Origin: Prosthecochloris vibrioformis
Lineage (GTDB): Bacteria; Pseudomonadota; Alphaproteobacteria; Sphingomonadales; Sphingomonadaceae
DNA length: 64,000 nucleotides
Direction: 5' to 3'
Assembly: GCA_943367575.1 (NCBI GenBank)
Contig: CALRJR020000009.1
Span: 2,369 to 66,368, forward strand
In this document: piece after piece, positions 1 to 64,000 of the stretch
Layout of the letters: each line of letters starts with the position of its first letter
How positions within the stretch are numbered: position 1 is the first letter of the stretch
The notes under the pieces: generated by a model
Told to the model about the DNA's origin: nothing
Seen by the model: the letters and a program-made list of their open reading frames with translations, nothing else
Databases searched by the model: none
Translations under genes and position numbers: made by a program

Positions 1-915
1 GCACCTCACGACCCACCGCCTGCCAATCGTCGATCGGCAACTCGACCCCGATATGGCGCGCGATCGCGGCAAGGTGGATCGGCGCGTTGGTCGATCCGCC
101 GATTGCGGTGTTGACCCGGATCGCGTTGTGGAATGCTTCCCGCGTCAGCAAGTCGGATGGCTTCATGTCCTCCGCCACCATCTCGACGATGCGCAGGCCG
201 GTGCGATACGCCACCTCCTGCCGGTCGCGATAGGGCGCTGGGATCGCCGCCGATCCGGGCAGCGACATGCCCAGCGCCTCGGCGAGCGAGTTCATCGTCG
301 TCGCCGTGCCCATGGTGTTGCAATAGCCGGTCGAGGGCGCGGAAGAGGCGACGAGGCGGATGAATTCGTCCGCGTCGATCTCCCCCGCCGCCAGCATCTC
401 GCGCGCCTTCCACACGATCGTTCCCGATCCGGTGCGCTCGCCCTTGTGCCAGCCATTGAGCATCGGCCCGACCGACAGCGCGATCGCGGGGATGTTCACC
501 GTCGCCGCCGCCATCAGGCAGGCGGGTGTCGTCTTGTCGCAGCCGATGGTCAGCACCACCCCGTCGAGCGGATAGCCGTAGAGCACCTCGACCAGCGCGA
601 GATAGGCCAGGTTGCGGTCGAGCCCGGCGGTAGGCCGCTTTCCGGTTTCCTGGATCGGATGCACCGGAAATTCGATCGCGATCCCGCCCGCCTCGCGAAT
701 GCCCTCACGCACCCGCTCCGCCAGCACGAGATGATGACGATTGCACGGGCTGAGGTCCGATCCCGTCTGCGCGATGCCGATGATCGGCTTGCCCGAACGC
801 AGCTCGTCCAGGCTGAGGCCGAAGTTGAGATAGCGCTCGAGATAGAGCGCGGTCATGTCGATATTGTCGGGGTTATCGAACCAGGCGCGCGAGCGCAGCG
901 GCTTGTCTGTGGTCA
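1..915 (-). CDS. IlvD/Edd-family sugar-acid dehydratase (D-xylonate / L-arabinonate dehydratase-like), N-terminal 305 codons; the rest of the gene lies left of the window
   Basis: The frame is open to the window edge, so it is absent from the ORF track. My minus-strand translation from ATG 915-913 reads [79 protein letters not shown]. These are N-terminal blocks of IlvD/Edd dehydratases and are close to Caulobacter XylD as I recall it. Plus-strand ORF 53..952 is its antisense shadow. Confidence 0.85.
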
Positions 916-923
916 TTTGATAC

Positions 924-2051
924 TCAGTCTGTGGAAAGGCGGTAGATCATGACGTGGCGATAGGGCTTGCCCGGATCGACGCGTGCCGAGGCGAAGGTGG
1001 GCTTGTTCGGCGCGTCGGGGAATTTCTGCGGCTCCAGCGCGATGCCGTCACCCATGCGGTAGATCCGCCCGCTGCGCCCCGCGACGGTGCCGTCGAGGAA
1101 ATTGCCGCTGTAGAATTGCAGGCCAGGCTCGGTGCTCAGCACCTCCAGCACCCGGCCCGACACCGGATCCTCCAGCCGCGCGGCGAGTTGCGGCGTCGCG
1201 GTTTGCCCCTTGTCGAGCGCCCAGTTGTGGTCATAGCCGCGCCCCGCAACGATCTGCGGATCGCGCCCGTCGCGTAGTCCTTCGGCGACCAGCCGGGGCT
1301 TGCGGAAATCGAACACCCCGCCTTCGACGGGTTTCAGTTCGCCGGTCGGGATCAGCGCCGCATCGACCGGGGTGTAGGCGCGCGCCGGGATGGTCAGCAG
1401 CAGGCGCGACGTCCCCTCGGGCGCGCCGTCGCCTGCCATGTTGAACAGCGCGTGGTTGGTCATGTTGACAATGGTCGGCTTGTCGGTCGACGCGTCGAAT
1501 TCGATCGTCAGGTCCCCCTTGTCGTCCAGCGCGTAGGTGACCTTGACCGCCAGCGTGCCGGGATAGCCCTGATCGCCGTCGGGGCTGGTCAGCGCCATGA
1601 CCACGCGCGCGACCGAACCGCTGGAGACCGACACGATCCGCCAGTTGCGCTTGTCGAATCCCTGCGTGCCGCCATGCAGCGAATTGGCCTTGTCGTTCTG
1701 GGTCAGCTGATAGGCGCGCCCGTCGAGCGTGAAGCGCCCGCCCGCGATACGATTTGCATAGCGGCCGACGGTGACGCCGAAATAGTTGGGCTTCTTCTCG
1801 TAGTCGGCGGCATCGTCGAAACCGAGCGTGATTTCCGCCGGCTTGCCGGACCGGTCGGGCGCGACCAGCGACTGCAGCGTCGCGCCATAGGTCAGGATCC
1901 GGGCGGCCACACCGCGCGCGTTTTTCAGCGTCACCGCCTCGATCGGCGTGCCGTCGGCCAGCTTGCCCGCATCGCTGCGCACCGCGTCCGCAGCATGAGC
2001 AGGAGTTGCAGTTACGCAGAGCAGTGCCGCGACCATCATCGCCCTCATCAT
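924..2051 (-). CDS. galM: aldose 1-epimerase (mutarotase), probably exported
   Basis: ORF 924..2123, with the start moved to ATG 2051 (GGGGAG lies 4 nt upstream). The N-terminus [20 protein letters not shown] is signal-like. The blocks [20 protein letters not shown] and NSLHGG..GFDKRNW are typical of aldose 1-epimerases. Confidence 0.85.
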
Positions 2052-2150
2052 CCGACTCCCCTTTTGACTTGCCCGGATTGACCGGTGTCGCGCTTGCTTA
2101 TACTCCGACAAAATAACGGGCAAGCAAATTGCCGGACATGGAGGGGTTGC

Positions 2151-3470
2151 ATGGCAGTGTCACCGATCGGCGCGACGAATCCGCACAGCGATAGGGCGGC
2201 GCCGCGCAGCTACCGCCCCGCGCTGACGCTGCTCGCCAGCCTGTTTTTCATGTGGGGGTTCATCACCGTCATCAACGGCACGCTGCTGCCGCATCTGCGG
2301 AGCGTGTTCGACCTCAACTACACCGAAACCACACTGATCGAGAGCGTGTGGTTCATCGCCTATTTCGTCGCGTCGATTCCGTCGGCCAAGCTCATCGAAC
2401 GCATCGGCTATCAGAAGGCGCTGGTTACCGGGCTGCTGATCATGGCCGCAGGGTCGCTCGGCATGATGCTGGCGGCGAGCATCCCGTCCTATGGCGTGAC
2501 GCTGACCATGTTGTTCGTGATCGCCAGCGGGATCACGCTGCTGCAGGTCGCGGCAAACCCCTATGTCGCGGTGATCGGTCCGGCCGAGACGTCGTCAGCG
2601 CGGCTCAATCTGGTGCAGGCGTTCAACTCGCTCGGCACCGTGCTCGCACCGTTATTCGGTGCCTATCTCATCCTCGGGCGCTCGGTCGGCGGCACCGCCG
2701 AACATGGCCGGGTGCTGACGCAGGCTGAGCGACTGGCGGACGCGCAGTCGGTTATCCTGCCCTATGGCTTGGTCGCGCTGGTGCTGGTGATCCTGGCGCT
2801 GATCATCGGCCGCTTCCCGCTGCCCGCGATGGGCAAGGCGACCGCGCGGATCAGCGATGGCGTGGCGAAGACGGGCTCTGCCTGGACCCGCTTCGTGACG
2901 CACCCGATGTGGCGGCACCGCAACCTCGTGTGGGGCGTGCCTGCGATCTTCATCTACCTGATCGCGGAGATCGGCGTCGCGAACCTTTTCGTCAACTTCG
3001 TCGCTCAGCCCAGCATCGCCAATCTGACGACCGAGCAGGCCGGCCGTTACCTCACGCTGATGTGGCTGGGGATGATGGTCGGGCGGTTTGCGGGCGCCAT
3101 CGCAATGCGCTGGATCAAGGCGGAGACCCTGCTGGCGTGTTTCAGCGTCGGCGCGTTCATCGTGATGCTGGTGACCGTGTTCGTCGACGGGCCGATCGCG
3201 ATGTGGTCGTTGATCCTGGTCGGACTGTTCCACTCGATCATGTTCCCGACGATCTTCACGCTCGGGATCAAGGGGCTGGGGCGCTACACCGAAGAAGCCT
3301 CCGGCCTGCTAATCATGGCGATTGCCGGGGGCGCGCTGGTCGCGGTGCAGGGCTGGCTGGCCGACAGCTTTGGCCTGCAGATGTCGTTCCTGCTGACCGC
3401 AGCATGTGAGCTCTATGTGCTGTGGTACGCGCTGTGGGGGTCCAAGCCGGTGGAGGAAGCCGCCGCATGA
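2151..3470 (+). CDS. MFS sugar:H+ symporter of the FucP/GluP (fucose / glucose-galactose) type
   Basis: ORF 2085..3470, with the start set at ATG 2151 preceded by GGAGGGG. The sequence is hydrophobic and multi-TM throughout. The N-terminal block LFFMWGFITVINGTLLPHLR is characteristic of FucP/GluP transporters. Confidence 0.85.
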   Translation: MAVSPIGATNPHSDRAAPRSYRPALTLLASLFFMWGFITVINGTLLPHLRSVFDLNYTETTLIESVWFIAYFVASIPSAKLIERIGYQKALVTGLLIMAAGSLGMMLAASIPSYGVTLTMLFVIASGITLLQVAANPYVAVIGPAETSSARLNLVQAFNSLGTVLAPLFGAYLILGRSVGGTAEHGRVLTQAERLADAQSVILPYGLVALVLVILALIIGRFPLPAMGKATARISDGVAKTGSAWTRFVTHPMWRHRNLVWGVPAIFIYLIAEIGVANLFVNFVAQPSIANLTTEQAGRYLTLMWLGMMVGRFAGAIAMRWIKAETLLACFSVGAFIVMLVTVFVDGPIAMWSLILVGLFHSIMFPTIFTLGIKGLGRYTEEASGLLIMAIAGGALVAVQGWLADSFGLQMSFLLTAACELYVLWYALWGSKPVEEAAA

Positions 3471-4441
3471 TCCGCGCCACCATCCTGGCCGCCGCGCTGG
3501 CGCTGACCCAGACGACGCCGGTACCGGGGTCGAACCCGATCATCCGCGACAAGTTCACCGCCGACCCCGCTCCGCTCGTCGTTGGCGACCGCCTCTACCT
3601 CTATGTCGGGCACGACCAGGCGCGCGGAGACGAGATGTTCAACATGCGCGAATGGCTGGTCTATTCGACCACCGACATGCGCACCTGGACCGATCATGGT
3701 CCGATCATGAATGTCGCCGATTTCAAATGGGCCAAGAAGGACGCCTGGGCATCGCAGGTGATCCAGAAGAACGGCAAGTTCTGGTTCTATACTGCGGTCG
3801 AGCATGACGACACCCATCCGGGCAAGGCGATCGGCGTCGCGGTGTCGGACAAGCCGACCGGGCCGTTCGTCGATGCCAAGGGCAGCGCGCTGATCACCAA
3901 CCAGATGACGCCCAAGGGCACGCACAGCTGGGAGGATATCGACCCCACGGTGTTCACCGACGATGATGGCACGACCTGGATCGCGTGGGGCAATCGTCAG
4001 GCCTATATCGCCAAGCTCAAGCCCAACATGATCGAGATCGACGGCGCGATCACCGAGATTACGCCGCCGCATTTCGAGGAAGGGCCGTGGCTGCACAAGC
4101 GCGGGAACCTCTATTACCTCACCTACGCCTCACTCGACCGCGCGACGCACAAGGATGAGCGCGTGTCCTACTCAACCGCGCCGTCGATTACAGGGCCGTG
4201 GACCTATCGCGGCGAGTTGACCGGATCGGGCAAGAACAGCTTCACCATCCATCCCGGCATCGCGCAGTTCAAGGGCAGCTGGTACCTGTTCCTGCACAAT
4301 GCCGCGCTCAGCATCGGCGATCAGCAGGGCGCGCTCGGCCGCCGCGCGGTGACCGTGGAGCATCTGCGCTATGACGCCAACGGCATGATGCTGCCCGTCG
4401 TCCAGACCGATGCCGGCGTGACCGCGCCCCCACCCCGCTGA
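3467..4441 (+). CDS. glycoside hydrolase family 43 (beta-xylosidase / alpha-L-arabinofuranosidase-like), exported
   Basis: ORF 3422..4441. ATG 3467 overlaps the upstream stop (ATGA) and GGAGGAAG lies upstream. MIRATILAAALALTQ is signal-like. NPIIRDKFTADPAP, DPTVFTDDDGTTWIAWGN and EGPWLHKRGNLYYLTYA resemble the three acidic catalytic blocks of GH43. Confidence 0.85.
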   Translation: MIRATILAAALALTQTTPVPGSNPIIRDKFTADPAPLVVGDRLYLYVGHDQARGDEMFNMREWLVYSTTDMRTWTDHGPIMNVADFKWAKKDAWASQVIQKNGKFWFYTAVEHDDTHPGKAIGVAVSDKPTGPFVDAKGSALITNQMTPKGTHSWEDIDPTVFTDDDGTTWIAWGNRQAYIAKLKPNMIEIDGAITEITPPHFEEGPWLHKRGNLYYLTYASLDRATHKDERVSYSTAPSITGPWTYRGELTGSGKNSFTIHPGIAQFKGSWYLFLHNAALSIGDQQGALGRRAVTVEHLRYDANGMMLPVVQTDAGVTAPPPR

Positions 4442-4458
4442 CCTTCAGGAGAACCGCC

Positions 4459-5376
4459 ATGTTCTTTCGCGCATCCGCCCTTGCCGCTGCCCTGCTCCTC
4501 AACACCGCAACGCCGGCATTGGCGCAGAACGACCGGATGACCCCGATCGCGATTCCTGCGCAGCCGAACGCGATCCCGCTCGGCACCGGCGCACTGCCCG
4601 GCGGCAACAACCCCGAGAGCTGGCACAGCCAATATGGCAGCGTGTTCGCGCGCAATGTGACCGAAGCGACGCTGACCCCCTTCCTGCCCGATCCGGCCAA
4701 GGCCACCGGCACAGCAGTGATCGTCGCGCCGGGCGGCGGCTTCCGCACGCTGTCGATGGAGAATGAGGGCTGGGCCGTGGCGCGCGCGCTCGCCGATCGC
4801 GGGGTTGCCGCCTTCGTCCTCAAATATCGCCTCAACCAGACGCCGGCAGACATGGCCGGGTTCGAGGCGTCGATGCGGCAGATGTTCTCCGGCGCCGCGG
4901 GTCCCGCCCGCCCCTCTCCCGATGCGCAGCTCGCCGGGCTGACGCCGCAGATCGCCGACGCGCGCGCCGCCTTCGCGCTGGTGCGCAAGCGTGCCGGGGA
5001 GTGGAAGGTCGATCCGAACCGCATCGGCATGGTCGGCTTCTCGGCCGGCGCGATGCTGACGATGGCGACGACGGTGGCAGGCGTGGATGCCAAGCCCGCG
5101 TTCATCGGCAACATCTATGGCCCGCTGTCGGCAATGACGATCCCCGCCGACGCGCCGCCGCTATTCGTCGCGCTGGCGGCCGACGATCCGCTGTTCGGTA
5201 ATATCGACTACGGCCTGGTCAATGCATGGCGCACCGCCAAGCGCCCGGTCGAGTTCCACCTCTACGAACAGGGCGGTCATGGTTTCGGCATGTATCCGAA
5301 GGAGACGACCAGCACCGGCTGGTTCGATGCCTTTGTCAGCTGGATGACGATGCACGGCTATCTGAAACGGGGGTGA
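4459..5376 (+). CDS. exported alpha/beta-hydrolase esterase (acetyl/feruloyl-esterase-like, BD-FAE type)
   Basis: There is an AGGAGA RBS before ATG 4459. The N-terminus MFFRASALAAALLLNTATPALA is signal-like. It carries the APGGGF block, the nucleophile elbow GFSAGA, and the late acidic/His blocks DDPLF and GGHGF. Confidence 0.8.
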   Translation: MFFRASALAAALLLNTATPALAQNDRMTPIAIPAQPNAIPLGTGALPGGNNPESWHSQYGSVFARNVTEATLTPFLPDPAKATGTAVIVAPGGGFRTLSMENEGWAVARALADRGVAAFVLKYRLNQTPADMAGFEASMRQMFSGAAGPARPSPDAQLAGLTPQIADARAAFALVRKRAGEWKVDPNRIGMVGFSAGAMLTMATTVAGVDAKPAFIGNIYGPLSAMTIPADAPPLFVALAADDPLFGNIDYGLVNAWRTAKRPVEFHLYEQGGHGFGMYPKETTSTGWFDAFVSWMTMHGYLKRG

Positions 5377-5392
5377 GCGGGCAGCGACCCGC

Positions 5393-7912
5393 TCAGAGCC
5401 TCCGCAGCGCCTGAGCGGGGCGCACCGACAGCACCGGCAGCGATCCGAGCAACCCGATCCCGAGCGTGAGCAACGCGCCCAGCCCCAGCGTCGCGCCGAC
5501 GATGCTCCAGTCGGGTGCCCAGCCGAACTCGAACACCCCAGTGATGACATACCACGCCGCCAGTCCGCCCAGCCCCAGCGCGAGTGCCGCGAGGGTCAGC
5601 GCGAGGAGCGCATATTCGAGCGCCTGCGCCGCGAGAATCTGCCGCCGGGTCGCGCCCAAGGTCTTGAGGATGACGCTGTCGTAACTGCGCGCCTGACGCG
5701 ACGCTGCGATCGCGCCGACCAGCACGGCGATGCCAGCCAGGATCGTGACCGAGGCCGAGAGCAGGATCGCGGTCGCCATCTGGTCAAGGATCGTGCGCAC
5801 CTGTCCCACCACCTCGCTCACCGCGATGATCGAGGCCGAGGGGAACGCGCCGAGCAGCGCGCGCGATACCTTGCCCTCGTTCTTCGGCTCCATGTCGATC
5901 GTCGCGGTCAGGCTGTGCGGCGCGGCGGCGAGCGTGTTGGGCGAGAAGACGAGGACATAGTTGAAGCCCATCGTGTCCCAATTGACCTGACGCAACGACG
6001 CGATCCGCGCCTCGATCTCGCGGCCGAGGATGCTGACGGTCATGGTGTCGCCGACGCCGACGTTGAGCAATGTCGCGGCCTCACGGTCGAGTGACACCAA
6101 AGGCGGCCCGGCATAGTCCTTGGGCCACCACTGCCCGGCGACCAGCTCGCTGCCCTGCGGCAGCACGTCGGAATAGGTGACGCCACGCTCGCCGCGCAGG
6201 AACCACGCACCTTCGGGCAGGGTCTTGAGGTCGGCGACACGCTGCTTTCCATAGGCGGTGATCGTGCCGCGCAGCGACGGGACGATGTTGAGCTGCGCCT
6301 CAGGGGCTTCGCGCTTCACCAATGCAGAGAAGGCGTCGCGGGATTCGGACGGGATGTCGAGCACGAACTGGCTCGGCGCGCGTTGCGGCACCGCGCGCTC
6401 GATCTCGGCATCGAGGCTGGTCTGGATCGCGGCGAGCGTGACGAACAGCGTCAGCGCAAGGCCGAGCGCGATCACCAGCGCCACGGTTTGCGCGCCGGGG
6501 CGATGTAGGTTGGACAAAGCGAGGCGCAGCAGCGGGCGGCGCGGACGCGGCAGCTTGGCCGATACGCGCCGGATCAGCGCGCCGATGCCGAGCAGCACCA
6601 ACAGCACCAGCGCCACCGCGCCGAGCACCGCGGCGGCGAAGATCGGCTCCCGCGCGGTGACCAGCGCCAGCGTCACCACCAGCGCTCCTGCGAGCGCGAC
6701 CAGCGCGACGCTGCGGCGGTCGATCCGGCGCGTCTCCTCTACCCCGCTGCGCAGCTGTGCCGCAGCCGGATGGGTGCGCGCGCGCGCCAGTGGCGGCATG
6801 GCGAAGGCAAAGGCGATCAGCAGGCCATAGGCGGCGCTGGTCACTAGCGGCAGTGGATAGACCGCAAAACCCGGCGCGACCGGCAACAGGTCACCCGCCA
6901 GCGCCACGAACGCGATCGGCAGCACCGCACCGACCACCAGCCCCGCGCCCACCGCCAGCGCCGACGCCGCGGCAATCTGGAGCAGATAGATGCGGCTGAT
7001 ATCGGCCGATGTCGCGCCGAGGATCTTGAACGTCGCGATCCCGCCGCGCTTTTGCCCGAGATAAGAGGCGACGCCGTTGCTCACCCCGATCCCGGCGATG
7101 ACCAAGGCGGCGAGGCCGATCAGCGCGAGGAATTGCCCCATCCGCTCGAAGAAGCGCACCGCACCCGGCGCGGCGCGGTCGCGGGTCTTGTATTCGAAGC
7201 CGGCGGTCGGGTAGCGGCTCTTGAGCCCGTCCACCGCCTCTTCGGGCGTCACGCCGGGGTTGAGGCGGATGCGGTATTTGGTTTCGTAGAGTGCGCCCGG
7301 TTGCAGCAATCCGGTGCGCTTCATCCCGTCGAGCGAGACGATGGCGACAGGACCGAGCGTGAACCCCTCCCCCACCCGGTCGGGTTCGTCGGCGATCATG
7401 CCGACAATGCGGAACTCAGCGTCGCCATAGCGCACCCGGTCGCCGGTCTTGAGTAGCAGCCGTTCGGAGAGCGACTTGCCGATCAGCACCGCATCGGGCG
7501 CGAGCGGCGCGTAGGAGCCCTGCTCCAGCGTCAGGCTGCCATAGAGCGGATAGCGGGCATCGACGCCTTTGAGTTCGGTCAGCACCGCATCGGGCGCGCC
7601 TGCAACGGGCGTTGCGCGCCGTGCCATTGCGCGGGTGCGGATCGTGTCGCTCACCGTGCCAAACGCGGTGAACGCGGCCCGCTCCTGTGCCGAAGCCTGG
7701 CGCTGAGTCATCGCGACCTCGACATCGCCGCCGAGCAACACCTGTCCGCGCGCCGAAATCTCGCCGGTGATCGAAGCGGTCAGGCTGCCGATCGTCGCCA
7801 GCGTCGCGACGCCGAGGAACAGGCAGACGAGCAGCAGCCGCAACCCGCGAAAGCCGGCATGCAGATCGCGCCGCGCGATGCTCCACGCCGCGCGCCAGCC
7901 CAAGGCGCTCAC
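5393..7912 (-). CDS. ybbP: ABC transporter permease, duplicated FtsX-like domains (YbbP type)
   Basis: It is 839 aa, with a GTG start overlapping the ybbA stop (GTGA). It has two TM bundles, each preceded by a large soluble loop. It sits in the conserved tesA / ybbA-ybbP neighbourhood. Confidence 0.85.
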   Translation of the reverse strand: MSALGWRAAWSIARRDLHAGFRGLRLLLVCLFLGVATLATIGSLTASITGEISARGQVLLGGDVEVAMTQRQASAQERAAFTAFGTVSDTIRTRAMARRATPVAGAPDAVLTELKGVDARYPLYGSLTLEQGSYAPLAPDAVLIGKSLSERLLLKTGDRVRYGDAEFRIVGMIADEPDRVGEGFTLGPVAIVSLDGMKRTGLLQPGALYETKYRIRLNPGVTPEEAVDGLKSRYPTAGFEYKTRDRAAPGAVRFFERMGQFLALIGLAALVIAGIGVSNGVASYLGQKRGGIATFKILGATSADISRIYLLQIAAASALAVGAGLVVGAVLPIAFVALAGDLLPVAPGFAVYPLPLVTSAAYGLLIAFAFAMPPLARARTHPAAAQLRSGVEETRRIDRRSVALVALAGALVVTLALVTAREPIFAAAVLGAVALVLLVLLGIGALIRRVSAKLPRPRRPLLRLALSNLHRPGAQTVALVIALGLALTLFVTLAAIQTSLDAEIERAVPQRAPSQFVLDIPSESRDAFSALVKREAPEAQLNIVPSLRGTITAYGKQRVADLKTLPEGAWFLRGERGVTYSDVLPQGSELVAGQWWPKDYAGPPLVSLDREAATLLNVGVGDTMTVSILGREIEARIASLRQVNWDTMGFNYVLVFSPNTLAAAPHSLTATIDMEPKNEGKVSRALLGAFPSASIIAVSEVVGQVRTILDQMATAILLSASVTILAGIAVLVGAIAASRQARSYDSVILKTLGATRRQILAAQALEYALLALTLAALALGLGGLAAWYVITGVFEFGWAPDWSIVGATLGLGALLTLGIGLLGSLPVLSVRPAQALRRL

Positions 7913-8607
7913 GCGGCGCTGTCCGAAACGATGTGCCCGTCGCGCATCGTCAGCACGCGGTCACACCGGCTGGCGAGAGCCGGGTCATGGGTGATGATCA
8001 GCAAGGTCGCCCCCGCCGCGCGCTGGCGGTCGAACAACAGGTCGACGATCACGCCGCTGGTCGTGCCATCGAGATTGCCGGTCGGTTCGTCGGCGAAGAT
8101 GATTTCGGGCCGCCCCGCCACCGCGCGCGCGATGGCGACGCGCTGTTGCTCGCCGCCCGACAGCTGCACCGGATAATGGGTCAGACGATGGCCCAGGCCA
8201 ACCGCCTCCAGCTCCGCCGCAGCGCGCGCAAAGGCATCGTCCGCGCCCGCCAGCTCCAGCGGCACCGCGACATTTTCCAGCGCGGTCATCGTGGGCAACA
8301 GGTGGAACGCCTGCAGCACGATGCCGACCCGTCCGCGCCGTGCGCGCGCCAGACCGTCCTCGTCCAGCGTGTCATAGGCGATTCCGGCGACGCTCACGCT
8401 GCCGCCGCTCGCCTGTTCGAGGCCCGACAGGATGGCCATCAGCGACGACTTGCCCGATCCCGACGGACCGAGGATCGCAACGCTGCTCCCGCGCGCGATT
8501 TCGACATCGATTCCCTTCAGAATTTCGGTCGGCGCTTCGCGCGTTCCAAGCGTCAGGGTGACATTGCGCGCGCGGATTGCGATATCCGCCACCGGTTCGA
8601 TCGACAT
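7909..8607 (-). CDS. ybbA: ABC transporter ATP-binding protein (YbbA type)
   Basis: It has Walker A GPSGSGKSS, ABC signature LSGGEQQRVAIARA and Walker B IIFADEPTGNLD. The ATG at 8607 was verified. Confidence 0.92.
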   Translation of the reverse strand: MSIEPVADIAIRARNVTLTLGTREAPTEILKGIDVEIARGSSVAILGPSGSGKSSLMAILSGLEQASGGSVSVAGIAYDTLDEDGLARARRGRVGIVLQAFHLLPTMTALENVAVPLELAGADDAFARAAAELEAVGLGHRLTHYPVQLSGGEQQRVAIARAVAGRPEIIFADEPTGNLDGTTSGVIVDLLFDRQRAAGATLLIITHDPALASRCDRVLTMRDGHIVSDSAA

Positions 8608-8615
8608 AGGTGGAG

Positions 8616-9344
8616 ATGACGTCCTTGATCAGAAAGCTTGCCCCATATGCGGGCGCGGTGCTCCTCCTCCAAGGGCTGAGCGCCTGTTCGGGTGAAAATG
8701 ATGCCGCGAACCAGTCGCTCGCGACCCCGGCGACCCCCGCGGCAGTAGCTAGTGCGGGGGCGGAGAAGGCCGACGCGCGGCTGGTCGTCGCCTTCGGGGA
8801 CAGCCTCTACGCCGGCTATGGCGTGTTGCCGCAGGAGAGTTTCCCTGCGCAGCTGGAAAAGGCTCTGGCAGCGCGCGGGATCCCCGCGAGCGTGCGCAAT
8901 GCCGGAGTCTCGGGCGACACCAGCTCGGCGGGCCTGCGCCGCCTGGCCTTCACGCTCGACGGGCTGGATCGCAAGCCGGACCTCGTCATGGTCAATCTGG
9001 GCGGGAACGACATGCTGCGCGGGATCGATCCGGCGGAGACGCGCGCGAACCTGACCGCGATCTGCGAGGAGCTGAAGAAGCGCGGCATCCCGATCATGCT
9101 GACCGGCATGATCGCCGCGCCGAACATGGGGCGCGACTATGCCGATGCGTTCAACGCGATCTATGGCGATCTGGCCAAGCGCTATGACGCGGTGCTCTAC
9201 CCGTTCTTCCTCGATCAGGTGGTGACCGATCAGACGCTGATGCTGCCCGATCGTATTCATCCCAATCCGCAGGGTCTGACGAAGATCGTCGGACGGGTGA
9301 CGCCGTTGGTGGCAGAGGCGCTGAAGCCGGGCAAGGCGGGCTAG
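8616..9344 (+). CDS. tesA: SGNH arylesterase / acyl-CoA thioesterase I-like lipoprotein
   Basis: ORF 8610..9344 opens with GTG, and the first ATG is at 8616. LLQGLSAC is lipobox-like. The SGNH blocks FGDSLYAGYG, GGNDMLRG and DRIHPN are present. Confidence 0.88.
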   Translation: MTSLIRKLAPYAGAVLLLQGLSACSGENDAANQSLATPATPAAVASAGAEKADARLVVAFGDSLYAGYGVLPQESFPAQLEKALAARGIPASVRNAGVSGDTSSAGLRRLAFTLDGLDRKPDLVMVNLGGNDMLRGIDPAETRANLTAICEELKKRGIPIMLTGMIAAPNMGRDYADAFNAIYGDLAKRYDAVLYPFFLDQVVTDQTLMLPDRIHPNPQGLTKIVGRVTPLVAEALKPGKAG

Positions 9345-9392
9345 GCACCGCCTTTTGGGTTGCCATGCGCGCAGCCCCCGCTTATCACAACA

Positions 9393-9404
9393 GCAATCGA
9401 TTGC
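9393..9404. promoter_or_regulatory. LacI-type operator palindrome, copy 1 (GCAATCGATTGC)
   Basis: This is a perfect 12-bp palindrome with a central CG. It is intergenic, about 95 nt upstream of ATG 9500. It is one of five related copies in the window. Confidence 0.6.
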
Positions 9405-9499
9405 ATAAAGCGGTCGCCGGGCGGGGAGAGGAATGCTGAACATGCGTGTGCATGCCGATCTGCCGCCGTCTGTCCTCGGTTCCAACGGGATGTCTTGCC

Positions 9500-10843
9500 A
9501 TGAAGATTGAGCTTCGCGCGGCCTGTGCCGCCACCCTGTTCTGCGTCGCCCTGCCCGCTTCGGCCCAGGCGCTCAAAGTGGGCGCGGCCAAGGTGGACAT
9601 CACCCCCAAGGCGGCGGAAATGCCCAAGAACATGCTCGGCGTGCTCGATCCGCTCAACGTGCGCGCGATCGTGGTCGATGACGGCAAGACACGCGCGGCG
9701 ATGGTGACGGTCGATGCCGGCGCGATCATGACCGAGACTTGGGCCAATGTCGCCGCGCGGGTCGAGCGCGAGCTCAAGATCCCGACCAGCCAGCTGCTGC
9801 TGACCGCCAGCCATACGCACAGCGCGCCATGGATGCGTGGCCCGGCGTACGAGGCGCAGATTTTTGACGCGATCCGCAAGGCGGCGGCGGCGGCCAAGCC
9901 CGCGCGCATGGCCTATGGCACCGGTGTTTCCTACATCAACGTCAACCGCAACATCATCGACCCCGACAACCGCCGCTGGTGGGAAGGTCCGAATTATGAG
10001 GGCGTGTCGGACAAGACCGTCGCGGTGGTGCGCTTCGAGACGCTGGAGGGCGCGCCGATCGCGGTCTATTTCAACTATGGCGTGCATGCCGTGCTGACCG
10101 GCAATCTCGATCTGGTCAGCGCCGACCTGCCGGGTGCCGCGTCCAACTATATCGAGCAATCGCTGGGCGGTGACGCGGTCGCGGTCTATGGAAACGGCGC
10201 GGCGGGCGACCAGAACCCGATCTATTTCAACCAGACCTATGAACTGCGCGCGATCCGCACTGCGGACTATGCCAAGCGCGGTGAGGATATCAGCAACGCC
10301 ATGCCCCCCGGCGGGACCGGCATGGACCGCAGCAATCCGCGCGTCGCGATGCTGATGGAACAGCAGAAGCAGATGGTGAAATCGATGGGCCAGATGCTGG
10401 GCGAGGAGGTGCTGCACGTCAGCCGCGCCAGCCTGGAGCGTCCGGTCGCCGCCGCAACCATTCAGGGCGCGCAGACCAGCGTCACCTGCCCCGGCCGCAA
10501 GCGGCTGGACAAGGGCCGCGCAGGCTATCCCGGCACCTACGAGGACGCGGACCCGATCAGCATCCGACTGAGCCTGCTCAAGATCGGCGACACGGTGATC
10601 GGCGGCGTGGATGCAGAGGTGTTCACGACCATCGCCCAGCGCTTCAAGCGCGAATCGCCGTTCAAGCACACGATGATGACGACCATCACCAACGGCATGG
10701 CGCCGTCGGGCTATATCCCGAACGACGCGGCGTTCGCCTACAACACGTTCGAGGTCGTGTCGTCGCGACTGAAGCCGGGCTGCGCCGAAAGCGCGATCGT
10801 CAACGGGCTGCTCGACCTGATCGACAAGGTCGACGCGAAGTGA
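9500..10843 (+). CDS. exported hydrolase related to the neutral/alkaline (non-lysosomal) ceramidase N-terminal domain
   Basis: ORF 9446..10843. ATG 9500 gives a signal-like MKIELRAACAATLFCVALPASAQA. The blocks LKVGAAKVDITP and LLLTASHTHSAPW are typical of this family as I recall it. Confidence 0.72.
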   Translation: MKIELRAACAATLFCVALPASAQALKVGAAKVDITPKAAEMPKNMLGVLDPLNVRAIVVDDGKTRAAMVTVDAGAIMTETWANVAARVERELKIPTSQLLLTASHTHSAPWMRGPAYEAQIFDAIRKAAAAAKPARMAYGTGVSYINVNRNIIDPDNRRWWEGPNYEGVSDKTVAVVRFETLEGAPIAVYFNYGVHAVLTGNLDLVSADLPGAASNYIEQSLGGDAVAVYGNGAAGDQNPIYFNQTYELRAIRTADYAKRGEDISNAMPPGGTGMDRSNPRVAMLMEQQKQMVKSMGQMLGEEVLHVSRASLERPVAAATIQGAQTSVTCPGRKRLDKGRAGYPGTYEDADPISIRLSLLKIGDTVIGGVDAEVFTTIAQRFKRESPFKHTMMTTITNGMAPSGYIPNDAAFAYNTFEVVSSRLKPGCAESAIVNGLLDLIDKVDAK

Positions 10844-10864
10844 GGCGACGGGCCGCGTCGCCTC
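10842..10864. terminator. shared hairpin between convergent genes (GAGGCGACG / CGTCGCCTC)
   Basis: It has an 8-9 bp perfect GC-rich stem and a 5-nt loop, and it overlaps both stop codons (TGA 10841-10843 and TCA 10863-10865). There is no T tract. Confidence 0.4.
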
Positions 10865-11747
10865 AGCGCGACGCGGCCTGTGCCAGTGCGATGGCGCCGA
10901 GCGGGCCGGCGTCGCTGCCAAGACCTGCGGGCTGGATGATCTCGCACACCGCCACAGGGGTGAGGAAGGGTAGATAGCTCGCGAGTTGCGCGACGACGAT
11001 CTCGCGCACCCAGGGCAGGATGAAGGCGCGTGATAGTGCCACGCTTCCACCGAACAGGATGCGTCGCGCCGACGTCGTCAGCAGGATCGCGCAGCACAAT
11101 TCGGCGATATCGGCCGCGACATGGTGCCAGATAGGGTGGTCATCGGGTGCCGTGGCCGGGTCCATGCCGAAGCGTGCAGCGAGCGCTGGCCCCGACACCA
11201 GCCCCTCGATGCAATCGCCATGAAAGGGGCAGTTGCCGGCAAAGGCGTCACCCGGCACGCGCCGCAGCCGGAGATGGCCGATCTCCGGGTGCATCGCTCC
11301 GTGGACGGGCTGTCCGCCGATCAGCACTCCGCCGCCCAGCCCCGTGCCGATCGTCAGATAGCACAGGCTGTCGCAGCCGATCGCCGCGCCCCAGCGATAT
11401 TCGGCGAGCGCCGCGCCATTGACGTCGGTGTCGATCGCCATTGGGCAGGCCAGCCCCTCGCTCAGCAGCGCCGCGACCGGCGCGCCGGTCCAGCCGGGCT
11501 TGGGCGTCGCTAGGATTTGCCCGAACTTCGGATCACGCGGGTCGAGCTGGACCGGGCCGAAGCTGGCGATGCCGAGGCCCGCGAGCGGCGCGCTGGCCGC
11601 CCATCCGTCGAGGATCGCGCGCAATGCGGTCAGCGTCGCAACCGGCTCACCGGTCGCGATGCTGTGCCGTTCGACGATCGCATCGCCCTGCGCCAGCACC
11701 GCAATCGCCTTGGTCCCGCCCAGTTCGATCCCGGCATAGCGGTTCAT
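10863..11747 (-). CDS. ROK-family fructokinase
   Basis: It starts MNRYAGIELGGTKAI (N-terminal ATP-binding block) and has a Cys/His-rich CPFHGDCIEG region as in the ROK zinc site. ATG 11747 overlaps the GH68 stop (ATGA). Confidence 0.82.
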   Translation of the reverse strand: MNRYAGIELGGTKAIAVLAQGDAIVERHSIATGEPVATLTALRAILDGWAASAPLAGLGIASFGPVQLDPRDPKFGQILATPKPGWTGAPVAALLSEGLACPMAIDTDVNGAALAEYRWGAAIGCDSLCYLTIGTGLGGGVLIGGQPVHGAMHPEIGHLRLRRVPGDAFAGNCPFHGDCIEGLVSGPALAARFGMDPATAPDDHPIWHHVAADIAELCCAILLTTSARRILFGGSVALSRAFILPWVREIVVAQLASYLPFLTPVAVCEIIQPAGLGSDAGPLGAIALAQAASR

Positions 11748-12910
11748 CCATTCATCTCCAGCCCAGCCGCATCCCCCTGCAACCGCAAGCGCAACATCGG
11801 CGCGAAGGTGGCGCCGAAGCGGCGGGCATTCGCGTCGTTGCCATCACTCCCCCACGCGTCGATGAAACTCGTCACCTGAAGATCGGGCAGGACCAGCCAG
11901 CTATAGGCCTGTTTCGGCGCGGCGTCAGGGTTGGCGAACACCAGGCCGGTGCCGTTAAGCGGACGCCAGCCGCCATCGATCCGGTCGGAGACCATGCCGT
12001 ACAGCCCGGTCGGGCCGGTCGGACCGTCGGGATTGAAGACATGCCGTTGGGTCGACCAGAACAGATAATAGAGCCCGCCGTGCATCACGACGTGCGGCCG
12101 CTCCAGCTCATTGTTGAGCATATCCGCGCTGACCAGCGGCGGGCGGATGTCCCATTCCGCCAGCGTGTCATCGCGCGCGCTTGCCCAGCCGACGCAGCCG
12201 TTGAAGGCGGAGGCAGAGCCCGCGAGCGAGGCAGCGAAGAAGACATGATGCCGCCCGTCGTGCGGGTCGCGGAAATAGGCCGGGTCGCGGAAGGCCTTGA
12301 TCGTGCCGACCGCACCGCTGCCAGCATCGCTTGCCATGTAATGCGCGGGATCGCGGATCACGAATTCGCGCAGGTCACGCCAGTCGGTGAGGCGATAGCC
12401 GCCCTCGTCAGCCAGGGTCGCATCCGCGCGGAACAGGCGCTGCTCGAAGGTCAGCGCTGCCTCGCCGCGCCGTCCCGTGGCGGTAAAGAACAAGGTCAGC
12501 GTGCGGCGGTCGTCTGCAAGCAGCGCAGAGCCGGACCATTCGCGGCTGCCCGGCGCAAAGCCGTCGGGCATGGCCGGGCCGAGCGGGTGCCAGCCCGCAG
12601 CGTCGCGCAGGATCAGGTGGATGCGGGCATGGCCATGCCGCGTATCGGGGTCGGGAAAGCGCGGCGCGCCCAGCGCCATCCACAAAGTCTGCCCGTCGCG
12701 CAACGCGGAGGGCGTGCCATCCGCATCCTGCACCGGCCACGCGTCCCAGATGTCGAGATCCGGCGCGATGCGGAGCACATCATCGTCCAGGATCAGCGGC
12801 GCGCTGTCATGGCGAGATCCGGCGAGTGCACGGATCTGCGCGGGGGTCCAGGACGCCGTCGCCGCCTGCTCCGCCGCGACGATCGCCGGCGACTGTTCGA
12901 TCGCGCTCAT
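11744..12910 (-). CDS. glycoside hydrolase family 68 (levansucrase / sucrose hydrolase-like), no signal peptide
   Basis: ORF 11744..12973 opens with TTG, and I use ATG 12910 (MSAIEQ). The blocks IWDAWPVQDADG, REWSGSALL, FRDPAYFRDP, ELERPHVVMHGGLYYLF, TGPTGLYGMVS and QAYSWLVLPDLQVTSFID align block for block with Pseudomonas syringae Lsc as I recall it. Confidence 0.85.
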   Translation of the reverse strand: MSAIEQSPAIVAAEQAATASWTPAQIRALAGSRHDSAPLILDDDVLRIAPDLDIWDAWPVQDADGTPSALRDGQTLWMALGAPRFPDPDTRHGHARIHLILRDAAGWHPLGPAMPDGFAPGSREWSGSALLADDRRTLTLFFTATGRRGEAALTFEQRLFRADATLADEGGYRLTDWRDLREFVIRDPAHYMASDAGSGAVGTIKAFRDPAYFRDPHDGRHHVFFAASLAGSASAFNGCVGWASARDDTLAEWDIRPPLVSADMLNNELERPHVVMHGGLYYLFWSTQRHVFNPDGPTGPTGLYGMVSDRIDGGWRPLNGTGLVFANPDAAPKQAYSWLVLPDLQVTSFIDAWGSDGNDANARRFGATFAPMLRLRLQGDAAGLEMNG

Positions 12911-13052
12911 CGGGCGACCACTCCGACAGGCGCCAGCAGATCCGCGGCACATCCGGTCAGCCCATTTCGGCAATACGCATCAACTCGCCGGATCAATTCG
13001 CTCTTCCTTCCTCGGGCCTAGGCGACTTCCTTGCCGACTTCGCAAGGGTTTC

Positions 13053-13064
13053 GCAATCGATTGT
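13053..13064. promoter_or_regulatory. LacI-type operator palindrome, copy 2 (GCAATCGATTGT, 11/12)
   Basis: It lies in the divergent intergenic region between the GH68 gene (start 12910, minus) and the esterase gene (start 13137/13164, plus). Confidence 0.5.
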
Positions 13065-13163
13065 GAATACAGCTTGAAATCTGTCGCGCGACGCGCTTCT
13101 ATCAAAGTAGCCGGGAGCGCCGACGCGCCGCCCGGGATGGGAAGATGCACGGTGACGATTGAG

Positions 13164-14126
13164 ATGATGGGACGGCGCGGATTTCTGGTCGGGGCGACAG
13201 GCCTCGCGGTGCTTGGCGCAGCAGCGAGCAGTGCAGCGCAATTCCCCAAGCTCCCGCCGATGCCGCGCGCATGGATCGATGCCGAACAAATCCCGCTCTG
13301 GCCCAACGGCACCCCCGGCGGCGGCTACACCGCCCGCGCGGTCCCCGCCGACTGGCCCGACATCATGGTCCGCAACATCGAGAAGCCGATGCTGCGCGTG
13401 TTCCGTCCGGAGAAGTCGAACGGCCGCGCGTTGCTGTCGATCCCGGGCGGCGCCTACACCTTCGTGTCGATCCTCAACGAAGGCGTCGATGTCGCCCGCG
13501 CGATGACCGCGCGCGGCTACACGGTGTTCGTGCTCACCTATCGCCTGCCTGACGAAGGCTGGGCGAACCGCGAAGATGTGCCGCTGCAGGATGCGCAGCG
13601 CGCAATCCGCGTGATCCGCGCCAATGCCGGACGCTACGGGTTCGACCCGGCCAAGGTCGCGGCGGTCGGATTTTCCGCAGGCGGCCATCTCGGCGCGACG
13701 CTGGCGACCGGCTTTGCCGAGCCGGTCTATGCGCCCCGTGACGCGACCGACGCGCTCGATGCCCGGCCCGCGGCAATGGCGCTGATCTATCCCGTGATCA
13801 GCGTCACCGCGCCGGTGACGCATGGTGAGTCCGCAATGCGGCTGCTGGGCAATGCGCCCTCCGCCACCTTGATCGCGAAGCGCTCCCCGGCGCAGCATGT
13901 CAGCGCGCAAACGCCGCCCATTTTCCTCGTCCACGCGCTCGACGACAAAGCGGTTCCGGCCGAGAACAGCATGATCATGCTGCGCGCGCTGCAGGCCGCG
14001 AGCCGCCCGGTCGAGCTGCATCTGTTCGAAGCGGGCAATCACGGCTTTGGCGTCGGGCGGCCCGATACGCCGGCGGGGCAGTGGCCCGCTCTGTTCGCCG
14101 CCTGGCTCGACCGGCATCTGAGCTAG
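13164..14126 (+). CDS. exported (Tat-like signal) alpha/beta-hydrolase esterase, BD-FAE type
   Basis: It is the 3' part of ORF 12477..14126, with in-frame ATGs at 13137, 13164 and 13167. MMGRRGFLVGATGLAVLGAAASSAAQ is twin-arginine-like. It has the blocks IPGGAYTF, GFSAGGH, and DDKAVP...GNHGF. It is a paralogue of 4459..5376. Confidence 0.8.
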   Translation: MMGRRGFLVGATGLAVLGAAASSAAQFPKLPPMPRAWIDAEQIPLWPNGTPGGGYTARAVPADWPDIMVRNIEKPMLRVFRPEKSNGRALLSIPGGAYTFVSILNEGVDVARAMTARGYTVFVLTYRLPDEGWANREDVPLQDAQRAIRVIRANAGRYGFDPAKVAAVGFSAGGHLGATLATGFAEPVYAPRDATDALDARPAAMALIYPVISVTAPVTHGESAMRLLGNAPSATLIAKRSPAQHVSAQTPPIFLVHALDDKAVPAENSMIMLRALQAASRPVELHLFEAGNHGFGVGRPDTPAGQWPALFAAWLDRHLS

Positions 14127-15352
14127 GCGCGGTAATCGTCGGCGTCGCGCTGCGCGAGCAGCGCGGCGAACGGCGCGCGCGACTTGTTCCAGCCGCACAG
14201 CAGCGCCAGCAGCGTCGCGAATACGCCGCCGAGCAGGATCGCATAGCTGCTGTCCGCCAGCCATTCGCCCAGCGCGCCCATCGCCAGCGGCGCCAGCACG
14301 GCGCTAAGACAGGTGAAGAACAGGAGCAGTCCGGCGATCGACCCGTGCCGCCCCTTGTCGTAGCAGCTGATCCCAGTCGAATTGATCGTCGGATACAGCA
14401 CCGACATGAACAGCCCGGTGGCGGGCAGCGCGAAGATCGCGACCTCCCGCCCGCCCAGCACTGCGATCCAGAACAGCGCCGCCATCGCCGCGCTGCACAC
14501 GAAAATCACGCTCGCCCAGTCGAACCGCGAGAGCAGCCACACGCCCAGGAACCGCCCCACCGCGCGCAGCACGAATAAGATCGACACGACATAGGCCGCC
14601 AGCCACAGCCACGACCCCGAATACTCGGCCAGATAGGTCGGCGCCCAGACATAGATCGCCGCCTCTGCCCCGACATACAGCATCAGCGCGGTGCCAAAAA
14701 AGCGCGCGGGCGGATCGCCCGCCATGCGGATCGCCTCGCTCGCACGGACCGGTTCGGTGCGGGTGACGATCGGGCGCGGGAAGCGCGCCACCGCCGACCC
14801 CAGCACCAACAGCGCGCACAGCATCGCCGCGATGATATACACCCATTTCCAGCTCGCGCCCTGCGTCAGCATATAGGTGACGATCGCCGGCCCGATGATC
14901 GCGCCGACCCCGAAAAACCCCTCGATCAGGTTCATCGTCCGCGCATGCTCCCCGGTCGAGCGCGACAGGTCACCGATCAGCGCCAATGCGCCGGACTTGA
15001 AGATTCCGATGCCGATGCCGGAGACAAACAACAGGCTGGTGAAGAACAGGAAATCATGCCCGGCCGCGAACAGCGCCGAGCTGACGCCGAACAGGATCAG
15101 GCCGATCAGGATCGTCGCCTTGCGCCCGATCCGGTCGGCCAGGAAGCCGAGGGCGATCGCGGAGATGCCGATCCCGGCCATCGTCGCGTACTGGAACGAT
15201 CCACCGGCGGTCAGGCCCAGCTGAAACTCGCGGATCACTTCGGGAATGACCGTGCCGACCGAGTCCGTGGTCATCGCGAACATCGCGAACATCAGGAACA
15301 CCAGTGCCTTGAGCAGCGTCGCCGCGCCGTCCCGTCCCGCCTGATCGTTCAT
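14123..15352 (-). CDS. MFS sugar transporter (FucP/GluP-like subfamily)
   Basis: ORF 14123..15364 opens with TTG, while ATG 15352 has GGAGAG 4 nt upstream. It is multi-TM and carries the D-R-x-G-R-K loop motif LADRIGRK. Its stop shares the palindrome CTAG with the convergent esterase stop. Confidence 0.85.
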   Translation of the reverse strand: MNDQAGRDGAATLLKALVFLMFAMFAMTTDSVGTVIPEVIREFQLGLTAGGSFQYATMAGIGISAIALGFLADRIGRKATILIGLILFGVSSALFAAGHDFLFFTSLLFVSGIGIGIFKSGALALIGDLSRSTGEHARTMNLIEGFFGVGAIIGPAIVTYMLTQGASWKWVYIIAAMLCALLVLGSAVARFPRPIVTRTEPVRASEAIRMAGDPPARFFGTALMLYVGAEAAIYVWAPTYLAEYSGSWLWLAAYVVSILFVLRAVGRFLGVWLLSRFDWASVIFVCSAAMAALFWIAVLGGREVAIFALPATGLFMSVLYPTINSTGISCYDKGRHGSIAGLLLFFTCLSAVLAPLAMGALGEWLADSSYAILLGGVFATLLALLCGWNKSRAPFAALLAQRDADDYRA

Positions 15353-15393
15353 CCCGCTCTCCAATCAATCATCGTTCGCGCCGAGAGAACGGA

Positions 15394-15424
15394 AAGGGCG
15401 GGAGGCGCATAGCCCCCCGCCCTT
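15394..15424 (-). terminator. hairpin between the TBDR and the downstream MFS gene (AAGGGCGGG ... CCCGCCCTT)
   Basis: It has a perfect 9-bp stem and a 13-nt loop. On the sense (minus) strand it is followed by TTCCGTTCTCTC, a weak U tract. Confidence 0.4.
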
Positions 15425-15443
15425 CCCGCATGTCCGATTCCGG

Positions 15444-17540
15444 TCAGGGCGTGACCCGGAAACGAAGGCCGATCGTGCGCGGGGTCGGACCCGATCCCGA
15501 CAACGGGCCATTGGTGCCGACAAAGGTCGGCCCACGCTCGTCCGTCAGGTTGTTGCCGATCAGGGCCAGCTCGTAATCGCCGTATCGCACGCCCAGGGTC
15601 AGGGCCATCACGTTGTAGGACGGCGCGGTGATACCGTTGCCCTGCAAGCGATCACCGCTGTGGCTAAGCGACAGGTTGCCGAACAGGTTCACGCCGCTCG
15701 CGATCTCGCCATTATAACCCGCATCGACGCGGAAGTTGTTCGACAGCGTGTTGGTTAGGCGCGCGCCGGGCCGCAACAGCGGCTGCGCCGCCGCGACGAT
15801 CGGATTGACGCGGGTATATTTGCTGTCGTTGAAGTTGCCGACAAAGCCCAGGTTGAACCCCTTGAGCGGGGTATTCCAACGCAGTTCGAGATCGACGCCC
15901 TTGGTCTTCGCGTCACCGAAATTGGCAAAGCCATTGACGTTGGCAATCGACCCGGTGACCGATGTCTGCAGGTTGGTATATTCGAGCTGATAGAGGTTGA
16001 GGCCGATATTCACCGACCGGTCGGCGCTACGCCATTTGACGCCAAACTCGTAGTTGGTCGACGATTCCGGCTCGAGCGTCACGCCCGTCGGCACGCCCGC
16101 GCCAGTCACCGACTGAACCTGCACCCGCGACTGCACGATGCCGGGACGGAAGCCGGTCGCCGCCGAGATGAACATCGTCAGATCGTCGGTCGGCAGATAG
16201 GACAGGTTGACGCGCCAGGTGGTCACGTCCTTCGTGGTCGGGAGCGTCTCGGTCGCGTCGGCAAAGGCGCGATCGTCATGATATTGGCGCAATCCCACCA
16301 GCGGGACCAGCTTGCCGTCGAACAGTTCGTAGCTGACCTCGCCGAAGAACGCGTAATTCTCCGTCAGCGTGTCATTGTCGGCGTTGATGAGGACCCCCGG
16401 AAGGGTCAGCGTATTCTCCTGCGGGCCCGACCCGTTCTGGTAGGACGCACCGACCAGCCATTTGAACGGCCCGCTGCCGTTTGAATTCAAACGCAATTCC
16501 TGAGCGAACATGCTCGGCAGGAACTGGCTCGAGAAGGAGCCGGCGGGCGAAAGCGGGATGTTGATCCCGAATACGCCGTCGAGCTGGCTGGTCGCGCTGG
16601 TGATCGAGAAGGCGTCGAAATCCACCGTTGCGGTCAGGCTATACAGCGTGAAGTCGCCGTTCGAGAAGCCGTCCTGCCCGGCGGTGTTCTGGAAATAGGG
16701 CGGATTGACCGATGCGGTGAAGCCGGTGAAGCCCTGACGCGGGCGGAACTTCCAATATTGCGCGCGGATGTTGACGTTGTCGGCCGGGCGGAACAGCGCG
16801 ACGACGCGGATATCGTCATTCTTGGCTACGTTGACGCCGGTCTCGTCGGGGGTGCCGTCGAACGCACCATAATAGGCATCGGCCCAGCCCGCATCGCGGG
16901 AGAAGCCGCCGCTGACGCGCACCGCCAGCATGTCCTTGACGATCGGCACGGAGATCGCGCCGGCCACGCCATAGTTGAGGCCGTCCGCGCCGCGGGTCTG
17001 CGATGCCTCCGCCTCGAACGCATAGTCGAAATCCTTGAGGTTCGGATCGCGCGTGCGGAAGATGAATACGCCGCCCGACGAGCCCTGCCCATAGAGCGTG
17101 CCCTGCGGCCCGCGCAGCACTTCGACGCGGTCGATGTCGAGGAAGCGCACCGGCGGCGCGATGCCGAAATTGGTGACGATGAACGGCGCATCGTCGAGAT
17201 AATAGCCGATCGGCGAGTCGCCATTCTGCGTCACGCTGCCGCGCAGATTGTAGAAGCGTGAACCGTTGGACTGGCGGAACCCCTCAAACGCGCCCGGCAC
17301 GCTCGATACCAGGTCGCCGATCGTGCTGATATTGCGTTCCTTCAGCTCCTCGCCGTCGAACGCCTGGATGGCGAGAGGCACTTCCTGCAGCGCCTGCGCG
17401 CCGCCCTTTTGCGCGGTCACGACGACCTCATCGGTCGCGGATTCCTGCGCGGTGGTGGCTTCGCTCTGCGCAAATGCCGGGGCCGCCCCCAGACCACTAA
17501 CGACCGCAATGGCCGCGACTGACGTACAGAAACGCTTCAT
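15444..17540 (-). CDS. TonB-dependent receptor
   Basis: It is 698 aa. MKRFCTSVAAIAVVSGLGAAPAFA is signal-like and DEVVVTAQK is TonB-box-like. It has plug blocks (IEVLRGPQGTLYGQGSSGG) and a long beta-barrel-type sequence. Confidence 0.92.
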   Translation of the reverse strand: MKRFCTSVAAIAVVSGLGAAPAFAQSEATTAQESATDEVVVTAQKGGAQALQEVPLAIQAFDGEELKERNISTIGDLVSSVPGAFEGFRQSNGSRFYNLRGSVTQNGDSPIGYYLDDAPFIVTNFGIAPPVRFLDIDRVEVLRGPQGTLYGQGSSGGVFIFRTRDPNLKDFDYAFEAEASQTRGADGLNYGVAGAISVPIVKDMLAVRVSGGFSRDAGWADAYYGAFDGTPDETGVNVAKNDDIRVVALFRPADNVNIRAQYWKFRPRQGFTGFTASVNPPYFQNTAGQDGFSNGDFTLYSLTATVDFDAFSITSATSQLDGVFGINIPLSPAGSFSSQFLPSMFAQELRLNSNGSGPFKWLVGASYQNGSGPQENTLTLPGVLINADNDTLTENYAFFGEVSYELFDGKLVPLVGLRQYHDDRAFADATETLPTTKDVTTWRVNLSYLPTDDLTMFISAATGFRPGIVQSRVQVQSVTGAGVPTGVTLEPESSTNYEFGVKWRSADRSVNIGLNLYQLEYTNLQTSVTGSIANVNGFANFGDAKTKGVDLELRWNTPLKGFNLGFVGNFNDSKYTRVNPIVAAAQPLLRPGARLTNTLSNNFRVDAGYNGEIASGVNLFGNLSLSHSGDRLQGNGITAPSYNVMALTLGVRYGDYELALIGNNLTDERGPTFVGTNGPLSGSGPTPRTIGLRFRVTP

Positions 17541-17561
17541 TGTCCTCTCCCCGGATTTTTT

Positions 17562-17573
17562 TCAATCGATTGC
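17562..17573. promoter_or_regulatory. LacI-type operator palindrome, copy 3 (TCAATCGATTGC, 11/12)
   Basis: It is 22 nt upstream of the TBDR ATG (17540) and immediately downstream of the predicted -10 element. Confidence 0.55.
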
Positions 17574-17580
17574 ATAAATT

Positions 17581-17609
17581 GGCATAAATGGGCCGAAATC
17601 CATCGTCAA
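17581..17609 (-). promoter_or_regulatory. sigma70-like promoter for the TBDR (-35 TTGACG, 17-nt spacer, -10 TATGCC)
   Basis: The reverse complement reads ttcTTGACGatggatttcggcccattTATGCCaatttatgCAATCGATTGa. A second TATGCA lies 10 nt further downstream. Confidence 0.45.
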
Positions 17610-17643
17610 GAATCGCCCCGACCCCAGGCGATACCGACGCCCC

Positions 17644-18729
17644 TTATTGCGATGGACGCGCAAAGGCGCGGCGCAGCGCCTCGATCCTCGCGCGCGTGAA
17701 CTGCTTGGCTTGCGGCGAGTCCGCCGACAACTGATCGAACCCATGATAGGCGCCGGGAATGACCTGCAACTCGGTCGGCACCCCTGCTTCGTTCAACCGC
17801 CGGGCATAGTCGATATCCTCGCTGACGAAGAGATCGACCCCGCCAACCTGAATGAAGGCAGGCGGCAACCCGGCCAGGTTCGGCGTCCGGGCCGGCACGG
17901 CGCGCGCGGGCACCTTATCGGTGCCGGGTGCCTGCCCCAGAAACGCCTTCCAGCCATATTGGTTTTCGGACGCGCTCCACCCGACCGTGGCGATATGGCC
18001 GGGCAGCTTCACCGCGCCGCCGGTGCGATCGTCGAGCATCGGATAGACCAGGGCCTGAAACGCGATCGGGATTTCGCCGCGGTCGCGCGCGGTGATCGCC
18101 AGCAGTGCGGCATGCCCGCCGCCCGCGCTCTCGCCCGTCACCGCGATGCGGCTGCGGTCGAGACCCAGCTCCGCCGCGCTCTGATACATCCAGCGCAGCC
18201 CGGCATAATTGTCCTCGATCGATCCCTCGAACGTCGTCTCCGGCGCCAGGCGGTATTCGACGCTGACGATCACCGCATCGAGCTCGCGCGCCATCTCCTG
18301 CAGGCGGCGCACATCGGTTGCCGCGGTGCCGAGGATATAGCCACCGCCATGGGTGTGGAGGATGCCGGGACGACTGGTTCCCGCCTTGGCGTTGATGACG
18401 AACAGCTTGACCTGCGGCGCGCCGGCCGGGCCGGGGATCATCTTCTCCACCACCGGGATATCGGCGTGGCGCGGAGGCACCGGCGGCCCGCCGCCGCGCT
18501 TGCGCGACGCGAGCACCATCGCTTCGTCGATGGTCCCCATCATCTTCGAAAAGCCGATCGCCATGCGTGCGCCCGCACGCAGTTCCGGCGCGATCGGGGT
18601 CAGCTTCGCCTCGTCCTCGGCGGTCAGTTGTGGTGGCGGAGGCGGACCCTGCTGCGCCAAGGCAGCAACGGGAACGGTCGCGACGCTGAGCAAAGCGGCT
18701 CCACAGACGATGGAAATCCTCGCGCGCAT
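17644..18729 (-). CDS. exported alpha/beta-hydrolase carboxylesterase, family IV (HSL-like)
   Basis: ORF 17644..18732 opens with GTG, while ATG 18729 has GGGAGAG 4 nt upstream. MRARISIVCGAALLSVATVPVAALA is signal-like. It has the HGGG-type oxyanion block HTHGGGYILG and the nucleophile elbow GESAGG. Confidence 0.88.
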   Translation of the reverse strand: MRARISIVCGAALLSVATVPVAALAQQGPPPPPQLTAEDEAKLTPIAPELRAGARMAIGFSKMMGTIDEAMVLASRKRGGGPPVPPRHADIPVVEKMIPGPAGAPQVKLFVINAKAGTSRPGILHTHGGGYILGTAATDVRRLQEMARELDAVIVSVEYRLAPETTFEGSIEDNYAGLRWMYQSAAELGLDRSRIAVTGESAGGGHAALLAITARDRGEIPIAFQALVYPMLDDRTGGAVKLPGHIATVGWSASENQYGWKAFLGQAPGTDKVPARAVPARTPNLAGLPPAFIQVGGVDLFVSEDIDYARRLNEAGVPTELQVIPGAYHGFDQLSADSPQAKQFTRARIEALRRAFARPSQ

Positions 18730-18778
18730 CACACTCTCCCAACCACTTATCGTTCGGACTCGGGTCCGTTATGGCGAC

Positions 18779-18806
18779 ATCCTATTAGCAATCGATTGCA
18801 AGTCAA
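18779..18806 (-). promoter_or_regulatory. sigma70-like promoter for the esterase, with the operator in the spacer (-35 TTGACT, 16-nt spacer, -10 TAGGAT)
   Basis: The reverse complement reads gtggagTTGACTtGCAATCGATTGCtaaTAGGATgtcgcc. Confidence 0.45.
18788..18799. promoter_or_regulatory. LacI-type operator palindrome, copy 4 (GCAATCGATTGC)
   Basis: This is a perfect 12-mer that lies exactly between the predicted -35 and -10 of the esterase promoter, 44 nt downstream of the LacI gene stop. Confidence 0.6.
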
Positions 18807-18842
18807 CTCCACCAAAGTCGTAGATCGCGTGACGCTTGGGGC

Positions 18843-19865
18843 TCAGCTGGACTCGCGGACGATCAGTTCGGGGGTGAGGATCGTCGATCCGGTCGCCTCG
18901 CCCGCGATCCGCTTCATCAGACTATCGACCAGATGCGCGGCGCCGGCGGCAAGGTTCTGACGCACCGTCGACAGTGGCGGCGCACTGGTGCGCGCGAGGT
19001 AGAGGTCGTCATAGCCGATCACCCTGACGTCCCCCGGCACCGACAGGCCGCGCGTCGCCAGCACCTGAATCGCGGTCAGCGCGATCAGGTCGGACGCGGC
19101 GAAGATGCCGTCGGGCAGGATGTCGGACTGGTCGAGAAACGCGTCGATATCCGATCCGCTGACTTCCGAATCGAAATGGGTCGTCGCATCGACCAGCCGG
19201 ATCCCGTCCTGCGCGGCGATCGCCGCCTTGGCCCCTTCAAGGCGCAAGGACGGCTCGATCGCCTGGGTGTTGCCGAGGAACGCGATCTTGCGGCATCCGC
19301 GGTCGATCAGATGTTGGGTCGCGAGCCGCCCGCCAAGGAAATTGTCGGTGCCGACCGAACAATGGATCTGTCCCTGCACGAACCCGCCCCAGGCGACGAG
19401 CGGCAGATAGTCGGCGGCGGTGCGATCGAGCACCTGCGACTGATCTGACTGGCCGACGATGATGAAGCCATCGACGCGGTCGGCATCAATCAGCCGCGCC
19501 AGCCAATTGTCCTGATTGGGAATGACGCGCGACAGCATCAGGTCGAACCCGCGCTCGCTCAGTTCGTCGGCGAGATAACCGATCAACGTCATAAAGAACG
19601 GGTCGGACAGATGCTGCCCGCGATCATGGCCGAGCGGCACCACCACGCCGATCGCCCCGCGCTGCTTGGTGCGCAAATTTCGCGCGAGCGCGCTGGGACG
19701 AAAATCGTGCGTCTCGGCCAGTTTGCGGATGCGTTCGGAGGTCTTGGAATTGACCATCGTCTTGCCCGCCAGCGCGCGCGACACGGTCGCGGCCGACACA
19801 CCGGCCAGTTCGGCAAGGTCGTAGATGGTCTTGATCTTGCGCGCCAAATTCCGCCTCCGCCTCAC
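18843..19865 (-). CDS. LacI/GalR-family transcriptional regulator
   Basis: It has the HTH block IYDLAELAGVSAATVSRAL followed by a periplasmic-binding-protein-like sugar-binding core. The ORF opens with GTG 19865. A TTG at 19847 preceded by GGAGGCGG would give MARKIKTIYDLA, a more typical N-terminus. Confidence 0.9.
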   Translation of the reverse strand: MRRRRNLARKIKTIYDLAELAGVSAATVSRALAGKTMVNSKTSERIRKLAETHDFRPSALARNLRTKQRGAIGVVVPLGHDRGQHLSDPFFMTLIGYLADELSERGFDLMLSRVIPNQDNWLARLIDADRVDGFIIVGQSDQSQVLDRTAADYLPLVAWGGFVQGQIHCSVGTDNFLGGRLATQHLIDRGCRKIAFLGNTQAIEPSLRLEGAKAAIAAQDGIRLVDATTHFDSEVSGSDIDAFLDQSDILPDGIFAASDLIALTAIQVLATRGLSVPGDVRVIGYDDLYLARTSAPPLSTVRQNLAAGAAHLVDSLMKRIAGEATGSTILTPELIVRESS

Positions 19866-19925
19866 GCAGCCAAGGGGATAGGGTCGCGCCGCGTCCTTTG
19901 CAACAAGCCCGTCCCCGGTTGCAGG

Positions 19926-21227
19926 CTAGTTGCGCCGGAACCGGGCGAGGTCGATCGCGCGCGCCATTGCGGCATTGCCCGCGTCATTGGGGTGGACGTT
20001 GTCGCCGGGATCATAGGCCGGGTTGAGCCGCGTCGGACGCGCCGGATCGCGCAGCACCGCGTCGAAATCGACCAGCGCATCGAACTTGCCGCTTGTCCGG
20101 ATCCACTGGTTCACGGCTTGACGCAGCGCCTCGGTCTTCGCGCTATACAGCCATGTCCCCTCGGTCGGGGCGATGGTGGCGCCCATCACCTTGATCCCGT
20201 GCAGATGCGCGCGATCGATGAATTGAGAATAGGCCGCGATCAGGTCCTCGGCGGTGACCGCCTCGCTCGCCGGAATCCCGGGGATCGCCGCGAAATTGAT
20301 GTCGTTGATCCCTTCCAGCAGGATCACCCAGCGCACGCCGGGCCGCGCCAGCACATCGCGATCGAACCGGGCGAGCGCCGACAGCCCCGCCCCGTCGCGC
20401 CGCACGCGGTTGCCCGAAATTCCCATGTTGATGACCGACAGGTGCTGCGTGCGCGCATCTCCCTGCAACCGCTCGGCCAGCAGATCCGGCCACGCCCGCC
20501 CCGTGTCCGGGCTCGTGCCATAGCCGTCAGTGATCGAATCGCCGAAGGCGACGATCGTGCCAGCCTTCGTATCCGCCTGAACCGCCAGCCCGCTCAGCCA
20601 GAAATAGGACCGGTTGGTCTCGGCGTCGGGCAGCGCGGCATCGCCGGTGCGCTGTCCCTTTGCGACATAGGTGGTGCGTAGCCCCAGCGGGTGCAGCGTG
20701 TTCACCGCGACGTCTTCAGGAAGATGAATCGACACCGCGAGCAGCTCCAGTGCAGCGACATCGAGCGTCACCGGATCGCTGAACACCACCGCGCCCGGCT
20801 GGATCGTGACACCCGCCTGACCGGCAAAGCTGAGCGCCCGCGACGTATCCGCGCGGATCGCCCCAGCTTCGGCGCTCTTGGCAATCGCCGCGCGGCCGAT
20901 GCGGAGCGGCTCCCCGCCGCTCGCATTGGAGAATTGCACCCGCCACACGCTGCCTTTGACGGTCGGGCGGACGACCATGCGCACGGTCTGATCCTTCAGC
21001 CGTTCCGGCGTCGGCAGGATCGGCGAGGGCGTTGCGGGCGGCAGCGGCGCGGGCCGCGTCTCCCCCGCCGGGCGCGGCGGCAGGCGCGGCGGCGGCATCG
21101 GCGCGAGCTGTTGCGCGGTGCCCCATGCGCTGATCCAGCGATCCTCCGCTTGCGCCACCGGCGACAGGATCAATGCGACCGCGCCGCACAGCACGATCCA
21201 TCCGCGCATGATTGCCCCGTTTTTCAC
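19926..21227 (-). CDS. exported SGNH/GDSL hydrolase with an N-terminal beta-rich domain
   Basis: The GTG start at 21227 has GGGAGGGG 4 nt upstream (alternative ATG at 21209). The signal-like N-terminus ends at AQA. It has the SGNH blocks FGDSITDGYG, GISGNR, GINDI and DNVHPN, plus a Pro-rich linker near the N-terminus. Confidence 0.85.
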   Translation of the reverse strand: MKNGAIMRGWIVLCGAVALILSPVAQAEDRWISAWGTAQQLAPMPPPRLPPRPAGETRPAPLPPATPSPILPTPERLKDQTVRMVVRPTVKGSVWRVQFSNASGGEPLRIGRAAIAKSAEAGAIRADTSRALSFAGQAGVTIQPGAVVFSDPVTLDVAALELLAVSIHLPEDVAVNTLHPLGLRTTYVAKGQRTGDAALPDAETNRSYFWLSGLAVQADTKAGTIVAFGDSITDGYGTSPDTGRAWPDLLAERLQGDARTQHLSVINMGISGNRVRRDGAGLSALARFDRDVLARPGVRWVILLEGINDINFAAIPGIPASEAVTAEDLIAAYSQFIDRAHLHGIKVMGATIAPTEGTWLYSAKTEALRQAVNQWIRTSGKFDALVDFDAVLRDPARPTRLNPAYDPGDNVHPNDAGNAAMARAIDLARFRRN

Positions 21228-21265
21228 CGAACCCCTCCCGCGTCATGCCAGGCGACCGAACGCCT

Positions 21266-21277
21266 GCAATCGATTGC
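21266..21277. promoter_or_regulatory. LacI-type operator palindrome, copy 5 (GCAATCGATTGC)
   Basis: This is a perfect 12-mer in the divergent region between the SGNH hydrolase (start 21227, minus) and the protease (start 21355, plus). Confidence 0.55.
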
Positions 21278-21354
21278 CGACCGCTACCACCGTGCTGATC
21301 ACGCCGCAAGCCGACGCGCTTGGCGTGGCGCACCGGCCTGGTTAGATCAGTGCC

Positions 21355-22584
21355 ATGCGCCTGATCCCGACCTTCCTGCTCCTGCTCGCATGGTGCGCGC
21401 TACCGCCGTCCGCGGCAGCGCAACCCGCGCAGACCCGCGCCGAAGCACTGGCACAGGACGCGGCCGAATATGCCCGAGCCTATGGCGTGCCGGAGCCAGA
21501 GGCGAAGCGCCGCCTGATCGCGCAGCAGGACAGCGTGCCCGCAATCGACGCCATCGCCGATCGCTATCGCGACCGCCTCGCCGGCATCTCGGTCCAGCAT
21601 CGTCCCGACTATCGCTTCGTCGTCTATCTCACCGGCGATCGCCCGGTCCCGCCCACTGAGGTGCTGACCGGGTCGACGCGCGTCCCCGTCCAGTTCCGCA
21701 CCGGCGCCAAGGCCAGTCGCGAGCGGGTGCTGTGGGCGCTTACCAACCACCAGCCGGCGATCCGCGCGGCGCTCGCCGACACGCCATCGATGGGCATCGA
21801 TCCGCGCACCGGCGAGCTGGTCGTGATCGCCGCCAAGTCCGTGGTCGACCGCGCCGGGGGCAAGGCCACGCTCGACGCCCGGCTGACGCAGCTGACCGGC
21901 GTGCCGGTGCAGGTGCGCATGATCGATCAGGTCGATCGCAATCTGGGTCCTCAGGGCGGCGGGCGGCTCGACGGCACCGATCCGGCGAGCGGACGGCGCT
22001 ATCGCTGCACCAGCGGCTTTCTGGTCGGCGACGGCACGCGCACCGGCGTGACCACCGCCGCACATTGTCTGGATGACCTGGCCTATATCGATCCGGCGCG
22101 CCAGGCGACGCCGCTCGGCTTTGTCGGGCAATGGGGCTGGGGCTATCACGATGTCCAGATCCACACCGTCCCAACCGCCGCGCGCCCGCGGTTCTTCGCC
22201 GACACGGCGCGGACGCTAGCCCGCCCGGTCGAGGCGCAGCGCGCCAAGACCAGCACCCGCGCCGGGGATTTCGTGTGTCATCGCGGCGAAAGCACCGGCT
22301 ATAGCTGCGCCGAAGTGGCGTTGCTCGACTTCGCACCGTCCGGCCAGCTGTGCGGCGGTTACTGCCTGCCGACCTGGGTCGCTGTGTCCGGCCCGACCTG
22401 TAAACAGGGCGACAGTGGCGGCCCGGTGTTCAGCGGCACCACCGCATTCGGCATCGTCAAGGGCGCCGCATTCCGGCCCGACGGCTCCTGCGCGCTCTAT
22501 TTCTATATGTCGCTCGATTACCTGCCGACGCCCTGGCGCCTGCTGACCGAAGCCGCGCCAGCGCCGCCGGTCGCACAGGAATAG
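21355..22584 (+). CDS. secreted S1-family serine protease with a long pro-region (alpha-lytic protease / streptogrisin-like)
   Basis: The N-terminus MRLIPTFLLLLAWCALPPSAAA is signal-like and is followed by a pro-region of about 190 aa. The catalytic blocks are TAAHC (His), HDVQI (Asp candidate) and GDSGGPV (Ser). Confidence 0.85.
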   Translation: MRLIPTFLLLLAWCALPPSAAAQPAQTRAEALAQDAAEYARAYGVPEPEAKRRLIAQQDSVPAIDAIADRYRDRLAGISVQHRPDYRFVVYLTGDRPVPPTEVLTGSTRVPVQFRTGAKASRERVLWALTNHQPAIRAALADTPSMGIDPRTGELVVIAAKSVVDRAGGKATLDARLTQLTGVPVQVRMIDQVDRNLGPQGGGRLDGTDPASGRRYRCTSGFLVGDGTRTGVTTAAHCLDDLAYIDPARQATPLGFVGQWGWGYHDVQIHTVPTAARPRFFADTARTLARPVEAQRAKTSTRAGDFVCHRGESTGYSCAEVALLDFAPSGQLCGGYCLPTWVAVSGPTCKQGDSGGPVFSGTTAFGIVKGAAFRPDGSCALYFYMSLDYLPTPWRLLTEAAPAPPVAQE

Positions 22585-22720
22585 CGCGGCAGGATTTGGC
22601 GCTGGTTACCCGAAAATCTGTGCTGAGACGCACCGACACGCCGTGCGATTGACCATCGCGCCCGGTTGGCCAATCCCGTCCACGCCCGGCGACCAGCGTC
22701 GAGCGAAGCGGAGTTTCGGG

Positions 22721-23299
22721 ATGCGACTGCTCGACATCGTAGGCATTGGCGGCACTGCGAAGCCTTACTCCTCAACCGAATCCGCACTTCGACTGGCACT
22801 GGAGGCAGCGGCTGCAGCGGGAGCACGGACCCGGCTGTTCGGAGGGGCCGAGCTGGCGATGCTGCCGCATTATCTGACGCCGACGGCCACCGATCATCCA
22901 ACCGGCCGCGCATTGGTGGATGCGGTGCGCGGCGCCGATGCGGTACTGATCGCTAGCCCCGGCTATCACGGATCGGTGTCGGGAATCGTCAAGAACGCAC
23001 TGGATTATCTGGAGGAAACCGCGCGGGATGCGCGTCCTTATCTCGACGGATTGCCGGTCGGCCTGATCGTCACCGCTTATGGGTGGCAGGCTACCGGCAG
23101 CACGCTGGCGACGCTGCGCGCGATCGTCCATGCCTTGCGCGGCTGGCCGACGCCGCTGGGCGTCACGGTCAATTCGATGCAGTGCCAGTTTGCGGACGGC
23201 GGCTGCAGCGATGCCGCAGTCTCCGCGCAATTGGCGCTGGTGGGGCAGCAACTGGTCGAGTTCGCAAATTTGCGCCGCAATGCAGCGGCCGCAGCCTGA
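22721..23299 (+). CDS. NADPH-dependent FMN reductase family protein
   Basis: ORF 22643..23299, with the start at ATG 22721 (GCGGAG upstream). It has the N-terminal flavodoxin-like block MRLLDIVGIGGTAKPYSST and the block LIASPGYHGSVSGIVKNALDYL. Confidence 0.8.
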   Translation: MRLLDIVGIGGTAKPYSSTESALRLALEAAAAAGARTRLFGGAELAMLPHYLTPTATDHPTGRALVDAVRGADAVLIASPGYHGSVSGIVKNALDYLEETARDARPYLDGLPVGLIVTAYGWQATGSTLATLRAIVHALRGWPTPLGVTVNSMQCQFADGGCSDAAVSAQLALVGQQLVEFANLRRNAAAAA

Positions 23300-23328
23300 T
23301 TCATCGCCGCGCCCTGCCCTCCCAATTC

Positions 23329-23349
23329 TTTCAATTACATTTCAATACT
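23329..23349 (+). promoter_or_regulatory. AT-rich direct repeat TTTCAATTAC-A-TTTCAATACT in the long TBDR upstream region
   Basis: Two 10-mers (9/10 identical) are spaced 11 nt apart. Further CAATTA motifs lie at about 23390 and 23410. The local GC is clearly below the surrounding sequence. Confidence 0.35.
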
Positions 23350-23529
23350 CTACGCGTCGCAACCGGCTGATTACGCGCGCCGTTGCGGCCAATTATGTCG
23401 GTTTCGGGTCAATTAGTTATTCGCTCGCGCACAAGACCCTACGCCCGCGCCATGGCTCAATCCCCTCACTGTCGGGAGCATCCTGAACCAACGGGAGCCC
23501 CATCTCGGGAGGATCAACACGATTGGGGG

Positions 23530-25986
23530 ATGGCGATGAAAACCGCATCTAGCAACTTCGGTGTGACGGCATGGCGGCTCGCATTGGTGGCGACCGCATC
23601 GACATTGGCAATGACGCCCGGCCTTGCTGAGGCACGCGATACGGCGCCCGGGGGGGCAGAGACGCGGACGGCGGCAGACCCGGTCGAGAATGACCAGACG
23701 GGCGAGATCGTCATTTCTGCGTCCAAACGCGACACCAGCCTTCAGGACGCGACGCTGTCCGTGACCGCAGTCACGGCCGAAACGCTGAAGGAATCGAACA
23801 TCACCGAAATCACCGGCCTGAACGGAACCGTTCCCGGGCTGGTCGTGGCGCGCAGCGGCGGTGGCGAGCGGCTGATCTCAATTCGCGGCGTGGGTTCGGA
23901 AACGCCCGAAAATGCCAATACCCAGCCGGGCGTGTCATTCCATGTCGATGGCGTCTACATCTTCAACTCGATCGCAGCCAATGCCGCCTTTATCGACATC
24001 GCCCAGGTCGAGGTGCTGCGCGGGCCGCAGGGCACGACCTTTGGTCAGGGATCGACCGGCGGCACGATCAACGTCGTCACCAACCAGCCGTCGACCAGCG
24101 GTTTTGCCGGTGACCTGAGCGTCGGGGTCGGGAATTACGGGCTGACTCAGGGCAGCGCCGCGATCAATCTGCCGATCGGCGAGTTCGCGATCCGCGGCGC
24201 AGTGCAGTATCAGAAGCGCGACGGCTATGCGGTCGCGACCGGGGTGCCGGGTAACAGTGAATATGATCTGGACGACCAGAATGAGATCGGCTGGAAGCTG
24301 GCCGGAATCTGGCAGCCGACCGACAATCTGTCGATCCTGCTGACGACGATCCAGTATGAAGCCGACACCCATGGCCCGGCGCAGAAGAACATCCTCGACC
24401 CCAACCCCGACCCGCGCGTCCTGACCCAGGATTATCCGGGGCGGTCGATCATCGACACCGAACTTTATTACGGTGTCGTCCGCTTCGACGCGGGCTTCGC
24501 CGTCGCCAAGTCGATCACCAGCTATCAGAAGCTGAGCAGCCGCCAGAGCTGGGACGGCGATGGCCTGACCGGCGACCTGTTCGAGCGCAATGTGCTGGGC
24601 GGCTACAAGCCCGCACTGAACGGCAACCCGGAGCGCCTGGGCGCGCGCTACGACCATGTGCCCTTGTGGCAGCAGGATACCAAGAGCTGGACGCAGGAGG
24701 TCAACCTCGCCTCTTCCGGCGACGGGCCGTTCACCTGGATCGTCGGCGGCGTGTATCTCTGGTCGAAGAACGCCCAGTATATCGCGGAGTATCGATCGAA
24801 CACTGGCGACCCCTATGCGGTCGCCCTGCCCCCGACGACGCCCTATAACAGCCCGCTCGTTCCGCTCGTCACCTATGCCGAGCTGTCCGAAATCACGCGT
24901 GAGGCCTATGCCGGCTATTTCGAGGCGTCCTACGCGCTGACCGACGCGCTGAAGCTGACCGCGGGGCTGCGCTACAATCACGACGTCTATTCGGGCGTTT
25001 CCGACACCAACAGCAGCGGTCCGACAATCACCTCGGGTGCCTATCTTCAGCTGAGGCCGACGCCGGGACTGACCACCGACGAATGGACCGGAAAGGCGGC
25101 GATCGATTACAAGCTGACCCCCGACAACATGGTCTATTTCAGCTATACGCGCGGCTTCAAGCCGGGCGGGCTCAACGGATCGGCCGCGGGTGCCGCGCCG
25201 CAGGTGCTGGGCTTTGCCAATGGCATCCGCCCGACCTATCAGCCCGAAACGGTCAATTCGTTCGAGCTGGGGTCGAAGAACAGCTTTGCCGGGGGCAAGG
25301 GCAGGCTCAACCTGTCGGCCTTCTACTATGATTATTCGAACCTTCAGTTCCTCGACGAGGACGCGATCCTGTTCGGCGAGGGTGTGGCCAATGCGCCGAG
25401 TGCCGAAATCTACGGCCTGGAGATCGAAGGCGGGTTCAAGTTCGATGACCACTGGTCGCTCGACGGAACCGTCTCGCTGACCCGCGGCAAGTTCAACGCC
25501 GATTTCCTGGCGCTGGACCCGGCGGCGGCGGTGCTCGCGCAGAATGCCGCCGGCTATTACGGCACCGGGGAGTTCTTCGCCAATTTCTATGCCGCCGCGC
25601 TCGCCCGCGACGCCGCACGCGCCAACATCAATGGCAATAATGTGCCCAAAATCCCCAAGATTCAGGGCAGCGCCACGCTCGGCTATTACAACACCATCGC
25701 TGGCGGTGAGCTGACGGCCAAGGCGACGCTGATCTATCGCGGCGAGTATCAGTATCGGCTGTTCAACAACTCGATCTACGACACCACGCCGGATTATGCC
25801 CAGGTCAATCTCTTCGCCCAATATGAGCCGGAGGGGACCAAACTGGCCTTCAGCCTGACCGTAACCAATCTGTTCGATACGGCCGGCGTCAATTCGCGCT
25901 TCTCCGACCCCTATGGCAGCGCGCAGACCTATGACACCTACATCGCCCCGCGCCAGGTGCTGGGGACGATCAGCTACAAGTTCTGA
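23530..25986 (+). CDS. TonB-dependent receptor
   Basis: ORF 23383..25986, with ATG 23530 giving a signal-like MAMKTASSNFGVTAWRLALVATASTLAMTPGLAEA. GEIVISASKR is TonB-box-like and VEVLRGPQGTTFGQGSTGG is a plug block. The C-terminus ends in an aromatic residue (..ISYKF). Confidence 0.92.
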   Translation: MAMKTASSNFGVTAWRLALVATASTLAMTPGLAEARDTAPGGAETRTAADPVENDQTGEIVISASKRDTSLQDATLSVTAVTAETLKESNITEITGLNGTVPGLVVARSGGGERLISIRGVGSETPENANTQPGVSFHVDGVYIFNSIAANAAFIDIAQVEVLRGPQGTTFGQGSTGGTINVVTNQPSTSGFAGDLSVGVGNYGLTQGSAAINLPIGEFAIRGAVQYQKRDGYAVATGVPGNSEYDLDDQNEIGWKLAGIWQPTDNLSILLTTIQYEADTHGPAQKNILDPNPDPRVLTQDYPGRSIIDTELYYGVVRFDAGFAVAKSITSYQKLSSRQSWDGDGLTGDLFERNVLGGYKPALNGNPERLGARYDHVPLWQQDTKSWTQEVNLASSGDGPFTWIVGGVYLWSKNAQYIAEYRSNTGDPYAVALPPTTPYNSPLVPLVTYAELSEITREAYAGYFEASYALTDALKLTAGLRYNHDVYSGVSDTNSSGPTITSGAYLQLRPTPGLTTDEWTGKAAIDYKLTPDNMVYFSYTRGFKPGGLNGSAAGAAPQVLGFANGIRPTYQPETVNSFELGSKNSFAGGKGRLNLSAFYYDYSNLQFLDEDAILFGEGVANAPSAEIYGLEIEGGFKFDDHWSLDGTVSLTRGKFNADFLALDPAAAVLAQNAAGYYGTGEFFANFYAAALARDAARANINGNNVPKIPKIQGSATLGYYNTIAGGELTAKATLIYRGEYQYRLFNNSIYDTTPDYAQVNLFAQYEPEGTKLAFSLTVTNLFDTAGVNSRFSDPYGSAQTYDTYIAPRQVLGTISYKF

Positions 25987-26010
25987 TCCTCGATACGCAT
26001 GGGGATTTCT

Positions 26011-26046
26011 GCCGGGCGGCGTGGCGACACGTCGCCCGGCTTTTTT
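26011..26046 (+). terminator. intrinsic terminator after the TBDR gene
   Basis: GCCGGGCG...CGCCCGGC forms an 8-bp stem that can be extended through GCGT/ACGT, and it is followed by TTTTTT. Confidence 0.7.
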
Positions 26047-26204
26047 GGTGCAAACAGCGTAAACCGGCCCGGATTGGACGCGCCGGGGCGGGATCAATTG
26101 TTCGGGCGCGGGCGATCAAGTCTTGATCCGCCATTTGCTTAGTCTCCTCCTCAATCGACCCCCGGCTCATTCCGACCGCGCGGATCGAGCGAAGGAGTGC
26201 GCCG

Positions 26205-27476
26205 ATGCCACGCAGTCTATGGGTCATGATCGCCGCGTCGCTGGGTTTCGGCTTTGTGACGGCGACCACCTTCACCTCGCTCGGCTATGTCCTCTACACG
26301 ATGGTCGCGGACCTCGGCTGGTCGCAGGCGGCGGCGGGGAGCAGCTTTGCGCTGCTGGGGCTCGCCTGTGGCCTCGCCAGCCCGCTGCCGCCCTTTCTGA
26401 TCAAGCTGGTCGGATCGCGGCTGACCTTGTTCATCGGCGCAATGGTGCTCGCCGCCGGGTTCCTGCTCGCTTCGGTGGTTCAGGGGATCGGGCTGTTCTT
26501 CCTCGCAACCGCGCTGATGGGTGCCGGCTTTTCGCTGATCGCGCCATCGCCCGGCGTGTTCCTGATCGCCACCTGGCTGCCCGAGCGATCGGCGCGGCTG
26601 CTCGGCGTCTATTTCATGGCGGGGTCGCTGGGTGGCGTGGTCGGGCCGCTGATCGTCGGCGCGATCGTCGGCCTAGCGGGCAGCTGGCGGCTGCACTGGG
26701 CGATGATGGGCGTCGCCGCGATCGCGCTCGGCCTGCTGTTTCTGGTTGCAGTGCGCGACGCGGTGACGGTGGAGAGCGCGGATCAGGTCAAGCACGCCGC
26801 GAACGGCCAGGCCGCCGCGGCCAAGGCACCCGCCTGGACGGTGCGTCAGGCGATGCGCAGCCCGGCCTTTTTGCTGATCGCAGCGGCGATGCTGGTGGTT
26901 CAGACGGTGGTGACCACCCTCCATTCGGTGCTCGTCTCCCATGTCGCCGGGATTGGCGGCGGCGCGGGTGCGGCCGCAGCGGGGGCGCTGGCGATGAGCC
27001 TGCTCGCGCTGACGGGCACGCTCGCCAAGGGCGCAACCGGCGCGTTGGCGGAGAAATATGACGCGCGCTGGCTGCTCATCCTGGGGCTGGGGCTGCAGTT
27101 CGGCGCGGTAACCCTGCTGGCGACGGCACAGACGCCGGGGCTGGCGATCCTGGCCGCGCTATTGTTCGGGATCGGCTGGGGCCTGGCCTGGCTCAGCGCG
27201 CATGTCCTGATCCTGCGCTATTTCGGTGCGGCGCTGGCGGCCGACCTGACCGCGATGGCGACCATGGCGACGACGCTGGCCGTGCTCGGCCCGCTCAGCG
27301 CCGGCTGGGTAGCCGACCGCACCGGCGGCTTTGCGCCCATCTTCCTGGTGTTTGCCGGGCTGCTCGCGCTCGTCATCGCATCGACCACATTGTTCCTGCG
27401 CGCGCCGCGCGCGCTTCCGCAGCCCGATGTCGCGCCGTCGCGCGACGACGACCCTCTTCTCGTCCCTGCTGAATGA
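26205..27476 (+). CDS. MFS transporter
   Basis: GAAGGAG RBS precedes ATG 26205. It is 423 aa and hydrophobic with a 12-TM-like profile. It is the first gene of a tightly packed plus-strand operon. Confidence 0.85.
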   Translation: MPRSLWVMIAASLGFGFVTATTFTSLGYVLYTMVADLGWSQAAAGSSFALLGLACGLASPLPPFLIKLVGSRLTLFIGAMVLAAGFLLASVVQGIGLFFLATALMGAGFSLIAPSPGVFLIATWLPERSARLLGVYFMAGSLGGVVGPLIVGAIVGLAGSWRLHWAMMGVAAIALGLLFLVAVRDAVTVESADQVKHAANGQAAAAKAPAWTVRQAMRSPAFLLIAAAMLVVQTVVTTLHSVLVSHVAGIGGGAGAAAAGALAMSLLALTGTLAKGATGALAEKYDARWLLILGLGLQFGAVTLLATAQTPGLAILAALLFGIGWGLAWLSAHVLILRYFGAALAADLTAMATMATTLAVLGPLSAGWVADRTGGFAPIFLVFAGLLALVIASTTLFLRAPRALPQPDVAPSRDDDPLLVPAE

Positions 27477-28711
27477 AGCATGCGGGACACAGTCACCGGA
27501 CGCACATCATGACAATTCTGACCGATCCCTTTTTCGACAGCCTCGGCACCTCGATCCTCGAAACGGTTGAGGCAGAGACGCTGCCCCCCGCCTGCTACAC
27601 CGATGAGGAATTCTACCGGTTCGAGAAAGAGGCGCTGTTCTACCGCGAATGGCTGTGCGTCGGGCGCGTCGAGTGGCTGGCGCAGCCGGGCGACTATTTC
27701 ACCACCACCCATGCCAATGAACCCTTGGTCATCGCAATGGATCGGGCGGGGGCGATCCAGGCCATGTCCTCGGTCTGCCAGCACCGCGCGATGCTGGTCG
27801 CGGAGGGCAAGGGCAATGCGCGCGGTTTTACCTGCCCCTATCATCACTGGTCCTATGACCTGGACGGCACGCTGATCGGCGCCCCGGCAATGGGTCGCAC
27901 GTGCAATTTCGACAAGCGCCAGCACAGCTTGCCGCGGCTCAAGGTCGAAACCTGGCACGGGTTCATCTTCGTCAATTTCGATCTTGAGGCCGCCCCGCTC
28001 GCGCCGCGCCTTGCGGGAATCGAGCCGGTGGTAGCCAATTACGACTTCGCATCACTGCGCGGACCCGAGCCGGCGTCGCATGAATTCGCCTGGAACTGGA
28101 AGGTCCAGTTCGAGAACAACAATGACGGCTATCATGCCAACCGCCTGCACAAGGGGCTGCATGATTATATCCCAAGCTCACTGGCAAGCTTTCCGCCGGT
28201 GCCGGAGGGGACGGCCGGCTATTACCGGCTGAACGGATCGACCCACGCCAATGCCAGCTTCAACCCGACCGGCAAGGCGCTGTTCCCGGTATTCCCAGCG
28301 CTGAGCGAGGAGGAGCAGAACCGGCTGTTGTTCGTCAATCTGCCCCCGTCGCTGTCGCTGGTGGTGCTCAACGATGTCGTCATCTACCTCATCATGGACG
28401 CCCGCTCGGCGAACACCCACGGCCTGACCTTTGGCAGCCTGTATCTGCCCGAAGCGATGGAGGCCCCCGACTTCGAGGAAAAGCGGCAGCTGAACGACGA
28501 ATACACCAGCCATATCGTCGCGCAGGATCTGCACGTCGATCTGCTGGTGCAGCAGGGCCTGAACTCCCGCTTCGCGCCGCGCGGCCGCTATAGCTGGCAG
28601 GAGGATGCGCAGCGCCAGTTCAACCTGTGGCTGGTCGAACGCTATCGCTCCGAATGGGACCGGCGGCGCGGACCCGCCGCGCCCATCAGTCGGATCCAGC
28701 GCGCATCCTGA
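27473..28711 (+). CDS. Rieske [2Fe-2S] non-haem-iron oxygenase, alpha subunit only
   Basis: The Rieske motif is CQHRAMLV..(17)..CPYHHWSY and the mononuclear iron motif is NNNDGYHANRLH. ATG 27473 overlaps the MFS stop (ATGA). The alternative ATG 27509 gives MTILTDPFF. Confidence 0.85.
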   Translation: MKHAGHSHRTHIMTILTDPFFDSLGTSILETVEAETLPPACYTDEEFYRFEKEALFYREWLCVGRVEWLAQPGDYFTTTHANEPLVIAMDRAGAIQAMSSVCQHRAMLVAEGKGNARGFTCPYHHWSYDLDGTLIGAPAMGRTCNFDKRQHSLPRLKVETWHGFIFVNFDLEAAPLAPRLAGIEPVVANYDFASLRGPEPASHEFAWNWKVQFENNNDGYHANRLHKGLHDYIPSSLASFPPVPEGTAGYYRLNGSTHANASFNPTGKALFPVFPALSEEEQNRLLFVNLPPSLSLVVLNDVVIYLIMDARSANTHGLTFGSLYLPEAMEAPDFEEKRQLNDEYTSHIVAQDLHVDLLVQQGLNSRFAPRGRYSWQEDAQRQFNLWLVERYRSEWDRRRGPAAPISRIQRAS

Positions 28712-28801
28712 TCCGCCCGCCTGAGCGGACCGACATCTTCTGCGGGTGACGCATGGTGCGTCGCCATCGCCATCCCCTGCCCGTTTCGAGGAGCACTTCG
28801 C

Positions 28802-29287
28802 ATGACCAACACGCTGATCTTCGTCGATCTCGCCAGCGACGACCCCGCCGCCGCAGCGACATTCTATGCCGATGTGTTTGGATGGGAGAACGACCCGCGC
28901 CCGCAGGGCATCTATCACCGCATGGTCCCGGGCGGCTTCTTCAAGCACAAGGACGGTAGCGACAGCCAGATCGGCAACCTTCACCTCGGCATCTTCGACG
29001 CGGCCAATGCGCGCCCGCACCCCGATCCGGCGGGAGTTGCTCCACGCGAACTGGCCGCGGCGGGACGCAAGGCGCGGATCTGGATCCTGATCGGCGACGA
29101 TGACAGCGCCGAACGGATTTTGGGCGCGGCCGAAAGCCGGGGTGCAACGATCCTGTGGCGCAATCACTATTGGGCCGAGTTCAACGGCTACAACCACGCC
29201 TTTGCCGACCCCTGGGGCAACGAGATCGTGCTGTGGGGTAAGGCCGGCGAGAATCCGCAGATTCCCGGGGATTTTACGCGCGAATAG
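28802..29287 (+). CDS. VOC (glyoxalase/bleomycin-resistance/dioxygenase) family protein
   Basis: It is 161 aa. The N-terminal strand LIFVDLASDDPAAAATFYADVFGWE is typical of VOC modules. GAGGAG lies upstream. Confidence 0.7.
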   Translation: MTNTLIFVDLASDDPAAAATFYADVFGWENDPRPQGIYHRMVPGGFFKHKDGSDSQIGNLHLGIFDAANARPHPDPAGVAPRELAAAGRKARIWILIGDDDSAERILGAAESRGATILWRNHYWAEFNGYNHAFADPWGNEIVLWGKAGENPQIPGDFTRE

Positions 29288-29343
29288 CGCATCGCACCAC
29301 CGCGCAAAAACAAGGACTTGTGCGCGGCGATACAAGACCTTCC

Positions 29344-29353
29344 GGCAATTGCC
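29344..29353. promoter_or_regulatory. perfect 10-bp palindrome GGCAATTGCC inside the operon gap
   Basis: It lies in the 145-nt gap between the VOC and LigB-type genes, 79 nt upstream of ATG 29432. A hairpin CCGCGCA..TGCGCGG lies just upstream, at about 29296-29322. Confidence 0.3.
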
Positions 29354-29431
29354 CGCCAAGTTTTGTCGGGTCGCAGACATCGGGGCGAAGAGGAAGGGCA
29401 TGATCGATCAGAACAGAAACGCGGTGGCACG

Positions 29432-30217
29432 ATGAGCCGGTTACCCGTCGTCTTCTTCGGCCATGGCAGCCCGATGATCGCGCTGGAGCAGAACCATGTC
29501 ACCCGCGCATGGCGGGCGATTGCGGACCGGATCGAGCGGCCACGCGCGATCCTGTGCATCTCGGCCCATTGGCTGACTCAGGGCACCGCCGTCACCGGTA
29601 TGGTCGCGCCGCGCACGATTCACGATTTCGGCGCCTCCTTTCCTCAGGCGCTGTTCGATGTCCAATATCCGGCGCGCGGGGATCCGGCGCTGGCGCAGCG
29701 CGTCGCAGAGCTGCTCGCGCCGATGCCGGTCGGGATTGATCGCGAATGGGGGCTGGACCACGGCACCTGGTCGGTGCTGCGCCATTGTTTCCCCGATGCC
29801 GATGTCCCGGTGATCCAGCTCGGCATGGACATCGCCAAGTCGCCGCTCGACCATTGGCAAGTGGGCGAACGGTTACGCCCGCTGCGCGACGAAGGGGTGC
29901 TGGTGATCGGCACGGGCAATATCGTCCATAATCTGCGCGAGATGGACTGGGGCAATCCCGATGCGCCGCCCTATCCATGGGCGGCCCGGTTCAACGCGGC
30001 GATGCTGAACGCAGTGGTCGAGGATCGGCCCGAGGCGGTGATCGACTATCGGTCTCTGGGCACCGATGCCACGCTGTCGGTGCCGCACCCGGACCATTTC
30101 TGGCCGCTGCTCTATGTGCTCGGCGCACGCCATCCGGGGGAGGCCGCCGTGCTCGACCCCGATTTCATCCATCATAAATCGCTCGGCATGACGAGCATCG
30201 TGATCGGCAGCGCCTGA
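29432..30217 (+). CDS. class III (LigB-type) extradiol ring-cleavage dioxygenase, YgiD / 4,5-DOPA dioxygenase-like
   Basis: ORF 29318..30217, with the start at ATG 29432. MSRLPVVFFGHGSPM and ILCISAHW are the N-terminal His-containing blocks of YgiD-type enzymes. Confidence 0.8.
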   Translation: MSRLPVVFFGHGSPMIALEQNHVTRAWRAIADRIERPRAILCISAHWLTQGTAVTGMVAPRTIHDFGASFPQALFDVQYPARGDPALAQRVAELLAPMPVGIDREWGLDHGTWSVLRHCFPDADVPVIQLGMDIAKSPLDHWQVGERLRPLRDEGVLVIGTGNIVHNLREMDWGNPDAPPYPWAARFNAAMLNAVVEDRPEAVIDYRSLGTDATLSVPHPDHFWPLLYVLGARHPGEAAVLDPDFIHHKSLGMTSIVIGSA

Positions 30218-30252
30218 CCGCGACCAGACTTCCAGTCCACAGGGGGAAAGAT

Positions 30253-31344
30253 ATGGGCCTCATCATCCCGCACGGCGCGATCCGCGATGCGATCCAGCCG
30301 ACCGCGCTCCACCGGCTGCGCGCGACGCCGGAAACGGTTCACTGGGGCTATTTCTCGCCCGAAATCGCGCCGGCACTGACCGTGCGCAGCGGCGACCTGA
30401 TCCAGGCGCAGGCGGTGACGCATCATGCCGGGGACGACCCCGAACTGATGTTCGACGACGACATCCGACGCATCTTTGCCGAGATCGACCCGGAGACACG
30501 CGCGCCCGGATGCCACATCATGACCGGCCCGATCTACGTCGAAGGTGCAGAGCCCGGCGACATGCTGGAGGTGCGCTATTTCGAGATGGTGCCCCGGTTC
30601 AACTATGGCTCGAACCTGCAGGCCAATTGGGGGCACCTCTATCAGGAATTCGGCGAGACCGAGCGGGTCACCATTTACCGCATCGATCCGGGCTCCAACA
30701 CCGCCAGCGCGCTCTATGCCTATGATGTCGAGGAGAAATATGTCGTGCCGGGGCGGATCACCAACTGCCCGGTCTGCGACCGTCAGCCCGCCCTGCCCGG
30801 AATCACCATTCCGGCGCGGCCGCACCTTGGCACAGCGGGCGTGGCACCGGCAGTGAACGAACCGGTCAGCACCATCCCGCCCGGCCTGCACGGCGGCAAT
30901 ATCGACAATTGGCGGATCGGCGCGGGCGCGCGCATGTATTATCCGGTCCAGGTCGCCGGTGGGCTGTTCTCGATCGGCGACCCGCATATCAGCCAGGGCG
31001 ATGGCGAGATCAGCGGCACCGCGATCGAAGCCTCGCTCGACGTGCTGTTCCAGATCGTGCTGCGCAAGGATTTCAGCTTCCCCTCGCCCCTGCTCGAAAC
31101 CGGCGATTGCTGGATCGTCCATGGCTTTGGCGCTGATCTCGACCAGGCGATGAAGAGTGCGTCGATCGACATGCTGCATTTGCTGACCGAGCATCAGGGG
31201 CTGTCGCGCACCGACGCCTATTCGCTGATGAGCGTGGCGAGCGATTTCGGCGTGACCCAGGTGGTCGACGGGACGCAGGGTATTCATTGCCGCATCGACC
31301 GGCGCATCTTCGGCGGCAAGGGGACCGTGCGTGACCCCGAATAA
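30253..31344 (+). CDS. acetamidase/formamidase family amidohydrolase (free-standing copy)
   Basis: AGGGGGA RBS upstream. It has the blocks TVHWGYF, AVTHHAGDDPE, GPIYVEGAEPGD, GGNIDNWR and GDPHISQGDGEISGTAIE. It is paralogous to the C-terminal half of 33190..35562. Confidence 0.85.
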   Translation: MGLIIPHGAIRDAIQPTALHRLRATPETVHWGYFSPEIAPALTVRSGDLIQAQAVTHHAGDDPELMFDDDIRRIFAEIDPETRAPGCHIMTGPIYVEGAEPGDMLEVRYFEMVPRFNYGSNLQANWGHLYQEFGETERVTIYRIDPGSNTASALYAYDVEEKYVVPGRITNCPVCDRQPALPGITIPARPHLGTAGVAPAVNEPVSTIPPGLHGGNIDNWRIGAGARMYYPVQVAGGLFSIGDPHISQGDGEISGTAIEASLDVLFQIVLRKDFSFPSPLLETGDCWIVHGFGADLDQAMKSASIDMLHLLTEHQGLSRTDAYSLMSVASDFGVTQVVDGTQGIHCRIDRRIFGGKGTVRDPE

Positions 31345-31374
31345 GCCCATAGCGGCAAGCGATTGCGACTGACG

Positions 31375-32376
31375 ATGCTGGCCCGGTTGCGCCTCGATCC
31401 GTTCCTGATGATCCTGCTGGCGGTGCTGGCGGTGGCAACGCTGCTGCCAGTGCGCGGCGGCGCGGCCATTGCCGCCGATCATTTGACCGACGTGGCGATC
31501 GCGCTGCTGTTCTTTCTGCACGGGGCGAAGCTGTCGCGGGCTGCGATCCTGGCAGGGATCGGCGCGTGGAAACTGCATCTGCTGGTGCTGAGCGCAACCT
31601 ACGCGCTGTTTCCGCTGCTCGGCCTCGCCATCGTAGCGGCGCTGGGCGGGGCGGTCGATCCGCTGGTGGCGATGGGGGTGCTGTACCTCGCCATCCTGCC
31701 CTCGACCGTCCAGTCGTCGATCGCCTTTACCGCCATCGCCGGGGGCAATGTCCCCGCCGCGATCTGCAGCGCGTCGCTGTCGAACATCCTGGGTATTCTG
31801 CTGACCCCGTTGCTAGCAGCCTGGCTGATCGGCGGACATGCGGCGGGCGGCGATTTCTTCGTCCAGGCGGTGACGTCGATCGCCACCCAATTGCTGCTGC
31901 CCTTCATCCTCGGCCATCTCGCCCGGCCGTGGATCGGCGGGTGGATCGACCGCCATCGCCAGCTGGTGACGCGGGTCGATCGCGGCGTGATCCTGCTGGT
32001 CGTCTACACCGCGTTCAGCGCCGCCGTGGTGGCGGGGTTGTGGACGCGGCTGTCGATCAGCGACCTAGCTACGATCGCGGCCATCTGCGCGGTCCTGCTG
32101 GCAGCAGTGCTGCTACTCACCCGGCTTGCCGCGCGGCTGGCCGGTCTGCCGCGCCCGGACGCCATCGTGCTGCTGTTCTGCGGATCGAAGAAAAGCCTGG
32201 CGAGCGGCGTGCCGGTGGCCGGGGCGCTGTTTCCCGCCGCACAGGTCGGCGTCGTGATCCTGCCGCTGATGCTGTTCCACCAACTGCAACTGATCGTCTG
32301 TTCGATCATCGCGGCGCGCCTGGCCCGCCAGAACGAACCCATCGAGGAGCCCGACCATGTCCGACGCACTGCTTGA
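31375..32376 (+). CDS. bile acid:sodium symporter (BASS) family transporter, YfeH-like
   Basis: ORF 31363..32376 opens with TTG, and the first ATG is at 31375 (MLARLRLDPFLMILL). It is a multi-TM protein. Confidence 0.8.
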   Translation: MLARLRLDPFLMILLAVLAVATLLPVRGGAAIAADHLTDVAIALLFFLHGAKLSRAAILAGIGAWKLHLLVLSATYALFPLLGLAIVAALGGAVDPLVAMGVLYLAILPSTVQSSIAFTAIAGGNVPAAICSASLSNILGILLTPLLAAWLIGGHAAGGDFFVQAVTSIATQLLLPFILGHLARPWIGGWIDRHRQLVTRVDRGVILLVVYTAFSAAVVAGLWTRLSISDLATIAAICAVLLAAVLLLTRLAARLAGLPRPDAIVLLFCGSKKSLASGVPVAGALFPAAQVGVVILPLMLFHQLQLIVCSIIAARLARQNEPIEEPDHVRRTA

Positions 32377-33169
32377 GATCCGGCCGATGACCCGCCAGAT
32401 CGGCGCGGAGATCTTCGGCGTCGACCTCAACCAGCCGCTCGACGAAGCGATGGTCGCCGCCATCCACGATGCGCTGATGGTGCATCAGGTGATCTTCTTC
32501 CGCGACCAGCACTTCACGCATGAGGAGCACAAGCGCCTCGGTCGCTATTTCGGCGATCTGGCCCTGCACAGCGGGGTCGCGGGCCTGCCTGACCATCCCG
32601 AAATCGTGGCGATCCATGCCGACGCCAACAGCACCTATATCGCCGGCGACAACTGGCATTCGGACCTCAGCGAATATGAAGAGCCGCCGATGGGTAGCAT
32701 CCTGTATATGCACACATTGCCTGACAGCGGCGGCGATACGCTGTTTTCGAGCATGTATGCCGCCTATGACGCGCTGTCCCCGGCGATGCGGGCGTTTCTC
32801 GACCCGCTGACCGCCGTGCATGATTCCAACCACATCTATCGCGAGCTGTTTCCCGACGTTCAGAAAACCTATCCCTGCAACACCCACCCGGTGGTGCGGA
32901 CGCATCCGGTGACCAAGCGCAAATGCCTGTTCGTGTCGGAATCCAAGACGACGCGGATCAACGGCCTGTCCAAGGCGGAAAGCAGCGCCGTGCTGCGCTT
33001 CCTGGCGGATCATGTGAAGGACCCGAATTTCCAGGTCCGCTTCCGCTGGCAACCGCATTCGGTCGCCTTCTGGGACAATCGCTGCACCCAGCATTTTGCG
33101 GTGTGGGACTATTTCCCCGATACGCGGTCGGGCACGCGGGTGACGATCAAGGGCGACCGGCCCTATTGA
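32357..33169 (+). CDS. TauD/TfdA-family Fe(II)/2-oxoglutarate dioxygenase (copy 1)
   Basis: GAGGAG RBS upstream, with a 20-nt overlap with the BASS gene. It aligns along its whole length with E. coli TauD as I recall it (DNWHSD iron motif, HPVVRTHPVT, FRWQPHSVAFWDNRCTQH). Confidence 0.88.
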   Translation: MSDALLEIRPMTRQIGAEIFGVDLNQPLDEAMVAAIHDALMVHQVIFFRDQHFTHEEHKRLGRYFGDLALHSGVAGLPDHPEIVAIHADANSTYIAGDNWHSDLSEYEEPPMGSILYMHTLPDSGGDTLFSSMYAAYDALSPAMRAFLDPLTAVHDSNHIYRELFPDVQKTYPCNTHPVVRTHPVTKRKCLFVSESKTTRINGLSKAESSAVLRFLADHVKDPNFQVRFRWQPHSVAFWDNRCTQHFAVWDYFPDTRSGTRVTIKGDRPY

Positions 33170-33189
33170 GGGCGATCAGGCGGCCAGCA

Positions 33190-35562
33190 TCAGGCGGTGA
33201 ACAGGGCCTTGCGGATGATCGCATGCACGCCCCAATTGCCGTTCACCACCTGAGACACCCCGAAATCGACCCCGACCGACAGCAGCGAGATCGCCTCGTC
33301 CTCGCTCAGCCCCTTGGTCGTGATCAGAAAGCGGCGCGCCTTGCGGAACGCATCGCGCATCGCCCCGTCGATGCTGCTTTTCTTGTAGACCTCGCTCTGC
33401 GCGTCCTCGCCGAGTTCCTTGAGGTAATCGGGGTGGCTGAAGCCCATGATGACCCATTCGCTCTCGGTCTCGATTAGCGGATAGTCGAGGTCGCGCAGGT
33501 GATCGCGCAACTCGCTCGCCGGGTGCAGCACCACCTGGATCAGCGCATTCATCGAACACTCGATCGCCGTGCCGCACAGTTCGGAATCGCCCTGTGAGGC
33601 GTGCGGATCGCCCAGCGACAACAGCCCGCCCGCGACCTGAACCGGAAGGAACACGCTCGATCCCGGCCCGGTGCGCCAATTGTCGAGATTGCCGCCAAAG
33701 CTGTTCGGCGGCACCGAATCGACCAGCCCGGAATGCGCCGGTGCCAGCGCGATCACGCCGAAATGCGGGCGGATCGGGATTTCAACATTGCGCAGGATTT
33801 CGTAATTCCGCTCGATCGTCGCGGGGTTCACCGGCACGCCGGGATAGTCGTAGCGGACATGGACCCGGCCCGACGGATCGGTCTGAGGCGTCCAGCGGAA
33901 ACTATACACCGCATGGGCGCTGGGCGGACGCGCGCCGCCATGTTCGACCTCGTAAATGGTGATGACCTCGCGCTGCTTCGGCTCGGTCAGCAGGTCGCTA
34001 TAGTGAAAGCCCCAGAAGGTCGCGGCATTGCTGCCGAACGCCTTGCCGGCAAAGCGCGGATTGCCGCTCTGCCGCGCCCTCAGGTCGAGGATGCGGACCT
34101 CGACGACATCGCCGGGCATTGCGCTCTGAATGGCGATCGGCCCGGTGCAGATATGGACGCCGAACCCCTCGCCCGGCCCGCGCCCGACCGCGCTCGCATC
34201 CATCGGCCCGGCACCGCGCCGGTCGATCGCCTTGTGATGATGGTCCCAATGGAACACGCTTTCGGCAGCGGGATCGCCCTGCACCATCCGTTCGGGATCG
34301 TCATTGGCGTGATGGGTCAGGGTCTCGACCGAGACGAAATCGCCCGACCGGATCGTCAGCACGGGTTTCAGCGCGCGACTGAAATAGCCCCAATGCACCG
34401 TCTGTGGATTGGCCGGGAGGTGATGGTGCCGCACGGGTTCGGTGACCGGTGGCGCATCGTCCCCGCCCGGTGCCACCGCATCAGCATCAGCCTCAGCATC
34501 CGCATCAGCTTCGGGCACAACCGCCAGGGTCCGGTCACGCCGCGCGGGGCGACCCCGGCGCGGCATCTCCTCGGGCGGTGCATCCCCCACGCCCTTGCGA
34601 TACTCGCGCGGCGACACGCCATATTGCTCACGAAACGCGCGGCTGAACGACGCGCTATCGTTGAACCCCCATTGGAACAGAATATCGGAGATCGACTTCT
34701 GGACATGCAGCGGGCTGCGCAGGTCGAGCCGACAGCGTTCGAGCCGCCGCACCTTCACATAATGGCCAAAACTGTCGTCGATCGATTCGAACAGCTTTTG
34801 CAGATAGCGCGGCGAAATGCCGTGTTCGGTGGCGATCTGCTGATAATTCAGGTTGGGATCGCTCAGCCGCATCTCGATCGTCTGGAAAATCCGCTCCAGC
34901 AGTCCCGCGCGCATGCCGGCGGCACCGCCCATCGCCTTTGGCGGCGCATTGTCCAGCAGTGCGGACAGCAGAAACTCCGGGAGCGCCAGTTCCACCGGCC
35001 GGGCATGATCGGTCGTCATGTCCATGATCGTGTCGGCAAGCGATCGGAGCATCCCGGCGAACACCCGCCCCGCCCCCGCCTCGGCCGCAATCCGGCGGGG
35101 ATGATCGGGCAACGGCGCCTTGAGCCGCGCGGTGATGATCGCCGGCGGCAAGCGGACGATCAGCACGCGATTGTCGCCGGAGGAGACGAACCGTGCGACG
35201 GATTCGCTCCGCGCGGCCATCAGGTCGCCGTCGACCAGCTCGCTCTCACCCGTCGCCGTCGTCACCCGTGCGCTGCCGTCCATCATCAGCGTCAGCCACA
35301 GGCCGCCCGGCTCTTCGCTGAAATCCAGCGCCCAGCCCTGGGCCGTGCCGGTCAGACGGATGAAATCGATCCCCTGCCCGCTGCGAAAATGGACAAGCTC
35401 GCCATAGGGATCGTCGAGCACCTGCTCGAGCGTGATCGAAAGCCGTTGCAATGCGAAGCGCCATGCGTCGCGGCGCTGTTCGCGGGGATAGGCGTTGGTA
35501 GTAAAACGCAACGAACAATGGTCCCTGGTTGCAGGCCCTGCTCCTTGCCCGGCCGATCTCAT
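33190..35562 (-). CDS. AraC-family transcriptional regulator fused to a complete acetamidase/formamidase domain (790 aa)
   Basis: This is a single uninterrupted ORF, with ATG 35562 verified. Residues about 1-220 form an AraC-type effector region. Residues about 225-323 form the dual HTH (ISPRYLQKLF..., FNDSASFSRAFREQYGVSPREYRK). Residues about 324-377 form an acidic/Pro-rich linker with EADADAEADADA. Residues about 378-790 form the formamidase family domain (TVHWGYF, TLTHHANDDPE, GGNLDNWR, GDPHASQGDSELCGTAIE). Confidence 0.8.
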   Translation of the reverse strand: MRSAGQGAGPATRDHCSLRFTTNAYPREQRRDAWRFALQRLSITLEQVLDDPYGELVHFRSGQGIDFIRLTGTAQGWALDFSEEPGGLWLTLMMDGSARVTTATGESELVDGDLMAARSESVARFVSSGDNRVLIVRLPPAIITARLKAPLPDHPRRIAAEAGAGRVFAGMLRSLADTIMDMTTDHARPVELALPEFLLSALLDNAPPKAMGGAAGMRAGLLERIFQTIEMRLSDPNLNYQQIATEHGISPRYLQKLFESIDDSFGHYVKVRRLERCRLDLRSPLHVQKSISDILFQWGFNDSASFSRAFREQYGVSPREYRKGVGDAPPEEMPRRGRPARRDRTLAVVPEADADAEADADAVAPGGDDAPPVTEPVRHHHLPANPQTVHWGYFSRALKPVLTIRSGDFVSVETLTHHANDDPERMVQGDPAAESVFHWDHHHKAIDRRGAGPMDASAVGRGPGEGFGVHICTGPIAIQSAMPGDVVEVRILDLRARQSGNPRFAGKAFGSNAATFWGFHYSDLLTEPKQREVITIYEVEHGGARPPSAHAVYSFRWTPQTDPSGRVHVRYDYPGVPVNPATIERNYEILRNVEIPIRPHFGVIALAPAHSGLVDSVPPNSFGGNLDNWRTGPGSSVFLPVQVAGGLLSLGDPHASQGDSELCGTAIECSMNALIQVVLHPASELRDHLRDLDYPLIETESEWVIMGFSHPDYLKELGEDAQSEVYKKSSIDGAMRDAFRKARRFLITTKGLSEDEAISLLSVGVDFGVSQVVNGNWGVHAIIRKALFTA
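34478..34512 (-). repeat. short imperfect tandem repeat encoding EADADAEADADA in the interdomain linker
   Basis: The plus strand reads gcatcagcatcagcctcagcatccgcatcagcttc (6-nt and 18-nt periodicity). Confidence 0.7.
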
Positions 35563-35620
35563 GTCGGCCTCAAGGCAAAGCTAGTCAGGATCGCCGATCG
35601 CGGTCAATCGCATTCTCGGA

Positions 35621-37015
35621 TCACGCGTCGAACGGTGCCGCGCCCTCTCCATAAACAGACATAGCGGATGCCGCGGCGGGACGGTCGGACGTGCGGCCAC
35701 AAATTGCCAACATGGTCAGCGCATAGATCAGCGCGCTCGACGCCATGTCGCCCGGATTCGGTCGCCAGCGCGGCATCCCGGTGGTGATCGCCGGGATGCG
35801 GTGCATGTTGAACACATTATGGTCACGCCACATGCTGGAATAGACCGGATGCGCCCGCTCGACCGGGGCACCCCGCGCCAGTCGCGTGGCAGCATCGACG
35901 GCACCGGCAAGCGGGGCAACCGCGGCGTCCTCCGCCTCGAACCCGTGGCGGACGACCACCGGTTCGACATCGAAGTCCTCGACATCCACCGCACGCATTG
36001 CCGCAACGATGCCGTGCATCGCGTCCGCCGCCTTCTGCCGGGGCGCGAGCGCGACATCGAGATAGAGGGCGCACACTTCGGTCCCCGCACCGAAATCCAT
36101 CGGCGCACCGCCGCGCACCGACGCGATCTGGACGCGCGGGACCGACCGACCGCCGCGAACGTCATGCACCGATACCGCTTCCCAGGCCTGGCTCCAGCGG
36201 TGCAGCGCCTCGATCACCGGGCCGAGGCGATAGATCGGGTTGGGATGGTCCACCGCCCGCTCGGGTGTTTCGAGGATCGGGGTGAACACCCCGCGCCCAA
36301 AGATCCGCACCCGGAACAGCGCATAGCCGCACCCGGTCCAGGTCATGCCGAAATCGGTCCCCTCCGCCGCGATGGCATAGTCGGGCGCGACCCCGCCATG
36401 ATGGAACAGATAATGCGCGCCGATATCCTTGCCGAGATAGGCGACGCCTTCATATTCCTCGATCGGTTCGGGGCCGATCTCGCCCGGACAGGCGGTGAGC
36501 CACGCCTTGCCCGCCAGCGTGATCCCCGCCTTGTTCAGCGCCTTGGCCGCGATCAGGAAACAGGACATCGGGCCACGATCGTTGGAGATCGGATAGCCGC
36601 GCAGCCGCCCGTCTTCGTCCAGCCAGCATTGCGTCCATTCGGGATCGGCCAGCGTTGCCTCACGATAGCGGAAGCGATCCTGATGGGTGATGCCGCTCGG
36701 GCTTTCGGTGTCGAGATGCGCGGTCAGCAACAGATTGGGGCCGACGCCATGGCCGCCGATCTCACCGATGATGTTCGGCCGCTCCGGCGTCGCGCCGACC
36801 TTGCGCGGGCGAAAGCCTTCGCGCTGCATCCAGTCGAACACGAATTGCGCCGCGGCGGCTTCGCTGCGCGAGGGCGCAGGAATATTGCCGAGCGCGAGCG
36901 CGAGCTGAACCAGCTCGTCGGTGTCGATCGCAGCGGCGATAGCGTCGCGTTCCGCTGCGCTGACGGCATAGGGTGCGTGGGCCGGGTCGGCGAATGGCGC
37001 GGGCGTGCCGGTCAT
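35621..37015 (-). CDS. M20-family metallopeptidase / amidohydrolase (ArgE/DapE/carbamoylase-like)
   Basis: It is the 3' part of the 907-aa ORF 35621..38344. The true start is ATG 37015, which overlaps the MFS stop (ATGA). It starts MTGTPAPFADP and has the H-x-D metal block LLLTAHLDTE. Confidence 0.82.
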   Translation of the reverse strand: MTGTPAPFADPAHAPYAVSAAERDAIAAAIDTDELVQLALALGNIPAPSRSEAAAAQFVFDWMQREGFRPRKVGATPERPNIIGEIGGHGVGPNLLLTAHLDTESPSGITHQDRFRYREATLADPEWTQCWLDEDGRLRGYPISNDRGPMSCFLIAAKALNKAGITLAGKAWLTACPGEIGPEPIEEYEGVAYLGKDIGAHYLFHHGGVAPDYAIAAEGTDFGMTWTGCGYALFRVRIFGRGVFTPILETPERAVDHPNPIYRLGPVIEALHRWSQAWEAVSVHDVRGGRSVPRVQIASVRGGAPMDFGAGTEVCALYLDVALAPRQKAADAMHGIVAAMRAVDVEDFDVEPVVVRHGFEAEDAAVAPLAGAVDAATRLARGAPVERAHPVYSSMWRDHNVFNMHRIPAITTGMPRWRPNPGDMASSALIYALTMLAICGRTSDRPAAASAMSVYGEGAAPFDA

Positions 37016-38265
37016 GCGACGTGCGCTGCCAGCGCTGCGACCGGGCTGTGCGCGCCAGCGCCATAGCGGGGCAGGAGCAGCAACAGCGCCATGCCCGACG
37101 ACAGCGCGATGATCGAAACGATCACCGCAAACTGGTAGCTGCCCGTCACATCGAACCCATGGTCGAGCAGCACCGGCGTAATCCCCTGCGCCGCGATGAT
37201 CGCCGAATACATGACGCCGATGATCGCGCCAAAAGCCCGCGTCCCGAAATAGCGCGCGACATAATAGGGCAGCGCACCATATTGCGCGCCCATGCCGATC
37301 CCCAGCAACAGCCCGGCGGCGATCAGCACCGGCACACCTTCGCCGAACTGCAGCAGCGCCAGCCCGATGATCGCCATCGCCACCATCGGGATGACGATGC
37401 GCGGCGTCGGAAACCGGTCGAGCAGCCGCCCACAGGCAATCTGCCACGCCGAGGTCATCAGCGCGAAACAGCTCAGCACCGCCGTCCCGACATCGACCCC
37501 ATAGCCGCGATCGGCGAGGATCGGGATGACATGGCTGAAGATTGCGGTGGTGCAGCCCGCGCCGGATGCGATCGCGACGAGGATGATCCAGAAGCGCGGC
37601 AAGCGCGCCGCTTCGCCCAGCGTCATGCCGACCACCGCGACCGGACCCTCCCCCGCCGAAGCCTCCCGCGCCGGGGCGTCGCGCAGCAGGGTCAGCACCG
37701 CAGGCAGGCCGATCAGCAGGATGATCGCGCCCAGCGCGAGATACCCCGATCGCCAGCCCTGCTGCGCGACAACCGCTGCGGCAACGATCGGCAACAGGAC
37801 CGATCCCACGCCATTGCCCGCTCCCGCGCTGATCCCCAGCGCGGTGCCGCGCCCGGCGTGATACCATTCGGCGATGACCTTGGAGTAGATCGGGGTCGAC
37901 GCCATCGCGCCGAACAGGCTGACCGCCAGAAACACGGCGTAAAACTGAACCAGCGAGGCAGTGGTCAGCGACAGCGCCGCCACCGCCAGCCCGTAGAGCG
38001 CAAGGCCCGGCAGGATCACGCGCCGCGCGCCATGACGGTCGGCGATCCGTCCGATCAAGGGATAGGCGATTGCCCCGGTCACAGCCATGATACCCAGCGC
38101 GACCGAGATCGCCGCGCGGGGCCAGCCAAACTCGGCGGACAGCGGCAGCAGGAACAGCCCGAACACCGCATGGACCGCAGGAGTAGTGCTGACCGCGTTG
38201 CCGAGGGTGCAGGCGATCAGCACGCCGGTCCGCTCGCGCGCGCCCCCGCTCACAGCACCGGCCAC
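37012..38265 (-). CDS. MFS transporter
   Basis: It is 417 aa with a GTG start at 38265 and a 12-TM-like profile. It carries the loop motif GRIADRHGARR. Confidence 0.85.
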   Translation of the reverse strand: MAGAVSGGARERTGVLIACTLGNAVSTTPAVHAVFGLFLLPLSAEFGWPRAAISVALGIMAVTGAIAYPLIGRIADRHGARRVILPGLALYGLAVAALSLTTASLVQFYAVFLAVSLFGAMASTPIYSKVIAEWYHAGRGTALGISAGAGNGVGSVLLPIVAAAVVAQQGWRSGYLALGAIILLIGLPAVLTLLRDAPAREASAGEGPVAVVGMTLGEAARLPRFWIILVAIASGAGCTTAIFSHVIPILADRGYGVDVGTAVLSCFALMTSAWQIACGRLLDRFPTPRIVIPMVAMAIIGLALLQFGEGVPVLIAAGLLLGIGMGAQYGALPYYVARYFGTRAFGAIIGVMYSAIIAAQGITPVLLDHGFDVTGSYQFAVIVSIIALSSGMALLLLLPRYGAGAHSPVAALAAHVA

Positions 38266-39641
38266 AGGCTTGGCGTCGGCTTGCCCGCGCGGGCAAGGAC
38301 ATCGACGGCAGCGGTTTCGACCTCCGCAAACAGCCGCTCTTCATCGATCAGAGTCGACCGGTAGTTGTCGATCACTCGCCGCCCATCCACCCACACGCTG
38401 TGCACTCCGCGCCCGTCGGCGGAATAGACGAGCTGGTTGACGACATTGAGCAAAGGTCGCCATTCTGGGCGGTCGCGATCGTGCAATACGAAATCGGCTT
38501 TCTTGCCCACCTCAAGCGATCCGATCCGGTCGGCCATCCCCGCCCCCTTCGCGCCGTTGATCGTCCCCATTTCCAGCACCTGATAGGCGGAAAACAGGCT
38601 CGCATCGCGGCGCGAATCCTTGAACAGTCCGGCGGTCACGAACATCGCGCGCATCAGGTCGGCGGCATTGCCGTTATTGTTGCCGTCGGTGCCGAGCTGG
38701 AGATTGACGCCAGCGGCGGCCATTTCGGGGAATTTTCCGACCGCGGTCGCGCCATAGGCACCCTTCATCGCGGTCATCGGGCAATGGGTGATGTTGGTCC
38801 CGCTCGCCGCGATCATCGCCACCTCTTCATCGTCGAGATGGATCGCGTGGGTCAGCGACAGATGCGGGCCGAGCACGCCCAGATCGGACAGATGGGCGAT
38901 GGCACGGCGGCCGGTGGTCGCCAGATAGAAATCGGGATCGGCCGGATCGGCGCTCATATGCGCGCTGATCCCCGCGCCATGCGCAGCGGCGAGCGCCGTC
39001 GCCTCGCGCCACAGATCGTCGGTAGCGGTGTTGTGCCCGACCAGGCACGGCCATGCCGCGATCAGCGGGTCGTCGGTGCCGGGGTATCGCGCCAGCTCGG
39101 ACTCGATCGTCGCCACCGCCTGTCGGGTCAGCGCAGCCTGATCGTCGCCCGGCGCAAAGGCGCGGTCCTGCACCCATTGCCCGACCCGCCCGCGAATGCC
39201 GGTCGCGCCCAGCGCATCGACCACCGTGTCGAGATCGAGGATCGTCCCGGCCTCGATGAAGCACGTCGTGCCCGAACGCAGCATCTCCAGCGCAGCGAGT
39301 TGCGCCGCGATCCGCTCTTCTTCCGGGGTCTGCGCAAGATAGGTGGGGATCAGCCATTCAAAGACATTGGTCGCCCAGTCGGCATCGTCCGGGACATTGC
39401 CACGCGTGATCGGCTCACCCGTGATGTGAACATGGCAGTTGACCATGCCCGGCGTCACCACGAACCGGTCGCGGCCATCGATGACCTCACGCGCGACGAC
39501 GGTCTGCTCCACCAGATCGGACGGTCCGACCGCGACGATGCGGTCGCCCGCGATCGCCAGCGCGCCGTCGCGAAAGATGCGCCGTTCGGCATCCATCGTC
39601 ACCACCCAGCAATGGGTGACCAGCAGATCAGCGGCGATCAT
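38250..39641 (-). CDS. amidohydrolase-superfamily deaminase/chlorohydrolase-type enzyme (ATZ/TRZ, MtaD, SsnA-like)
   Basis: The HxH metal motif is GMVNCHVHITGEP and the late block is LQLGTDGNN. ATG 39641 overlaps the upstream stop (ATGA). An alternative ATG lies at 39647. Confidence 0.82.
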   Translation of the reverse strand: MIAADLLVTHCWVVTMDAERRIFRDGALAIAGDRIVAVGPSDLVEQTVVAREVIDGRDRFVVTPGMVNCHVHITGEPITRGNVPDDADWATNVFEWLIPTYLAQTPEEERIAAQLAALEMLRSGTTCFIEAGTILDLDTVVDALGATGIRGRVGQWVQDRAFAPGDDQAALTRQAVATIESELARYPGTDDPLIAAWPCLVGHNTATDDLWREATALAAAHGAGISAHMSADPADPDFYLATTGRRAIAHLSDLGVLGPHLSLTHAIHLDDEEVAMIAASGTNITHCPMTAMKGAYGATAVGKFPEMAAAGVNLQLGTDGNNNGNAADLMRAMFVTAGLFKDSRRDASLFSAYQVLEMGTINGAKGAGMADRIGSLEVGKKADFVLHDRDRPEWRPLLNVVNQLVYSADGRGVHSVWVDGRRVIDNYRSTLIDEERLFAEVETAAVDVLARAGKPTPSLWPVL

Positions 39642-40288
39642 GCCCATGCCGCCGCGACAGCGTCGGCGCGGACCAGCAACGCGCAATTCTTGTATAGAAT
39701 GTCGAGCGCGCTGGAGTGCAGCCCATCCTCATAGGCCCCCGTCGCGTCGGACACGACGAACACATGGTAACCGCGATGAAAGGCGGCACGCGCCGTCTGA
39801 TCGACACAGCAATCGGTGCTGAACCCGGTCATCACCAATGTTTCGATGCCGCGTGCGCGCAGCTGGTCGTCGAAATCGGTGCCGTGGAAACTGTCGAACA
39901 ACAGCTTTTCGATCTCGATATCGCCCGGCTCTGGCTTCACGCCATAATAGTCCGCGCCGCCATCATCGGCGCGACAGATTGCCTCGCCCCCCGGCATCCC
40001 CTTGCGCGCCATCAGCGTCTTGAGCGCCACCGAGTCCGTTTCGGGCCGTGTGACGACACGCATGAAGGCGATGGTCACGCCACGCGCCCGCGCCGCCGCG
40101 ATCAAATCTGCGATCCGGTCCATCGCGGGCGGAACGCTCGACAGGTCGGCACCCACGCGGCCGAGCAGACCATGCGGGGCAGCGAAATCGACCTGGACAT
40201 CGACGACGACCAGCGCGGTGCGCTCCGGCGCCAGCATCAGCGCGAGATCGGCAGCAGCAACATGCGGCAGCGTGTCAGCCTCAACCAT
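39638..40288 (-). CDS. isochorismatase-family cysteine hydrolase (RutB-like)
   Basis: The blocks contain the Asp-Lys-Cys triad candidates: LVVVDVQVDF, IEKLLFDSF and MTGFSTDCCVDQTA. Confidence 0.85.
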   Translation of the reverse strand: MVEADTLPHVAAADLALMLAPERTALVVVDVQVDFAAPHGLLGRVGADLSSVPPAMDRIADLIAAARARGVTIAFMRVVTRPETDSVALKTLMARKGMPGGEAICRADDGGADYYGVKPEPGDIEIEKLLFDSFHGTDFDDQLRARGIETLVMTGFSTDCCVDQTARAAFHRGYHVFVVSDATGAYEDGLHSSALDILYKNCALLVRADAVAAAWA

Positions 40289-41411
40289 GCGCCGCTTCCA
40301 TCACCCGCGTCGGGAACCGCTCACGCAGGACCGGCAGCACCTCCTGTGCAAAACGCGGGATACCGGTCAGGTAATCGGGAAAGATCAGCATCAGCCCGTC
40401 GGTGCCCGACACCTCGAACAGTTCGGTCAGCTTGTCGGTCACCGTCTCGGGCGAACCGAGGACATAGGGCGCCATGAATGTCGAACGCGCCTTTTCGACA
40501 AAGGCATTTTCCTTGCCGCCCTGTTCGGTGTCGAAAAAGCCATAGGCGCGCAGCATGCCCTGCAGCGCCGCTTCGTCGAGGCCCGCGCGGAAATGATCGG
40601 CGGTTGCCTGCGCCGCCGCATCGCTGTCGTCCAGCACCACGGTCATCATCGAATAGGTCCGCATATAGCGGCCCTGCTTCGCGGCGGTTTCCTTGGCCGC
40701 GCGGCTGCTCTTGCCCAGTCCGACGGGGTCGCCGCCCGACAGGAAGATCGCGTCCATCTCGTCCGCGGTGAACTGCATCCCCTTGCCCGAGGTGCCGGCA
40801 CAGACGGTGAAGGGCCGACGCAGCGGCTTGGGCCAGGAGGTCGCCGCTTCCAGCTGGAAATAGCGGCCGTCCATCGACACCGACTCTTCGGTCCACAACC
40901 GCTTGATCGCCGCGATCCATTCATAGGCAAGGTCGTAGCGGCCGTCGTGATCGACCCCCTCCGGCCATGCCCCGAACTGCGCAAATTCGCCGCGATAGGA
41001 TCCGGTGACGAGGTTCAGCCCCGCGCGACCGCCGCTGATATGGTCGAGCGTCGCGATCATCTTCGCCGCCACGCCGGGGTTCTGCAGGATGGTGTGGATC
41101 GTCGCCCACACCTTCACCTTGTTGGTGACTTCGGCCAGCGCCGCCATCAACAGCACGGAATCCAGCGTGGACTCCCAATGCCTGATCTCGCCGCCATAGC
41201 CCTTGAACTTCGCCATCGCCATGATGAAGTCGAGCCCGGCCGCCTCCGCCGCCACCGCGACCTGGCGGTTATAGCCATAGGAACCATCGAGCGGCGGGGC
41301 GTTTTTCGACAGGATCCAACCGCCATTGGCCATCGGCATGAACACGCCCAGATCCTTGCCCCCGGTGTCGGACGGAAGGTCAAAGGCAACAGGCTGTGGC
41401 AGGTCGGACAT
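40281..41411 (-). CDS. luciferase-like (LLM) flavin-dependent monooxygenase, RutA-like
   Basis: It aligns along most of its length with E. coli RutA as I recall it (GVFMPMANGGWILS, FIMAMAKFKGYGG, TLDHISGGRAGLNLVTG, VCAGTSGKGMQF). It overlaps the next gene by 8 nt. Confidence 0.85.
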   Translation of the reverse strand: MSDLPQPVAFDLPSDTGGKDLGVFMPMANGGWILSKNAPPLDGSYGYNRQVAVAAEAAGLDFIMAMAKFKGYGGEIRHWESTLDSVLLMAALAEVTNKVKVWATIHTILQNPGVAAKMIATLDHISGGRAGLNLVTGSYRGEFAQFGAWPEGVDHDGRYDLAYEWIAAIKRLWTEESVSMDGRYFQLEAATSWPKPLRRPFTVCAGTSGKGMQFTADEMDAIFLSGGDPVGLGKSSRAAKETAAKQGRYMRTYSMMTVVLDDSDAAAQATADHFRAGLDEAALQGMLRAYGFFDTEQGGKENAFVEKARSTFMAPYVLGSPETVTDKLTELFEVSGTDGLMLIFPDYLTGIPRFAQEVLPVLRERFPTRVMEAAHG

Positions 41412-41502
41412 TCGGCTGGTTCCCCCGATTGGAGAGGCCAGTCTAGCCGCGAGCGGGCGGCATTCTTGATCGGCGGCGCATATTCTGTTGGCCGCGCCGG
41501 TT

Positions 41503-42390
41503 TCAGCCCGCCACCGCCGCGATCACTGCCGCCCGCGCGGGCATCGCGGGGATCGCGCCGACCGTCTGGGTGCATAGCGCGGCGGCGGCATTGGCGATCG
41601 GCAGCGCGTCGGCCAGCCCCATCCCCTCCGCCATCAGCGCCGCGAGCGCGCCACAGAAACAGTCGCCCGCACCCACCGTGTCGCACGGGGCGACCGACAG
41701 CGCGGGTGCATGGATCGCTTCGTCATCGAACACCGCCACCGCCCCCTGCCCGCCCAGCGTCACCACGATCTGCTGCTGCGGATGCGCACGCAGCGCGCGC
41801 GCAGCCGCGACTGCCTCCGCCGGGCCGGAGATTGCCGGCACTTCCGCATAGCCAGCCAGCTCATGCTGGTTGACGATCAGGATATCGGCGTGCGCGAACA
41901 ACGCGCGCGCGGCGGGGATGAAGGGTGCGGCGTTGAGCAGGCGCGGGCCGGACGATGCGGCAAAGGCCGACGCGATCGTGTCGAGCGGGATTTCGAGCTG
42001 CGCAAGCATCAGACCCGCTCCTTCCGACCCTCCATCAGGCGCGAGCTGGCCATTGGCACCCGGCGCGACGATGATCTGGTTTTCTCCCGCCGCATCGACC
42101 GCGATCATCGCCGCACCGGTCGGCGCATCGGCCAGTGTGGCAATGCTGCCAACATCGACTCCCTCACCCTCCAGCACCGCACGCATCCAGTCGCCATCGG
42201 CGTCCGCACCGACCGCACCAGTCATCGTGACCCGCGCGCCCATCCGCGCGGCGGCGACCGCCTGGTTCGCACCCTTGCCGCCGGGCAGCCGCGTCACCTG
42301 TTCCGCCAGCACCGTTTCTCCTGCAGCGGGCAGTGCGTCGACCGACAGGATCGTATCGACATTGATCGAACCCAGAATATGCACGTCCAT
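41503..42390 (-). CDS. rbsK: ribokinase (PfkB family)
   Basis: ORF 41503..42477, with the start at ATG 42390 (GGGAGAG upstream). It has MDVHILGSINVDT, GGKGANQAVAAARMG and the C-terminal DTVGAGDCFCGAL anion-hole block. Confidence 0.88.
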   Translation of the reverse strand: MDVHILGSINVDTILSVDALPAAGETVLAEQVTRLPGGKGANQAVAAARMGARVTMTGAVGADADGDWMRAVLEGEGVDVGSIATLADAPTGAAMIAVDAAGENQIIVAPGANGQLAPDGGSEGAGLMLAQLEIPLDTIASAFAASSGPRLLNAAPFIPAARALFAHADILIVNQHELAGYAEVPAISGPAEAVAAARALRAHPQQQIVVTLGGQGAVAVFDDEAIHAPALSVAPCDTVGAGDCFCGALAALMAEGMGLADALPIANAAAALCTQTVGAIPAMPARAAVIAAVAG

Positions 42391-42549
42391 CGCCTTGCTC
42401 TCCCACCGGTGCCTGCGCTTGAAGACGATGGCCAGCGCCGCTGCAAGCATGCGCGCGCGCCATGCGCGTGCCGCCAACTATTCCGGTTGCTGACGCCAAG
42501 CCGGACTGCCGCACCCCGCCTATCCTTCACTTAAGGACAGGGGAACGGC

Positions 42550-43392
42550 ATGACGAACTGGCTCATCACCGGGGTTAGCGGCGGACTGGGGCACGCACTG
42601 GCGCAAGCGGCGCTCGCGCGCGGCGATGCGGTCGTCGGGACGGTACGGCGGGTCGCCGACAAACAGGCGTTCGAGGCGCTGGCCCCCGGCCGCGCGCTGG
42701 GCGTGCTGCTCGACCTGGCCGACCATGCCGCGATCCCCGAAGCCGTCGCGACTGCGCAAGCGTGGCTGGGACAGATCGACCGGCTGGTCAACAATGCCGG
42801 GTTCGGCATGGTCGGCGCGATCGAGGAAACAACGATTGCCGAGGCAAAGGCGCTGTTCGACGTCAACCTGTTCGGGGCAATGGCGATGATTCAGGCGGTG
42901 CTGCCCGGGATGCGCGCGCGCCGCGCTGGCCACATCGTCACCATCACCTCGCTCAGCGGCTTTGCGCCATGGTGGGGAACCGGCATTTACGGCGCGAGCA
43001 AATATGCGCTGGAGTGCATCGGCCAGACGCTGGCGCAAGAGGTTGAGTCGCTGGGCATCCGGGTCACCAACATCGCGCCGGGCGGGTTTCGCACGGGGTT
43101 TGCCGGACGAGGACTGATTGAGGCTGCGACGGTGATCGACGATTATGACGCCACCGCCCGGCAATCGAAACACAGCCTGATGGCGGGCCGGGGCCAGGAG
43201 GCCGGCGATCCGGCGCGGGCGGCGGCGGCGATGCTGGTCGCGCTCGATGCGCCGGAACCGCCGCGGCATTTGTTCCTCGGCGAAGACGCGCTGCGCCATG
43301 CGCGCGAGCATTTCGACATGCTCGAAGAAGAGATGCGCCGCTGGGAGCCGCTGTCGCTCACCACTGGCTTTGTCGCGGAGCCGGTGGCGTGA
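42550..43392 (+). CDS. SDR-family oxidoreductase
   Basis: It has the TGxxxGxG block ITGVSGGLGHAL, the NNAG block, and the YGASK catalytic Tyr/Lys. Confidence 0.88.
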   Translation: MTNWLITGVSGGLGHALAQAALARGDAVVGTVRRVADKQAFEALAPGRALGVLLDLADHAAIPEAVATAQAWLGQIDRLVNNAGFGMVGAIEETTIAEAKALFDVNLFGAMAMIQAVLPGMRARRAGHIVTITSLSGFAPWWGTGIYGASKYALECIGQTLAQEVESLGIRVTNIAPGGFRTGFAGRGLIEAATVIDDYDATARQSKHSLMAGRGQEAGDPARAAAAMLVALDAPEPPRHLFLGEDALRHAREHFDMLEEEMRRWEPLSLTTGFVAEPVA

Positions 43393-44201
43393 GCGCGCCG
43401 TTCACCATCGACCGGCTCACCCCGCATATGGGCGCGGAGCTGCACGGCATCGACCTGACCCGCCCCATCGAACCGGAAACCGCGACGGCGCTGCGTCAGG
43501 CGCTGACCGACCATCTCGTGCTGTTCTTTCGCGACCAGCCCATCGACTTTGCCGCGCACAAGGCGCTGGCACGCGTGTTCGGCGAGATCCATGTCGCACC
43601 CGCCTCCGCCGCATGGGCGGTGGAGGGGCATCCCGAGGTCACGCGCATTCATGCCGACGCCGACTCGAAATATGTCGCGGGGGAGGATTGGCATTCGGAC
43701 ATGACCTGCGATCCCGAGCCGCCTTTCGGGTCGATCCTGCACCTGGTGACCGTCCCCGCAACCGGGGGCGACACGGCGTTTTCAAACATGTTCCTGGCCT
43801 ATGATGCACTGTCGGAGCGGATGAAGGCCTATCTCGACGGGCTGACCGCGACGCATGATGCCGCGCGGGTGTTTGCCGCCATCGCGCCACCGGGAACCGT
43901 GTTCAACCAGTCCTCGCACCCGGTCATCCGCACCCATCCGGTCAGCGGGCGCAAGGCGATCTTCGTCAACAAGCAGTTCACCGCGCGGATCGACGGCATT
44001 CCCAAGGACGAAAGCACGGCATTGCTGTCCTTCCTTACCGCGCATGTCCAGCGCCCCGAATTCCAGTGCCGCTTCCGCTGGCGTCCGCATTCGATCGCCT
44101 TCTGGGACAATCGCGCGGTGCAGCATTCGGCGATCTGGGACTATTTCCCGCAAACCCGATCGGGCTACCGCGTCACGGTGCGCGGCGACCGCCCGTTCTG
44201 A
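43389..44201 (+). CDS. TauD/TfdA-family Fe(II)/2-oxoglutarate dioxygenase (copy 2)
   Basis: The GTG start overlaps the SDR stop (GTGA). It has EDWHSD, HPVIRTHPVSG and FRWRPHSIAFWDNRAVQH. It shares the C-terminal WDYFP.TRSG.RVT..GDRP with copy 1. Confidence 0.85.
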   Translation: MSAPFTIDRLTPHMGAELHGIDLTRPIEPETATALRQALTDHLVLFFRDQPIDFAAHKALARVFGEIHVAPASAAWAVEGHPEVTRIHADADSKYVAGEDWHSDMTCDPEPPFGSILHLVTVPATGGDTAFSNMFLAYDALSERMKAYLDGLTATHDAARVFAAIAPPGTVFNQSSHPVIRTHPVSGRKAIFVNKQFTARIDGIPKDESTALLSFLTAHVQRPEFQCRFRWRPHSIAFWDNRAVQHSAIWDYFPQTRSGYRVTVRGDRPF

Positions 44202-44221
44202 ACCTGTTACGGAGATTTCGC

Positions 44222-44818
44222 ATGAGCGCAGCCGATCCGCGCACGCCCGCCTACCCCATCGACCCGCTGTTCACCGACCGCTGGTCGCCGCGCGCCTTTG
44301 ACGGCGGGGTGATCGACCAAGACACGCTAATGACGCTGCTGGAAGCCGCGCGCTGGGCACCATCGGCCTATAATGTTCAGCCCTGGCGGTTCGTCTATGC
44401 GCTGCGCGATACGCCGCAGTGGGACGCGCTGCTCGCCACGCTGATCCCCTTCAATCGGGGCTGGGCGGCGGGTGCGTCGGCGCTGGTCTATGTGCTGTCC
44501 GACCGGTTCGTGCGCGATGCCGACGGCGCAGTGAAGGGGGAATCCTACAGCCACTCCTTCGACGCGGGTGCCGCCTGGGCGATGCTGGCGTTGCAGGCAG
44601 TGCGCAGCGGCCTGTTCGCCCATGGCATGACCGGGTTCGACGTCGATGCGGCGCGCGCGGCGATGGCGGTGCCCGAAGACTATCGGATCGAGGCAGCGAT
44701 TGCGATCGGCCGGATCGGCGACCCGACGACCCTCGCCGAAGGGCTGCGCGCGCGCGAAGTGCCGAGCGGGCGGACCCCGCTCGACCAGCTGGTGTCAGAA
44801 GGTGTTTTCTCCGCCTGA
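44222..44818 (+). CDS. nitroreductase-family flavoprotein
   Basis: ORF 44066..44818, with the start at ATG 44222 (GGAG upstream). RWSPRAF and LLEAARWAPSAYNVQPWRF are canonical nitroreductase blocks. Confidence 0.85.
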   Translation: MSAADPRTPAYPIDPLFTDRWSPRAFDGGVIDQDTLMTLLEAARWAPSAYNVQPWRFVYALRDTPQWDALLATLIPFNRGWAAGASALVYVLSDRFVRDADGAVKGESYSHSFDAGAAWAMLALQAVRSGLFAHGMTGFDVDAARAAMAVPEDYRIEAAIAIGRIGDPTTLAEGLRAREVPSGRTPLDQLVSEGVFSA

Positions 44819-44819
44819 C

Positions 44820-45899
44820 CTATGAGAGCAGCCGCGGGACGGCGGCGGTTGCGATGTCGAACCGCGCATCGGGATGCTCGGCCGCGCCGTCGCGAGGGGC
44901 TGCGCGGTGCTGGACCACGCCGTTCTTGCCGAAATCGGGCACCACTGGCCGGTCGGTCTTGCTGCTCAGCCACAGCCGCAGCAGATGCCGCCGCCGCTGC
45001 GGCTCCGGCCAGTCGGTAAAGCCCGTCCGGGCATGCAGCGCGGCATAGTTGGACAGCCACTGGATGTCGCCCGGACGGAAATCCATCTCGATCGCCATCC
45101 CGGGCTCATAGGTAATCTCGTCGAACAGGCGCAGGACCTCGACCTGATCGGCGGTGAGCTGCGGGACGCCGGGATATTCCTGCGCGGTCAGGATGTAGAG
45201 CGAACCGGCATACATGCTGAACACGCCATCGACCATCGAGATGATCGGCGAAGTATAGGTGAGCGCCGGGGACTCGGCATCCTGCCGCCGCCAGTCCCAA
45301 TGGAACGGCTCCAGCAACAGCGGCGCCAGGTCGGGGCGGCGGCGCAGGATCTCGTTATAGATTTCCGCGCCGGAGACGAGGCAGGACAGCCCCCCTTCGC
45401 GCGCCGGACGCAGGCACATCAGCGCGACAATGTCCGAACTGTCGGAATGATAGACCAGCTGGTCGCGCACCTTGGACGATTTTGCGGTGGGATCGTCCAT
45501 CGTCTTGTCGGACGTGGCATAGACATGGTCGACCAGATCGCCGAGCTCGTTCTGGCGGATCGGGTCGCCCATGTGCAGGCCGAGGATGTAGTAGATCGCC
45601 GCCGACAGCGCGTCCGAATAGAGATGGGTTCGCAAGCCGCGCACCAGCACGAAGCCGCGCCCAAAATCGACCGTCTCCCGCCACTCCGCCGCCGCGTCTG
45701 CGGTCGCGACCAGCGGATAGTCTTCCGCCTGCACGCTGCGCAGGTCGGGGCTGTGCTCGACAAAGCGCCGCCCCAGTTCTTCCAGCTCGGCCACCTGTTC
45801 CTCCGACAGGCGATAGATCCATTCGTCGCTGCCAATCAGGCGATCGCCGCGCCAGGCAGCGCGGGTGGCAATCGGACGCAACAGATCTTGGACGGGCAT
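44820..45899 (-). CDS. TauD/TfdA-like (clavaminate-synthase fold) dioxygenase, longer divergent member
   Basis: It is 359 aa. It has the His-x-Asp candidate YHSDSSD and the late ALHARTGF block. The overall pattern matches the taurine catabolism dioxygenase family. Confidence 0.7.
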   Translation of the reverse strand: MPVQDLLRPIATRAAWRGDRLIGSDEWIYRLSEEQVAELEELGRRFVEHSPDLRSVQAEDYPLVATADAAAEWRETVDFGRGFVLVRGLRTHLYSDALSAAIYYILGLHMGDPIRQNELGDLVDHVYATSDKTMDDPTAKSSKVRDQLVYHSDSSDIVALMCLRPAREGGLSCLVSGAEIYNEILRRRPDLAPLLLEPFHWDWRRQDAESPALTYTSPIISMVDGVFSMYAGSLYILTAQEYPGVPQLTADQVEVLRLFDEITYEPGMAIEMDFRPGDIQWLSNYAALHARTGFTDWPEPQRRRHLLRLWLSSKTDRPVVPDFGKNGVVQHRAAPRDGAAEHPDARFDIATAAVPRLLS

Positions 45900-46125
45900 G
45901 CTCGGCTCCCTGGAATGACCGACACCGACCCTATCGCACCATTGGGTGCCCGACTTGACCGACTATGCCCAATCATTGCGCAGCGGGCGCATGCAGCTTC
46001 ACGCGGGATGATGCTTCTTGAGCGGCACGCCGGCATTGGCGACGCGCCGCAGCCCCCCCGCAAACCCGTCCAACGACACCCAAAGTCGTGAACATACGTC
46101 GCTGATTTAAAATAGATTTTATGGT

Positions 46126-46200
46126 TGGCTGGGGCGGCTGGATTCGAACCAGCGCATGGCGGTACCAAAAACCGCTGCCTTACCGCTTGGCTACGCCCCA
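46126..46200 (-). tRNA. tRNA-Gln: tRNA-Gln (anticodon UUG), CCA encoded
   Basis: The reverse complement is TGGGGCGTAGCCAAGCGGTAAGGCAGCGGTTTTTGGTACCGCCATGCGCTGGTTCGAATCCAGCCGCCCCAGCCA. The acceptor stem is TGGGGCG/CGCCCCA, the anticodon stem is GCGGT/ACCGC, the loop is TTTTGGT, and the T-arm is GGTTCGAATCC. It is nearly colinear with E. coli tRNA-Gln. Confidence 0.95.
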
Positions 46201-46252
46201 ACATCGCGGAAGCGACGCCCTTAGAGCCCCGCGCCGCGTGTGAAAAGGGGGT

Positions 46253-47341
46253 TTAGCCGAACCGATGCACCCAGCCATGCGGGTCAAGTGCTTCGCCGCG
46301 CTGGATCGCGGTCAGCCGCGCCTTGAGCGCTTCGGTCACCTGTCCCGGACCGCCGCCGCCGATGGTGAAGCCGCCCTTGCTGCTCTTCACCTGTCCGACC
46401 GGGGTCACAACCGCCGCGGTCCCACAGGCGAAGGTTTCGACCAGGCGGCCGCTCTTCGCATCCGCTTCCCACTGGTCGATCGCATAGGGCTCTTCGCGCA
46501 CCGTGATCCCCTGCTCGCGCGCCAGCGTCAGAATCGACCCGCGCGTGATGCCGGGCAGGATCGTGCCGGTCAGCGGCGGGGTGACGATGCTGCCATCGTC
46601 GAACACGAAGAACAGGTTCATGCCGCCCAGTTCCTCGACCCAGCGGCGCTCGGCAGCGTCGAGGAACACGACCTGATCGCAGCCTTGCTTGATCGCCTCG
46701 GCCTGCGCGACCAGGCTCGCGGCATAATTGCCGCCGCACTTGGCCGCACCGGTGCCGCCGGGCGCGGCGCGGGTATAGTCGTCGGAGACCCAGATCGTGA
46801 CCGCCTTGGCCCCGCTCTTGAAATAGCCGCCAGCAGGCGACGCGATGACGAGGTAGAGATATTCGCTCGCCGGCTTCACGCCCAGAAACACCTCGCTCGC
46901 GAACATGAACGGGCGCAGGTAGAGCGACCCGCCTTCAAGGCTAGGGATCCAGTCGCGGTCCGCGGCAACCAAGGCTTCGAGCGAGCCGATGAACAGCTCC
47001 TCCGGAAGCTCCGGCATCGCCAGCCGCTGCGCAGACTCGCGGAAGCGGCGGGCATTCTCCTCCGGCCGGAACAGCGCGGTTCCGCCATCGGCGAGGCGAT
47101 AGGCCTTCAGCCCCTCGAAAATTTCCTGCGCATAATGCAGCACGGCGGTCGCCGGATCGAGCATCAGCGGGCCGCGCGCGGTGATCTTGGCATCGTGCCA
47201 GCCCTGCGTATCCGACCAGCGGATCATCGCCATATGATCGGTGAACAGCTTGCCGAAACCGGGGTCGGCGAGCAGCCGGGTCCGCTCGTTCGCCTCGACA
47301 GGAGCCGGATTGGCTTCGATCTGGAACGTCGTGCTGCTCAC
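46253..47341 (-). CDS. ilvE: branched-chain amino acid aminotransferase
   Basis: It is 362 aa with a GTG start at 47341 (GGGAGAG upstream). It has the class IV aminotransferase blocks EIFEGLKAYR and GTGAAKCGGNYA. Confidence 0.9.
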   Translation of the reverse strand: MSSTTFQIEANPAPVEANERTRLLADPGFGKLFTDHMAMIRWSDTQGWHDAKITARGPLMLDPATAVLHYAQEIFEGLKAYRLADGGTALFRPEENARRFRESAQRLAMPELPEELFIGSLEALVAADRDWIPSLEGGSLYLRPFMFASEVFLGVKPASEYLYLVIASPAGGYFKSGAKAVTIWVSDDYTRAAPGGTGAAKCGGNYAASLVAQAEAIKQGCDQVVFLDAAERRWVEELGGMNLFFVFDDGSIVTPPLTGTILPGITRGSILTLAREQGITVREEPYAIDQWEADAKSGRLVETFACGTAAVVTPVGQVKSSKGGFTIGGGGPGQVTEALKARLTAIQRGEALDPHGWVHRFG

Positions 47342-47410
47342 TTCACTCTCCCGAATGGCCCCGGAATTGGGCGTTGCGCAGGCCTAAGCCCGATGGCAAA
47401 ACAGGTCAAC

Positions 47411-47893
47411 ATGGCTGTCCCAACTGCGTCCCCACTATTTCTTCGCGAGGCCGAAATCCGGCGCGGCGTCGAATTGCTGTATTTCGGTTACAGCCACCTC
47501 ACCCGCTCGATCGATGAGAGGCTGGCGGCGCAGGGCCTTGGCCGCGCGCACCACCGCTCGCTCTACTTCATCGCCCGCCAGCCGGACATCACCGTGGGCG
47601 AGTTGATCTCCCTGCTCGCGATCACCAAGCAATCGCTGGGCCGGGTATTGACCGACCTGACCCAGCGCGGGCTGATCGAAACCCGACCGGGGCGCGAGGA
47701 TCGCCGCCAGCGGCTGTTGCGGTTGACGCCCGAGGGCACCCAACTGGAAGCCGAGCTGTTCGACGCGCTGCGCGAAAAAATGACCGCCGCCTATTCCTCG
47801 GCGGGACAGGCGGCGGTCGGGGGGTTCTGGGCCGTGCTCGAAGGGCTGATCCCCGCCGACGAACGCAAGCGGGTGTCAGACCTGGGGCGTTAG
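47411..47893 (+). CDS. MarR-family transcriptional regulator
   Basis: It is the 3' part of ORF 46265..47893, with ATG at 47411 (alternative 47393). The winged-HTH region is ITVGELISLLAITKQSLGRVLTDLTQRGLIE..DRRQRLLRLTPEG. Confidence 0.85.
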   Translation: MAVPTASPLFLREAEIRRGVELLYFGYSHLTRSIDERLAAQGLGRAHHRSLYFIARQPDITVGELISLLAITKQSLGRVLTDLTQRGLIETRPGREDRRQRLLRLTPEGTQLEAELFDALREKMTAAYSSAGQAAVGGFWAVLEGLIPADERKRVSDLGR

Positions 47894-47895
47894 AA

Positions 47896-48528
47896 TTACG
47901 CGACCTTGAACCCTTCGCGGTTCATTGCCTTGGTCAGCACCGCGTTCTTCTCTTCCGACAGGCTCGCGCGCAACTGCGGGAACAGCCGCTCTTCCTCGTC
48001 CTTCATATGCTCTTCCAGTTCGCTGCGTAGCTTGCGGATCGTGGCGAGGAATTGCGGGCTGGCGGCCGGCATATTGTCCAGCTCGTAGAGGTGCTGCTTC
48101 ACATAGCCATGCTCGCTGTTGAGTTCATCGGCCTCCGCGACCTTCCCCGCCTCGCGCAGCGCGGGGTAAATCACATTCTCTTCCTCGATCGCATGCTTGG
48201 CCAGCGCGTGCTTGAGCTGGGTCAGCATCAGCGTGCGGCGCGCGGTGGCGGTATCGTCGGTCGCTTCGATCGCGTCGAGCAGCTTGAGCACCGCCTGATG
48301 CTCGGCGATCAGCCCGTCCATCCAGTCACCCGCCAGCAACGTCGCCGACTGAACCGCCGCCTTGCGGCCGAGCATCGCGAGCACGCCGAGCGCCGCACCG
48401 GCCGCGGTTGCTCCCGCGATCTTGCCGAAGCCGCCGCCCCAGCCGCCTTCTTCCTTGAATCGGCCCTTGCTGTCGCGCGTCTGGCTATCAGCCTGGGTCG
48501 CTCTGCTCTGCGTCTTGGTCGCCATCAT
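47896..48528 (-). CDS. hemerythrin (HHE cation-binding) domain protein with an N-terminal basic/Gly-rich segment
   Basis: GGAGG RBS upstream. It has H/E-rich helices (IAEHQAVLKLLD, HAIEEENVIYP, SEHGYVKQHL, ELEEHMKDEE). Confidence 0.75.
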   Translation of the reverse strand: MMATKTQSRATQADSQTRDSKGRFKEEGGWGGGFGKIAGATAAGAALGVLAMLGRKAAVQSATLLAGDWMDGLIAEHQAVLKLLDAIEATDDTATARRTLMLTQLKHALAKHAIEEENVIYPALREAGKVAEADELNSEHGYVKQHLYELDNMPAASPQFLATIRKLRSELEEHMKDEEERLFPQLRASLSEEKNAVLTKAMNREGFKVA

Positions 48529-48586
48529 CGCCTCCGTGAATAGGATACTGGCGCGACAACGTTTTCAACAGGTTGGACGTTCCGCC

Positions 48587-49396
48587 TCACCCACGCGCAG
48601 CGGCGGCCATTTCTGCGTTGCGCCGCTCCGAGGCTTCGAGTGTGGCGGTGAGCAACTTGACGAGCGCGGCATCGGAGTCGAGCACGTCCAGCCCCTTGCG
48701 GGTCGATCCGCCCGGACTGGCAACCTTGTCGGCGAGCGCGGCGGGCGTGTCGCTCGACTGCGCGGCGAGCAACGCACCGCCCTCGACCGTCGCCAGCGCC
48801 AGCCGCAGCGCCTGATCGGCGGGAATGCCGATCGCCGTGCCAGCCCCGGCCAGCGCGTCGACGAAGCGATAGACAAAGGCCGGCCCGCTCCCCGCCAGCG
48901 CGGTGACCGCGTCGAACTGCGCGATATCGACCCATTCGACGAGGCCCAGCGGGGCCATTAGTGCCTCCACCCCGCCCCGCGCCGCGGCGTCGGCGCTGTC
49001 GCTGTGCAGCGCGACCACGCCCTTGCCGATCTCGACCGGCAGGTTCGGCATCGCGCGGATGATCGCGCGCGCATCGAAGCGCGCCGCCAGCGCCGCTTCC
49101 TCGACCCCGGCCAGGATCGACACCAGCAGCGGCACGCCCGCGATCCGGCGTGCAATCTGCTCCGCGATGACGCCAAGTTGCTGCGGCTTTACCCCCAGCA
49201 TCACCGCGTCGGGCAACGCGCCATCGGGCAGCACCCGCCCCTGCCGCACGCCCTGCGGCAGCGCACGGTCACTACGGTTCAGGACAAACACATCCTGCCC
49301 CCGCACCGCACCCGTCGCGATCCAGCGGCGCAGCATCGCCCCGGCCATATTGCCGCATCCGATCAGCCACAGGGTCTTGGGGGTCGTCATTGCCAT
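48587..49396 (-). CDS. proC: pyrroline-5-carboxylate reductase
   Basis: It has the N-terminal Rossmann block LWLIGCGNMAGAML and the C-terminal SPGGSTRKGLDVL block. Confidence 0.9.
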   Translation of the reverse strand: MAMTTPKTLWLIGCGNMAGAMLRRWIATGAVRGQDVFVLNRSDRALPQGVRQGRVLPDGALPDAVMLGVKPQQLGVIAEQIARRIAGVPLLVSILAGVEEAALAARFDARAIIRAMPNLPVEIGKGVVALHSDSADAAARGGVEALMAPLGLVEWVDIAQFDAVTALAGSGPAFVYRFVDALAGAGTAIGIPADQALRLALATVEGGALLAAQSSDTPAALADKVASPGGSTRKGLDVLDSDAALVKLLTATLEASERRNAEMAAAARG

Positions 49397-49524
49397 AGCT
49401 CCATTGCTCGCGCCGGCCCCTCAAAGAAGCCGAACGACGGGTCAAGCCTTATCGGACGACTTCGCGGTTGACCCGCACTGACCGAACGGTAAGTTTCACC
49501 CGCGTAATCATTTTGGGGAACATA

Positions 49525-50175
49525 ATGGCGTATTGGCAGGGTTTGGTGACGGGTGCAGCGGTGACCATCGCGGCAGTGACGTTGATTGCGGCCGCTAAAC
49601 CGCAGAAATTCGGCACGATCGACGTCGAGCGGATCAATGTCCGCGAGCCCGACGGCACGCTGCGGCTGGTGATCGCCAGCAAGGGCCGCTTCCCCGGTGC
49701 CTTTTACAAGGGCGAGGAGATCGCCCGCCCCGACCGCGCCTTTGCCGCCGGCATGTTGTTCATGAACGACGAAGGGACCGAGAATGGCGGCCTGATCTGG
49801 GCCGGCAAGAAGGACGGGGACAAGATCAATGCCGGGGCGAGCCTGACCTTCGACCGCTATGAAAATGACCAGACCGTGCAGATTGTCCAGACCGACAATG
49901 GCAGCCGCGACAGCGCCGCGCTGATCATCTCCGACCGCAGTGCCGAGAGCATGTTCACCAAGGCCGATGGCAAGGCCGCGATCCGCCCCGACGCGTCGAA
50001 AGGTGCGGGCCGCCTGTTCGTCGGCAAGTCGCGCGACAAGGCATCGGTGGTGATGCTGCAGGACGCGAGCGGCAAACCCCGCCTGATGCTCAAGGTCGCG
50101 CCGGATGGCGGCGCCGCGATCGACTTCCTCGACGACACGGGCAAGGTGGTGAAGACGATCGGGCCGGAGAGGTAA
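49525..50175 (+). CDS. hypothetical membrane-anchored protein
   Basis: ORF 49468..50175, with ATG 49525 preceded by GGGGAA. It has one N-terminal TM helix (LVTGAAVTIAAVTLIAAA) and then a soluble domain with no motif I recognise. Confidence 0.6.
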   Translation: MAYWQGLVTGAAVTIAAVTLIAAAKPQKFGTIDVERINVREPDGTLRLVIASKGRFPGAFYKGEEIARPDRAFAAGMLFMNDEGTENGGLIWAGKKDGDKINAGASLTFDRYENDQTVQIVQTDNGSRDSAALIISDRSAESMFTKADGKAAIRPDASKGAGRLFVGKSRDKASVVMLQDASGKPRLMLKVAPDGGAAIDFLDDTGKVVKTIGPER

Positions 50176-50231
50176 GGACGGAGCAGACGCATCGGCTGTG
50201 GCGCGCTCGCCCATCAGTTCAGTCTTATCGG

Positions 50232-50636
50232 CTAGTTGAAAACACCGGAATATTCCCAATCGCCCTTAAACCAGAGGCGGGCGGATCGACTAAACAACAG
50301 TCCCAATGCAATAAAACCTGCAATCGTTTGAACCAGAAAAATCAAGCCGATTGGCAACATACCGGTCTGGAAGTGAGCGAGAATTGAAAACGGAACCCCC
50401 AGCACGAACATAGAGATCGCAATCCACTTGCCGACAACGCTGCGACCGCGCGAGATCCAAAGATAGAGTGCCGAAAGGAGGACTAATGTGAAAATCTGCG
50501 TCGCAAGAACGAGGCCGACCCGTCCTTGCGAAACTGCAAGCAACTCAGGCCATCGCAGCCAGCTGTTGAAAATACCGAGCGCCAGCGATCCGAACATCAA
50601 TCGCTCAAACCAGATGATCTCGCTAGGCCGCGCCAT
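50232..50636 (-). CDS. hypothetical small integral membrane protein (about 4 TM), in a low-GC segment
   Basis: It is a 134-aa ORF with four hydrophobic stretches. A hand count of 50281-50380 gives 46 G+C per 100 nt, against about 69 in typical coding sequence here. Confidence 0.55.
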   Translation of the reverse strand: MARPSEIIWFERLMFGSLALGIFNSWLRWPELLAVSQGRVGLVLATQIFTLVLLSALYLWISRGRSVVGKWIAISMFVLGVPFSILAHFQTGMLPIGLIFLVQTIAGFIALGLLFSRSARLWFKGDWEYSGVFN

Positions 50637-50647
50637 TCAGTTAAAGC

Positions 50648-51154
50648 CTACGCCTCCCCCTGCGTTTCGATCAGCGCCGCCGCAATCGCTTCCTTGGGCG
50701 TCTTCCCGCCCCACAGGACGAACTGGAAGACGGGATAGAAACGCTCGCACTCGTCGATCGCGCTTTCGACCAGCAATTCGGTGTGCTGCAGCGTGATCGA
50801 TGCGCCGTCGTCGCCGGGGATCATCGCGGCGTGGCGGTAGAGCAGGATGCCGCTGGACGACCACAGCTCGAAATGACCGACCCACAGCTGTTCGTTGACG
50901 AGGCCGATGGTTTCGTAGATCGCGCCGCGGCGCTCGTCCGGGATGCGGACATCCGGGAACGCCAGGAACTGCAGCACGCCGTCGTCTTCGCGCCAGATCG
51001 CGCGCAGCTCATATTCGGTCCAGCTGCCCTTTACCTTGGCAACGACCTCATCCTCTTCGCGCGTATGGCTCCAGCCATGCGCCGCGAAGTAGCTTTCCAG
51101 CATGTCGATCGGCGCGGCATCGTCGTCGCGCTCATATTCGCTCTCATCGAGCAT
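50648..51154 (-). CDS. YbjN-domain protein
   Basis: ORF 50648..51367, with the start at ATG 51154 (MLDESEYERDDD). The acidic N-terminus and the blocks WTEYELRAIW and LQFLAFPDV are typical of alphaproteobacterial YbjN-like proteins, which are often found near proC. Confidence 0.75.
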   Translation of the reverse strand: MLDESEYERDDDAAPIDMLESYFAAHGWSHTREEDEVVAKVKGSWTEYELRAIWREDDGVLQFLAFPDVRIPDERRGAIYETIGLVNEQLWVGHFELWSSSGILLYRHAAMIPGDDGASITLQHTELLVESAIDECERFYPVFQFVLWGGKTPKEAIAAALIETQGEA

Positions 51155-51263
51155 TCCGGTCGTCCTCCGCCCGGCCCTTGCCTGGCGCAGTTGGTGCCAA
51201 TCCTCGCCGCGCTGCACAAGCAGCATAGCGTAAATCTGGCGGAAATAGATGTGGAAAAGCGCG

Positions 51264-51563
51264 TTACGCGCCAGGCGCGGCCTTTTTCGGCTTTGCGGGC
51301 TTCGCAGCTGCGGGCGCAGCGCCCAGCTTCGCTTCGAGCGCCTCGATCCGCGCACGCAGCGCGTCATTCTCGTCGCGCGCCGCGACCGCCATGGCCTTCA
51401 CCGCCTCGAACTCGTCGCGCGCGACGAAATCCATGCCGCCGACGAAGCTCTTGAACCGCTCACGCGCGGCGCTCTCGCCCTCACGCGCCATGCCGGCCAT
51501 AGTGCCGGCCGCGCCGTTCACGAACTTCACGAAATCGTCGAAAATGCGGTTGTCGCTCTGCAT
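51264..51563 (-). CDS. ubiK: UbiK/YqiC (BMFP) family accessory protein
   Basis: It is the 3' part of ORF 51264..51944, with the start at ATG 51563. It starts MQSDNRIFDDFVKFVNGAAGT and has a C-terminal coiled coil with an Ala/Lys/Pro tail. Confidence 0.75.
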   Translation of the reverse strand: MQSDNRIFDDFVKFVNGAAGTMAGMAREGESAARERFKSFVGGMDFVARDEFEAVKAMAVAARDENDALRARIEALEAKLGAAPAAAKPAKPKKAAPGA

Positions 51564-51577
51564 GACAAGTCGGCTCC

Positions 51578-52129
51578 TTAGATCGTCATTTGGGGCGCCG
51601 ACTGCGCCGGGACAAGGGTTGCGGCATTGGGATTGAGCTGATCGATCTGGAAACACAGCCACCCGGCGAAGCACAGCCAGCCAAGATAGGGCAGCATCAG
51701 GATCGCCGCCCCAGTGCGGATCCGCCCGAACATCACCGTCGTCGCCAGCGCCAGCACCAGAATGACGCCGATCAGCACGAACGCCCAAAAGGGCTGATGC
51801 ATGCCGAAGAACAAGGGCGACCAGGCGAGGTTCGCGCCCATCTGCACCGCGAACAGCACCAGTGCCGGGCCGCGCAACGTCGATCCGCGCGCGTTGATGA
51901 TCATCGCCAGCGCCAGCCCCATCAGCACATAGATGACCGACCATGCCACCGGAAACGCCCAGTCGGGCGGGGTCTGGGCCGGCTTTTCCAGCATCTGATA
52001 CCAGAGATTTTCGGCGCCGGTCGGCGCGATCCGCGCGGAGGTGAAGCCAAGCAACAGAATGAACGGGACGGTCACCACCGCCCAGCGCAGAAACGCCAGT
52101 CGCAGCTGTCCCTTGGACGCAATCTCCAT
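51578..52129 (-). CDS. tspO: TspO/MBR tryptophan-rich sensory protein
   Basis: ORF 51578..52195, with the start at ATG 52129. It has five TM segments and the blocks PPDWAFPVAWSVIY and NLAWSPLFF. Confidence 0.85.
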   Translation of the reverse strand: MEIASKGQLRLAFLRWAVVTVPFILLLGFTSARIAPTGAENLWYQMLEKPAQTPPDWAFPVAWSVIYVLMGLALAMIINARGSTLRGPALVLFAVQMGANLAWSPLFFGMHQPFWAFVLIGVILVLALATTVMFGRIRTGAAILMLPYLGWLCFAGWLCFQIDQLNPNAATLVPAQSAPQMTI

Positions 52130-52157
52130 TCCCCGCTCCCCAGTCCTGTGACCCGGC

Positions 52158-55100
52158 TTATTCGGCCGGTTGCGGCGAAGCCATCGCCGCGTCAAGCTCC
52201 CGGCTCACCGCTTGGGGCGAACCCGTCCACTTGGCAAGCCTGCTATAGAGGATCGGGATCAGGAACAAGGTGATGAGCGTCGCCAGCATGACGCCAAACA
52301 CGATCACCACGCCGATTGCCGAGCGCGCACCCGCCCCCGCCCCGCTCGCGATCATCAGCGGCACCGCGCCCGCCGCCGTCGCGATCGACGTCATCAAGAT
52401 CGCGCGCAGACGGCGGGCAGAGGCAATGCGGATCGCTTCGGCAATGCTCTTGCCCTCGTCGCGCAGCTGGTTGGCGAATTCGACGATCAGGATGCCGTTC
52501 TTTGCCGCTAGGCCGACGAGCATGACGATGCCGATCTGACTGTAGAGGTTGAGCGTCTTGCCGAAGAAGAACAGCCCAAGCATGCCGCCCGCGACCGCCA
52601 GCGGCACGGTCATGATGATCACGCCGGGGTGGACGAAGCTTTCGAACTGTGCGGCGAGCAGCAGGTAGATGATCAGGATGGTGAGGCCGAACACCAGCAG
52701 GATCGACCCGCCGGTCTCGACAAACGCCTGGCTTTCACCGCGATAGCCGACCGCCAGCACTTCGGGCGACTGCGCCGCCTGTTCCTGCAGGAAGGTCAGC
52801 GCCTCGCCCAGCGAATAGCCCGGAGCGACGCCACCCGACAAAGTGATCGCGCGCAGCTTGTTGTAGCGGCCAAGGTCGCGCGGGCCTGAAACTTCGCGGG
52901 TGGTGACAAGGTTGGACAGCGGCACCAGCGACCCGTCACGTGCACGCACCTGAATCTGCGCCAGGTTGGCGAGGGTCGAGCGCCCTGCCGCATCCGCCTG
53001 AACGATCACGCGATATTCCTCGCCCCGGTCGAGATAGGTCGACACGCGGCGCGAACCGAGCAGGGTCTGGAGCGCCTGGCTAACCGCATTCACGGACACG
53101 CCCAGATCACCGGCACGCGTGGTGTCGACCTCGATCCGCATCTGCGGCTTGGTTTCCTTGTAATCGGAGTCGAGGTTGATGATGCCGGGATTCTGCGCCG
53201 CCGCCGCGAGGATCCGGTCGCGCGCGGCGGCCAGCCCTTCATAGGTGTTGCCGGCCAGCACGAAGTTGATCGGCTGCCCGCGCCCGCGCCCCAATGCCGA
53301 TCGCACCTGCGCGTTGCCGCGCACCGCGGGCTCGTCGGCGAGGATGCGATTGATCTGCTGCGCGACCTGCGCGGTCGAGGTTTCACGCTCTTCCCAGGTT
53401 TTCAGGAAGATGATGAACGCACCGCTGTTGAAGTCGTCGCTCGCGCCGAACCCGCCCGGCGTGCGCGTGATGATGGTCCGCACCGCGCCCTGATCGAGCA
53501 GCGGCAGCAACTTGCCCTGCGTGTCGAGCATATAGCGGTCCATCTGGTCGAAGCCGGTGCCCTCGGGTGCGCTGATCTGGACCTGAGCGACGCCCTGATC
53601 CTCGGCCGGGACCAGTTCCGACTGAAGGGTCGTGAAGGCAGCGCCCGCCGCAAACAGAAAGGCCAGGACGGCGATCAGCGGGATCAGCGGCTTGTCGATC
53701 GCGCGCGACAGGTGGCGCGAATAGAAATCCTCCAGCTTCTGGAACTGCTTGTCGACCCAGCCGGTAAATCGCCCGCGCTGTTCCTGCTTGAGCATTTTCG
53801 AGCAGAGCATCGGCGTCAGGCTGAGCGCCAGAAAGCCGGAAAAGGCGACCGCGCCGATCATCGCCACGGCCAGCTCGCGGAACAACAGGCCGGTCTGCCC
53901 CGCGAGGAAGCAGATCGGCACGAACACCGCGCACACGACCAACGTGGTCGAGATCACCGCGAAGCCAACCTGCCGTGTCCCCTTGAACGCCGCAACCAGC
54001 GGGGTCTCCCCCTCCTCGATCCGGTGATAGACATTTTCGAGCACGACGATCGCGTCGTCGACCACCAGACCGATGGCGAGGACCAGTGCCAGCAGCGTCA
54101 GCAAGTTGATCGAAAAGCCCGCCAGCCACAGCACCGCGAACGCACCGAGCAGACAGATCGGCACCGTCACCGCCGGGATCAGCGTCGCGCGCCATGAGCC
54201 CAGGAACAGGAAGATGACGAGCACGACCAGGATCGCCGCCTCGGCCAGCGTCTGCCACACCTTCTCGATCGCACGGCCGATGAACAGCGAATCGTCCGAT
54301 CCGACGGTGATCGTCATACCCTCAGGCAAATCAGCCTTCAGCGCTTCAGCGGTCGCCTTGGCGGTTTCGGCCACCTCCAGCGTGTTGGCACCCGACTGGC
54401 GCACGATGCCCAGCCCGACCGCCTGCTGACCGTTCATGCGGAACGCGTTATAGGGGTTTTCTGCCGATTGTTCGACCCGCGCGACATCGCCCAATCGAAC
54501 GAGATAGCCGTCCGCCCCACGCCCGACGATCAGGTTGGAGAAGTCGCCTGCAGTGGTGAACGGCCGATCGACGCGCAGCGTGCGGTTCTGCTGCTGCGAT
54601 TCCAGGCGCCCGGCAGGCAGCTCGACATTCTGGTTGCGCAGGGCGGTTTCGACGTCGGAAGGGGTCAGCGAATAGGCGGCCAGTCGCGTCGCATCGAGCC
54701 ACACGCGCATCGACGGGCGGGCGTCGCCCGCGACGAACACGCGCGCGACGCCGTCGATCGTGCTGAACCGGTCGACCAGCGTGCGGTCGACATAGTCGGA
54801 CAATTGCAGCCGCGACCAGCCCGGGCGCGAGATCACCAGGAACAGGATCGGGGAGCTGTCGGCATCGACCTTGCGCACTTCCGGGGCGATCACTTCCTCG
54901 GGCAGATCCTCGACGACGCTGCCGATGCGGTCGCGCACGTCGTTTGCGGCGGAATCGATGTCACGGCCGGGGCGGAACTCGATCGACACGTCCGACACGC
55001 CGTCGCGCGACCGCGACGTAATCGTCTCGATCCCCTCGATCCCCGACAGCGCCTCTTCGATCGGCTGGGTGATCCGCGCCTCGATCACACTGGCGGCGGC

Positions 55101-55259
55101 GCCGGTATAGGCGGTCTCGACCGACACGACCGGGGGGTCGGTATCGGGATATTCGCGCACCGACAGGTTCAGGAACCCGACCACGCCGATGATCGTCAGC
55201 AGGATCGCCAGCACCGCTGCGAAGACCGGCCGCCGGACGGAGAGATCGGAGAGTTGCAT
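52158..55259 (-). CDS. RND efflux transporter, inner-membrane permease (AcrB family)
   Basis: It is 1033 aa and starts MQLSDLSVRRPVFA. It has the typical duplicated 6-TM plus large-loop architecture, and the VVDDAIVVLEN block. Confidence 0.93.
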   Translation of the reverse strand: MQLSDLSVRRPVFAAVLAILLTIIGVVGFLNLSVREYPDTDPPVVSVETAYTGAAASVIEARITQPIEEALSGIEGIETITSRSRDGVSDVSIEFRPGRDIDSAANDVRDRIGSVVEDLPEEVIAPEVRKVDADSSPILFLVISRPGWSRLQLSDYVDRTLVDRFSTIDGVARVFVAGDARPSMRVWLDATRLAAYSLTPSDVETALRNQNVELPAGRLESQQQNRTLRVDRPFTTAGDFSNLIVGRGADGYLVRLGDVARVEQSAENPYNAFRMNGQQAVGLGIVRQSGANTLEVAETAKATAEALKADLPEGMTITVGSDDSLFIGRAIEKVWQTLAEAAILVVLVIFLFLGSWRATLIPAVTVPICLLGAFAVLWLAGFSINLLTLLALVLAIGLVVDDAIVVLENVYHRIEEGETPLVAAFKGTRQVGFAVISTTLVVCAVFVPICFLAGQTGLLFRELAVAMIGAVAFSGFLALSLTPMLCSKMLKQEQRGRFTGWVDKQFQKLEDFYSRHLSRAIDKPLIPLIAVLAFLFAAGAAFTTLQSELVPAEDQGVAQVQISAPEGTGFDQMDRYMLDTQGKLLPLLDQGAVRTIITRTPGGFGASDDFNSGAFIIFLKTWEERETSTAQVAQQINRILADEPAVRGNAQVRSALGRGRGQPINFVLAGNTYEGLAAARDRILAAAAQNPGIINLDSDYKETKPQMRIEVDTTRAGDLGVSVNAVSQALQTLLGSRRVSTYLDRGEEYRVIVQADAAGRSTLANLAQIQVRARDGSLVPLSNLVTTREVSGPRDLGRYNKLRAITLSGGVAPGYSLGEALTFLQEQAAQSPEVLAVGYRGESQAFVETGGSILLVFGLTILIIYLLLAAQFESFVHPGVIIMTVPLAVAGGMLGLFFFGKTLNLYSQIGIVMLVGLAAKNGILIVEFANQLRDEGKSIAEAIRIASARRLRAILMTSIATAAGAVPLMIASGAGAGARSAIGVVIVFGVMLATLITLFLIPILYSRLAKWTGSPQAVSRELDAAMASPQPAE

Positions 55260-56323
55260 CAGTTACCCTTGGCCTGCCCGGTGCTCTTCGGCGCGGCATT
55301 GCCCGGGCCAGCCGTGCGGACCTGCTGCCCCTCGGCAATCTTGACCACGCCTTCGGTCACGACGCGCTGGCCCGGCTTCAAACCCTGCGTCACTTCGACC
55401 AGCCCGTTCTGACGCAGCCCGGTGCGGATCGGCACACGCTTCGCCTTGCCATTCTCGATCACGAACACGAAACTCTGATCGCCCTCGCCCACCACCGCGA
55501 GTTCGGGCACTGCAGCGGAGGTCCGTGCCTGCGCTTCGATCGTCACGGTCAGCAGCATGCCGGGTTTCAGCTTGCGGTCGCCATTGGCGAGCACCGCACG
55601 CACGGTGGCGGCGCGAGTCTGCGGGTTCAGCACCGGGTCGATCGTGGCGATGGTTCCGCGGAACGGCTGATCGGGATAGGCGGCGGCGACCGCGACGATC
55701 GCCTGTCCGGGCCGAACCTGCGCCAGCAGCGTCTCCGGCACGGTGAAGTCCAACTTGATCCGGCTGACGTCGCTGACGGTCGCGATCTCGGTCCCCGCGC
55801 TCACCACCGCACCGGCGGAGATATTGCGCAGCGACACCCAGCCGCCGAAGGGTGCACGGACCACGCGATCGCCGATCGATGCCAGGGCTTCGGCCGCCTG
55901 GGCGTTGGCCTGTCCGGCGAGCGCGGTCTGCGCATCGACTGCGCTGCGCGTCGCAAAGCCCCGATTCTTGAGTTCCTCAAGTCGGGCGAGCTGCTGCTGC
56001 GCCTCCCGCGCCCGCGCACTCGCCTGTGCCAGCTGGGCGTTTTCCTGGCCCTGCGCCAGAACCGCAATCACCTGCCCACGGCTGACATAGGCGCCGTCTT
56101 CGAAATTGAGGCGCAGGATGCGTTCGGTAACCGGCGCCGTCAGCGTCACCTGCTCATTGGCGCGCGCCGTGCCGACTGCGTCAATCCGTTCGACAAAGCG
56201 GGCCGACTGGACCGCGCCCAGCGTCACCAGCGGCGCCTCACGGCCCTTTTTCTGCGCCGCGTCGCCGCCGCCGCACGATACCAGAGCCACGGCCGAAGCC
56301 GCCAATACAAGAATCATTCGCAT
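55259..56323 (-). CDS. RND efflux periplasmic adaptor (membrane fusion protein) lipoprotein
   Basis: ORF 55259..56371 opens with TTG. ATG 56323 gives MRMILVLAASAVALVSCGG, which contains a lipobox. It has a coiled-coil hairpin region. Its stop overlaps the RND start (TGATG). Confidence 0.88.
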   Translation of the reverse strand: MRMILVLAASAVALVSCGGGDAAQKKGREAPLVTLGAVQSARFVERIDAVGTARANEQVTLTAPVTERILRLNFEDGAYVSRGQVIAVLAQGQENAQLAQASARAREAQQQLARLEELKNRGFATRSAVDAQTALAGQANAQAAEALASIGDRVVRAPFGGWVSLRNISAGAVVSAGTEIATVSDVSRIKLDFTVPETLLAQVRPGQAIVAVAAAYPDQPFRGTIATIDPVLNPQTRAATVRAVLANGDRKLKPGMLLTVTIEAQARTSAAVPELAVVGEGDQSFVFVIENGKAKRVPIRTGLRQNGLVEVTQGLKPGQRVVTEGVVKIAEGQQVRTAGPGNAAPKSTGQAKGN

Positions 56324-56444
56324 GGAGAGCGCGCTACACCAACCGGGGGGAACATCAACTATTCCAACCAACTTGTCGCAAAAGTGTGTCAGGCTTTATT
56401 GCGCGCGCGAAGAAACGCTGTGTTTCCAATCGGAACGCCCCCGC

Positions 56445-57827
56445 TTAGTCGCCGGCAAACCCGAACGGCGAAACCCCGGCCTCGCGTTCGTTGACCAGCA
56501 TCGCGCGCCCCGTGGGCGGCGCACTGCGCTGCGGGCATTCGCGGGTGCAGGCGCGGCAACCCAAGCCCACCGGCACCGCCTCCCCGCCAAAATCCAGCCC
56601 GCGCGCGGCTGCCAGGCCGGTCGCCGCCTCTGCCGCCAGCCCCAGCGTCACGACGAAGCGCGCACGCACCGCTCCCGCCCAGCCGCCCGGCGGGGCGACA
56701 CAGCGGGAGCTGGTGAACCACCGCGTTCCGTTCTCCAGCTGAACCAGCTGGACGATCCGCTCATCGGGTCGGGCAAAGGCGGCATAGGCGTCGAGCAGCG
56801 GGCATGGCACGGCGGATTCGACCAACGGCGATCCGCTCGCCCCGGCAAAGCGCTTCGACACCTGCCCCGCGCGGTCGATGCGCAGCATGAAGAAGGGCAG
56901 CCCGCGCGCGCCGACGCGCTGCAGCGTGGTCAGCCGGTGTGCGACCTGTTCCGCGCTGGCCCCGAAGCGGCGGCGCAGCAGTTCGAGGTCATAGCCGGTC
57001 GCCTCGCACGCGCGCAGGAAGCGGGCATAGGGCATCATCACGGCGGCGGCGAAATAACCGGCGAGGTGACGGCGATACAGCCGCTCGGCCACACGGTCGG
57101 CAAACCCCGCGCCGCGCACCAGCGCCTCGATCTCGGTCCGTGCCTCACTTGCCAGTTGCCGCGCGAGGGCGAAGACGCGGCTCGGCGGATCGAGCGCCTC
57201 GGACAGTTGCAGCTGGCGGGCGTGGAGGTCGAGGCGGACGCGCAATCCGGCGAGCACCTCGATCGGGAGCACACGGATCGACAGCTGGTGCTTGACGCGC
57301 AGCCGCTCCGCCATCGCCCCGAACGGGTCGCTCGATGCGATGCGCAGCTCATCGGCCAGTGTTTCGGCGGCGGCGTCGAGATCGGCAAAATGGTTGCGCC
57401 AGCGCTCGACCTCGCGCCGCACCGCTGCGCCCGGATCCTCGACGTCTCCGCTGGCGACCGTGCCACCCGCGCCGATCCGGTCATAGGCGCGCGCAAATGC
57501 CTCCGCCCCGCCGGGTGCTCCGGCCAGCCATTCGGTCAGTTCGCTCCGGTCGATCTCGATATCGGCGAACAAGGGATCGGCCAGCCGCCGCCGCATCGCT
57601 TCCTCGCCGCCGCCAGGCTCACCCGCAGCGAGTGTGCGCGGATCGAAGTCGAACACCTGCGCCAGCCCAAGCATCAGCGTCGCCGAGAGCGGCCGCTGGT
57701 TGCGCTCGACCAGGTTGAGATAGCTGGCCGAGACTCCCAGCATCTCCGCCATCGCCGCCTGAGTCAGCCCCTGCCCGCGCCGCAACCGCCGCACCGCATG
57801 CCCCGCGAACAATTTGCGCTCAGCCAT
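56445..57827 (-). CDS. ScfR/PrpR-type regulator (XRE HTH + ImmA/IrrE-like domain + C-terminal Cys-rich domain)
   Basis: The HTH region is LRRGQGLTQAAMAEMLGVSASYLNLVERNQR. The central region is YFAAAVMMPYARF. The C-terminus carries CRACTRECP (C-x2-C-x3-C) plus two further Cys. Confidence 0.8.
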   Translation of the reverse strand: MAERKLFAGHAVRRLRRGQGLTQAAMAEMLGVSASYLNLVERNQRPLSATLMLGLAQVFDFDPRTLAAGEPGGGEEAMRRRLADPLFADIEIDRSELTEWLAGAPGGAEAFARAYDRIGAGGTVASGDVEDPGAAVRREVERWRNHFADLDAAAETLADELRIASSDPFGAMAERLRVKHQLSIRVLPIEVLAGLRVRLDLHARQLQLSEALDPPSRVFALARQLASEARTEIEALVRGAGFADRVAERLYRRHLAGYFAAAVMMPYARFLRACEATGYDLELLRRRFGASAEQVAHRLTTLQRVGARGLPFFMLRIDRAGQVSKRFAGASGSPLVESAVPCPLLDAYAAFARPDERIVQLVQLENGTRWFTSSRCVAPPGGWAGAVRARFVVTLGLAAEAATGLAAARGLDFGGEAVPVGLGCRACTRECPQRSAPPTGRAMLVNEREAGVSPFGFAGD

Positions 57828-57871
57828 GTCCTACAGCCCTTGTTCTTGCTATGTTCGATTCAATCGGCATG

Positions 57872-57886
57872 TGTCAATTATTTACA
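57872..57886. promoter_or_regulatory. imperfect palindrome TGTCAATTATTTACA in the divergent control region
   Basis: 12 of 14 positions are symmetric (TGT.AAT.ATT.ACA). It lies in an AT-rich segment between the ScfR-type gene and the small ORF. Confidence 0.35.
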
Positions 57887-57930
57887 TAACATCCACTCGG
57901 TTGTCATGCACCGACTACACCGTGACCACC

Positions 57931-57954
57931 CTGACAGGCTATTAAAATTGTCAG
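57931..57954. promoter_or_regulatory. inverted repeat CTGACA-N12-TGTCAG
   Basis: It has perfect 6-bp arms around an AT-rich spacer (GGCTATTAAAAT). A further TTGTCA lies at 57901-57906. Confidence 0.35.
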
Positions 57955-58007
57955 CATCGCCATTCGCGAGTCATACAGAATGCACGACAGTTTACAGGAG
58001 CAAGCCC

Positions 58008-58166
58008 ATGAAGACCCCCGAACCCGCGACTGCCCGCCCGGTCTTCTCGACCGCCGACTTCGCCCTGCTCAAGGAAGCGGTGGCCGATTACACCCGCAAG
58101 ATCGCCGACGACCCCCGCTCGGTCCAGTTCGCCAACCTCTATCACCGCCTCGGCCGCCTCGGCTGA
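58008..58166 (+). CDS. small hypothetical protein (52 aa)
   Basis: It is the last 53 codons of the 686-aa ORF 56106..58166. ATG 58008 is preceded by ACAGGAG. It reads MKTPEPATARPVFSTADFALLKEAVADYTRKIADDPRSVQFANLYHRLGRLG, and a strong terminator follows. Confidence 0.5.
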   Translation: MKTPEPATARPVFSTADFALLKEAVADYTRKIADDPRSVQFANLYHRLGRLG

Positions 58167-58194
58167 CGCGGCACCGCCTTCCTGGGGAGGAACG

Positions 58195-58237
58195 ATGCCC
58201 GCCGGTTCGCTCCGGCGGGCATTTGCGTCTGTGTTTT
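58195..58237 (+). terminator. intrinsic terminator (11-bp perfect stem ATGCCCGCCGG/CCGGCGGGCAT, 6-nt loop, T-rich tail)
   Basis: The stem is at 58195-58205 and 58212-58222. The tail is TTGCGTCTGTGTTTT. Confidence 0.7.
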
Positions 58238-58290
58238 GGCCCTGCTAATCCCTCGATTCGAAAACAGGGTATGGAGCAGGATCGCCGGAT

Positions 58291-59436
58291 ATGAGCCTCG
58301 ACGCCGAGACGTTTGACGCATTGATCGACACGGTACGCCGGTTTGTCGCCGAGCGGTTGCGCCCGCTCGAGGCGGAGGTCGAGGAGGCGGACGCGATCCC
58401 GGCGCAGATCGTCGAGGAAATGAAGGCGCTCGGCCTGTTCGGCCTGTCGATTGCCGAGGAATATGGCGGGCTGGGCCTGACGATGGTCGAGGAGTGTCGC
58501 GTCGCGCTCGAACTCGGGCGGACGACGCCGGCGTTCCGCTCGACCTTCGGCACCAATGTCGGCATCGGCAGCCAGGGCCTGGTCATGGCTGGGACGCCCG
58601 AGCAGAAGGCCGAATGGCTGCCGCGCATCGCAACGGGTGAGATCGTCACCAGCTTTGCGCTGACCGAACCCGATGTCGGCAGCGACAGCGGCGCGGTGAA
58701 GGCCCGCGCGGTGCGCGATGGCGACGTCTATCGCCTCTCGGGCACCAAGCGCTACATCACCAATGCCGACAAGGCGTCGCTGTTCACAGTGATGGCCCGC
58801 ACCGGCGACGAGCCCGGCGCGCGCGGCGTTTCCGCCTTTCTCGTCCCCCGCGACCTGCCCGGCGTCAGCATCGGCGAGCCCGAGAAGAAGATGGGGCAGA
58901 AGGGCGCGAAGGTTGCCGACGTCATCTTTGACGATGTCCCCGTCCCCGCCGCCAACCGCCTCGGCGAAGAGGGTGAGGGCTTCAAGATCGCGATGCGCGT
59001 GCTCGACCGGGGGCGACTGCATATCAGCGCGGTCAGCGTCGGGGTGGCCGAGCGGCTGATCGCCGACTGCGTTGCCTATGCCACCGAGCGCAAGCAGTTC
59101 GGCAAGCCCATTGCCGATCACCAGCTGATCCAGGCGATGATCGCCGACAGCAAGACCGAGGCGCTGGCCGCCCGCGCGCTGGTGCTCGAAACCGCCGCCG
59201 CCAAGGATGCGGGCAAGGACGTGGTGATGGAGAGCGCGGCGGCGAAGCTGTTCGCCACCGAAATGGTCGGGCGCGTGGCCGACCGCGCGGTCCAGATCTT
59301 CGGCGGCGCGGGCTATATCGCCGATTACGGGATCGAGCGGCTGTATCGCGATGTGCGCTTGTTCCGCATCTATGAAGGCACCAGCCAGATCCAGCAGCTG
59401 ATCATCGCACGCGAGACGCTGAAGCGCGGCGGCTGA
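58291..59436 (+). CDS. acyl-CoA dehydrogenase
   Basis: It is 381 aa. It has the blocks TEPDVGSDSGAVKARA, KRYITNA and QIFGGAGY, and YEGTSQIQQLIIAR containing the catalytic Glu. Confidence 0.92.
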   Translation: MSLDAETFDALIDTVRRFVAERLRPLEAEVEEADAIPAQIVEEMKALGLFGLSIAEEYGGLGLTMVEECRVALELGRTTPAFRSTFGTNVGIGSQGLVMAGTPEQKAEWLPRIATGEIVTSFALTEPDVGSDSGAVKARAVRDGDVYRLSGTKRYITNADKASLFTVMARTGDEPGARGVSAFLVPRDLPGVSIGEPEKKMGQKGAKVADVIFDDVPVPAANRLGEEGEGFKIAMRVLDRGRLHISAVSVGVAERLIADCVAYATERKQFGKPIADHQLIQAMIADSKTEALAARALVLETAAAKDAGKDVVMESAAAKLFATEMVGRVADRAVQIFGGAGYIADYGIERLYRDVRLFRIYEGTSQIQQLIIARETLKRGG

Positions 59437-59450
59437 CGAAAGGGAGAGAC

Positions 59451-60239
59451 ATGGACACCAGCAAATTCTTCGACCTGACCGGCAAGGTCGCGCTCGTCAC
59501 CGGCGGCAGCCGCGGCATCGGCAAGATGATCGCAGAGGGTTTCATCGCCCAGGGGGCGAAGGTCTATATCTCGTCGCGCAAGGCCCCGGCGTGCGAGGAA
59601 ACCGCAGCCGAACTCGGGCCGAACTGCATTCCGATCCCGATGGACGTGTCGACGGTCGATGGCTGCAAGGCGCTCGCCGCCGCGCTGGCCGAGCGCGAAC
59701 CGCACCTCGACATCCTCGTCAACAATGCCGGCGCGGCATGGGGTGTCGAGTTTACCGAATTCCCGGAGAGCGGCTGGGACAAGGTCATGGACCTCAACGT
59801 CAAATCGCCCTTCTTCCTCACGCAGGCACTGCACGACCTGCTCAAGGCGAGCGCCAGCCATGATGCGCCGTCCAAGGTGATCAACATCACCTCGATCGAC
59901 GGACTGCGGCTCAATCCGTGGGAGACGTACAGCTATCATGCGTCCAAGGCGGCGCTGATCTACCTCACCAAGCGCATGGCCGCGCGGCTGATCCGCGACG
60001 GGATCATCGTCACCAGCCTCGCCCCCGGCGCCTTCGCCAGCGAGATGAACCGCGCCGCGCGCGACCATGGCGACGAGGTGGCGAAGCGCATCCCGATGCG
60101 GCGGATCGGGACGCCCGAGGACATGGCGGGCGCTGCGATCTTCCTCGCCAGCCGCGCATCGGACTATGTCGTCGGCGACACGCTGGTCGTGGATGGCGGG
60201 CTGGTCAACGCGTCGCTGGCCGTGAGCATCGACGCTTAA
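59451..60239 (+). CDS. SDR-family oxidoreductase (RhlG / 3-oxoacyl reductase-like)
   Basis: AGGGAGAG RBS upstream. It has the blocks TGGSRGIG and NNAG, and YHASK with the catalytic Tyr/Lys. Confidence 0.9.
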   Translation: MDTSKFFDLTGKVALVTGGSRGIGKMIAEGFIAQGAKVYISSRKAPACEETAAELGPNCIPIPMDVSTVDGCKALAAALAEREPHLDILVNNAGAAWGVEFTEFPESGWDKVMDLNVKSPFFLTQALHDLLKASASHDAPSKVINITSIDGLRLNPWETYSYHASKAALIYLTKRMAARLIRDGIIVTSLAPGAFASEMNRAARDHGDEVAKRIPMRRIGTPEDMAGAAIFLASRASDYVVGDTLVVDGGLVNASLAVSIDA

Positions 60240-61309
60240 CCCGCGTCCTCGGTCTGGCCAGCGATCTTGATGTCCTTGCCCAGCAGGGTGCGGACATAGA
60301 TGCGCTGGACCAGCACGAACACCACCACGGTCAGCGGGGCGGCGAGCAGGACGCCGAGGAAGCCGAACAGCAGCCCCGCCGCGACCACGGCGAAGAGCAG
60401 GATGGCGGGCGGCACGTCGACCGCCTGTTTCTGGATCATCGGCTGCAGGAAATTGCCCTGAATCTGCTGGATGATCAGGAACAGCACGATCGTCCACACG
60501 GCGGTGATCGGCGAGACGGTGAAGGCGAGCAGGACTGCGGGGACGCCCGCGATGATCGGACCGATCATCGGGATGACGTCGAGCAGCCCGGCAATCAGGC
60601 CCAGCCCGCCGGCGGCCGGAACGCCGAGCAGCGCAAGCCCGGCCCAGGTGAAGGCGGCGACGACAAGCGAGGACACCGCCTGCCCGACCATCCAGCCGCG
60701 CAGGCCGCGCGCGGCATCGTCGATGGCGTCGGCCACGGTCGGCTCGGCCCGGCGCGGCATCAGCAGCAACAGGCCGCGCCGATAGACCGCGGGATCACTG
60801 GCGAGGAAGATCGCGGCGACGAAGACGAGCACGAAATTGGCGATGCCGTTGGTGGCGGTGAGGACATAGCCGCCGGCCTGGCTGGCAAGGCGCGAGACGT
60901 CGCTGCTGCCCTGCTCGACCATGTTGCGGACCGACTCGCTGAGCCCGGCGCGCTCAAGGAAGGCGCGGACCTGTTCGATCGCGGGCGGGATGCTGTCCTG
61001 GATCGTGTCGAACTCACCGGCGAGCTGCGAGCCGAACAGCGTGAACGCGCCGCCGAACACCGCGAGGATCAGGATGACCGAAATTCCGAGCGCGGGGCCG
61101 CGCCCGATGCCGGTCCAGCGGCTCACCGCCTGGGTGATCACGCCGAAGATCGCGGCGAGCACCAACGACGCGAAGATCAGCATGAGGAAGCCCGACAGTT
61201 CGAGCAGCATCCACGCAAAGCCCACGATCGCCAGGATCGTGACGGTGACCGTGGCGACGCGGCCGACCGTCGGGAACGCGCTGGCGGTCGGGTCCGAAGG
61301 GGTGGTCAT
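60236..61309 (-). CDS. AI-2E (PerM/YhhT) family transporter
   Basis: It is 357 aa and multi-TM. The C-terminal block IPMIGPIIAG..LLAF.VSP is typical of this family. Confidence 0.85.
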   Translation of the reverse strand: MTTPSDPTASAFPTVGRVATVTVTILAIVGFAWMLLELSGFLMLIFASLVLAAIFGVITQAVSRWTGIGRGPALGISVILILAVFGGAFTLFGSQLAGEFDTIQDSIPPAIEQVRAFLERAGLSESVRNMVEQGSSDVSRLASQAGGYVLTATNGIANFVLVFVAAIFLASDPAVYRRGLLLLMPRRAEPTVADAIDDAARGLRGWMVGQAVSSLVVAAFTWAGLALLGVPAAGGLGLIAGLLDVIPMIGPIIAGVPAVLLAFTVSPITAVWTIVLFLIIQQIQGNFLQPMIQKQAVDVPPAILLFAVVAAGLLFGFLGVLLAAPLTVVVFVLVQRIYVRTLLGKDIKIAGQTEDAG

Positions 61310-61453
61310 GCGGTAAGGTGCTCCATTCTAGTGCGGGATTTTTGGCCGAGCTGCGGCGATGCTACCGCGCAACGCTTTGCATCGCCAGCGGCTCCCGAAG
61401 CTGCTTACCATCACGGCATTGACGCGGCGCACACAGGCGGCTTTCAAGTGACG

Positions 61454-62560
61454 ATGACTGCTTCCCCCTTCACCCCGTCGCGCCGTGGCTTCGTTGCCGG
61501 CACCCTCGCGCTTGCCGGCAGCCCGACGGCTGCGATGGCCGCTGCGCCCGATCGGCTGATCGCCGGCACCTATGCCAGCCGGGGCGGTGCGGGGGTGGTG
61601 CCGTTGAGCGGGACGGCCGATGGCTGGACGGCGGGGGCGCCGGTCGCGGCGATCCGCAATGCGTCGTTCGGGGTGGCGTCGCGCGACGGGCGCTTCCGCT
61701 ATCTGCTCGATGAGAGCGAGGCGGGAAGGCTGGGCATCTATGACCGGTCGCTGAAGCCGCTGGGCAGCGTGTCGACGCTGGGCGCGCATCCGTGCCATGC
61801 CGCGCTCAGCCCGGATGGGGGCATGCTTGCCGTGGCGAACTATTCCAGCGGCAATGTCGCTGTGTGGCGGCTGGACCGCAAGACGGGGCGGCCGGTCGGC
61901 GCGGCGCAGAGCGTGGCGCATCGCGGGAGGGGGCCGGACCAGCGGCGGCAGACCGGGCCGCATGCGCATTGGGTCGGGTTCAGCCGCGACGGGCGGACGC
62001 TCCACGCGGTCGATCTGGGCGCGGATGCGGTGTTCGCGCACCGCGTCGACCCGGCGTCTGGGCGCGTGACCGGGAGCGATGTCGCGTATCGTGCGGCGCC
62101 GGGATCGGGGCCGCGCCACCTGGCCTGGCACCCGCGCCTGCCGGTCGCCTATCTGCTGGCCGAACTGGCGAATACGGTGACGGTGCTGCGCGCGCGTCCC
62201 GATGGCGGGTTCACGGCGGGCGCGACGCTATCGACCCTGCCCGCCGGGTTTGGTGGCGCATCCTATGGTGCCCATATCGCGATCAACCGCGCCGGGACGC
62301 GGCTGTATCTGTCGAACCGCGGCCATGACAGCATCGCGATATTCGCCATCGCGCGCGACGGCGGGCTGAGCCTAGTGCAGCATGTCAGCTGCGGCGGGCA
62401 TTGGCCACGCCTGTTCCTGCTGCGCGAGGATCGCGGCGAGTTGCTCGTCGCCAACGAGCGGTCGGGCAACGTCGCGGTGCTGCGGATTCAGGCCGACGGA
62501 CGGCTTGCCGAGCCGGAGCGCGGCCCGGCGATTGCTGGCGTGGTGTTTCTGTCGGTTTAG
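61454..62560 (+). CDS. exported (Tat-like signal) beta-propeller lactonase family protein (6-phosphogluconolactonase / cycloisomerase-2-like)
   Basis: It is the 3' part of the 880-aa ORF 59918..62560, with ATG at 61454. The signal region is SRRGFVAGTLALAGSPTAAMA. It has repeated propeller blocks (HPCHAALSPDG, GPHAHWVGFSRDG, GPRHLAWHP, LYLSNRGHDSIAIF). Confidence 0.82.
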   Translation: MTASPFTPSRRGFVAGTLALAGSPTAAMAAAPDRLIAGTYASRGGAGVVPLSGTADGWTAGAPVAAIRNASFGVASRDGRFRYLLDESEAGRLGIYDRSLKPLGSVSTLGAHPCHAALSPDGGMLAVANYSSGNVAVWRLDRKTGRPVGAAQSVAHRGRGPDQRRQTGPHAHWVGFSRDGRTLHAVDLGADAVFAHRVDPASGRVTGSDVAYRAAPGSGPRHLAWHPRLPVAYLLAELANTVTVLRARPDGGFTAGATLSTLPAGFGGASYGAHIAINRAGTRLYLSNRGHDSIAIFAIARDGGLSLVQHVSCGGHWPRLFLLREDRGELLVANERSGNVAVLRIQADGRLAEPERGPAIAGVVFLSV

Positions 62561-62685
62561 GGATTGAGGACGCAAGCGACCGCTTTCAGTGTAGTCGCCG
62601 GGCGGTTCAATTGGGTAGTCTGATGAAGGTCCGCTTATGGTCTCGCGGGACTTGTGGTGGGGCGGCAAGGATTGGAGCGTGCGAC

Positions 62686-63228
62686 ATGACCGGACAAGTT
62701 ATTGCTGTTGCCAAGGATGGCAGTCATCGCTTTTCCAAGTGCATCGTGCCCGAAATCACGATCGTTTCAGGTCTCGGGGTTGAGGGAGACGCACACCAAG
62801 GTGTGACGGTGAAGCATCGTTCCCGGGTCAAGGCCGATCCAACACAGCCCAATCTTCGCCAAGTTCATCTGATCCACTCCGAACTGTTCGACGAAGTCGC
62901 AATGCGCGGCTTTCGGGTGGCGCCGGCTGATTTGGGCGAGAACATCACGACGAAGGGCATCGACCTGCTTGGGCTCCCCAGGGGCGCGCACCTAAAGATT
63001 GGCGAGGAAGTCGTTCTGGAAGTCACGGGCCTGCGCAACCCATGTGCTCAAATCGATAACTGGCAGAAAGGACTGCTCTCGGCGGTGCTCGACCGGGGGG
63101 CGAATGGCGAACTGATCCGCAAATCCGGCATAATGTCCGTGGTGTTGCGGGGCGGGCAAGTGCGTGCCGGTGATCGCATCATTGTCGAGTTGCCCCCGCC
63201 GCCCTTCGTGCCGCTGGAACGCGTATAA
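62686..63228 (+). CDS. MOSC domain protein, in a lower-GC segment
   Basis: ORF 62401..63228, with ATG 62686 (GGAG upstream). It has the blocks GLGVEGDAH, LGENITTKGIDL, and EVTGLRNPCAQID with the conserved Cys. A hand count of 62701-62800 gives 54 G+C per 100 nt. Confidence 0.8.
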   Translation: MTGQVIAVAKDGSHRFSKCIVPEITIVSGLGVEGDAHQGVTVKHRSRVKADPTQPNLRQVHLIHSELFDEVAMRGFRVAPADLGENITTKGIDLLGLPRGAHLKIGEEVVLEVTGLRNPCAQIDNWQKGLLSAVLDRGANGELIRKSGIMSVVLRGGQVRAGDRIIVELPPPPFVPLERV

Positions 63229-63364
63229 TCCGACGCGCGCTTCTGACGGTCGGCTTGCGGCCCTTCGACACGCTCAGGGCAAACCGCTGCAGCGCGATCC
63301 ATGTCCAGCGCGACTCCAACTCCGCTGAAACCTGACGCCGGTCCGCTGCTATTCGATGCAGCAC

Positions 63365-63387
63365 TCCCCTCCCGGCAAGGGAGGGGA
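63365..63387. terminator. hairpin TCCCCTCCC-GGCAA-GGGAGGGGA between convergent genes
   Basis: It has a perfect 9-bp stem and lies 18 nt beyond the maeB stop. There is no clear T tract on either strand. Confidence 0.35.
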
Positions 63388-63404
63388 TGGACTGTCCAGA
63401 TGAC

Positions 63405-64000
63405 CTACCGCGCGATGCCCCCCGCAGCCAGCACCGCCAGCGTCACCAGATCGCCTGCGCTGCTGGTCATCGGTGCGACCTGGACCGGCTTTTCCATGCC
63501 GACCAGCATCGGGCCGATCATGCTGTCGCCGCCCAGTTCGCGCAGCAGCTTGGCGGAGATATGCGCGGACTGCAGGCCCGGCATGATCAGGATGTTGGCC
63601 GGGCCGGACAGGCGCGCGAAGGGGTAGTTGGCGAGCTGACGCGGGTTGAGTGCCACGTCGGGGGCCATTTCGCCTTCATATTCGAAGCTGACGCCGCGCC
63701 CGTCGAGCACCTTCACCGCATCGCGGATATTTTCCAGGAACGCGCCCTTGGGATTGCCGAAGTTGGAGTAGCTCAGGAACGCGACGCGCGGCTCGTGGCC
63801 CATCTGGCGCGCGACCTGAGCGGTCTGTTCGGCGATGTCGGCCAGTTCCTCGGCGCTGGGGCGTTCGTTGACCGTGGTGTCGGCGATGAACACCGTGTGC
63901 GACTGGCCGACCATCAGGTGCATGCCGAAGGCGGTGCGGCCATCGGCGACGTCGATCACGCGGCGCACTTCGCGCAGCGTCTGCGAATAGGTGCGGGTGA
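63405..64000 (-). CDS. maeB: NADP-dependent malic enzyme, C-terminal phosphotransacetylase-like domain; the 5' part lies right of the window
   Basis: The track ORF 63405..63968 begins at an internal GTG. The frame stays open to the window edge (..TRTYSQTLREVRRVIDVADG). The blocks VAFLSYSNFG, ILIMPGLQSAHI and GPMLVGM match the PTA-like tail of MaeB. Confidence 0.85.
   Translation of the reverse strand, partial: TRTYSQTLREVRRVIDVADGRTAFGMHLMVGQSHTVFIADTTVNERPSAEELADIAEQTAQVARQMGHEPRVAFLSYSNFGNPKGAFLENIRDAVKVLDGRGVSFEYEGEMAPDVALNPRQLANYPFARLSGPANILIMPGLQSAHISAKLLRELGGDSMIGPMLVGMEKPVQVAPMTSSAGDLVTLAVLAAGGIAR

Follow-up and report, generated by a model that had tools for sequence, protein, structure and literature searches.

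The locus lies on a Sphingomonas chromosome, within a stretch of DNA of 64 kb that was analysed as a whole and is called the window here. Its sucrose core consists of genes for a GH68 fructosyl-hydrolase, a fructokinase, a TonB-dependent receptor and an MFS transporter. The same locus encodes four exported hydrolases, three of esterase families and one ceramidase-like protein, and a LacI-family regulator (Table 1). All of the hydrolases carry export signals of the Sec, Tat or lipoprotein type. The best relatives of solved structure of the GH68 enzyme are levansucrases, and none was found for the ceramidase-like protein. The start codon of the GH68 gene is either TTG 12973 or ATG 12910, the ATG being more likely. 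The SGNH enzyme displays the motif GDSI instead of the GNSI of its family.

Table 1. Genes, predicted operators and promoter-like element of the locus (positions in the window)
Feature	Position	Strand	Remarks
Predicted operator 1	9393..9404		perfect; centred 47 nt before the ceramidase-like gene (start 9446) and shortly after a conserved -10-like TTATCA; on the other side of the gap is the stop of the TesA-like gene at 9344
Ceramidase-like protein, exported	9446..10843	+	neutral-ceramidase-like N-terminal domain
ROK fructokinase (ScrK-like)	10863..11747	-	start overlaps the GH68 stop codon
GH68 levansucrase/invertase-family enzyme	11744..12973	-	without signal peptide; PF02435, E 1e-63
Predicted operator 2	13053..13064		one mismatch; gap from which the GH68-fructokinase operon (possible GH68 starts 12973 and 12910) and the PaeX-like esterase gene (starting at 13164) diverge
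PaeX-like alpha/beta acetylesterase	13164..14126	+	twin-arginine signal peptide
MFS transporter (TsgA/FucP-like)	14123..15364	-	79 nt downstream of the receptor gene
TonB-dependent outer-membrane receptor	15444..17540	-	698 aa
Predicted operator 3	17562..17573		one mismatch; the receptor ATG (17540) follows at a distance of 22 nt
Abhydrolase_3 esterase, exported	17644..18732	-	hormone-sensitive-lipase type; HGG and GESAG motifs
Promoter-like -35/-10 pair of the Abhydrolase_3 gene	18779..18806	-	encloses predicted operator 4
Predicted operator 4	18788..18799		perfect; within the spacer of the promoter-like TTGACT-16-TAGGAT; gap delimited by the stop of the LacI gene at 18843 and the start of the Abhydrolase_3 gene at 18732
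LacI-family regulator	18843..19865	-	340 aa; without C-terminal tetramerisation extension
SGNH esterase, exported, two-domain	19926..21227	-	homologous to FjoAcXE-type carbohydrate acetylesterases
Predicted operator 5	21266..21277		perfect; divergent gap, 43 nt from the centre of the site to the SGNH esterase gene (start 21227) preceding the LacI gene; the protease-like gene starts on the other side at 21355

The window contains no LacI-family gene besides that of the regulator, as the first-pass annotation had stated. Residues 13-58 of the regulator form a LacI-type helix-turn-helix (PF00356, E 2.9e-13, above the gathering score), and the effector part is periplasmic-binding-protein-like (PF13377, E 6.8e-31, and PF00532). 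Solved LacI-family structures match the protein over its full length. The helix-turn-helix and the hinge align with those of CcpA and LacI; the hinge PSALARNLR is aligned with PNAVARGLA of CcpA, and the hinge leucine is conserved. In the LacI family this leucine inserts at the central CG of the operator. The SGNH esterase gene lies ahead of the regulator gene in the same orientation, and the 60 nt between them may contain a promoter of the regulator gene.

A motif scan of the window revealed three perfect copies of the palindrome GCAATCGATTGC and two copies with one mismatch, GCAATCGATTGT at 13053 and TCAATCGATTGC at 17562. The positions and mismatches of these five copies are those reported previously. 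All five are found within the 9.3-21.3 kb span and each falls in a gene-free gap between mapped genes, which confirms their description as intergenic. The distance from the centre of a site to the start codon is 28-105 nt. In a visual scan, the first-pass annotation had seen no further copy. This holds for the pattern AATCGATT, which occurs at the five places only. It does not hold for one-mismatch matches, since a sixth copy, GCAAGCGATTGC, is present at 31355, where the start of a gene for an SBF-like transporter follows after 8 nt; this copy was overlooked because its core reads AAGCGATT. The sixth copy is absent from a 93%-identical ortholog, its G was never seen at that position in 161 conserved sites, and 80 orthologous SBF-like transporter loci (263 kb), which served as control loci, contain no site with at most one mismatch. 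Being without conservation, this copy is probably due to chance.

With the sixth copy, six matches to GCAATCGATTGC with at most one mismatch were observed in the 64 kb, compared to 0.60 expected by chance, and none of 100 shuffles reached this number. The palindrome could in principle be non-regulatory, that is, a small dispersed repeat (REP/MITE fragment), a restriction-modification target with the ClaI-type core ATCGAT, or a chance occurrence. Indeed, ATCGAT is known as a target of restriction enzymes, short palindromes are among the forms that dispersed repeats can take, and the copy at 31355 does resemble chance. However, ATCGAT occurs 30 times in the window, in part within genes, whereas the full motif is confined to promoter gaps. 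The similarity between the flanks of the copies stops beyond approximately 14 nt, and a loopless palindrome of 12 nt cannot form a terminator hairpin. Together with the strong intergenic bias and the conservation in diverged spacers of other species described below, which effectively refutes it, this makes a non-regulatory origin extremely improbable.

Phylogenetic footprinting, which the first-pass annotation had proposed as a check, was strongly positive. The comparison included the best 80 loci with an ortholog of the LacI-family gene, all at least 51% identical, and 1.44 Mb of DNA around these orthologs. It contains 189 sites with at most one mismatch, while 200 composition-matched control palindromes gave a median of 1 and a maximum of 59 matches in the same DNA. 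The control with 59 matches, CGATCATGATCG, was considered as a second motif and rejected: its copies are mismatched, with one perfect exception, and stand at fixed positions in conserved coding sequence. At up to two mismatches the motif is present in 76 of the 80 loci. Only 19 of the 189 sites (10%) fall in the coding mask, which covers 59% of the bases, and none is within the mapped genes of the loci. The sites are located 25-200 nt upstream of the orthologs of the MFS, GH68, TonB-dependent receptor, Abhydrolase_3, PaeX-like, ceramidase-like and SGNH genes, and the same gene families keep them despite scrambled gene order, including the rearranged loci L018-L027. In promoter alignments with a mean column identity of 43-47% the palindrome is the sole invariant block, positioned either in the spacer of TTGACT-N16-TAGGAT or just after the -10 box. 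The TTGAC of the promoter-like element of the Abhydrolase_3 gene is kept in 12 of 15 aligned relatives.

The palindrome is 12-16 nt long and even, and its central CG is invariant. The 14-nt consensus TGCAATCGATTGCA that had been drawn from the flanks is weakly borne out: T precedes the site in two of the five window copies and A follows it in three, and across 161 distinct related sites both are found in 53%. Even palindromes with a central CG have been described for 1173 of 1303 LacI-family factors, the operators of which are mostly located 30-140 nt before the start codon of the target genes (PMC4052901). The form and the upstream location of the sites studied here agree with this description of the LacI/GalR family. 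Pairs of sites in the related loci are most often spaced by 22-24 bp; of the 43 pairs no more than 130 bp apart, 19 show this spacing, which is of a type reported for cooperative LacI-family sites (PMC4052901). Many relatives contain a second, distal operator approximately 90 nt upstream of the receptor gene; the window lacks it, the best candidate there having five mismatches.

We propose that the palindromes are very probably the operators of a LacI-family repressor encoded at 18843-19865. The earlier assignment of the motif to a LacI-type regulon is supported by its recurrence beside the regulator gene across 80 genomes, and the recognition of a LacI/GalR operator shape fits an even palindrome with a central CG whose adjoining gene encodes a LacI-type helix-turn-helix and effector domain. 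It is also conceivable that the sites are bound by another transcription factor encoded outside the window, the LacI-family gene being a co-regulated passenger. The window represents 64 kb of the genome, binding by the LacI-family protein is a prediction, and the operator closest to the regulator gene belongs to the preceding SGNH gene, which leaves the regulator start without an operator directly in front of it. On the other hand, the motif tracks the LacI ortholog through the 80 genomes and several rearrangements, and its form is that of most LacI-family operators. In orthologs of 51-58% identity a site directly precedes the regulator gene by 54-126 nt, a position expected for autoregulation, and the mapped loci do not share any further regulator gene with consistent linkage. 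We therefore regard a different factor as very unlikely; another regulator of the same specificity could still be encoded elsewhere in the genome.

In the proposed mechanism a repressor dimer would bind each (t)TGCAATCGATTGCA(a) site through the helix-turn-helix, and its hinge leucines would enter the central CG. Since each site falls between the -35 and -10 boxes or covers the transcription start, the bound repressor would block RNA polymerase. This would affect five promoter regions, corresponding to six or seven transcription units. The ceramidase-like gene, the GH68 and fructokinase genes, the PaeX-like esterase gene and the Abhydrolase_3 esterase gene would each form a unit. The receptor gene would form a further one, probably with the MFS gene, and the SGNH esterase gene another, probably with the regulator gene itself. 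A GC-rich hairpin separates the receptor and MFS genes, and the MFS gene, which has no operator of its own in the window, has one in relatives. The protease-like gene at 21355 (streptogrisin-type), which is linked in close relatives only, possibly belongs to the regulon as an additional unit. The TesA-like SGNH gene at 8610-9344 was considered as a member and rejected: it lies upstream of the site at 9393, back to back with a YbbA/YbbP-like ABC transporter, and is adjacent in the closest relatives only. As 64 kb of the genome are visible, the regulon may be larger. The first-pass annotation had claimed that the motif groups genes which annotation alone would not, and this is borne out by the esterase-family genes that it ties to the sucrose genes.

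A sugar, most likely sucrose, would bind to the effector domain and release the repressor. Sucrose is suggested as the common theme by GH68 and the regulator, which are constant partners in both clades of loci. Alternatively, the effector could be fructose or a fructo-oligosaccharide. Gram-negative GH68 enzymes can be exported without a signal peptide, and therefore the compartment of sucrose cleavage and the molecule that the repressor meets are uncertain. Binding by this protein, its repressing action, its dimeric state, sucrose as the inducer and the operon boundaries are what we infer from sequence comparison.

The closest known systems are the sux locus of Xanthomonas and the ScrR regulog of RegPrecise. 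In Xanthomonas campestris, SuxR is a LacI-type repressor relieved by sucrose, SuxA a TonB-dependent receptor, SuxC an MFS transporter and SuxB a sucrose hydrolase (PMC1790865, PMC12798719). A 2007 paper described the sux locus as partly conserved in sphingomonads (PMC1790865). A sux-type cluster is present in the window and conserved in relatives, the likeness being one of gene families: a TonB-dependent receptor, an inner-membrane MFS transporter, a sucrose-cleaving enzyme and a LacI-family regulator are clustered in both. The window locus differs in that its enzyme belongs to GH68, whereas SuxB is a GH13 amylosucrase-like protein, and in that it includes a ROK fructokinase and four exported hydrolases, each with its own predicted operator. 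Regulog 5753, 'ScrR - Sphingomonadales', is represented by Saro_1880 of Novosphingobium aromaticivorans and contains two regulons with nine sites (Ravcheev et al. 2014, PMC4052901). Judging by the regulog description, it is likewise a computationally derived LacI-family sucrose regulon of the same bacterial order; N. aromaticivorans is outside the best 80 loci, all at least 51% identical. In the literature, nothing relevant was found on a sucrose regulon of this type in Sphingomonas. The best alignment of the DNA-binding domain is with CcpA (SAATVSR versus SMATVSR, hinge ALARNL versus AVARGL), and the operator has the TG-AA-CG-TT-CA skeleton of the cre operator, TGWAANCGNTNWCA. CcpA is a global regulator of Firmicutes that requires HPr-Ser-P, whereas the regulator described here is local and alphaproteobacterial, with sites clustered within 12 kb of its own gene.

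Less clear is the role of the exported hydrolases. The operator might mark an undescribed pathway of acylated-sucrose catabolism, although we consider this rather unlikely. Plant acylsugars as well as acetylated or phenylpropanoid sucrose esters are speculative candidate substrates. The ester would enter through the dedicated TonB-dependent receptor and be stripped in the periplasm by the SGNH, PaeX-like, hormone-sensitive-lipase-type and ceramidase-like esterases, with tannase/feruloyl-esterase, carboxylesterase and beta-lactamase-like enzymes acting in relatives. Some species would take up the released acetate by an operator-controlled ActP symporter. The freed sucrose would be cleaved by the GH68 enzyme, and the fructose phosphorylated by the ROK kinase. 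This reading is suggested by the export signals on all hydrolases and by the esterase genes, which retain their own operators through rearrangements. In relatives, the operator also precedes genes for an ActP acetate symporter and tannase/feruloyl-esterases, which thereby join the regulon. Furthermore, both transporters of the clade with esterases have been exchanged in comparison with those of the plain-sucrose clade. The literature yielded nothing relevant on bacterial catabolism of acylsugars or acylsucrose.

The operator and repressor may also act as proposed with sucrose serving as a plant cue, and the esterases would then strip acetyl or feruloyl groups from cell-wall fragments or other esters, with acetate uptake as an independent benefit. 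We regard this as a tentative possibility. The nearest characterised relatives of the esterases (PaeX, AxeA1, FjoAcXE-type) act on acetyl groups of pectin and xylan, and the operators of the ActP and tannase/feruloyl-esterase genes are in line with it as well. However, the annotated ORFs of the window and the related loci include neither a xylan or pectin glycoside hydrolase nor a gene for the catabolism of xylose or uronate. The signals of the hydrolases fit a periplasmic site, where small imported substrates alone are available, and the GDSI motif sets the SGNH enzyme apart from its family.

The regulatory mechanism itself is a textbook switch that would not surprise a specialist. The operator gives a testable physiological context to four exported hydrolases whose role could otherwise not be assigned, and in sister species it ties in an acetate symporter and tannase-type esterases. 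The locus is a candidate route for the harvest of esterified sugars in Sphingomonas, a common genus of plant surfaces and water systems. In practical terms, a compact and well-conserved predicted operator-repressor pair is gained for a high-GC alphaproteobacterium. The comparison also indicates that one regulator and its motif can persist while both transporters are replaced.

A pattern search of the 64-kb window at up to one mismatch recovered three perfect copies of GCAATCGATTGC, at 9393, 18788 and 21266, and one-mismatch copies at 13053 and 17562, as the first-pass annotation had reported. Each of these five sites lies in a gap between mapped genes, and the core AATCGATT is present at these sites only; the claims that all five copies are intergenic and that no further core copy occurs were thus correct. 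A sixth one-mismatch copy, GCAAGCGATTGC, was found at 31355-31366. The six matches compare with an expectation of 0.60, and none of 100 dinucleotide-preserving shuffles of the window reached six. Allowing two mismatches added only scattered, asymmetric matches. The window contains 30 copies of ATCGAT alone, some of them within genes, and the distribution of this restriction site therefore does not explain the palindrome pattern. The sixth copy stands between a formamidase-like gene, whose stop codon lies 10 nt before it, and an SBF-like (DUF4137) transporter gene, whose ATG follows after 8 nt. Neither the ortholog of 93% identity nor any of the 80 related loci has this copy, which bears a base never found at that position among the conserved sites. 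For these reasons it was rejected as a genuine site and is probably due to chance.

The genes were mapped by third-position G+C (the G+C content of the window is 66%) together with Pfam and NCBIfam searches.

Mapped genes of the window and, below them, operator-bearing families of related loci that have no counterpart in the window (L numbers denote loci around regulator orthologs in related genomes)
Feature	Position or locus	Strand	Remark
YbbA/YbbP-like ABC transporter	5393-8607	-	
TesA-like SGNH lipoprotein	8610-9344	+	
Exported protein, neutral-ceramidase-like N-terminal domain	9446-10843	+	
ROK fructokinase (ScrK-like)	10863-11747	-	
GH68 levansucrase/invertase-family enzyme	11744-12973	-	
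PaeX-like acetylesterase, twin-arginine signal	13164-14126	+	
MFS transporter	14123-15364	-	
TonB-dependent receptor	15444-17540	-	
Abhydrolase_3 esterase (HGG/GESAG)	17644-18732	-	
LacI-family regulator	18843-19865	-	Sole LacI-family gene in window, as first annotated
Two-domain SGNH esterase	19926-21227	-	
Streptogrisin-like protease	21355-22584	+	
Cation/acetate symporter ActP	L009, L011, L012, L013, L020		In operon with Abhydrolase_3 gene; NCBIfam 845 bits, above subfamily cutoff
Tannase/feruloyl-esterase family	L014 (two copies), L019, L022, L026		
Type-B carboxylesterase	L012		
Beta-lactamase-like hydrolase	L026		

The regulator consists of LacI helix-turn-helix and periplasmic-binding-protein-like domains and matches solved members of the family over its full length. 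Its DNA-binding domain aligns best with that of CcpA (SAATVSR versus SMATVSR). The hinge (ALARNL versus AVARGL in CcpA) retains the leucine that contacts the central CG in the LacI family. E. coli LacI forms tetramers through a C-terminal extension that this protein of 340 residues does not have, and it is therefore likely to be a dimer. It reached no equivalog cutoff in NCBIfam, and its effector is therefore not readable from the sequence.

A search with the regulator protein against one genome per species provided 80 loci, mostly from Sphingomonas. The best ortholog is 100% identical (Sphingomonas sp. CCH9-E2) and the lowest of the 80 listed is 51% identical; Caenibius, Altericroceibacterium and Sphingobium are also represented. 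Of the 80 loci, 76 contain the palindrome or a close variant (up to two mismatches). The window proteins were used in tblastn to map their orthologs, and all sites with up to one mismatch were placed on this map. None falls inside a mapped gene; the sites lie 25-200 nt upstream of the MFS, GH68, receptor, Abhydrolase_3, PaeX-like, ceramidase-like and SGNH orthologs. In L018-L027, where gene order and orientation are unlike those of the window, the sites are still found upstream of the same families, which is unlike the behavior of a passive repeat. Orthologs of 51-58% identity reside in a simpler locus with a site 54-126 nt upstream of the regulator gene itself, which, judged by its position, is the usual autoregulatory layout.

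In total, 189 matches at up to one mismatch were counted in the 1.44 Mb of loci, and 200 palindromes of the same half-site composition gave a median of 1 and a maximum of 59 matches in the same sequence. The control palindrome with 59 matches was considered as a second motif and rejected, its mismatched copies lying within conserved coding sequence. A conservative coding mask spanning 59% of the bases takes in only 19 of the 189 sites, and 263 kb of metagenomic loci around an unrelated window gene contained no match. The phylogenetic footprinting proposed in the first-pass annotation was thus positive, with promoter positions kept after rearrangement, and this comparative evidence strongly supports its reading of the palindromes as a putative LacI-type regulon.

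Over 161 distinct related sites the core CAATCGATTG is almost invariant, which is partly built in, as the sites were chosen on the core; the flanks were unselected. The core is immediately flanked by T (53%) and A (53%), and the signal fades over three further positions, so the predicted operator is about 14-16 nt long, (t)TGCAATCGATTGCA(a). Alignments of orthologous promoters have a mean column identity of 43-47%, with the palindrome as the sole invariant island. The conserved block downstream of the regulator gene reads TTGAC-TTGCAATCGATTGCTAATA, and the operator at this place occupies the spacer of a promoter-like TTGACT-16-TAGGAT element. Upstream of the genes for the ceramidase-like protein and the SGNH esterase, a -35-like TTGC and a -10-like TTATCA/TAGCGG precede the palindrome, which would therefore cover the transcription start; at the receptor gene it is located 22 nt ahead of the ATG. 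The positions of the operators relative to these promoter-like elements suggest that the regulator would repress by promoter occlusion.

The spacing of site pairs in the relatives peaks at 22-24 bp (19 pairs) and at 88-93 bp (13 pairs). A peak at the shorter spacing has been reported for LacI-family sites that act cooperatively (PMC4052901). Paired operators are found in L003 (12260/12352), L007 (12336/12424), L020 (14327/14420) and ten other loci, and also upstream of the regulator or the receptor in L029-L079. The window and its closest relatives lack the pair with a spacing of about 90 bp ahead of the receptor gene, of which a GCAAT half-site near 17655 is the only remnant.

The stop of the GH68 gene overlaps the start of the fructokinase gene, and the two thus presumably form one operon. 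The 79-nt gap between the receptor and MFS genes (15365-15443) contains a GC-rich hairpin (GGGAAGGGCGGG...CCCGCCCTTTCC), which may act as an attenuator within the operon or may stabilise the transcript. There is no operator in this gap, so that in this strain the MFS gene would be controlled through read-through; where the gene stands alone in relatives, it has its own operator. The regulator gene follows the SGNH esterase gene after 60 nt and may be co-transcribed with it or driven by its own weak promoter. The protease-like gene, a possible regulon member, shares the divergent gap with the operator at 21266, a linkage seen in close relatives only. Its product is an exported protein of 409 aa with a C-terminal streptogrisin/alpha-lytic-protease-like domain (GDSGGP) and an N-terminal part of about 200 aa without a family match. 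The TesA-like gene was considered as a regulon member and rejected. It stands back to back, with a 2-nt gap, with the ABC transporter, which comprises an ATPase and an FtsX/MacB-type permease; together they span 5393-9344. This divergent layout is that of tesA-ybbA-ybbP of E. coli.

In the window's clade and in the plain clade of more distant orthologs alike, the regulator and motif are consistently accompanied by GH68 and a receptor/transporter pair, often with a fructokinase. This points to sucrose as the substrate, and analogy with SuxR of Xanthomonas campestris (PMC1790865) points to sucrose as the inducer. In the sux system, a LacI-type repressor that responds to sucrose is combined with a TonB-dependent receptor, an MFS transporter and an enzyme that cleaves sucrose (PMC1790865, PMC12798719). 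In mechanism and layout the locus is of the carbohydrate-utilisation type defined by sux; however, the enzyme is GH68 instead of the GH13 SuxB, so that one defining feature differs. A large comparative LacI-family study contains, for Sphingomonadales, a ScrR regulog to which the present regulator may belong; it comprises 2 regulons and 9 sites, and its representative is Saro_1880 of Novosphingobium aromaticivorans (PMC4052901 supplements). N. aromaticivorans is not among the 80 best regulator loci. The MFS transporter of the window's clade has no significant BLASTP match to that of the plain clade, and the receptors match over the plug domain only; by these alignments neither is orthologous to its plain-clade counterpart. 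In the plain clade, a tryptophan-halogenase-like flavoprotein gene has paired operators upstream (L034 18027-19715; L050 5412-7256) and in L050 adjoins a TonB-dependent receptor gene.

The window's clade (at least 60% identity) also has hydrolases that are exported, and each of these has an operator of its own. The SGNH enzyme is clearly homologous (E 5e-78) to the FjoAcXE-type carbohydrate acetylesterases (PMC9105624), with GDSI instead of the GNSI of that family. The nearest relatives of the PaeX-like alpha/beta enzyme are the pectin acetylesterase PaeX and the acetylxylan esterase AxeA1, and the Abhydrolase_3 protein is a GESAG, hormone-sensitive-lipase-type esterase. The ceramidase-like gene is conserved in the regulon and has an operator of its own in at least nine genomes. 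The match of its product to the neutral-ceramidase model is confined to the N-terminal half of that model, and sequence comparison showed no relative of solved structure. The ActP gene is inserted between the regulator and Abhydrolase_3 genes (L009 11054-14283; near 11046-14300 in the other four loci), under the same conserved TTGACT-operator-TAATA promoter in these five related Sphingomonas genomes. Further hydrolase genes in palindrome-bearing operons or divergent pairs are located at L014 12375-17228, L019 5224-6975, L022 14746-16620, L026 5128-6696, L012 6832-8568 and L026 13963-15333. As the tannase, carboxylesterase and beta-lactamase-like genes are under the palindrome in some loci, the esterase set differs between species.

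The predicted regulon thus ties ester hydrolysis, and in some species also acetate uptake, to sucrose catabolism. Acylated sucrose may be the substrate from which the esterases release sucrose. Alternatively, sucrose may act as a cue to harvest esters of other oligosaccharides derived from plants; however, the mapped genes include no xylan or pectin glycosidase and the hydrolases carry export signals, both of which lean slightly toward acylated sucrose. These signals are of the Sec type in the ceramidase-like protein, the Abhydrolase_3 esterase and the two-domain SGNH esterase and of the Tat type in the PaeX-like esterase; none was seen in the GH68 enzyme and the fructokinase. A literature search on bacterial acylsucrose catabolism turned up no relevant paper. 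The regulatory device itself is ordinary. The interest lies in the gene set joined by the operator. This set suggests that sucrose use and deacylation are linked in Sphingomonas, a connection that is open to test and has so far not been described.

Follow-up and report, generated by a model that had tools for sequence, protein, structure and literature searches.

A GH68 sucrose-type locus with four predicted exported acyl hydrolases in the Sphingomonadaceae: a candidate acylated-sucrose utilisation system

Introduction

The closest described system is the sux locus of Xanthomonas campestris, the prototype carbohydrate-utilisation (CUT) locus, comprising the TonB-dependent outer-membrane receptor (TBDR) SuxA, the amylosucrase SuxB, the transporter SuxC, which belongs to the melibiose/GPH family, and the LacI repressor SuxR (PMC1790865). 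At the level of individual enzymes, the FjoAcXE-like acetyl xylan esterases PbeAcXE and CspAcXE (PDB 7TOG-7TOJ) carry a GNSI sequence around the catalytic serine and deacetylate sugars at positions to which access is sterically hindered (PMC9105624).

Here, a nine-gene cluster spanning positions 9393-21277 was analysed within the window, i.e. the whole 64 kb stretch of DNA under study. As in sux, a small locus under repressor control brings together a TBDR, a secondary transporter of the inner membrane, a presumably cytoplasmic enzyme for sucrose cleavage and the LacI repressor itself, with the same high-affinity scavenging logic across both membranes. The cluster differs from sux in having GH68 in place of a GH13 amylosucrase, a TsgA/FucP-like MFS_1 transporter in place of the GPH-family SuxC, a ROK kinase, and four exported acyl hydrolases sharing the same operator, of which sux has none. 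Thus, of the sux-type CUT criteria, the TBDR, inner-membrane transporter, degradative enzyme and regulator are met, all four under one operator, whereas the GPH-family transporter and GH13 amylosucrase are not met in the window, in which the profile matches are to MFS_1 and TsgA/FucP and to GH68. The likeness is architectural only and does not imply orthology of the TBDR and LacI proteins to SuxA and SuxR; the cluster is considered a variant form of the TBDR carbohydrate-utilisation loci. The recurrence of this partnership in relatives suggests that sucrose-type sugars carrying acyl (probably acetyl) groups are consumed by a pathway not described before, and no published description of such an acyl-sucrose cluster was found in the literature searched.

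Cluster organisation and a shared operator

Profile searches of the window's open reading frames confirmed all nine predicted genes, which are arranged in five transcription units, each with one operator copy upstream (Table 1). Exactly five copies of the 10-bp palindromic core, CAATCGATTG, are present in the window (9394, 13054, 17563, 18789 and 21267), all of them intergenic and within the cluster, with start codons 28-150 bp downstream. Shuffled sequence contained a mean of 0.05 copies, and none of 100 shuffles reached five. Since there are five exact copies and none elsewhere in the window, the cluster is read as a single LacI-repressed regulon, although binding of LacI to GCAATCGATTGC is inferred and there are no binding data. 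Equivalent promoters in 30 related loci carry the same operator, including the copy upstream of the ceramidase-like orthologues in L001-L013, and LacI orthologues (37-98% identity) accompany it in all related clusters.

Table 1. Genes and operator copies of the cluster, with positions in the window
Feature	Position	Strand	Basis or context
Operator 1, GCAATCGATTGC	9393..9404		102 bp upstream of ceramidase-like gene
Ceramidase_alk-like exported Zn hydrolase	9500-10843	+	Pfam PF04734, Sec signal peptide
ROK-family sugar kinase	10863-11747	-	Pfam ROK
GH68 beta-fructofuranosidase/fructosyltransferase	11744-12910	-	Pfam GH68
Operator 2, GCAATCGATTGT	13053..13064		divergent promoter region, GH68/Tat esterase
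BD-FAE/PaeX-like Tat-signal esterase	13164-14126	+	Pfam BD-FAE, twin-arginine motif
MFS_1 inner-membrane transporter, TsgA/FucP-like	14123-15364	-	Pfam MFS_1
TBDR	15444-17540	-	plug and barrel domains
Operator 3, TCAATCGATTGC	17562..17573		TBDR start 28 bp downstream
Family IV (HSL) carboxylesterase, Abhydrolase_3	17644-18732	-	Pfam, signal peptide
Operator 4, GCAATCGATTGC	18788..18799		family IV esterase start 62 bp downstream
LacI-family regulator/repressor	18843-19865	-	LacI HTH and Peripla_BP_3 domains
Two-domain (CBM-like and SGNH) hydrolase	19926-21227	-	Pfam Lipase_GDSL_2, signal peptide
Operator 5, GCAATCGATTGC	21266..21277		SGNH-LacI unit start 44 bp downstream

These results bear on a sequence-only reading made beforehand. 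Its gene assignments all held, with the strand of the Tat-signal esterase corrected to the forward strand, as did its claims of a single palindrome-linked locus, all five exact core copies lying at the cluster, and of four exported acyl hydrolases without a counterpart in sux. Its proposed resemblance to sux is one of architecture, the transporter family differing as well as the sucrose-cleaving enzyme, for which the reading itself had named GH68 in place of amylosucrase.

The sucrose core

The GH68 protein scored 216 bits against a Pfam cutoff of 27, with 7bj4 as its best PDB match (201 bits), and its catalytic triad is intact, comprising D56 (WDAW), R208-D209-P210 and E268/E270 (NNELERP), all invariant in 10 orthologues; an alternative start is present at a TTG codon at 12973. 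Hydrolysis or transfructosylation of sucrose by this enzyme is inferred, in the absence of an enzyme assay. Compared with the levansucrases of Erwinia (4D47) and Brenneria (7EHS) and the archaeal GH68 7BJ4, it has the same fold, catalytic triad and lack of a classical signal peptide, but is approximately 30-40 residues shorter. No signal peptide was found, and the N-terminus is non-hydrophobic and variable across the 10 orthologues. A cytoplasmic location is inferred solely from this absence. To our knowledge, no characterised GH68 enzyme acts in the cytoplasm, all known ones acting outside it, and export of levansucrases in Gram-negative bacteria does not always require a signal peptide, so that the compartment of the GH68 step is uncertain. 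The gene nevertheless shares its operon with a kinase and is controlled by a catabolic repressor, an arrangement more suggestive of hydrolysis inside the cell than of levan synthesis outside it.

A 4-bp overlap at the GH68 stop codon joins the kinase gene to GH68, which it follows in nearly all related loci. It matched Pfam ROK at 166 bits and is probably a fructokinase; the fructokinase ScrK was its top match among the NCBIfam ROK models, although the 171 bits obtained fall short of the 400 required for equivalog assignment. The MFS gene lies downstream of the TBDR gene and is co-transcribed with it; its product matched MFS_1 at 124 bits, with TsgA and FucP as the top NCBIfam matches, both sub-threshold. 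The TsgA/FucP-like family is better known for monosaccharides, which counts against import of a disaccharide by this transporter. In the related loci L031 and L026, the inner-membrane transporter has been swapped for one whose sole NCBIfam match is a GPH sucrose/H+ symporter, and GPH-type transporters are found in the Sphingopyxis, Caulobacter segnis and L026 variants. The TBDR is 66-74% identical to its counterparts in the Hyphomonas and Caulobacter clusters.

An alternative topology for the same substrate class would have GH68 exported without a signal peptide, as occurs in Zymomonas, Erwinia and Pseudomonas, to cleave de-acylated sucrose in the periplasm, with the FucP-like MFS protein importing a monosaccharide for the ROK kinase. 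In its favour, the characterised Gram-negative GH68 enzymes closest in the PDB are secreted levansucrases without classical signals, and the MFS protein is TsgA/FucP-like. Against it, translation of GH68 is coupled to that of a kinase residing in the cytoplasm, the Sphingopyxis operon that includes GH68 also encodes a CoA ligase and esterases devoid of signal peptides, and L031 and L026 replace the MFS protein by sucrose-symporter-like transporters. This topology is considered very unlikely.

Four exported acyl hydrolases

The ceramidase-like protein matched PF04734 at 55.6 bits (cutoff 32) and carries the Sec signal peptide MKIELRAACAATLFCVALPASAQA. Its AF2 model (pLDDT 93.6) aligned in Foldseek to 2zxc and 4wgk with E-values of 1e-24 to 3e-25 and TMq of 0.67-0.70, and in a profile alignment its Zn-site motifs HTHS, mHp, GE and gYi aligned to human neutral ceramidase 4wgk, with H105, H107, H196 and Y405 nearly invariant. 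At 447 aa, it comprises the N-terminal domain only (Pfam profile positions 3-254 of 509; target TM 0.46-0.50), and both Pfam coverage and Foldseek show the C-terminal immunoglobulin-like domain of neutral ceramidases to be missing. Thus, it shares the catalytic-domain fold and Zn-site motifs of the neutral ceramidases of P. aeruginosa (2ZWS/2ZXC) and human (4WGK), but differs in its identity of only about 17%, in the missing C-terminal domain, and in a context of a sugar regulon and not lipid metabolism. Its counterparts in Caulobacter, Hyphomonas and a 'Devosia' MAG share 61-73% identity with it and lie without exception in this cluster, of which the protein is among the best conserved parts across orders. 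It is possible that this hydrolase cleaves an ester rather than an amide, but there are no data on its substrate or activity.

The Tat esterase carries a twin-arginine motif, RRGFLVG (within MMGRRGFLVG...), and a GFSAGG nucleophile elbow, with an alternative ATG start at 13137. It scored 79 bits to Pfam BD-FAE and, among NCBIfam models, 274 bits to PaeX (equivalog cutoff 550) and 143 bits to AxeA1, both below the equivalog cutoffs, with 6a6o and 7dwc as PDB matches. Identification as PaeX proper was rejected on this score, leaving a related BD-FAE-type esterase only. Like PaeX and BD-FAE enzymes, which de-acetylate or de-feruloylate imported oligosaccharides, it is a predicted periplasmic alpha/beta-hydrolase esterase; it differs in its score under the PaeX cutoff, in having no pectin genes nearby and in its Tat export. 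A minus-strand placement of this gene was also rejected, the 423-aa open reading frame at 12993-14264 (-) having no Pfam match.

The family IV esterase scored 185 bits to both Abhydrolase_3 and NCBIfam LipP1, with PDB matches to 7wol (240 bits) and the heroin esterase 1lzk (180 bits), and has an HGGG oxyanion motif (HTHGGGY) and a GxSxG motif in the form GESAGG. The SGNH hydrolase matched Lipase_GDSL_2 at 108 bits, PDB 7tog at 266 bits over residues 69-431, and 7tok, the CBM-like domain alone, over residues 76-214. It shares with the FjoAcXE-like enzymes an N-terminal CBM-like beta-sandwich packed on the SGNH domain, but reads FGDSITDG, with GDSI in place of the GNSI signature, and has GISG and DNVHP where the subgroup has GIGG and DxLHP; further, it belongs to a fructoside locus without xylan genes. 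Among characterised enzymes, those closest to the cluster esterases (PaeX, AxeA1 and FjoAcXE-like) remove acetyl or feruloyl groups from carbohydrates, in support of an acylated sugar as substrate.

Proposed pathway

On balance, we lean towards the cluster scavenging an esterified beta-fructofuranoside, of which the simplest would be an O-acetylated or short-acyl sucrose; no biochemical or expression data are available, and the substrate, step order, compartments and inducer are all inferred. What the sequence analysis does establish is the identity of the genes, their export signals and intact catalytic motifs, the operator sites and the conserved partnership. The acylated sugar, proposed to be too large and amphiphilic for porins and therefore to need a TBDR, would be carried over the outer membrane by this receptor. 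In the periplasm, acyl groups would be removed by the Tat BD-FAE/PaeX-like, family IV and CBM-like/SGNH esterases and the ceramidase-fold Zn hydrolase, the four probably differing by position or acyl specificity. The freed disaccharide would then enter through the MFS transporter, be cleaved in the cytoplasm by the signal-less GH68, and yield fructose for phosphorylation by the ROK kinase, while LacI repression would be lifted either by the free sugar or by one of its products.

A second possible substrate is an acylated fructan oligosaccharide, such as acetylated levan or inulin fragments, with GH68 acting as an exo-fructosidase. Levan hydrolysis is possible for GH68 enzymes, oligosaccharide import is common for TBDRs, and the related acetyl esterases have oligo- and polysaccharides as substrates. 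Against this, no GH32 or endo-levanase, nor any glycosidase other than GH68, was found in any variant of the cluster examined, some variants have a sucrose-symporter-like transporter, and naturally acylated fructans are not known to us. An acylated fructan is thus very unlikely. Of the candidates listed in the sequence-only reading, acetylated levan is a poorer fit than sucrose esters with acetyl or short acyl groups, given the lack of a GH32 or endo-levanase and a fructosidase that seems to be cytoplasmic. The wider proposal in that reading, of an esterified sucrose or fructan as substrate, is supported by context but remains inferred, with no activity or induction data.

Conservation and reshuffling in related loci

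The same reading would have been refuted had the hydrolase genes not been conserved next to the GH68/TBDR core in related genomes; this check was run, the linkage was kept, and the reading was not refuted. Across 30 related loci, from Sphingomonas, Sphingopyxis, Altericroceibacterium, Caulobacter, Hyphomonas and MAGs, the core of GH68, kinase, TBDR and LacI adjoins esterases despite gene shuffling. All four hydrolases lie beside GH68 in L008-L017, in differing gene orders and at 61-76% GH68 identity; the partnership recurred in L028/L029 and L030 (Hyphomonas) in a search seeded with the ceramidase-like protein, and in L031 (C. segnis) and L032 among distant GH68 homologues. The hydrolases remain linked to GH68 even where its identity has fallen to 61-66%, with the genes rearranged and in members of other families and orders.

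An alternative explanation for this association is the chance clustering of unrelated hydrolase genes beside a sucrose locus, given that alpha/beta-hydrolases are frequent in sphingomonad genomes and that an unrelated TesA-like SGNH gene lies just outside the cluster. This is all but excluded by the five exact operators, against 0.05 expected, and by conservation over genera and orders with gene shuffling.

Additional esterases have joined the core in several lineages, namely a tannase/feruloyl esterase (L008, L010, L013, L016, L017 and L028), a second Abhydrolase_3 family (L012-L014), a COesterase, i.e. type-B carboxylesterase (L008), additional SGNH enzymes (L014 and L030) and a PF00756 esterase (L031). 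This independent recruitment of non-orthologous esterases to the same core is one of our arguments for an acylated sugar as the best explanation; all loci compared are from Alphaproteobacteria, and the number of truly independent events is therefore limited. In Sphingopyxis, the TBDR, GH68, ROK, family VIII esterase, family IV esterase and fatty-acyl-CoA ligase genes form one operon with 4-bp overlaps, and no signal peptide was found on either esterase. The Caulobacter-like L032 encodes an acetate-CoA ligase (975 bits, cutoff 725) between operator-bearing regions, and an acetate-permease-like DUF485 and SSF pair with an operator 54 bp away. Both the Sphingopyxis and the L032 variants are counted in favour of an acylated substrate.

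A further rival is a locus for ordinary sucrose or free fructo-oligosaccharides in which sucrose serves as a plant cue, the esterases acting on cuticle or acetylated cell-wall polymers and not on the imported sugar. It is favoured by sucrose being the known inducer of the analogous sux (PMC1790865), by two of the esterases having closest characterised relatives whose substrates are xylan or pectin fragments, and by L026, a plain LacI-transporter-GH68 locus with the same operator type. However, a signalling regulon needs no physical linkage, yet the esterases have kept their place beside the core across numerous rearrangements and show translational coupling to its genes, as in the TBDR-tannase pair of L016 and the ROK-esterase-esterase-ligase series of Sphingopyxis. 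The Sphingopyxis esterases lack signal peptides and therefore meet imported molecules only, no xylanase, pectinase or cutinase gene lies alongside the esterases in the loci examined, and the cluster occurs in marine Hyphomonas. The plant-cue explanation thus appears unlikely.

Returning to the acylated-sucrose reading, a bolder and no more than possible form of it is a dedicated, modular pathway for natural acyl-sucroses in many Alphaproteobacteria (Sphingomonas, Caulobacter, Hyphomonas and Sphingopyxis), existing in two versions that differ in whether de-acylation takes place in the periplasm or in the cytoplasm, and with the short ceramidase-fold Zn hydrolase representing an unrecognised sugar de-acylase family. 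Candidate substrates would be plant trichome acylsugars or acetylated phenylpropanoid sucrose esters. If true, catabolism by bacteria of this class of metabolites, which serve plants in defence and storage, would be described for the first time. Plant acyl-sugars are unlikely in the setting of the marine Hyphomonas cluster, and the natural substrate may thus be something unconsidered so far.

The genes flanking the cluster, comprising ABC, FtsX and TesA-like genes (the last, unrelated, at 8610-9344, just beyond the cluster edge) and a gene for a secreted 409-aa protein (21355-22584), are syntenic in the closest relatives only.

Gene content and operator architecture

Nine genes lie within 9.4-21.3 kb of the high-GC (about 66%) window, as listed in the table. 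The sequence-only reading's gene list held, the sole correction being the strand of the twin-arginine esterase, which is actually plus; a minus-strand 423-aa open reading frame (12993-14264) was considered as this esterase and rejected, having no Pfam match and lying opposite the true gene. N-terminal export signals are readable in the translations of Cer, TatEst, EstIV, SGNH and the TBDR, and none is readable in those of GH68 and the ROK kinase.

Genes of the cluster in the window, with coordinates and supporting annotation
Gene	Coordinates	Strand	Annotation
Ceramidase_alk-like (Cer)	9500-10843	+	Pfam match above threshold; Sec signal peptide
ROK kinase	10863-11747	-	fructokinase ScrK is top NCBIfam model, sub-threshold
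GH68	11744-12910	-	Pfam match above threshold
BD-FAE/PaeX-like esterase, twin-arginine (TatEst)	13164-14126	+	inside ORF 12477-14126
MFS_1 transporter (MFS)	14123-15364	-	Pfam match above threshold
TonB-dependent receptor (TBDR)	15444-17540	-	plug and barrel domains
Family IV esterase, Abhydrolase_3 (EstIV)	17644-18732	-	signal peptide
LacI regulator	18843-19865	-	HTH and periplasmic-binding-like domain
CBM-like+SGNH esterase (SGNH)	19926-21227	-	signal peptide

Exactly five copies of the palindrome CAATCGATTG are present in the 64 kb of the window (at 9394, 13054, 17563, 18789 and 21267), compared with a mean of 0.05 copies in dinucleotide-preserving shuffles, none of 100 of which reached five. 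All five copies are intergenic, each followed by a start codon 28-150 bp downstream, and set out the units Cer, GH68-ROK divergent from TatEst, TBDR-MFS, EstIV, and SGNH-LacI. The extended consensus is GCAATCGATTGC, with a central CG typical of LacI-family operators; its role as operator is predicted, without binding data.

Conservation of the cluster across relatives

A search of a genome collection with GH68 as the query returned 26 relatives, in Sphingomonas (best 93% identity), Sphingopyxis, Altericroceibacterium and one Caulobacterales MAG. Loci were compared by tblastn of all window proteins together with de novo gene calling and clustering, except that a lower-GC locus (L015) was mapped by tblastn and not by the GC3-based gene caller. 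The entire cluster is collinear with the window in loci L001-L007 (GH68 identity 85-93%). In loci L008-L017 and L025 (61-76% identity) the same hydrolases adjoin GH68 in changed orders and orientations, such as c26-Cer / TBDR / SGNH-MFS-LacI / GH68-ROK / EstIV-TatEst in L013 (c26 being a gene-clustering label) and ROK / tannase / GH68 / Cer-EstIV / TatEst / MFS-LacI in L017, and nearly every unit has an operator ahead of it. The claim of linkage between hydrolases and GH68, made from sequence alone, thus held in this gene-neighbourhood check, and a chance clustering of hydrolases with a sucrose locus is practically ruled out. Related clusters also contain extra, Pfam-confirmed esterase families, namely tannase/feruloyl esterase (319-355 bits), a second Abhydrolase_3 family, type-B carboxylesterase and a small SGNH hydrolase. 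In Sphingomonas sp. ZT3P38 (L010:12045-12530 and its neighbourhood), just ~36% of the ceramidase-like gene can be detected and no orthologous TBDR is present, which suggests that the cluster has decayed or been remodelled there.

Seven Sphingopyxis genomes have one arrangement in common, in which LacI and a GPH (MelB-like) transporter diverge from TBDR-GH68-ROK-family VIII esterase-family IV esterase-acyl-CoA ligase. The overlaps between ROK and c12 and between c12 and c13 (gene-clustering labels) are 4 bp each, and the set is therefore one operon. Both esterases lack a signal peptide, and the ligase scores above the long-chain-fatty-acid-CoA ligase subfamily cutoff (488 vs 476 bits). In the absence of activity data, it is inferred that de-acylation here probably follows import and that the released acid is then activated. 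A rival reading, in which sucrose is a mere signal for esterases acting on unrelated targets, appears unlikely given the tight physical and translational coupling of the esterases and the cytoplasmic esterases of Sphingopyxis.

The context analysis was repeated from the ceramidase-like protein in place of GH68. The homologues of this protein, at 68-73% identity in other families and orders, show unusually strong conservation and lead back to the same system. A MAG labelled 'Devosia' carries ROK-GH68-LacI-MFS / Cer / tannase-TBDR / EstIV-BD-FAE with four operators. Among genomes with distant GH68 homologues, Caulobacter segnis carries GH68-Cer-LacI-TBDR (72%)-EstIV-BD-FAE-transporter and two more esterases. 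The Hyphomonas beringensis cluster has TBDR, Cer and ROK at 66%, 73% and 61% identity to the window, together with two Abhydrolase_3 esterases, LacI, MFS and two SGNH hydrolases. The GH68 position there is occupied by a signal-less 374-aa protein (L030:16193-17317, minus strand) with no match in Pfam, NCBIfam or PDB sequence searches, and its sole tie to GH68 is a colinear series of motifs (WDSW, WSGS, RDP, E), from which alone it may represent an unrecognised clan GH-J family.

Finally, a 641-kb metagenomic contig (L032; JGI 3300050207) carries Abhydrolase_3-SGNH-MFS / EstIV / acetate-CoA ligase / GH68-ROK-Cer-LacI-TBDR. The acetate-CoA ligase exceeds the TIGR02188 equivalog cutoff (975 vs 725 bits), and, in a DUF485+SSF (ActP-like) pair, the DUF485 gene begins 54 bp away from an operator. 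The ligase and this pair (L032:1-9871) lie inside or beside the cluster.

Individual enzymes

In GH68, residues D56 (WDAW), R208-D209-P210 and E268/E270 (NNELERP) are invariant in ten orthologues, whose N-terminal ~20 residues vary in sequence and are not hydrophobic; the nearest solved structures are levansucrases and inulosucrases (about 200 bits). That GH68 works in the periplasm rather than the cytoplasm is considered unlikely, but cannot be excluded.

The ceramidase-like protein has an AF2 model with a pLDDT of 93.6, for which neutral ceramidases are the only meaningful structural matches (E 3e-25, TMq 0.70, 17% identity), and in a family-profile alignment its Zn-site motifs HTHS, Hp, GE and Y line up with human neutral ceramidase. 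In contrast to neutral ceramidases, it lacks the C-terminal domain. Its branch is very large and uncharacterised (8,387 50%-cluster representatives). Glycosphingolipid turnover was considered, given this fold in a sphingolipid-containing genus, and rejected, as the protein is just as well conserved in the sugar clusters of Caulobacter and Hyphomonas and invariably has GH68 or a GH-J-like enzyme as its partner.

SGNH matches PDB 7TOG-7TOJ at 266 bits with both domains covered; these are FjoAcXE-like esterases, which take hindered acetyl groups off substituted xylose (PMC9105624). That subgroup has GNSI where the window enzyme has GDSI, which is therefore a relative and not a member. For the second-best structural-database match, 9KR0/9KQZ, no paper was found in the literature searched. 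TatEst scores below cutoff against both PaeX (274 bits) and AxeA1 (143 bits), and EstIV resembles generic HSL esterases, heroin esterase among them. A xylan or pectin de-acetylation locus, considered for the FjoAcXE and PaeX similarities, was rejected because xylanase, xylosidase and pectinase genes are absent from every variant.

Proposed pathway and substrate

The simplest model using every part is favoured by a modest margin, its substrate and activities being inferred. The TBDR would capture an acylated sucrose-type fructoside of about 0.5-1 kDa; four exported hydrolases, each of a different family, would de-acylate it in the periplasm; MFS would bring in the freed sugar; GH68 would split it; and the ROK kinase would phosphorylate the fructose, with LacI putatively sensing the freed sugar or a product derived from it. 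A sucrose core is inferred from the intact GH68, the absence of any other glycosidase from all cluster variants, and the sucrose-symporter-like transporters that stand in for MFS in C. segnis and the esterase-free locus L026. The sequence-only reading had also allowed acylated fructans, which are unlikely given that GH32 and endo-levanase are both absent.

Within the acyl-sucrose model, acetyl or short-acyl groups are the probable substituents, as inferred from the esterase relatives and the acetate-CoA ligase and ActP-like genes of L032, and tannase-family enzymes in several lineages suggest that aromatic (hydroxycinnamoyl-type) esters might be used too. Such a mixture would be compatible with acetylated phenylpropanoid sucrose esters and equally with trichome acylsucroses. 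The marine Hyphomonas copy is a warning that the true substrate class could be broader or different.

The cluster resembles the Xanthomonas sux locus (PMC1790865) in its TBDR carbohydrate-utilisation (CUT) architecture; however, the degradative enzyme differs, as does the transporter family in this window, and sux has no counterpart to the de-acylation module. Neither a bacterial locus for acyl-sucrose uptake or catabolism nor the GH68-ceramidase-like-esterase association was found described in the full-text literature searched. Comparative genomics gives the finding good support; the substrate remains unproven.

Plants produce acylated sucroses in abundance as surface and storage metabolites, trichome acylsugars and acetylated phenylpropanoid sucrose esters among them, and these compounds have roles against insects and microbes. 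Synthetic sucrose esters are in wide use for emulsifying and bittering. Several enzyme clades that had been uncharacterised acquire candidate roles through the analysis. If true, the model would provide a function for a large branch of the ceramidase superfamily, a GH68 acting as an intracellular catabolic sucrase, and a source of position-specific sugar de-acylases of biotechnological interest. The defined regulon, known operator and tractable genera (Caulobacter, Sphingomonas) make the question directly testable.

Flanking regions

The first operator sits between the ceramidase-like gene and a block (5393-9344) of FtsX permease, ABC ATPase and divergent TesA-like SGNH hydrolase genes, arranged as in E. 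coli ybbP-ybbA/tesA; only the closest relatives, within Sphingomonas, keep this block in synteny with the locus. On the other side, a secreted 409-aa protein (21355-22584, plus strand), with only a sub-threshold trypsin-motif match, was rejected as a member because it is not conserved with the locus, being kept only in L001 and L006. Its gene diverges from that of SGNH, the two having an operator-containing intergenic region in common; the protein is probably outside the system, and co-repression is conceivable.

A downstream aromatic-catabolism cluster (23383-35562) was likewise rejected, as it is not conserved beside the locus in relatives. It contains a second TBDR, an MFS transporter, a Rieske ring-hydroxylating oxygenase alpha subunit, a glyoxalase-like protein, a LigB-type extradiol dioxygenase, an FmdA/AmdA amidase, an SBF-like transporter, a TauD-family dioxygenase and, on the minus strand, a 790-aa AraC-type regulator fused to an FmdA/AmdA domain. 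Between the locus and this cluster lies an NADPH-dependent FMN reductase gene (22643-23299, plus strand) with a weak GC3 signal.

What the first reader, a model, noticed from the sequence alone, without database searches (positions are those of the whole stretch)
33190..35562. AraC-family regulator fused in frame to a complete acetamidase/formamidase domain
One uninterrupted 790-aa ORF combines an AraC-type N-terminal effector region, the canonical double HTH, an acidic/Pro-rich linker and a full-length FmdA/AmdA-family domain. That domain starts at the same conserved block (TVHWGYF) as the free-standing enzyme 2 kb away. It keeps the shared blocks GGN.DNWR and GDPH.SQGD.E..GTAIE, so it does not look degenerate. 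I do not know of a described AraC regulator carrying an amidase domain. It could be a trigger enzyme that senses or processes an amide inducer for one of the two flanking catabolic operons.
Basis: partly seen in the sequence, partly recalled or inferred. Interest (0 to 1): 0.75.

Follow-up and report, generated by a model that had tools for sequence, protein, structure and literature searches.

The report
AraC regulator fused to amidase domain
This gene really does encode one protein that joins an AraC-type gene switch to a complete amidase-like domain; it belongs to a widespread but unstudied family that probably senses an amide and switches on the neighbouring breakdown and uptake genes.

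Summary
ORF 33190-35562 (-) is uninterrupted. It reads AraC_binding_2 sensor, double HTH, variable acidic/Pro linker, then a full-length FmdA_AmdA domain. The real start is probably TTG 35511 (773 aa).

It is not a frameshift artefact or a one-off. All 84 related loci fetched carry the same unbroken fusion. They span Alpha-, Beta- and Gammaproteobacteria.

The amidase domain is the slowest-evolving part after the HTH. It keeps every family signature residue. It matches PDB 3B9T at E = 3.6e-175.

72 of 84 loci also carry a free-standing FmdA-family amidase gene, directly adjacent in 35.

I found a 31-bp direct-repeat motif that looks like an AraC-type operator. In this window it occurs exactly three times. 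Each copy lies upstream of, and points toward, one of three transcription units flanking the fusion gene.

Best reading: a one-component activator whose amidase-derived domain supplies the signal input, for an amide or N-heterocycle catabolic regulon. Whether that domain hydrolyses its ligand or only binds it is untested.

I found no paper describing this architecture. Enzyme-fused regulators are already known, so I call it a new variant of a known kind.

The parts
33190..35562 (-).
33190..35511 (-). Probable real coding sequence, starting at TTG 35511 (773 aa, MRFTTNAYP...)
   Evidence: Orthologs start here and the upstream 17 aa are not conserved
34933..35511 (-). N-terminal AraC_binding_2-type (FeaR-like) domain, residues 18-210
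   Evidence: Pfam PF14525, 33.8 bits against cut-off 27. NCBIfam FeaR, 110.7 bits, below its cut-off of 199. AF2 pLDDT about 90. 56% mean pairwise identity among Sphingomonadales orthologs.
34588..34932 (-). AraC/XylS double helix-turn-helix DNA-binding domain, residues 211-325
   Evidence: HTH_18 and HTH_AraC. 89% mean pairwise identity. PDB matches to SoxS, Rob, RamA and MarA.
34435..34587 (-). Acidic/Pro-rich interdomain linker, residues 326-376
   Evidence: Translation. 25% identity and length 39-82 aa among orthologs. pLDDT below 50.
33193..34434 (-). Full-length FmdA_AmdA (acetamidase/formamidase-family) domain, residues 377-790
   Evidence: Pfam PF03069, 84.7 bits. PDB 3B9T, E = 3.6e-175, aligned over 411 residues. 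80% mean pairwise identity, 178 of 414 columns invariant.
33673..33696 (-). Family signature block GGNLDNWR (residues 623-630)
   Evidence: N625 and D627 are kept in all 84 related fusions.
33559..33612 (-). Family signature block GDPHASQGDSELCGTAIE (residues 651-668)
   Evidence: D652, H654, D659 and E661 are kept in all 84 related fusions.
30253..31344 (+). Free-standing FmdA_AmdA paralog (363 aa), the conserved partner gene of the fusion
   Evidence: Pfam. 37% identical to the fusion's C-domain. An ortholog or another FmdA-family gene lies within 10 kb in 72 of 84 loci.
26092..26122 (+). Candidate operator 1, GATCAATTGTTCGGGCGCGGGCGATCAAGTC: direct repeat ATCAA...ATCAAG 22 bp apart, about 98 nt upstream of the MFS gene start at 26205
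   Evidence: 27.1 bits with a PWM that excludes this lineage's own sites. Sequence confirmed. Orthologous sites in many loci.
41463..41493 (-). Candidate operator 2, GGCCAACAGAATATGCGCCGCCGATCAAGAA, about 67 nt upstream of the luciferase-like monooxygenase gene start at 41411
   Evidence: 18.1 bits. Sequence confirmed. The same site type lies upstream of this gene in about 20 loci and was not part of the seed.
23407..23437 (+). Candidate operator 3, GGTCAATTAGTTATTCGCTCGCGCACAAGAC, upstream of the TonB-dependent receptor gene
   Evidence: 18.9 bits. Orthologous sites in L001, L006, L008 and L033.
26205..33169 (+). Predicted regulated operon: MFS, Rieske oxygenase, VOC/glyoxalase, LigB-type extradiol dioxygenase, FmdA amidase, SBF-like transporter, TauD dioxygenase. 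It converges on the fusion gene.
   Evidence: Pfam and NCBIfam. Same gene order in L001.
35621..41411 (-). Predicted regulated operon upstream of the fusion on the same strand: RutA-like monooxygenase, RutB/BiuH-like isochorismatase, TRZ/ATZ-type amidohydrolase, MFS, M20-like protein. The gap to the fusion gene is 58-109 nt, with no terminator-like site.
   Evidence: Same gene order in L001, L003 and L004.

Best explanation
The gene encodes a one-component AraC/XylS-family activator (about 773 aa) with an unusual third module: a complete FmdA_AmdA amidase-type domain tethered by a flexible linker C-terminal to the DNA-binding domain. Shown: the fused architecture is real and strongly conserved, and the amidase domain is under tighter constraint than the canonical N-terminal sensor. 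Inferred: the amidase-derived domain binds, and probably still hydrolyses, a small amide. That amide would be the substrate or a close analogue of the substrate of the free-standing FmdA-family amidase that almost always accompanies this gene. Also inferred: ligand occupancy is passed on to the HTH domain. The HTH domain then binds a 31-bp direct-repeat operator whose promoter-proximal half-site sits at the -35 position. This would activate three transcription units around the gene: the TonB receptor gene, the MFS-Rieske-VOC-LigB-FmdA-SBF-TauD operon, and the RutA-like/RutB-like/amidohydrolase/MFS/M20-like operon that ends at the regulator gene itself. Together they would take up and degrade an N-containing (amide or N-heterocyclic) compound.
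For: 1. Real fusion. The ORF is uninterrupted here and in all 84 related loci. The best 80 of 553 relatives among GTDB species genomes are full-length matches, from three proteobacterial classes. More than 120 clusters at 90% identity carry all three Pfam domains.
2. Constraint. Within Sphingomonadales, mean pairwise identity is 89% for the HTH, 80% for the amidase domain, 56% for the N-terminal sensor and 25% for the linker. Across classes the N part is 30-45% identical and the C-domain 61-70%.
3. Intact site. Of 75 columns at least 95% identical in both groups of free-standing enzymes, 59 are kept in at least 95% of fusions. These include the family signature residues tested. N625, D627, D652, H654, D659 and E661 are unchanged in 84 of 84 fusions. 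The same motifs occur in the solved structure 3B9T.
4. A role beyond catalysis. Two minority lineages keep the fused domain although the motifs are eroded (P0121 group) or deleted (P0138 group). Each case is seen in several independent members.
5. Conserved partner. A free-standing FmdA-family gene lies within 10 kb in 72 of 84 loci and is directly adjacent in 35. It is the only neighbour shared across classes.
6. Operator. The PWM gives 110 hits of at least 14 bits in 1.69 Mb, against 1-9 in shuffles and 2 in a reversed-sequence control. Nearly all hits lie 30-130 nt upstream of cluster genes and point toward them, including genes that were not in the seed. The window has exactly 3 hits, against 0.45 expected, all in this cluster.
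7. In L001 and L004 no other gene in 22 kb carries a transcription-factor Pfam domain.
8. The fusion's C-domains form a single clade in the neighbour-joining tree.
Against: Nothing here shows ligand binding, catalysis or DNA binding. A canonical N-terminal AraC_binding_2 domain is present and could be the only effector sensor. The operator is assigned to this protein by association alone. Some loci also carry a stand-alone AraC paralog (L003, L018, L019, L021, L032, L037) or a MarR gene (L002). The motif is weak or absent in most betaproteobacterial loci. Strict conservation of the signature residues in 84 of 84 loci fits a working enzyme as well as a sensor. The catalytic mechanism of this family is not established: PMC5353710 says that for the FmdA-type lactamase 2WKN it 'remained elusive'. 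'Active site intact' therefore rests on motif conservation only. The full-length AF2 model was too poor (pLDDT 66, pTM 0.47) to say anything about contacts between domains. Bootstrap support for a single origin is moderate (18 of 30).
Confidence: 0.55

Rival explanations
1. Inducer-generating enzyme. The C-terminal domain is simply an active amidase. It converts an amide into the acid or amine (or ammonia) that the canonical N-terminal AraC_binding_2 domain senses. The fusion then only ensures that the inducer is produced next to its sensor.
For: A complete AraC_binding_2 domain is present. The signature residues are strictly kept in 84 of 84 loci. The N-terminal domain diverges quickly between lineages that have different neighbouring pathways, as expected of a specificity-determining sensor.
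Against: The P0121 and P0138 lineages keep the C-domain after losing the motifs. A free-standing amidase is nearly always present and could generate the product without any fusion.
Confidence: 0.2
2. Partner-binding or oligomerisation module. The amidase-like domain mainly dimerises the regulator, or forms mixed oligomers with the free-standing paralog. Under this reading the enzyme's substrate state or abundance sequesters or releases the regulator.
For: There is a conserved gene pair with an FmdA-family enzyme. In many Betaproteobacteria that enzyme is 55-58% identical to the fused domain. The deposited structures of this family list 4 or 8 chains per entry. The domain persists where the motifs are lost.
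Against: In this window the partner is only 37% identical, which makes mixed oligomers less likely. Conservation of the signature motif residues would not be needed for a purely structural role.
Confidence: 0.12
3. Plain bifunctional protein. A pathway amidase happens to be tethered to the pathway regulator, with no signalling between the two parts.
For: Both halves look individually functional.
Against: The order, the single clade of fused C-domains and retention across three classes point to selection on the fused state. So does retention in the motif-eroded lineages.
Confidence: 0.1
4. Assembly or sequencing artefact: a lost stop codon or a frameshift joined two adjacent genes.
For: None beyond the unusual length of the ORF.
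Against: The same uninterrupted fusion occurs in 84 of 84 independent loci and in more than 120 protein clusters. The linker is variable but always in frame.
Confidence: 0.01

Closest known systems
PDB 3B9T, deposited as 'Twin-arginine translocation pathway signal protein' (484 aa), and free-standing relatives such as P0126
   Same: Same FmdA_AmdA subfamily as the C-terminal domain. E = 3.6e-175, aligned over 411 residues, with an identical GDPHASQGDSE.CGTAIECS block. P0126 is 65% identical and is the sister of the fusion clade.
   Different: These proteins stand alone and have no DNA-binding part. P0126 carries a twin-arginine leader (ERRSFLKSAF) and 3B9T is named for one, so both are presumably exported. 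The fused domain has no leader and must be cytoplasmic.
FeaR and other AraC_binding_2-type AraC/XylS regulators
   Same: Residues 91-324 match the FeaR model over nearly its full length. The layout is the same: N-terminal sensor followed by a double HTH.
   Different: The score of 110.7 bits is below the equivalog cut-off of 199, so it is FeaR-like but not FeaR. FeaR ends after the HTH, whereas this protein continues for another 460 residues.
Ada and Rob: AraC-family proteins with a functional domain C-terminal to the HTH
   Same: An AraC-type HTH is followed by a further domain. In Ada it is an enzyme (NCBIfam names Ada 'bifunctional DNA-binding transcriptional regulator/O6-methylguanine-DNA methyltransferase'). 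In Rob it is an effector-binding domain (PDB 1D5Y and 7VWY match the HTH; the role of Rob's C-domain is from my own knowledge).
   Different: Only the HTH is homologous. The C-terminal domains are unrelated folds, and neither protein combines an N-terminal AraC_binding_2 domain with a C-terminal module.
Regulators with enzyme-derived sensor domains: MocR/GabR (GntR HTH plus aminotransferase fold), GATase1-like AraC regulators (GbdR, CdhR, FtrA), and trigger enzymes with DNA-binding domains (PutA, BirA, NadR). From my own knowledge, not tested here.
   Same: Same logic: a transcription factor uses a full enzyme fold, active or partly active, as its signal input.
   Different: Different enzyme fold, a different domain order, and for most of them a different HTH family. 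No FmdA_AmdA example was found in the literature searches.
Known regulation of amidase operons: AmiC/AmiR-type (periplasmic-binding-protein fold plus ANTAR antiterminator), as summarised in bioRxiv 10.1101/2024.02.22.581678
   Same: It controls FmdA_AmdA or amidase operons in response to amides. That paper also notes that FmdA_AmdA enzymes act on formamide, acetamide, lactams and aliphatic amides.
   Different: That system has two components and works by antitermination, with a binding-protein sensor. Here a single AraC-type DNA-binding protein carries a copy of the enzyme fold itself.

Membership tests
AraC/XylS family transcriptional regulators | About 100-aa double helix-turn-helix domain (HTH_18 / HTH_AraC) | tested here: met
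   HTH_18 67.9 bits (cut-off 33.6) and HTH_AraC 46.8 bits (cut-off 26.6) at residues 243-323. PDB matches to SoxS, Rob, RamA and MarA.
AraC/XylS family transcriptional regulators | A separate effector-binding or dimerisation domain | tested here: met
   AraC_binding_2, 33.8 bits against cut-off 27, residues 89-202. Confidently folded in the AF2 model.
AraC/XylS family transcriptional regulators | Binds direct-repeat sites next to or overlapping the -35 region of target promoters | tested here: inconclusive
   There is a 31-bp direct-repeat motif (half-sites 22 bp apart) upstream of cluster operons. It gives 110 hits against 1-9 in shuffles and 3 hits in the window against 0.45 expected. A weak TA...T-like signal lies 18-24 nt downstream. 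Binding by this protein is inferred, not shown.
FeaR (NCBIfam NF007243 equivalog) | Score at or above the curated cut-off of 199 bits | tested here: not met
   110.7 bits. It is FeaR-like only.
FmdA_AmdA acetamidase/formamidase family (PF03069) | Pfam match above the gathering score, over the whole fold | tested here: met
   84.7 bits against cut-off 27. End-to-end alignment to the free-standing paralog and to 3B9T residues 72-479.
FmdA_AmdA acetamidase/formamidase family (PF03069) | Family-wide signature residues (GGN.D and GD.H...GD.E..GTA.E) | tested here: met
   Present here. Shared with 3B9T, 2F4L and 5UBU. Kept in 84 of 84 related fusions at N625, D627, D652, H654, D659 and E661.
FmdA_AmdA acetamidase/formamidase family (PF03069) | Amide-hydrolysing activity | not testable with these tools
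   The family's catalytic mechanism is itself unsettled (PMC5353710).
Formamidase FmdA (NCBIfam NF045496 equivalog) | Score at or above the curated cut-off of 500 bits | tested here: not met
   53.6 bits. This is not the formamide-specific enzyme, and the substrate is unknown.
Trigger enzymes with a DNA-binding domain (PutA/BirA/NadR type) | One polypeptide that carries both an enzyme domain and a DNA-binding domain | tested here: met
Trigger enzymes with a DNA-binding domain (PutA/BirA/NadR type) | The enzyme domain is catalytically active and its substrate state controls DNA binding | not testable with these tools
   Only indirect evidence. The motifs are intact in 84 of 84 loci, but two lineages with eroded motifs retain the domain.

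The most novel reading that the evidence does not exclude
The family is a new class of trigger enzyme. The fused FmdA-type domain is a working amidase, and its turnover of a pathway amide, or its mixed oligomerisation with the free-standing paralog, gates an AraC-type DNA-binding domain. Transcription of the whole uptake and catabolic regulon would then track flux through the amidase step rather than a simple ligand concentration.
Probability: 0.25. Interest if true: 0.75.

Novelty: new variant of a known kind. Interest (0 to 1): 0.55.

Why it matters
AraC/XylS regulators form one of the largest families of bacterial transcription factors. How they read their signals is known for only a few sensor-domain types. 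This is an unstudied family in which a complete copy of a pathway enzyme fold is attached behind the DNA-binding domain. It occurs in many soil and water Proteobacteria, including well-known degrader genera such as Sphingomonas, Novosphingobium, Paraburkholderia and Variovorax. The work here turns it into a directly testable system. It gives predicted operators at exact coordinates, a predicted regulon, a conserved partner enzyme, and natural variants with eroded motifs that separate sensing from catalysis. Working it out could reveal the substrate of an uncharacterised N-compound catabolic cluster. It could also yield an amide-responsive switch for biosensors.

Tried and rejected
1. The full-length AF2 model from 34 orthologs was poor (pLDDT 66, pTM 0.47, patchy amidase domain). 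I did not use it for domain contacts or fold search.
2. Literature searches found nothing on the architecture. I searched for the fusion, for the catalytic residues of FmdA_AmdA and for the PDB codes. The only relevant statement was that the mechanism of 2WKN is unresolved.
3. The first Gibbs motif run on DNA upstream of the amidase genes picked up the conserved 3' coding sequence of the preceding LigB gene, not an operator. I rejected it.
4. A 17-column PWM from the first motif was too weak: 436 hits against about 140 in shuffles, mostly inside genes. I replaced it with the 31-bp bipartite model.
5. I could not name the growth substrate. The neighbours are only below-cut-off relatives of RutA, RutB/BiuH, TRZ/ATZ deaminases and taurine dioxygenase. 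LigB passes the 4,5-DOPA dioxygenase cut-off, but that alone does not identify the compound.
6. The roughly 3.5-kb matches in some loci looked like split or duplicated fusions. They are in fact the fusion plus an adjacent free-standing amidase gene on the same strand.
7. P0247 looked like a divergent fusion but reads as frame-shifted translation, so I discarded it.
8. I considered that the neighbouring paralog was the source of the fused domain. I rejected this because it is 37% identical, against 55-65% for other free-standing relatives.
Full report
**Observation**

The minus-strand ORF 33190-35562 exists as described: 790 codons from an ATG with no internal stop. Pfam places four families on it, all above their gathering scores:
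- AraC_binding_2, residues 89-202
- HTH_18, residues 243-323
- HTH_AraC, residues 281-323
- FmdA_AmdA

NCBIfam's best whole-region match is FeaR (residues 91-324, 110.7 bits), below that model's cut-off of 199. The formamidase FmdA equivalog is also far below its cut-off.

Residues 375-788 align end to end with the free-standing 363-aa FmdA_AmdA gene at 30253-31344 (+). Identity is 37% and E = 2e-78. The linker is acidic and Pro-rich.

One correction concerns the start. Orthologs begin at MRFTTNAYP, which corresponds to the TTG at 35511. The 17 residues upstream are not conserved, so the product is probably 773 aa.

**Is the fusion real?**

Yes. A search of the large protein collection returned more than 120 clusters at 90% identity that cover 98% of the query and carry all three Pfam domains. 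They come from Sphingomonas, Novosphingobium, Sphingobium, Altererythrobacter and relatives. JGI names them 'acetamidase/formamidase/AraC-like DNA-binding protein'.

A scan of one genome per GTDB species found 553 relatives. The best 80 are all full-length matches (roughly residues 18-790) at 46-97% identity. They include:
- Alphaproteobacteria: Sphingomonadales, Caulobacter, Hyphomonas, Parvibaculum, Acetobacteraceae, Methylobacterium, Afipia
- Betaproteobacteria: Paraburkholderia, Caballeronia, Variovorax, Cupriavidus, Pandoraea, Janthinobacterium, Herminiimonas
- Gammaproteobacteria: Paraglaciecola, Nevskia

In all 84 loci I extracted, the AraC part and the amidase part lie in one ORF without a stop. 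The linker gap between the two aligned parts is 121-271 nt. A lost stop or a frameshift in this assembly is therefore excluded by comparison.

**Which parts are constrained?**

Among 34 Sphingomonadales orthologs, mean pairwise identity by region is as follows:

| Region | Mean pairwise identity | Note |
|---|---|---|
| HTH | 89% | |
| Amidase domain | 80% | 178 of 414 columns invariant |
| N-terminal sensor | 56% | |
| Linker | 25% | length varies from 39 to 82 aa |

Across classes the N part falls to 30-45% identity, while the amidase domain stays at 61-70%.

The closest solved structure to the C-domain is 3B9T, with E = 3.6e-175 over 411 aligned residues. It is a free-standing protein deposited as a Tat-signal protein. 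Other FmdA_AmdA structures (2F4L, 5UBU, 3TKK, 2II1, 2WKN) match more weakly but share the same motifs.

In a neighbour-joining tree the fused C-domains form one clade. No free-standing sequence falls inside it, and 18 of 30 bootstrap replicates support it. Its sister is P0126, a free-standing protein with a twin-arginine leader. Next come cytoplasmic free-standing enzymes of Betaproteobacteria. The domain was therefore recruited once from this subfamily. It is not a copy of the neighbouring paralog.

**Is the amidase site intact?**

I compared the fused domains with two groups of free-standing enzymes encoded next to them, 17 and 50 sequences. Both groups share 75 columns at 95% identity or more with the same residue. 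The fusions keep 59 of these columns at 95% or more, including the signature residues G623, G624, N625, D627, G651, D652, H654, G658, D659, E661 and G664-E668.

- Relaxed positions in the fusions: H417 (Q in about 45%), D540, Y555, T770 and D774.
- Fixed fusion-specific changes: S615D and Y639L.
- In all 84 GTDB loci, N625, D627, D652, H654, D659 and E661 are unchanged.

Two minority lineages seen in metagenomes tell a different story. The P0121 group has GGS, GA/GN in place of GD, and GDGQ in place of GDGE. The P0138 group has lost both blocks. Each case is reproduced in three or four independent members. These lineages keep the fused domain, so it has a role that does not need the motifs.

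The family's catalytic mechanism is not established in anything I could read (PMC5353710). 'Intact' therefore means intact motifs, not proven activity.

**Conserved company**

Within Sphingomonadales the whole neighbourhood is conserved:
- On one side: a RutA-like luciferase-type monooxygenase, a RutB/BiuH-like isochorismatase, a TRZ/ATZ-type amidohydrolase, an MFS transporter and an M20-like protein, followed by the fusion gene.
- On the other side, convergent: TauD, an SBF or MFS transporter, the FmdA paralog, a LigB-type dioxygenase, a VOC protein, a Rieske oxygenase, an MFS transporter and a TonB-dependent receptor.

Outside that order these neighbours disappear. Betaproteobacterial loci instead carry polar-amino-acid-type ABC transporters, a weakly UrtA-like binding protein, a RidA-family protein, a TetR regulator and a PuuE-like protein.

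The one neighbour that persists is a free-standing FmdA-family amidase gene. It lies within 10 kb in 72 of 84 loci and is directly adjacent in 35. It comes in two kinds:
- orthologs of the window's 363-aa paralog, about 37% identical to the fused domain;
- in Paraburkholderia, Variovorax and relatives, roughly 412-aa cytoplasmic enzymes 55-58% identical to the fused domain.

Several of the 12 loci without a second amidase gene are short contigs. The regulator and an amidase of its own fold are therefore a conserved pair.

**A candidate operator and regulon**

The regions upstream of the VOC gene and of the first MFS gene share a bipartite motif. Its consensus is roughly (G/A)(T/C)CAA-N2-wwT..G.GCGC-N5-6-.(T/C)CAAGA, with two CAA half-sites 22 bp apart.

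I built a 31-column matrix from 16 sites and scanned 1.69 Mb on both strands. It gave 110 hits of at least 14 bits. Five shuffles gave 1-9 hits, and the reversed-sequence control gave 2.

Nearly all hits lie in intergenic DNA 30-130 nt upstream of cluster genes and point toward them. Some are upstream of genes that were not in the seed: the RutA-like operon in about 20 loci, LigB, the FmdA paralog, the TonB receptor, the M20-like gene and TauD. Weaker hits lie beside the fusion or its amidase partner in Nevskia, Methylobacterium, Afipia and Caballeronia.

With a matrix that leaves out this lineage's own sites, the 64-kb window has exactly three hits of at least 14 bits. The expectation is 0.45, and the maximum in 20 shuffles was 2:
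- 23407-23437 (+), upstream of the TonB receptor gene
- 26092-26122 (+), about 98 nt upstream of the MFS-Rieske-VOC-LigB-FmdA-SBF-TauD operon
- 41463-41493 (-), about 67 nt upstream of the RutA-like operon that ends at the fusion gene

A weak TA...T-like signal 18-24 nt downstream of the sites would place the proximal half-site at the -35 position. That is the usual arrangement for AraC-type activators (my own knowledge).

In L001 and L004 no other gene in 22 kb carries a transcription-factor Pfam domain. The fusion protein is therefore the most economical candidate binder. This is an inference by association.

**Mechanism**

My best reading, at confidence 0.55, is a one-component AraC-type activator whose amidase-derived C-terminal domain provides the signal input. 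The ligand would be a small amide related to the substrate of the partner amidase. The output would be activation of the three flanking transcription units.

- Shown: the architecture, its conservation, the intact motifs, the conserved partner gene, and the motif and its positions.
- Inferred: ligand binding by the C-domain, coupling to the HTH, and binding of the motif by this protein.

Rival readings:
- The C-domain is an inducer-generating enzyme that feeds the N-terminal sensor (0.2).
- It is a module that binds the partner enzyme or oligomerises the regulator (0.12).
- It is a tethered enzyme with no signalling role (0.1).
- It is an assembly artefact (0.01).

**Comparison with what is known, and novelty**

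The protein is a member of the AraC/XylS family and of the FmdA_AmdA family by their sequence criteria. It is not FeaR and not formamidase FmdA by NCBI's cut-offs.

It works like other regulators that use an enzyme fold as a sensor (my own knowledge):
- MocR/GabR
- GATase1-type AraC regulators
- Ada
- trigger enzymes such as PutA, BirA and NadR

It differs from the known control of amidase operons by AmiC/AmiR-type antitermination.

Two full-text searches for AraC together with acetamidase or formamidase found no description of this architecture. Automatic annotation already names it. I therefore rate it a new variant of a known kind: widespread, unstudied and now directly testable, but not a new principle. 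Interest is 0.55.

Noticed in passing
L034-L081, 55-180 nt upstream of the fusion gene (for example L053, L046, L043, L048: TGGCACGGACATTGCC at about -68): A sigma-54-type -24/-12 promoter (GGCAC[AG]-N4-TTGC) lies upstream of the fusion gene in 23 of 85 loci. These are mostly Betaproteobacteria, plus Parvibaculum and relatives. In the Caballeronia/Paraburkholderia loci, GC-rich palindromes lie further upstream. This suggests control by nitrogen status in those lineages. The window's own lineage has no such promoter.
   Followed up: partly
window 35621-38344 (-): The 907-aa ORF in the mechanical list is not one gene. Its N-terminal 443 codons are out-of-frame read-through of the MFS gene region (37012-38265). 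The real gene is the 464-aa protein 35621-37015. That protein has no Pfam hit and only weak ArgE/DapE/YgeY (M20) similarity. Its start overlaps the end of the MFS gene by 4 nt.
   Followed up: partly
window 38250-41411 (-), and further genes in L001: The RutA-like monooxygenase and the RutB/BiuH-like isochorismatase are adjacent, followed by a TRZ/ATZ-type amidohydrolase. In L001 the same cluster also holds nitroreductase, SDR and PfkB genes. The set resembles a pyrimidine-ring (Rut-type) degradation module, but every score is far below the equivalog cut-offs. The substrate is unknown.
   Followed up: partly
P0138/P0289/P0292 and P0121/P0271-P0273 (metagenome proteins): Two lineages of the fusion have eroded or deleted amidase signature motifs yet keep the domain. 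They are natural pseudoenzyme variants that could separate sensing from catalysis.
   Followed up: partly
L003, L018, L019, L021 (next to the FmdA paralog); L032, L037 (next to the Rieske gene): A stand-alone FeaR-like AraC regulator of about 328 aa, 36-41% identical to the N part of the fusion, sits in the same cluster in some species. It is a second regulator that might share or compete for the operator.
   Followed up: no
window 29308-29324 (+), within 29288-29430: A half-operator-like sequence, AAACAAGGACTTGTGCG, lies at the annotated TTG start of the LigB ORF (29318). Orthologs of LigB are about 38 codons shorter and have a full site about 116 nt upstream (L001). The LigB start here is probably further downstream, and an internal promoter may exist.
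   Followed up: partly
P0151, P0293 (Vitrella brassicaformis, 950-972 aa): Eukaryotic (chromerid alga) proteins carry a related acetamidase domain inside much longer polypeptides.
   Followed up: no
L023 (6.2-kb contig labelled Actinobacteria bacterium 21-64-8): This contig carries a fusion 65% identical to the query and a Sphingomonadales-type neighbourhood. It is probably mis-binned in the MAG rather than evidence for the family in Actinobacteria.
   Followed up: no
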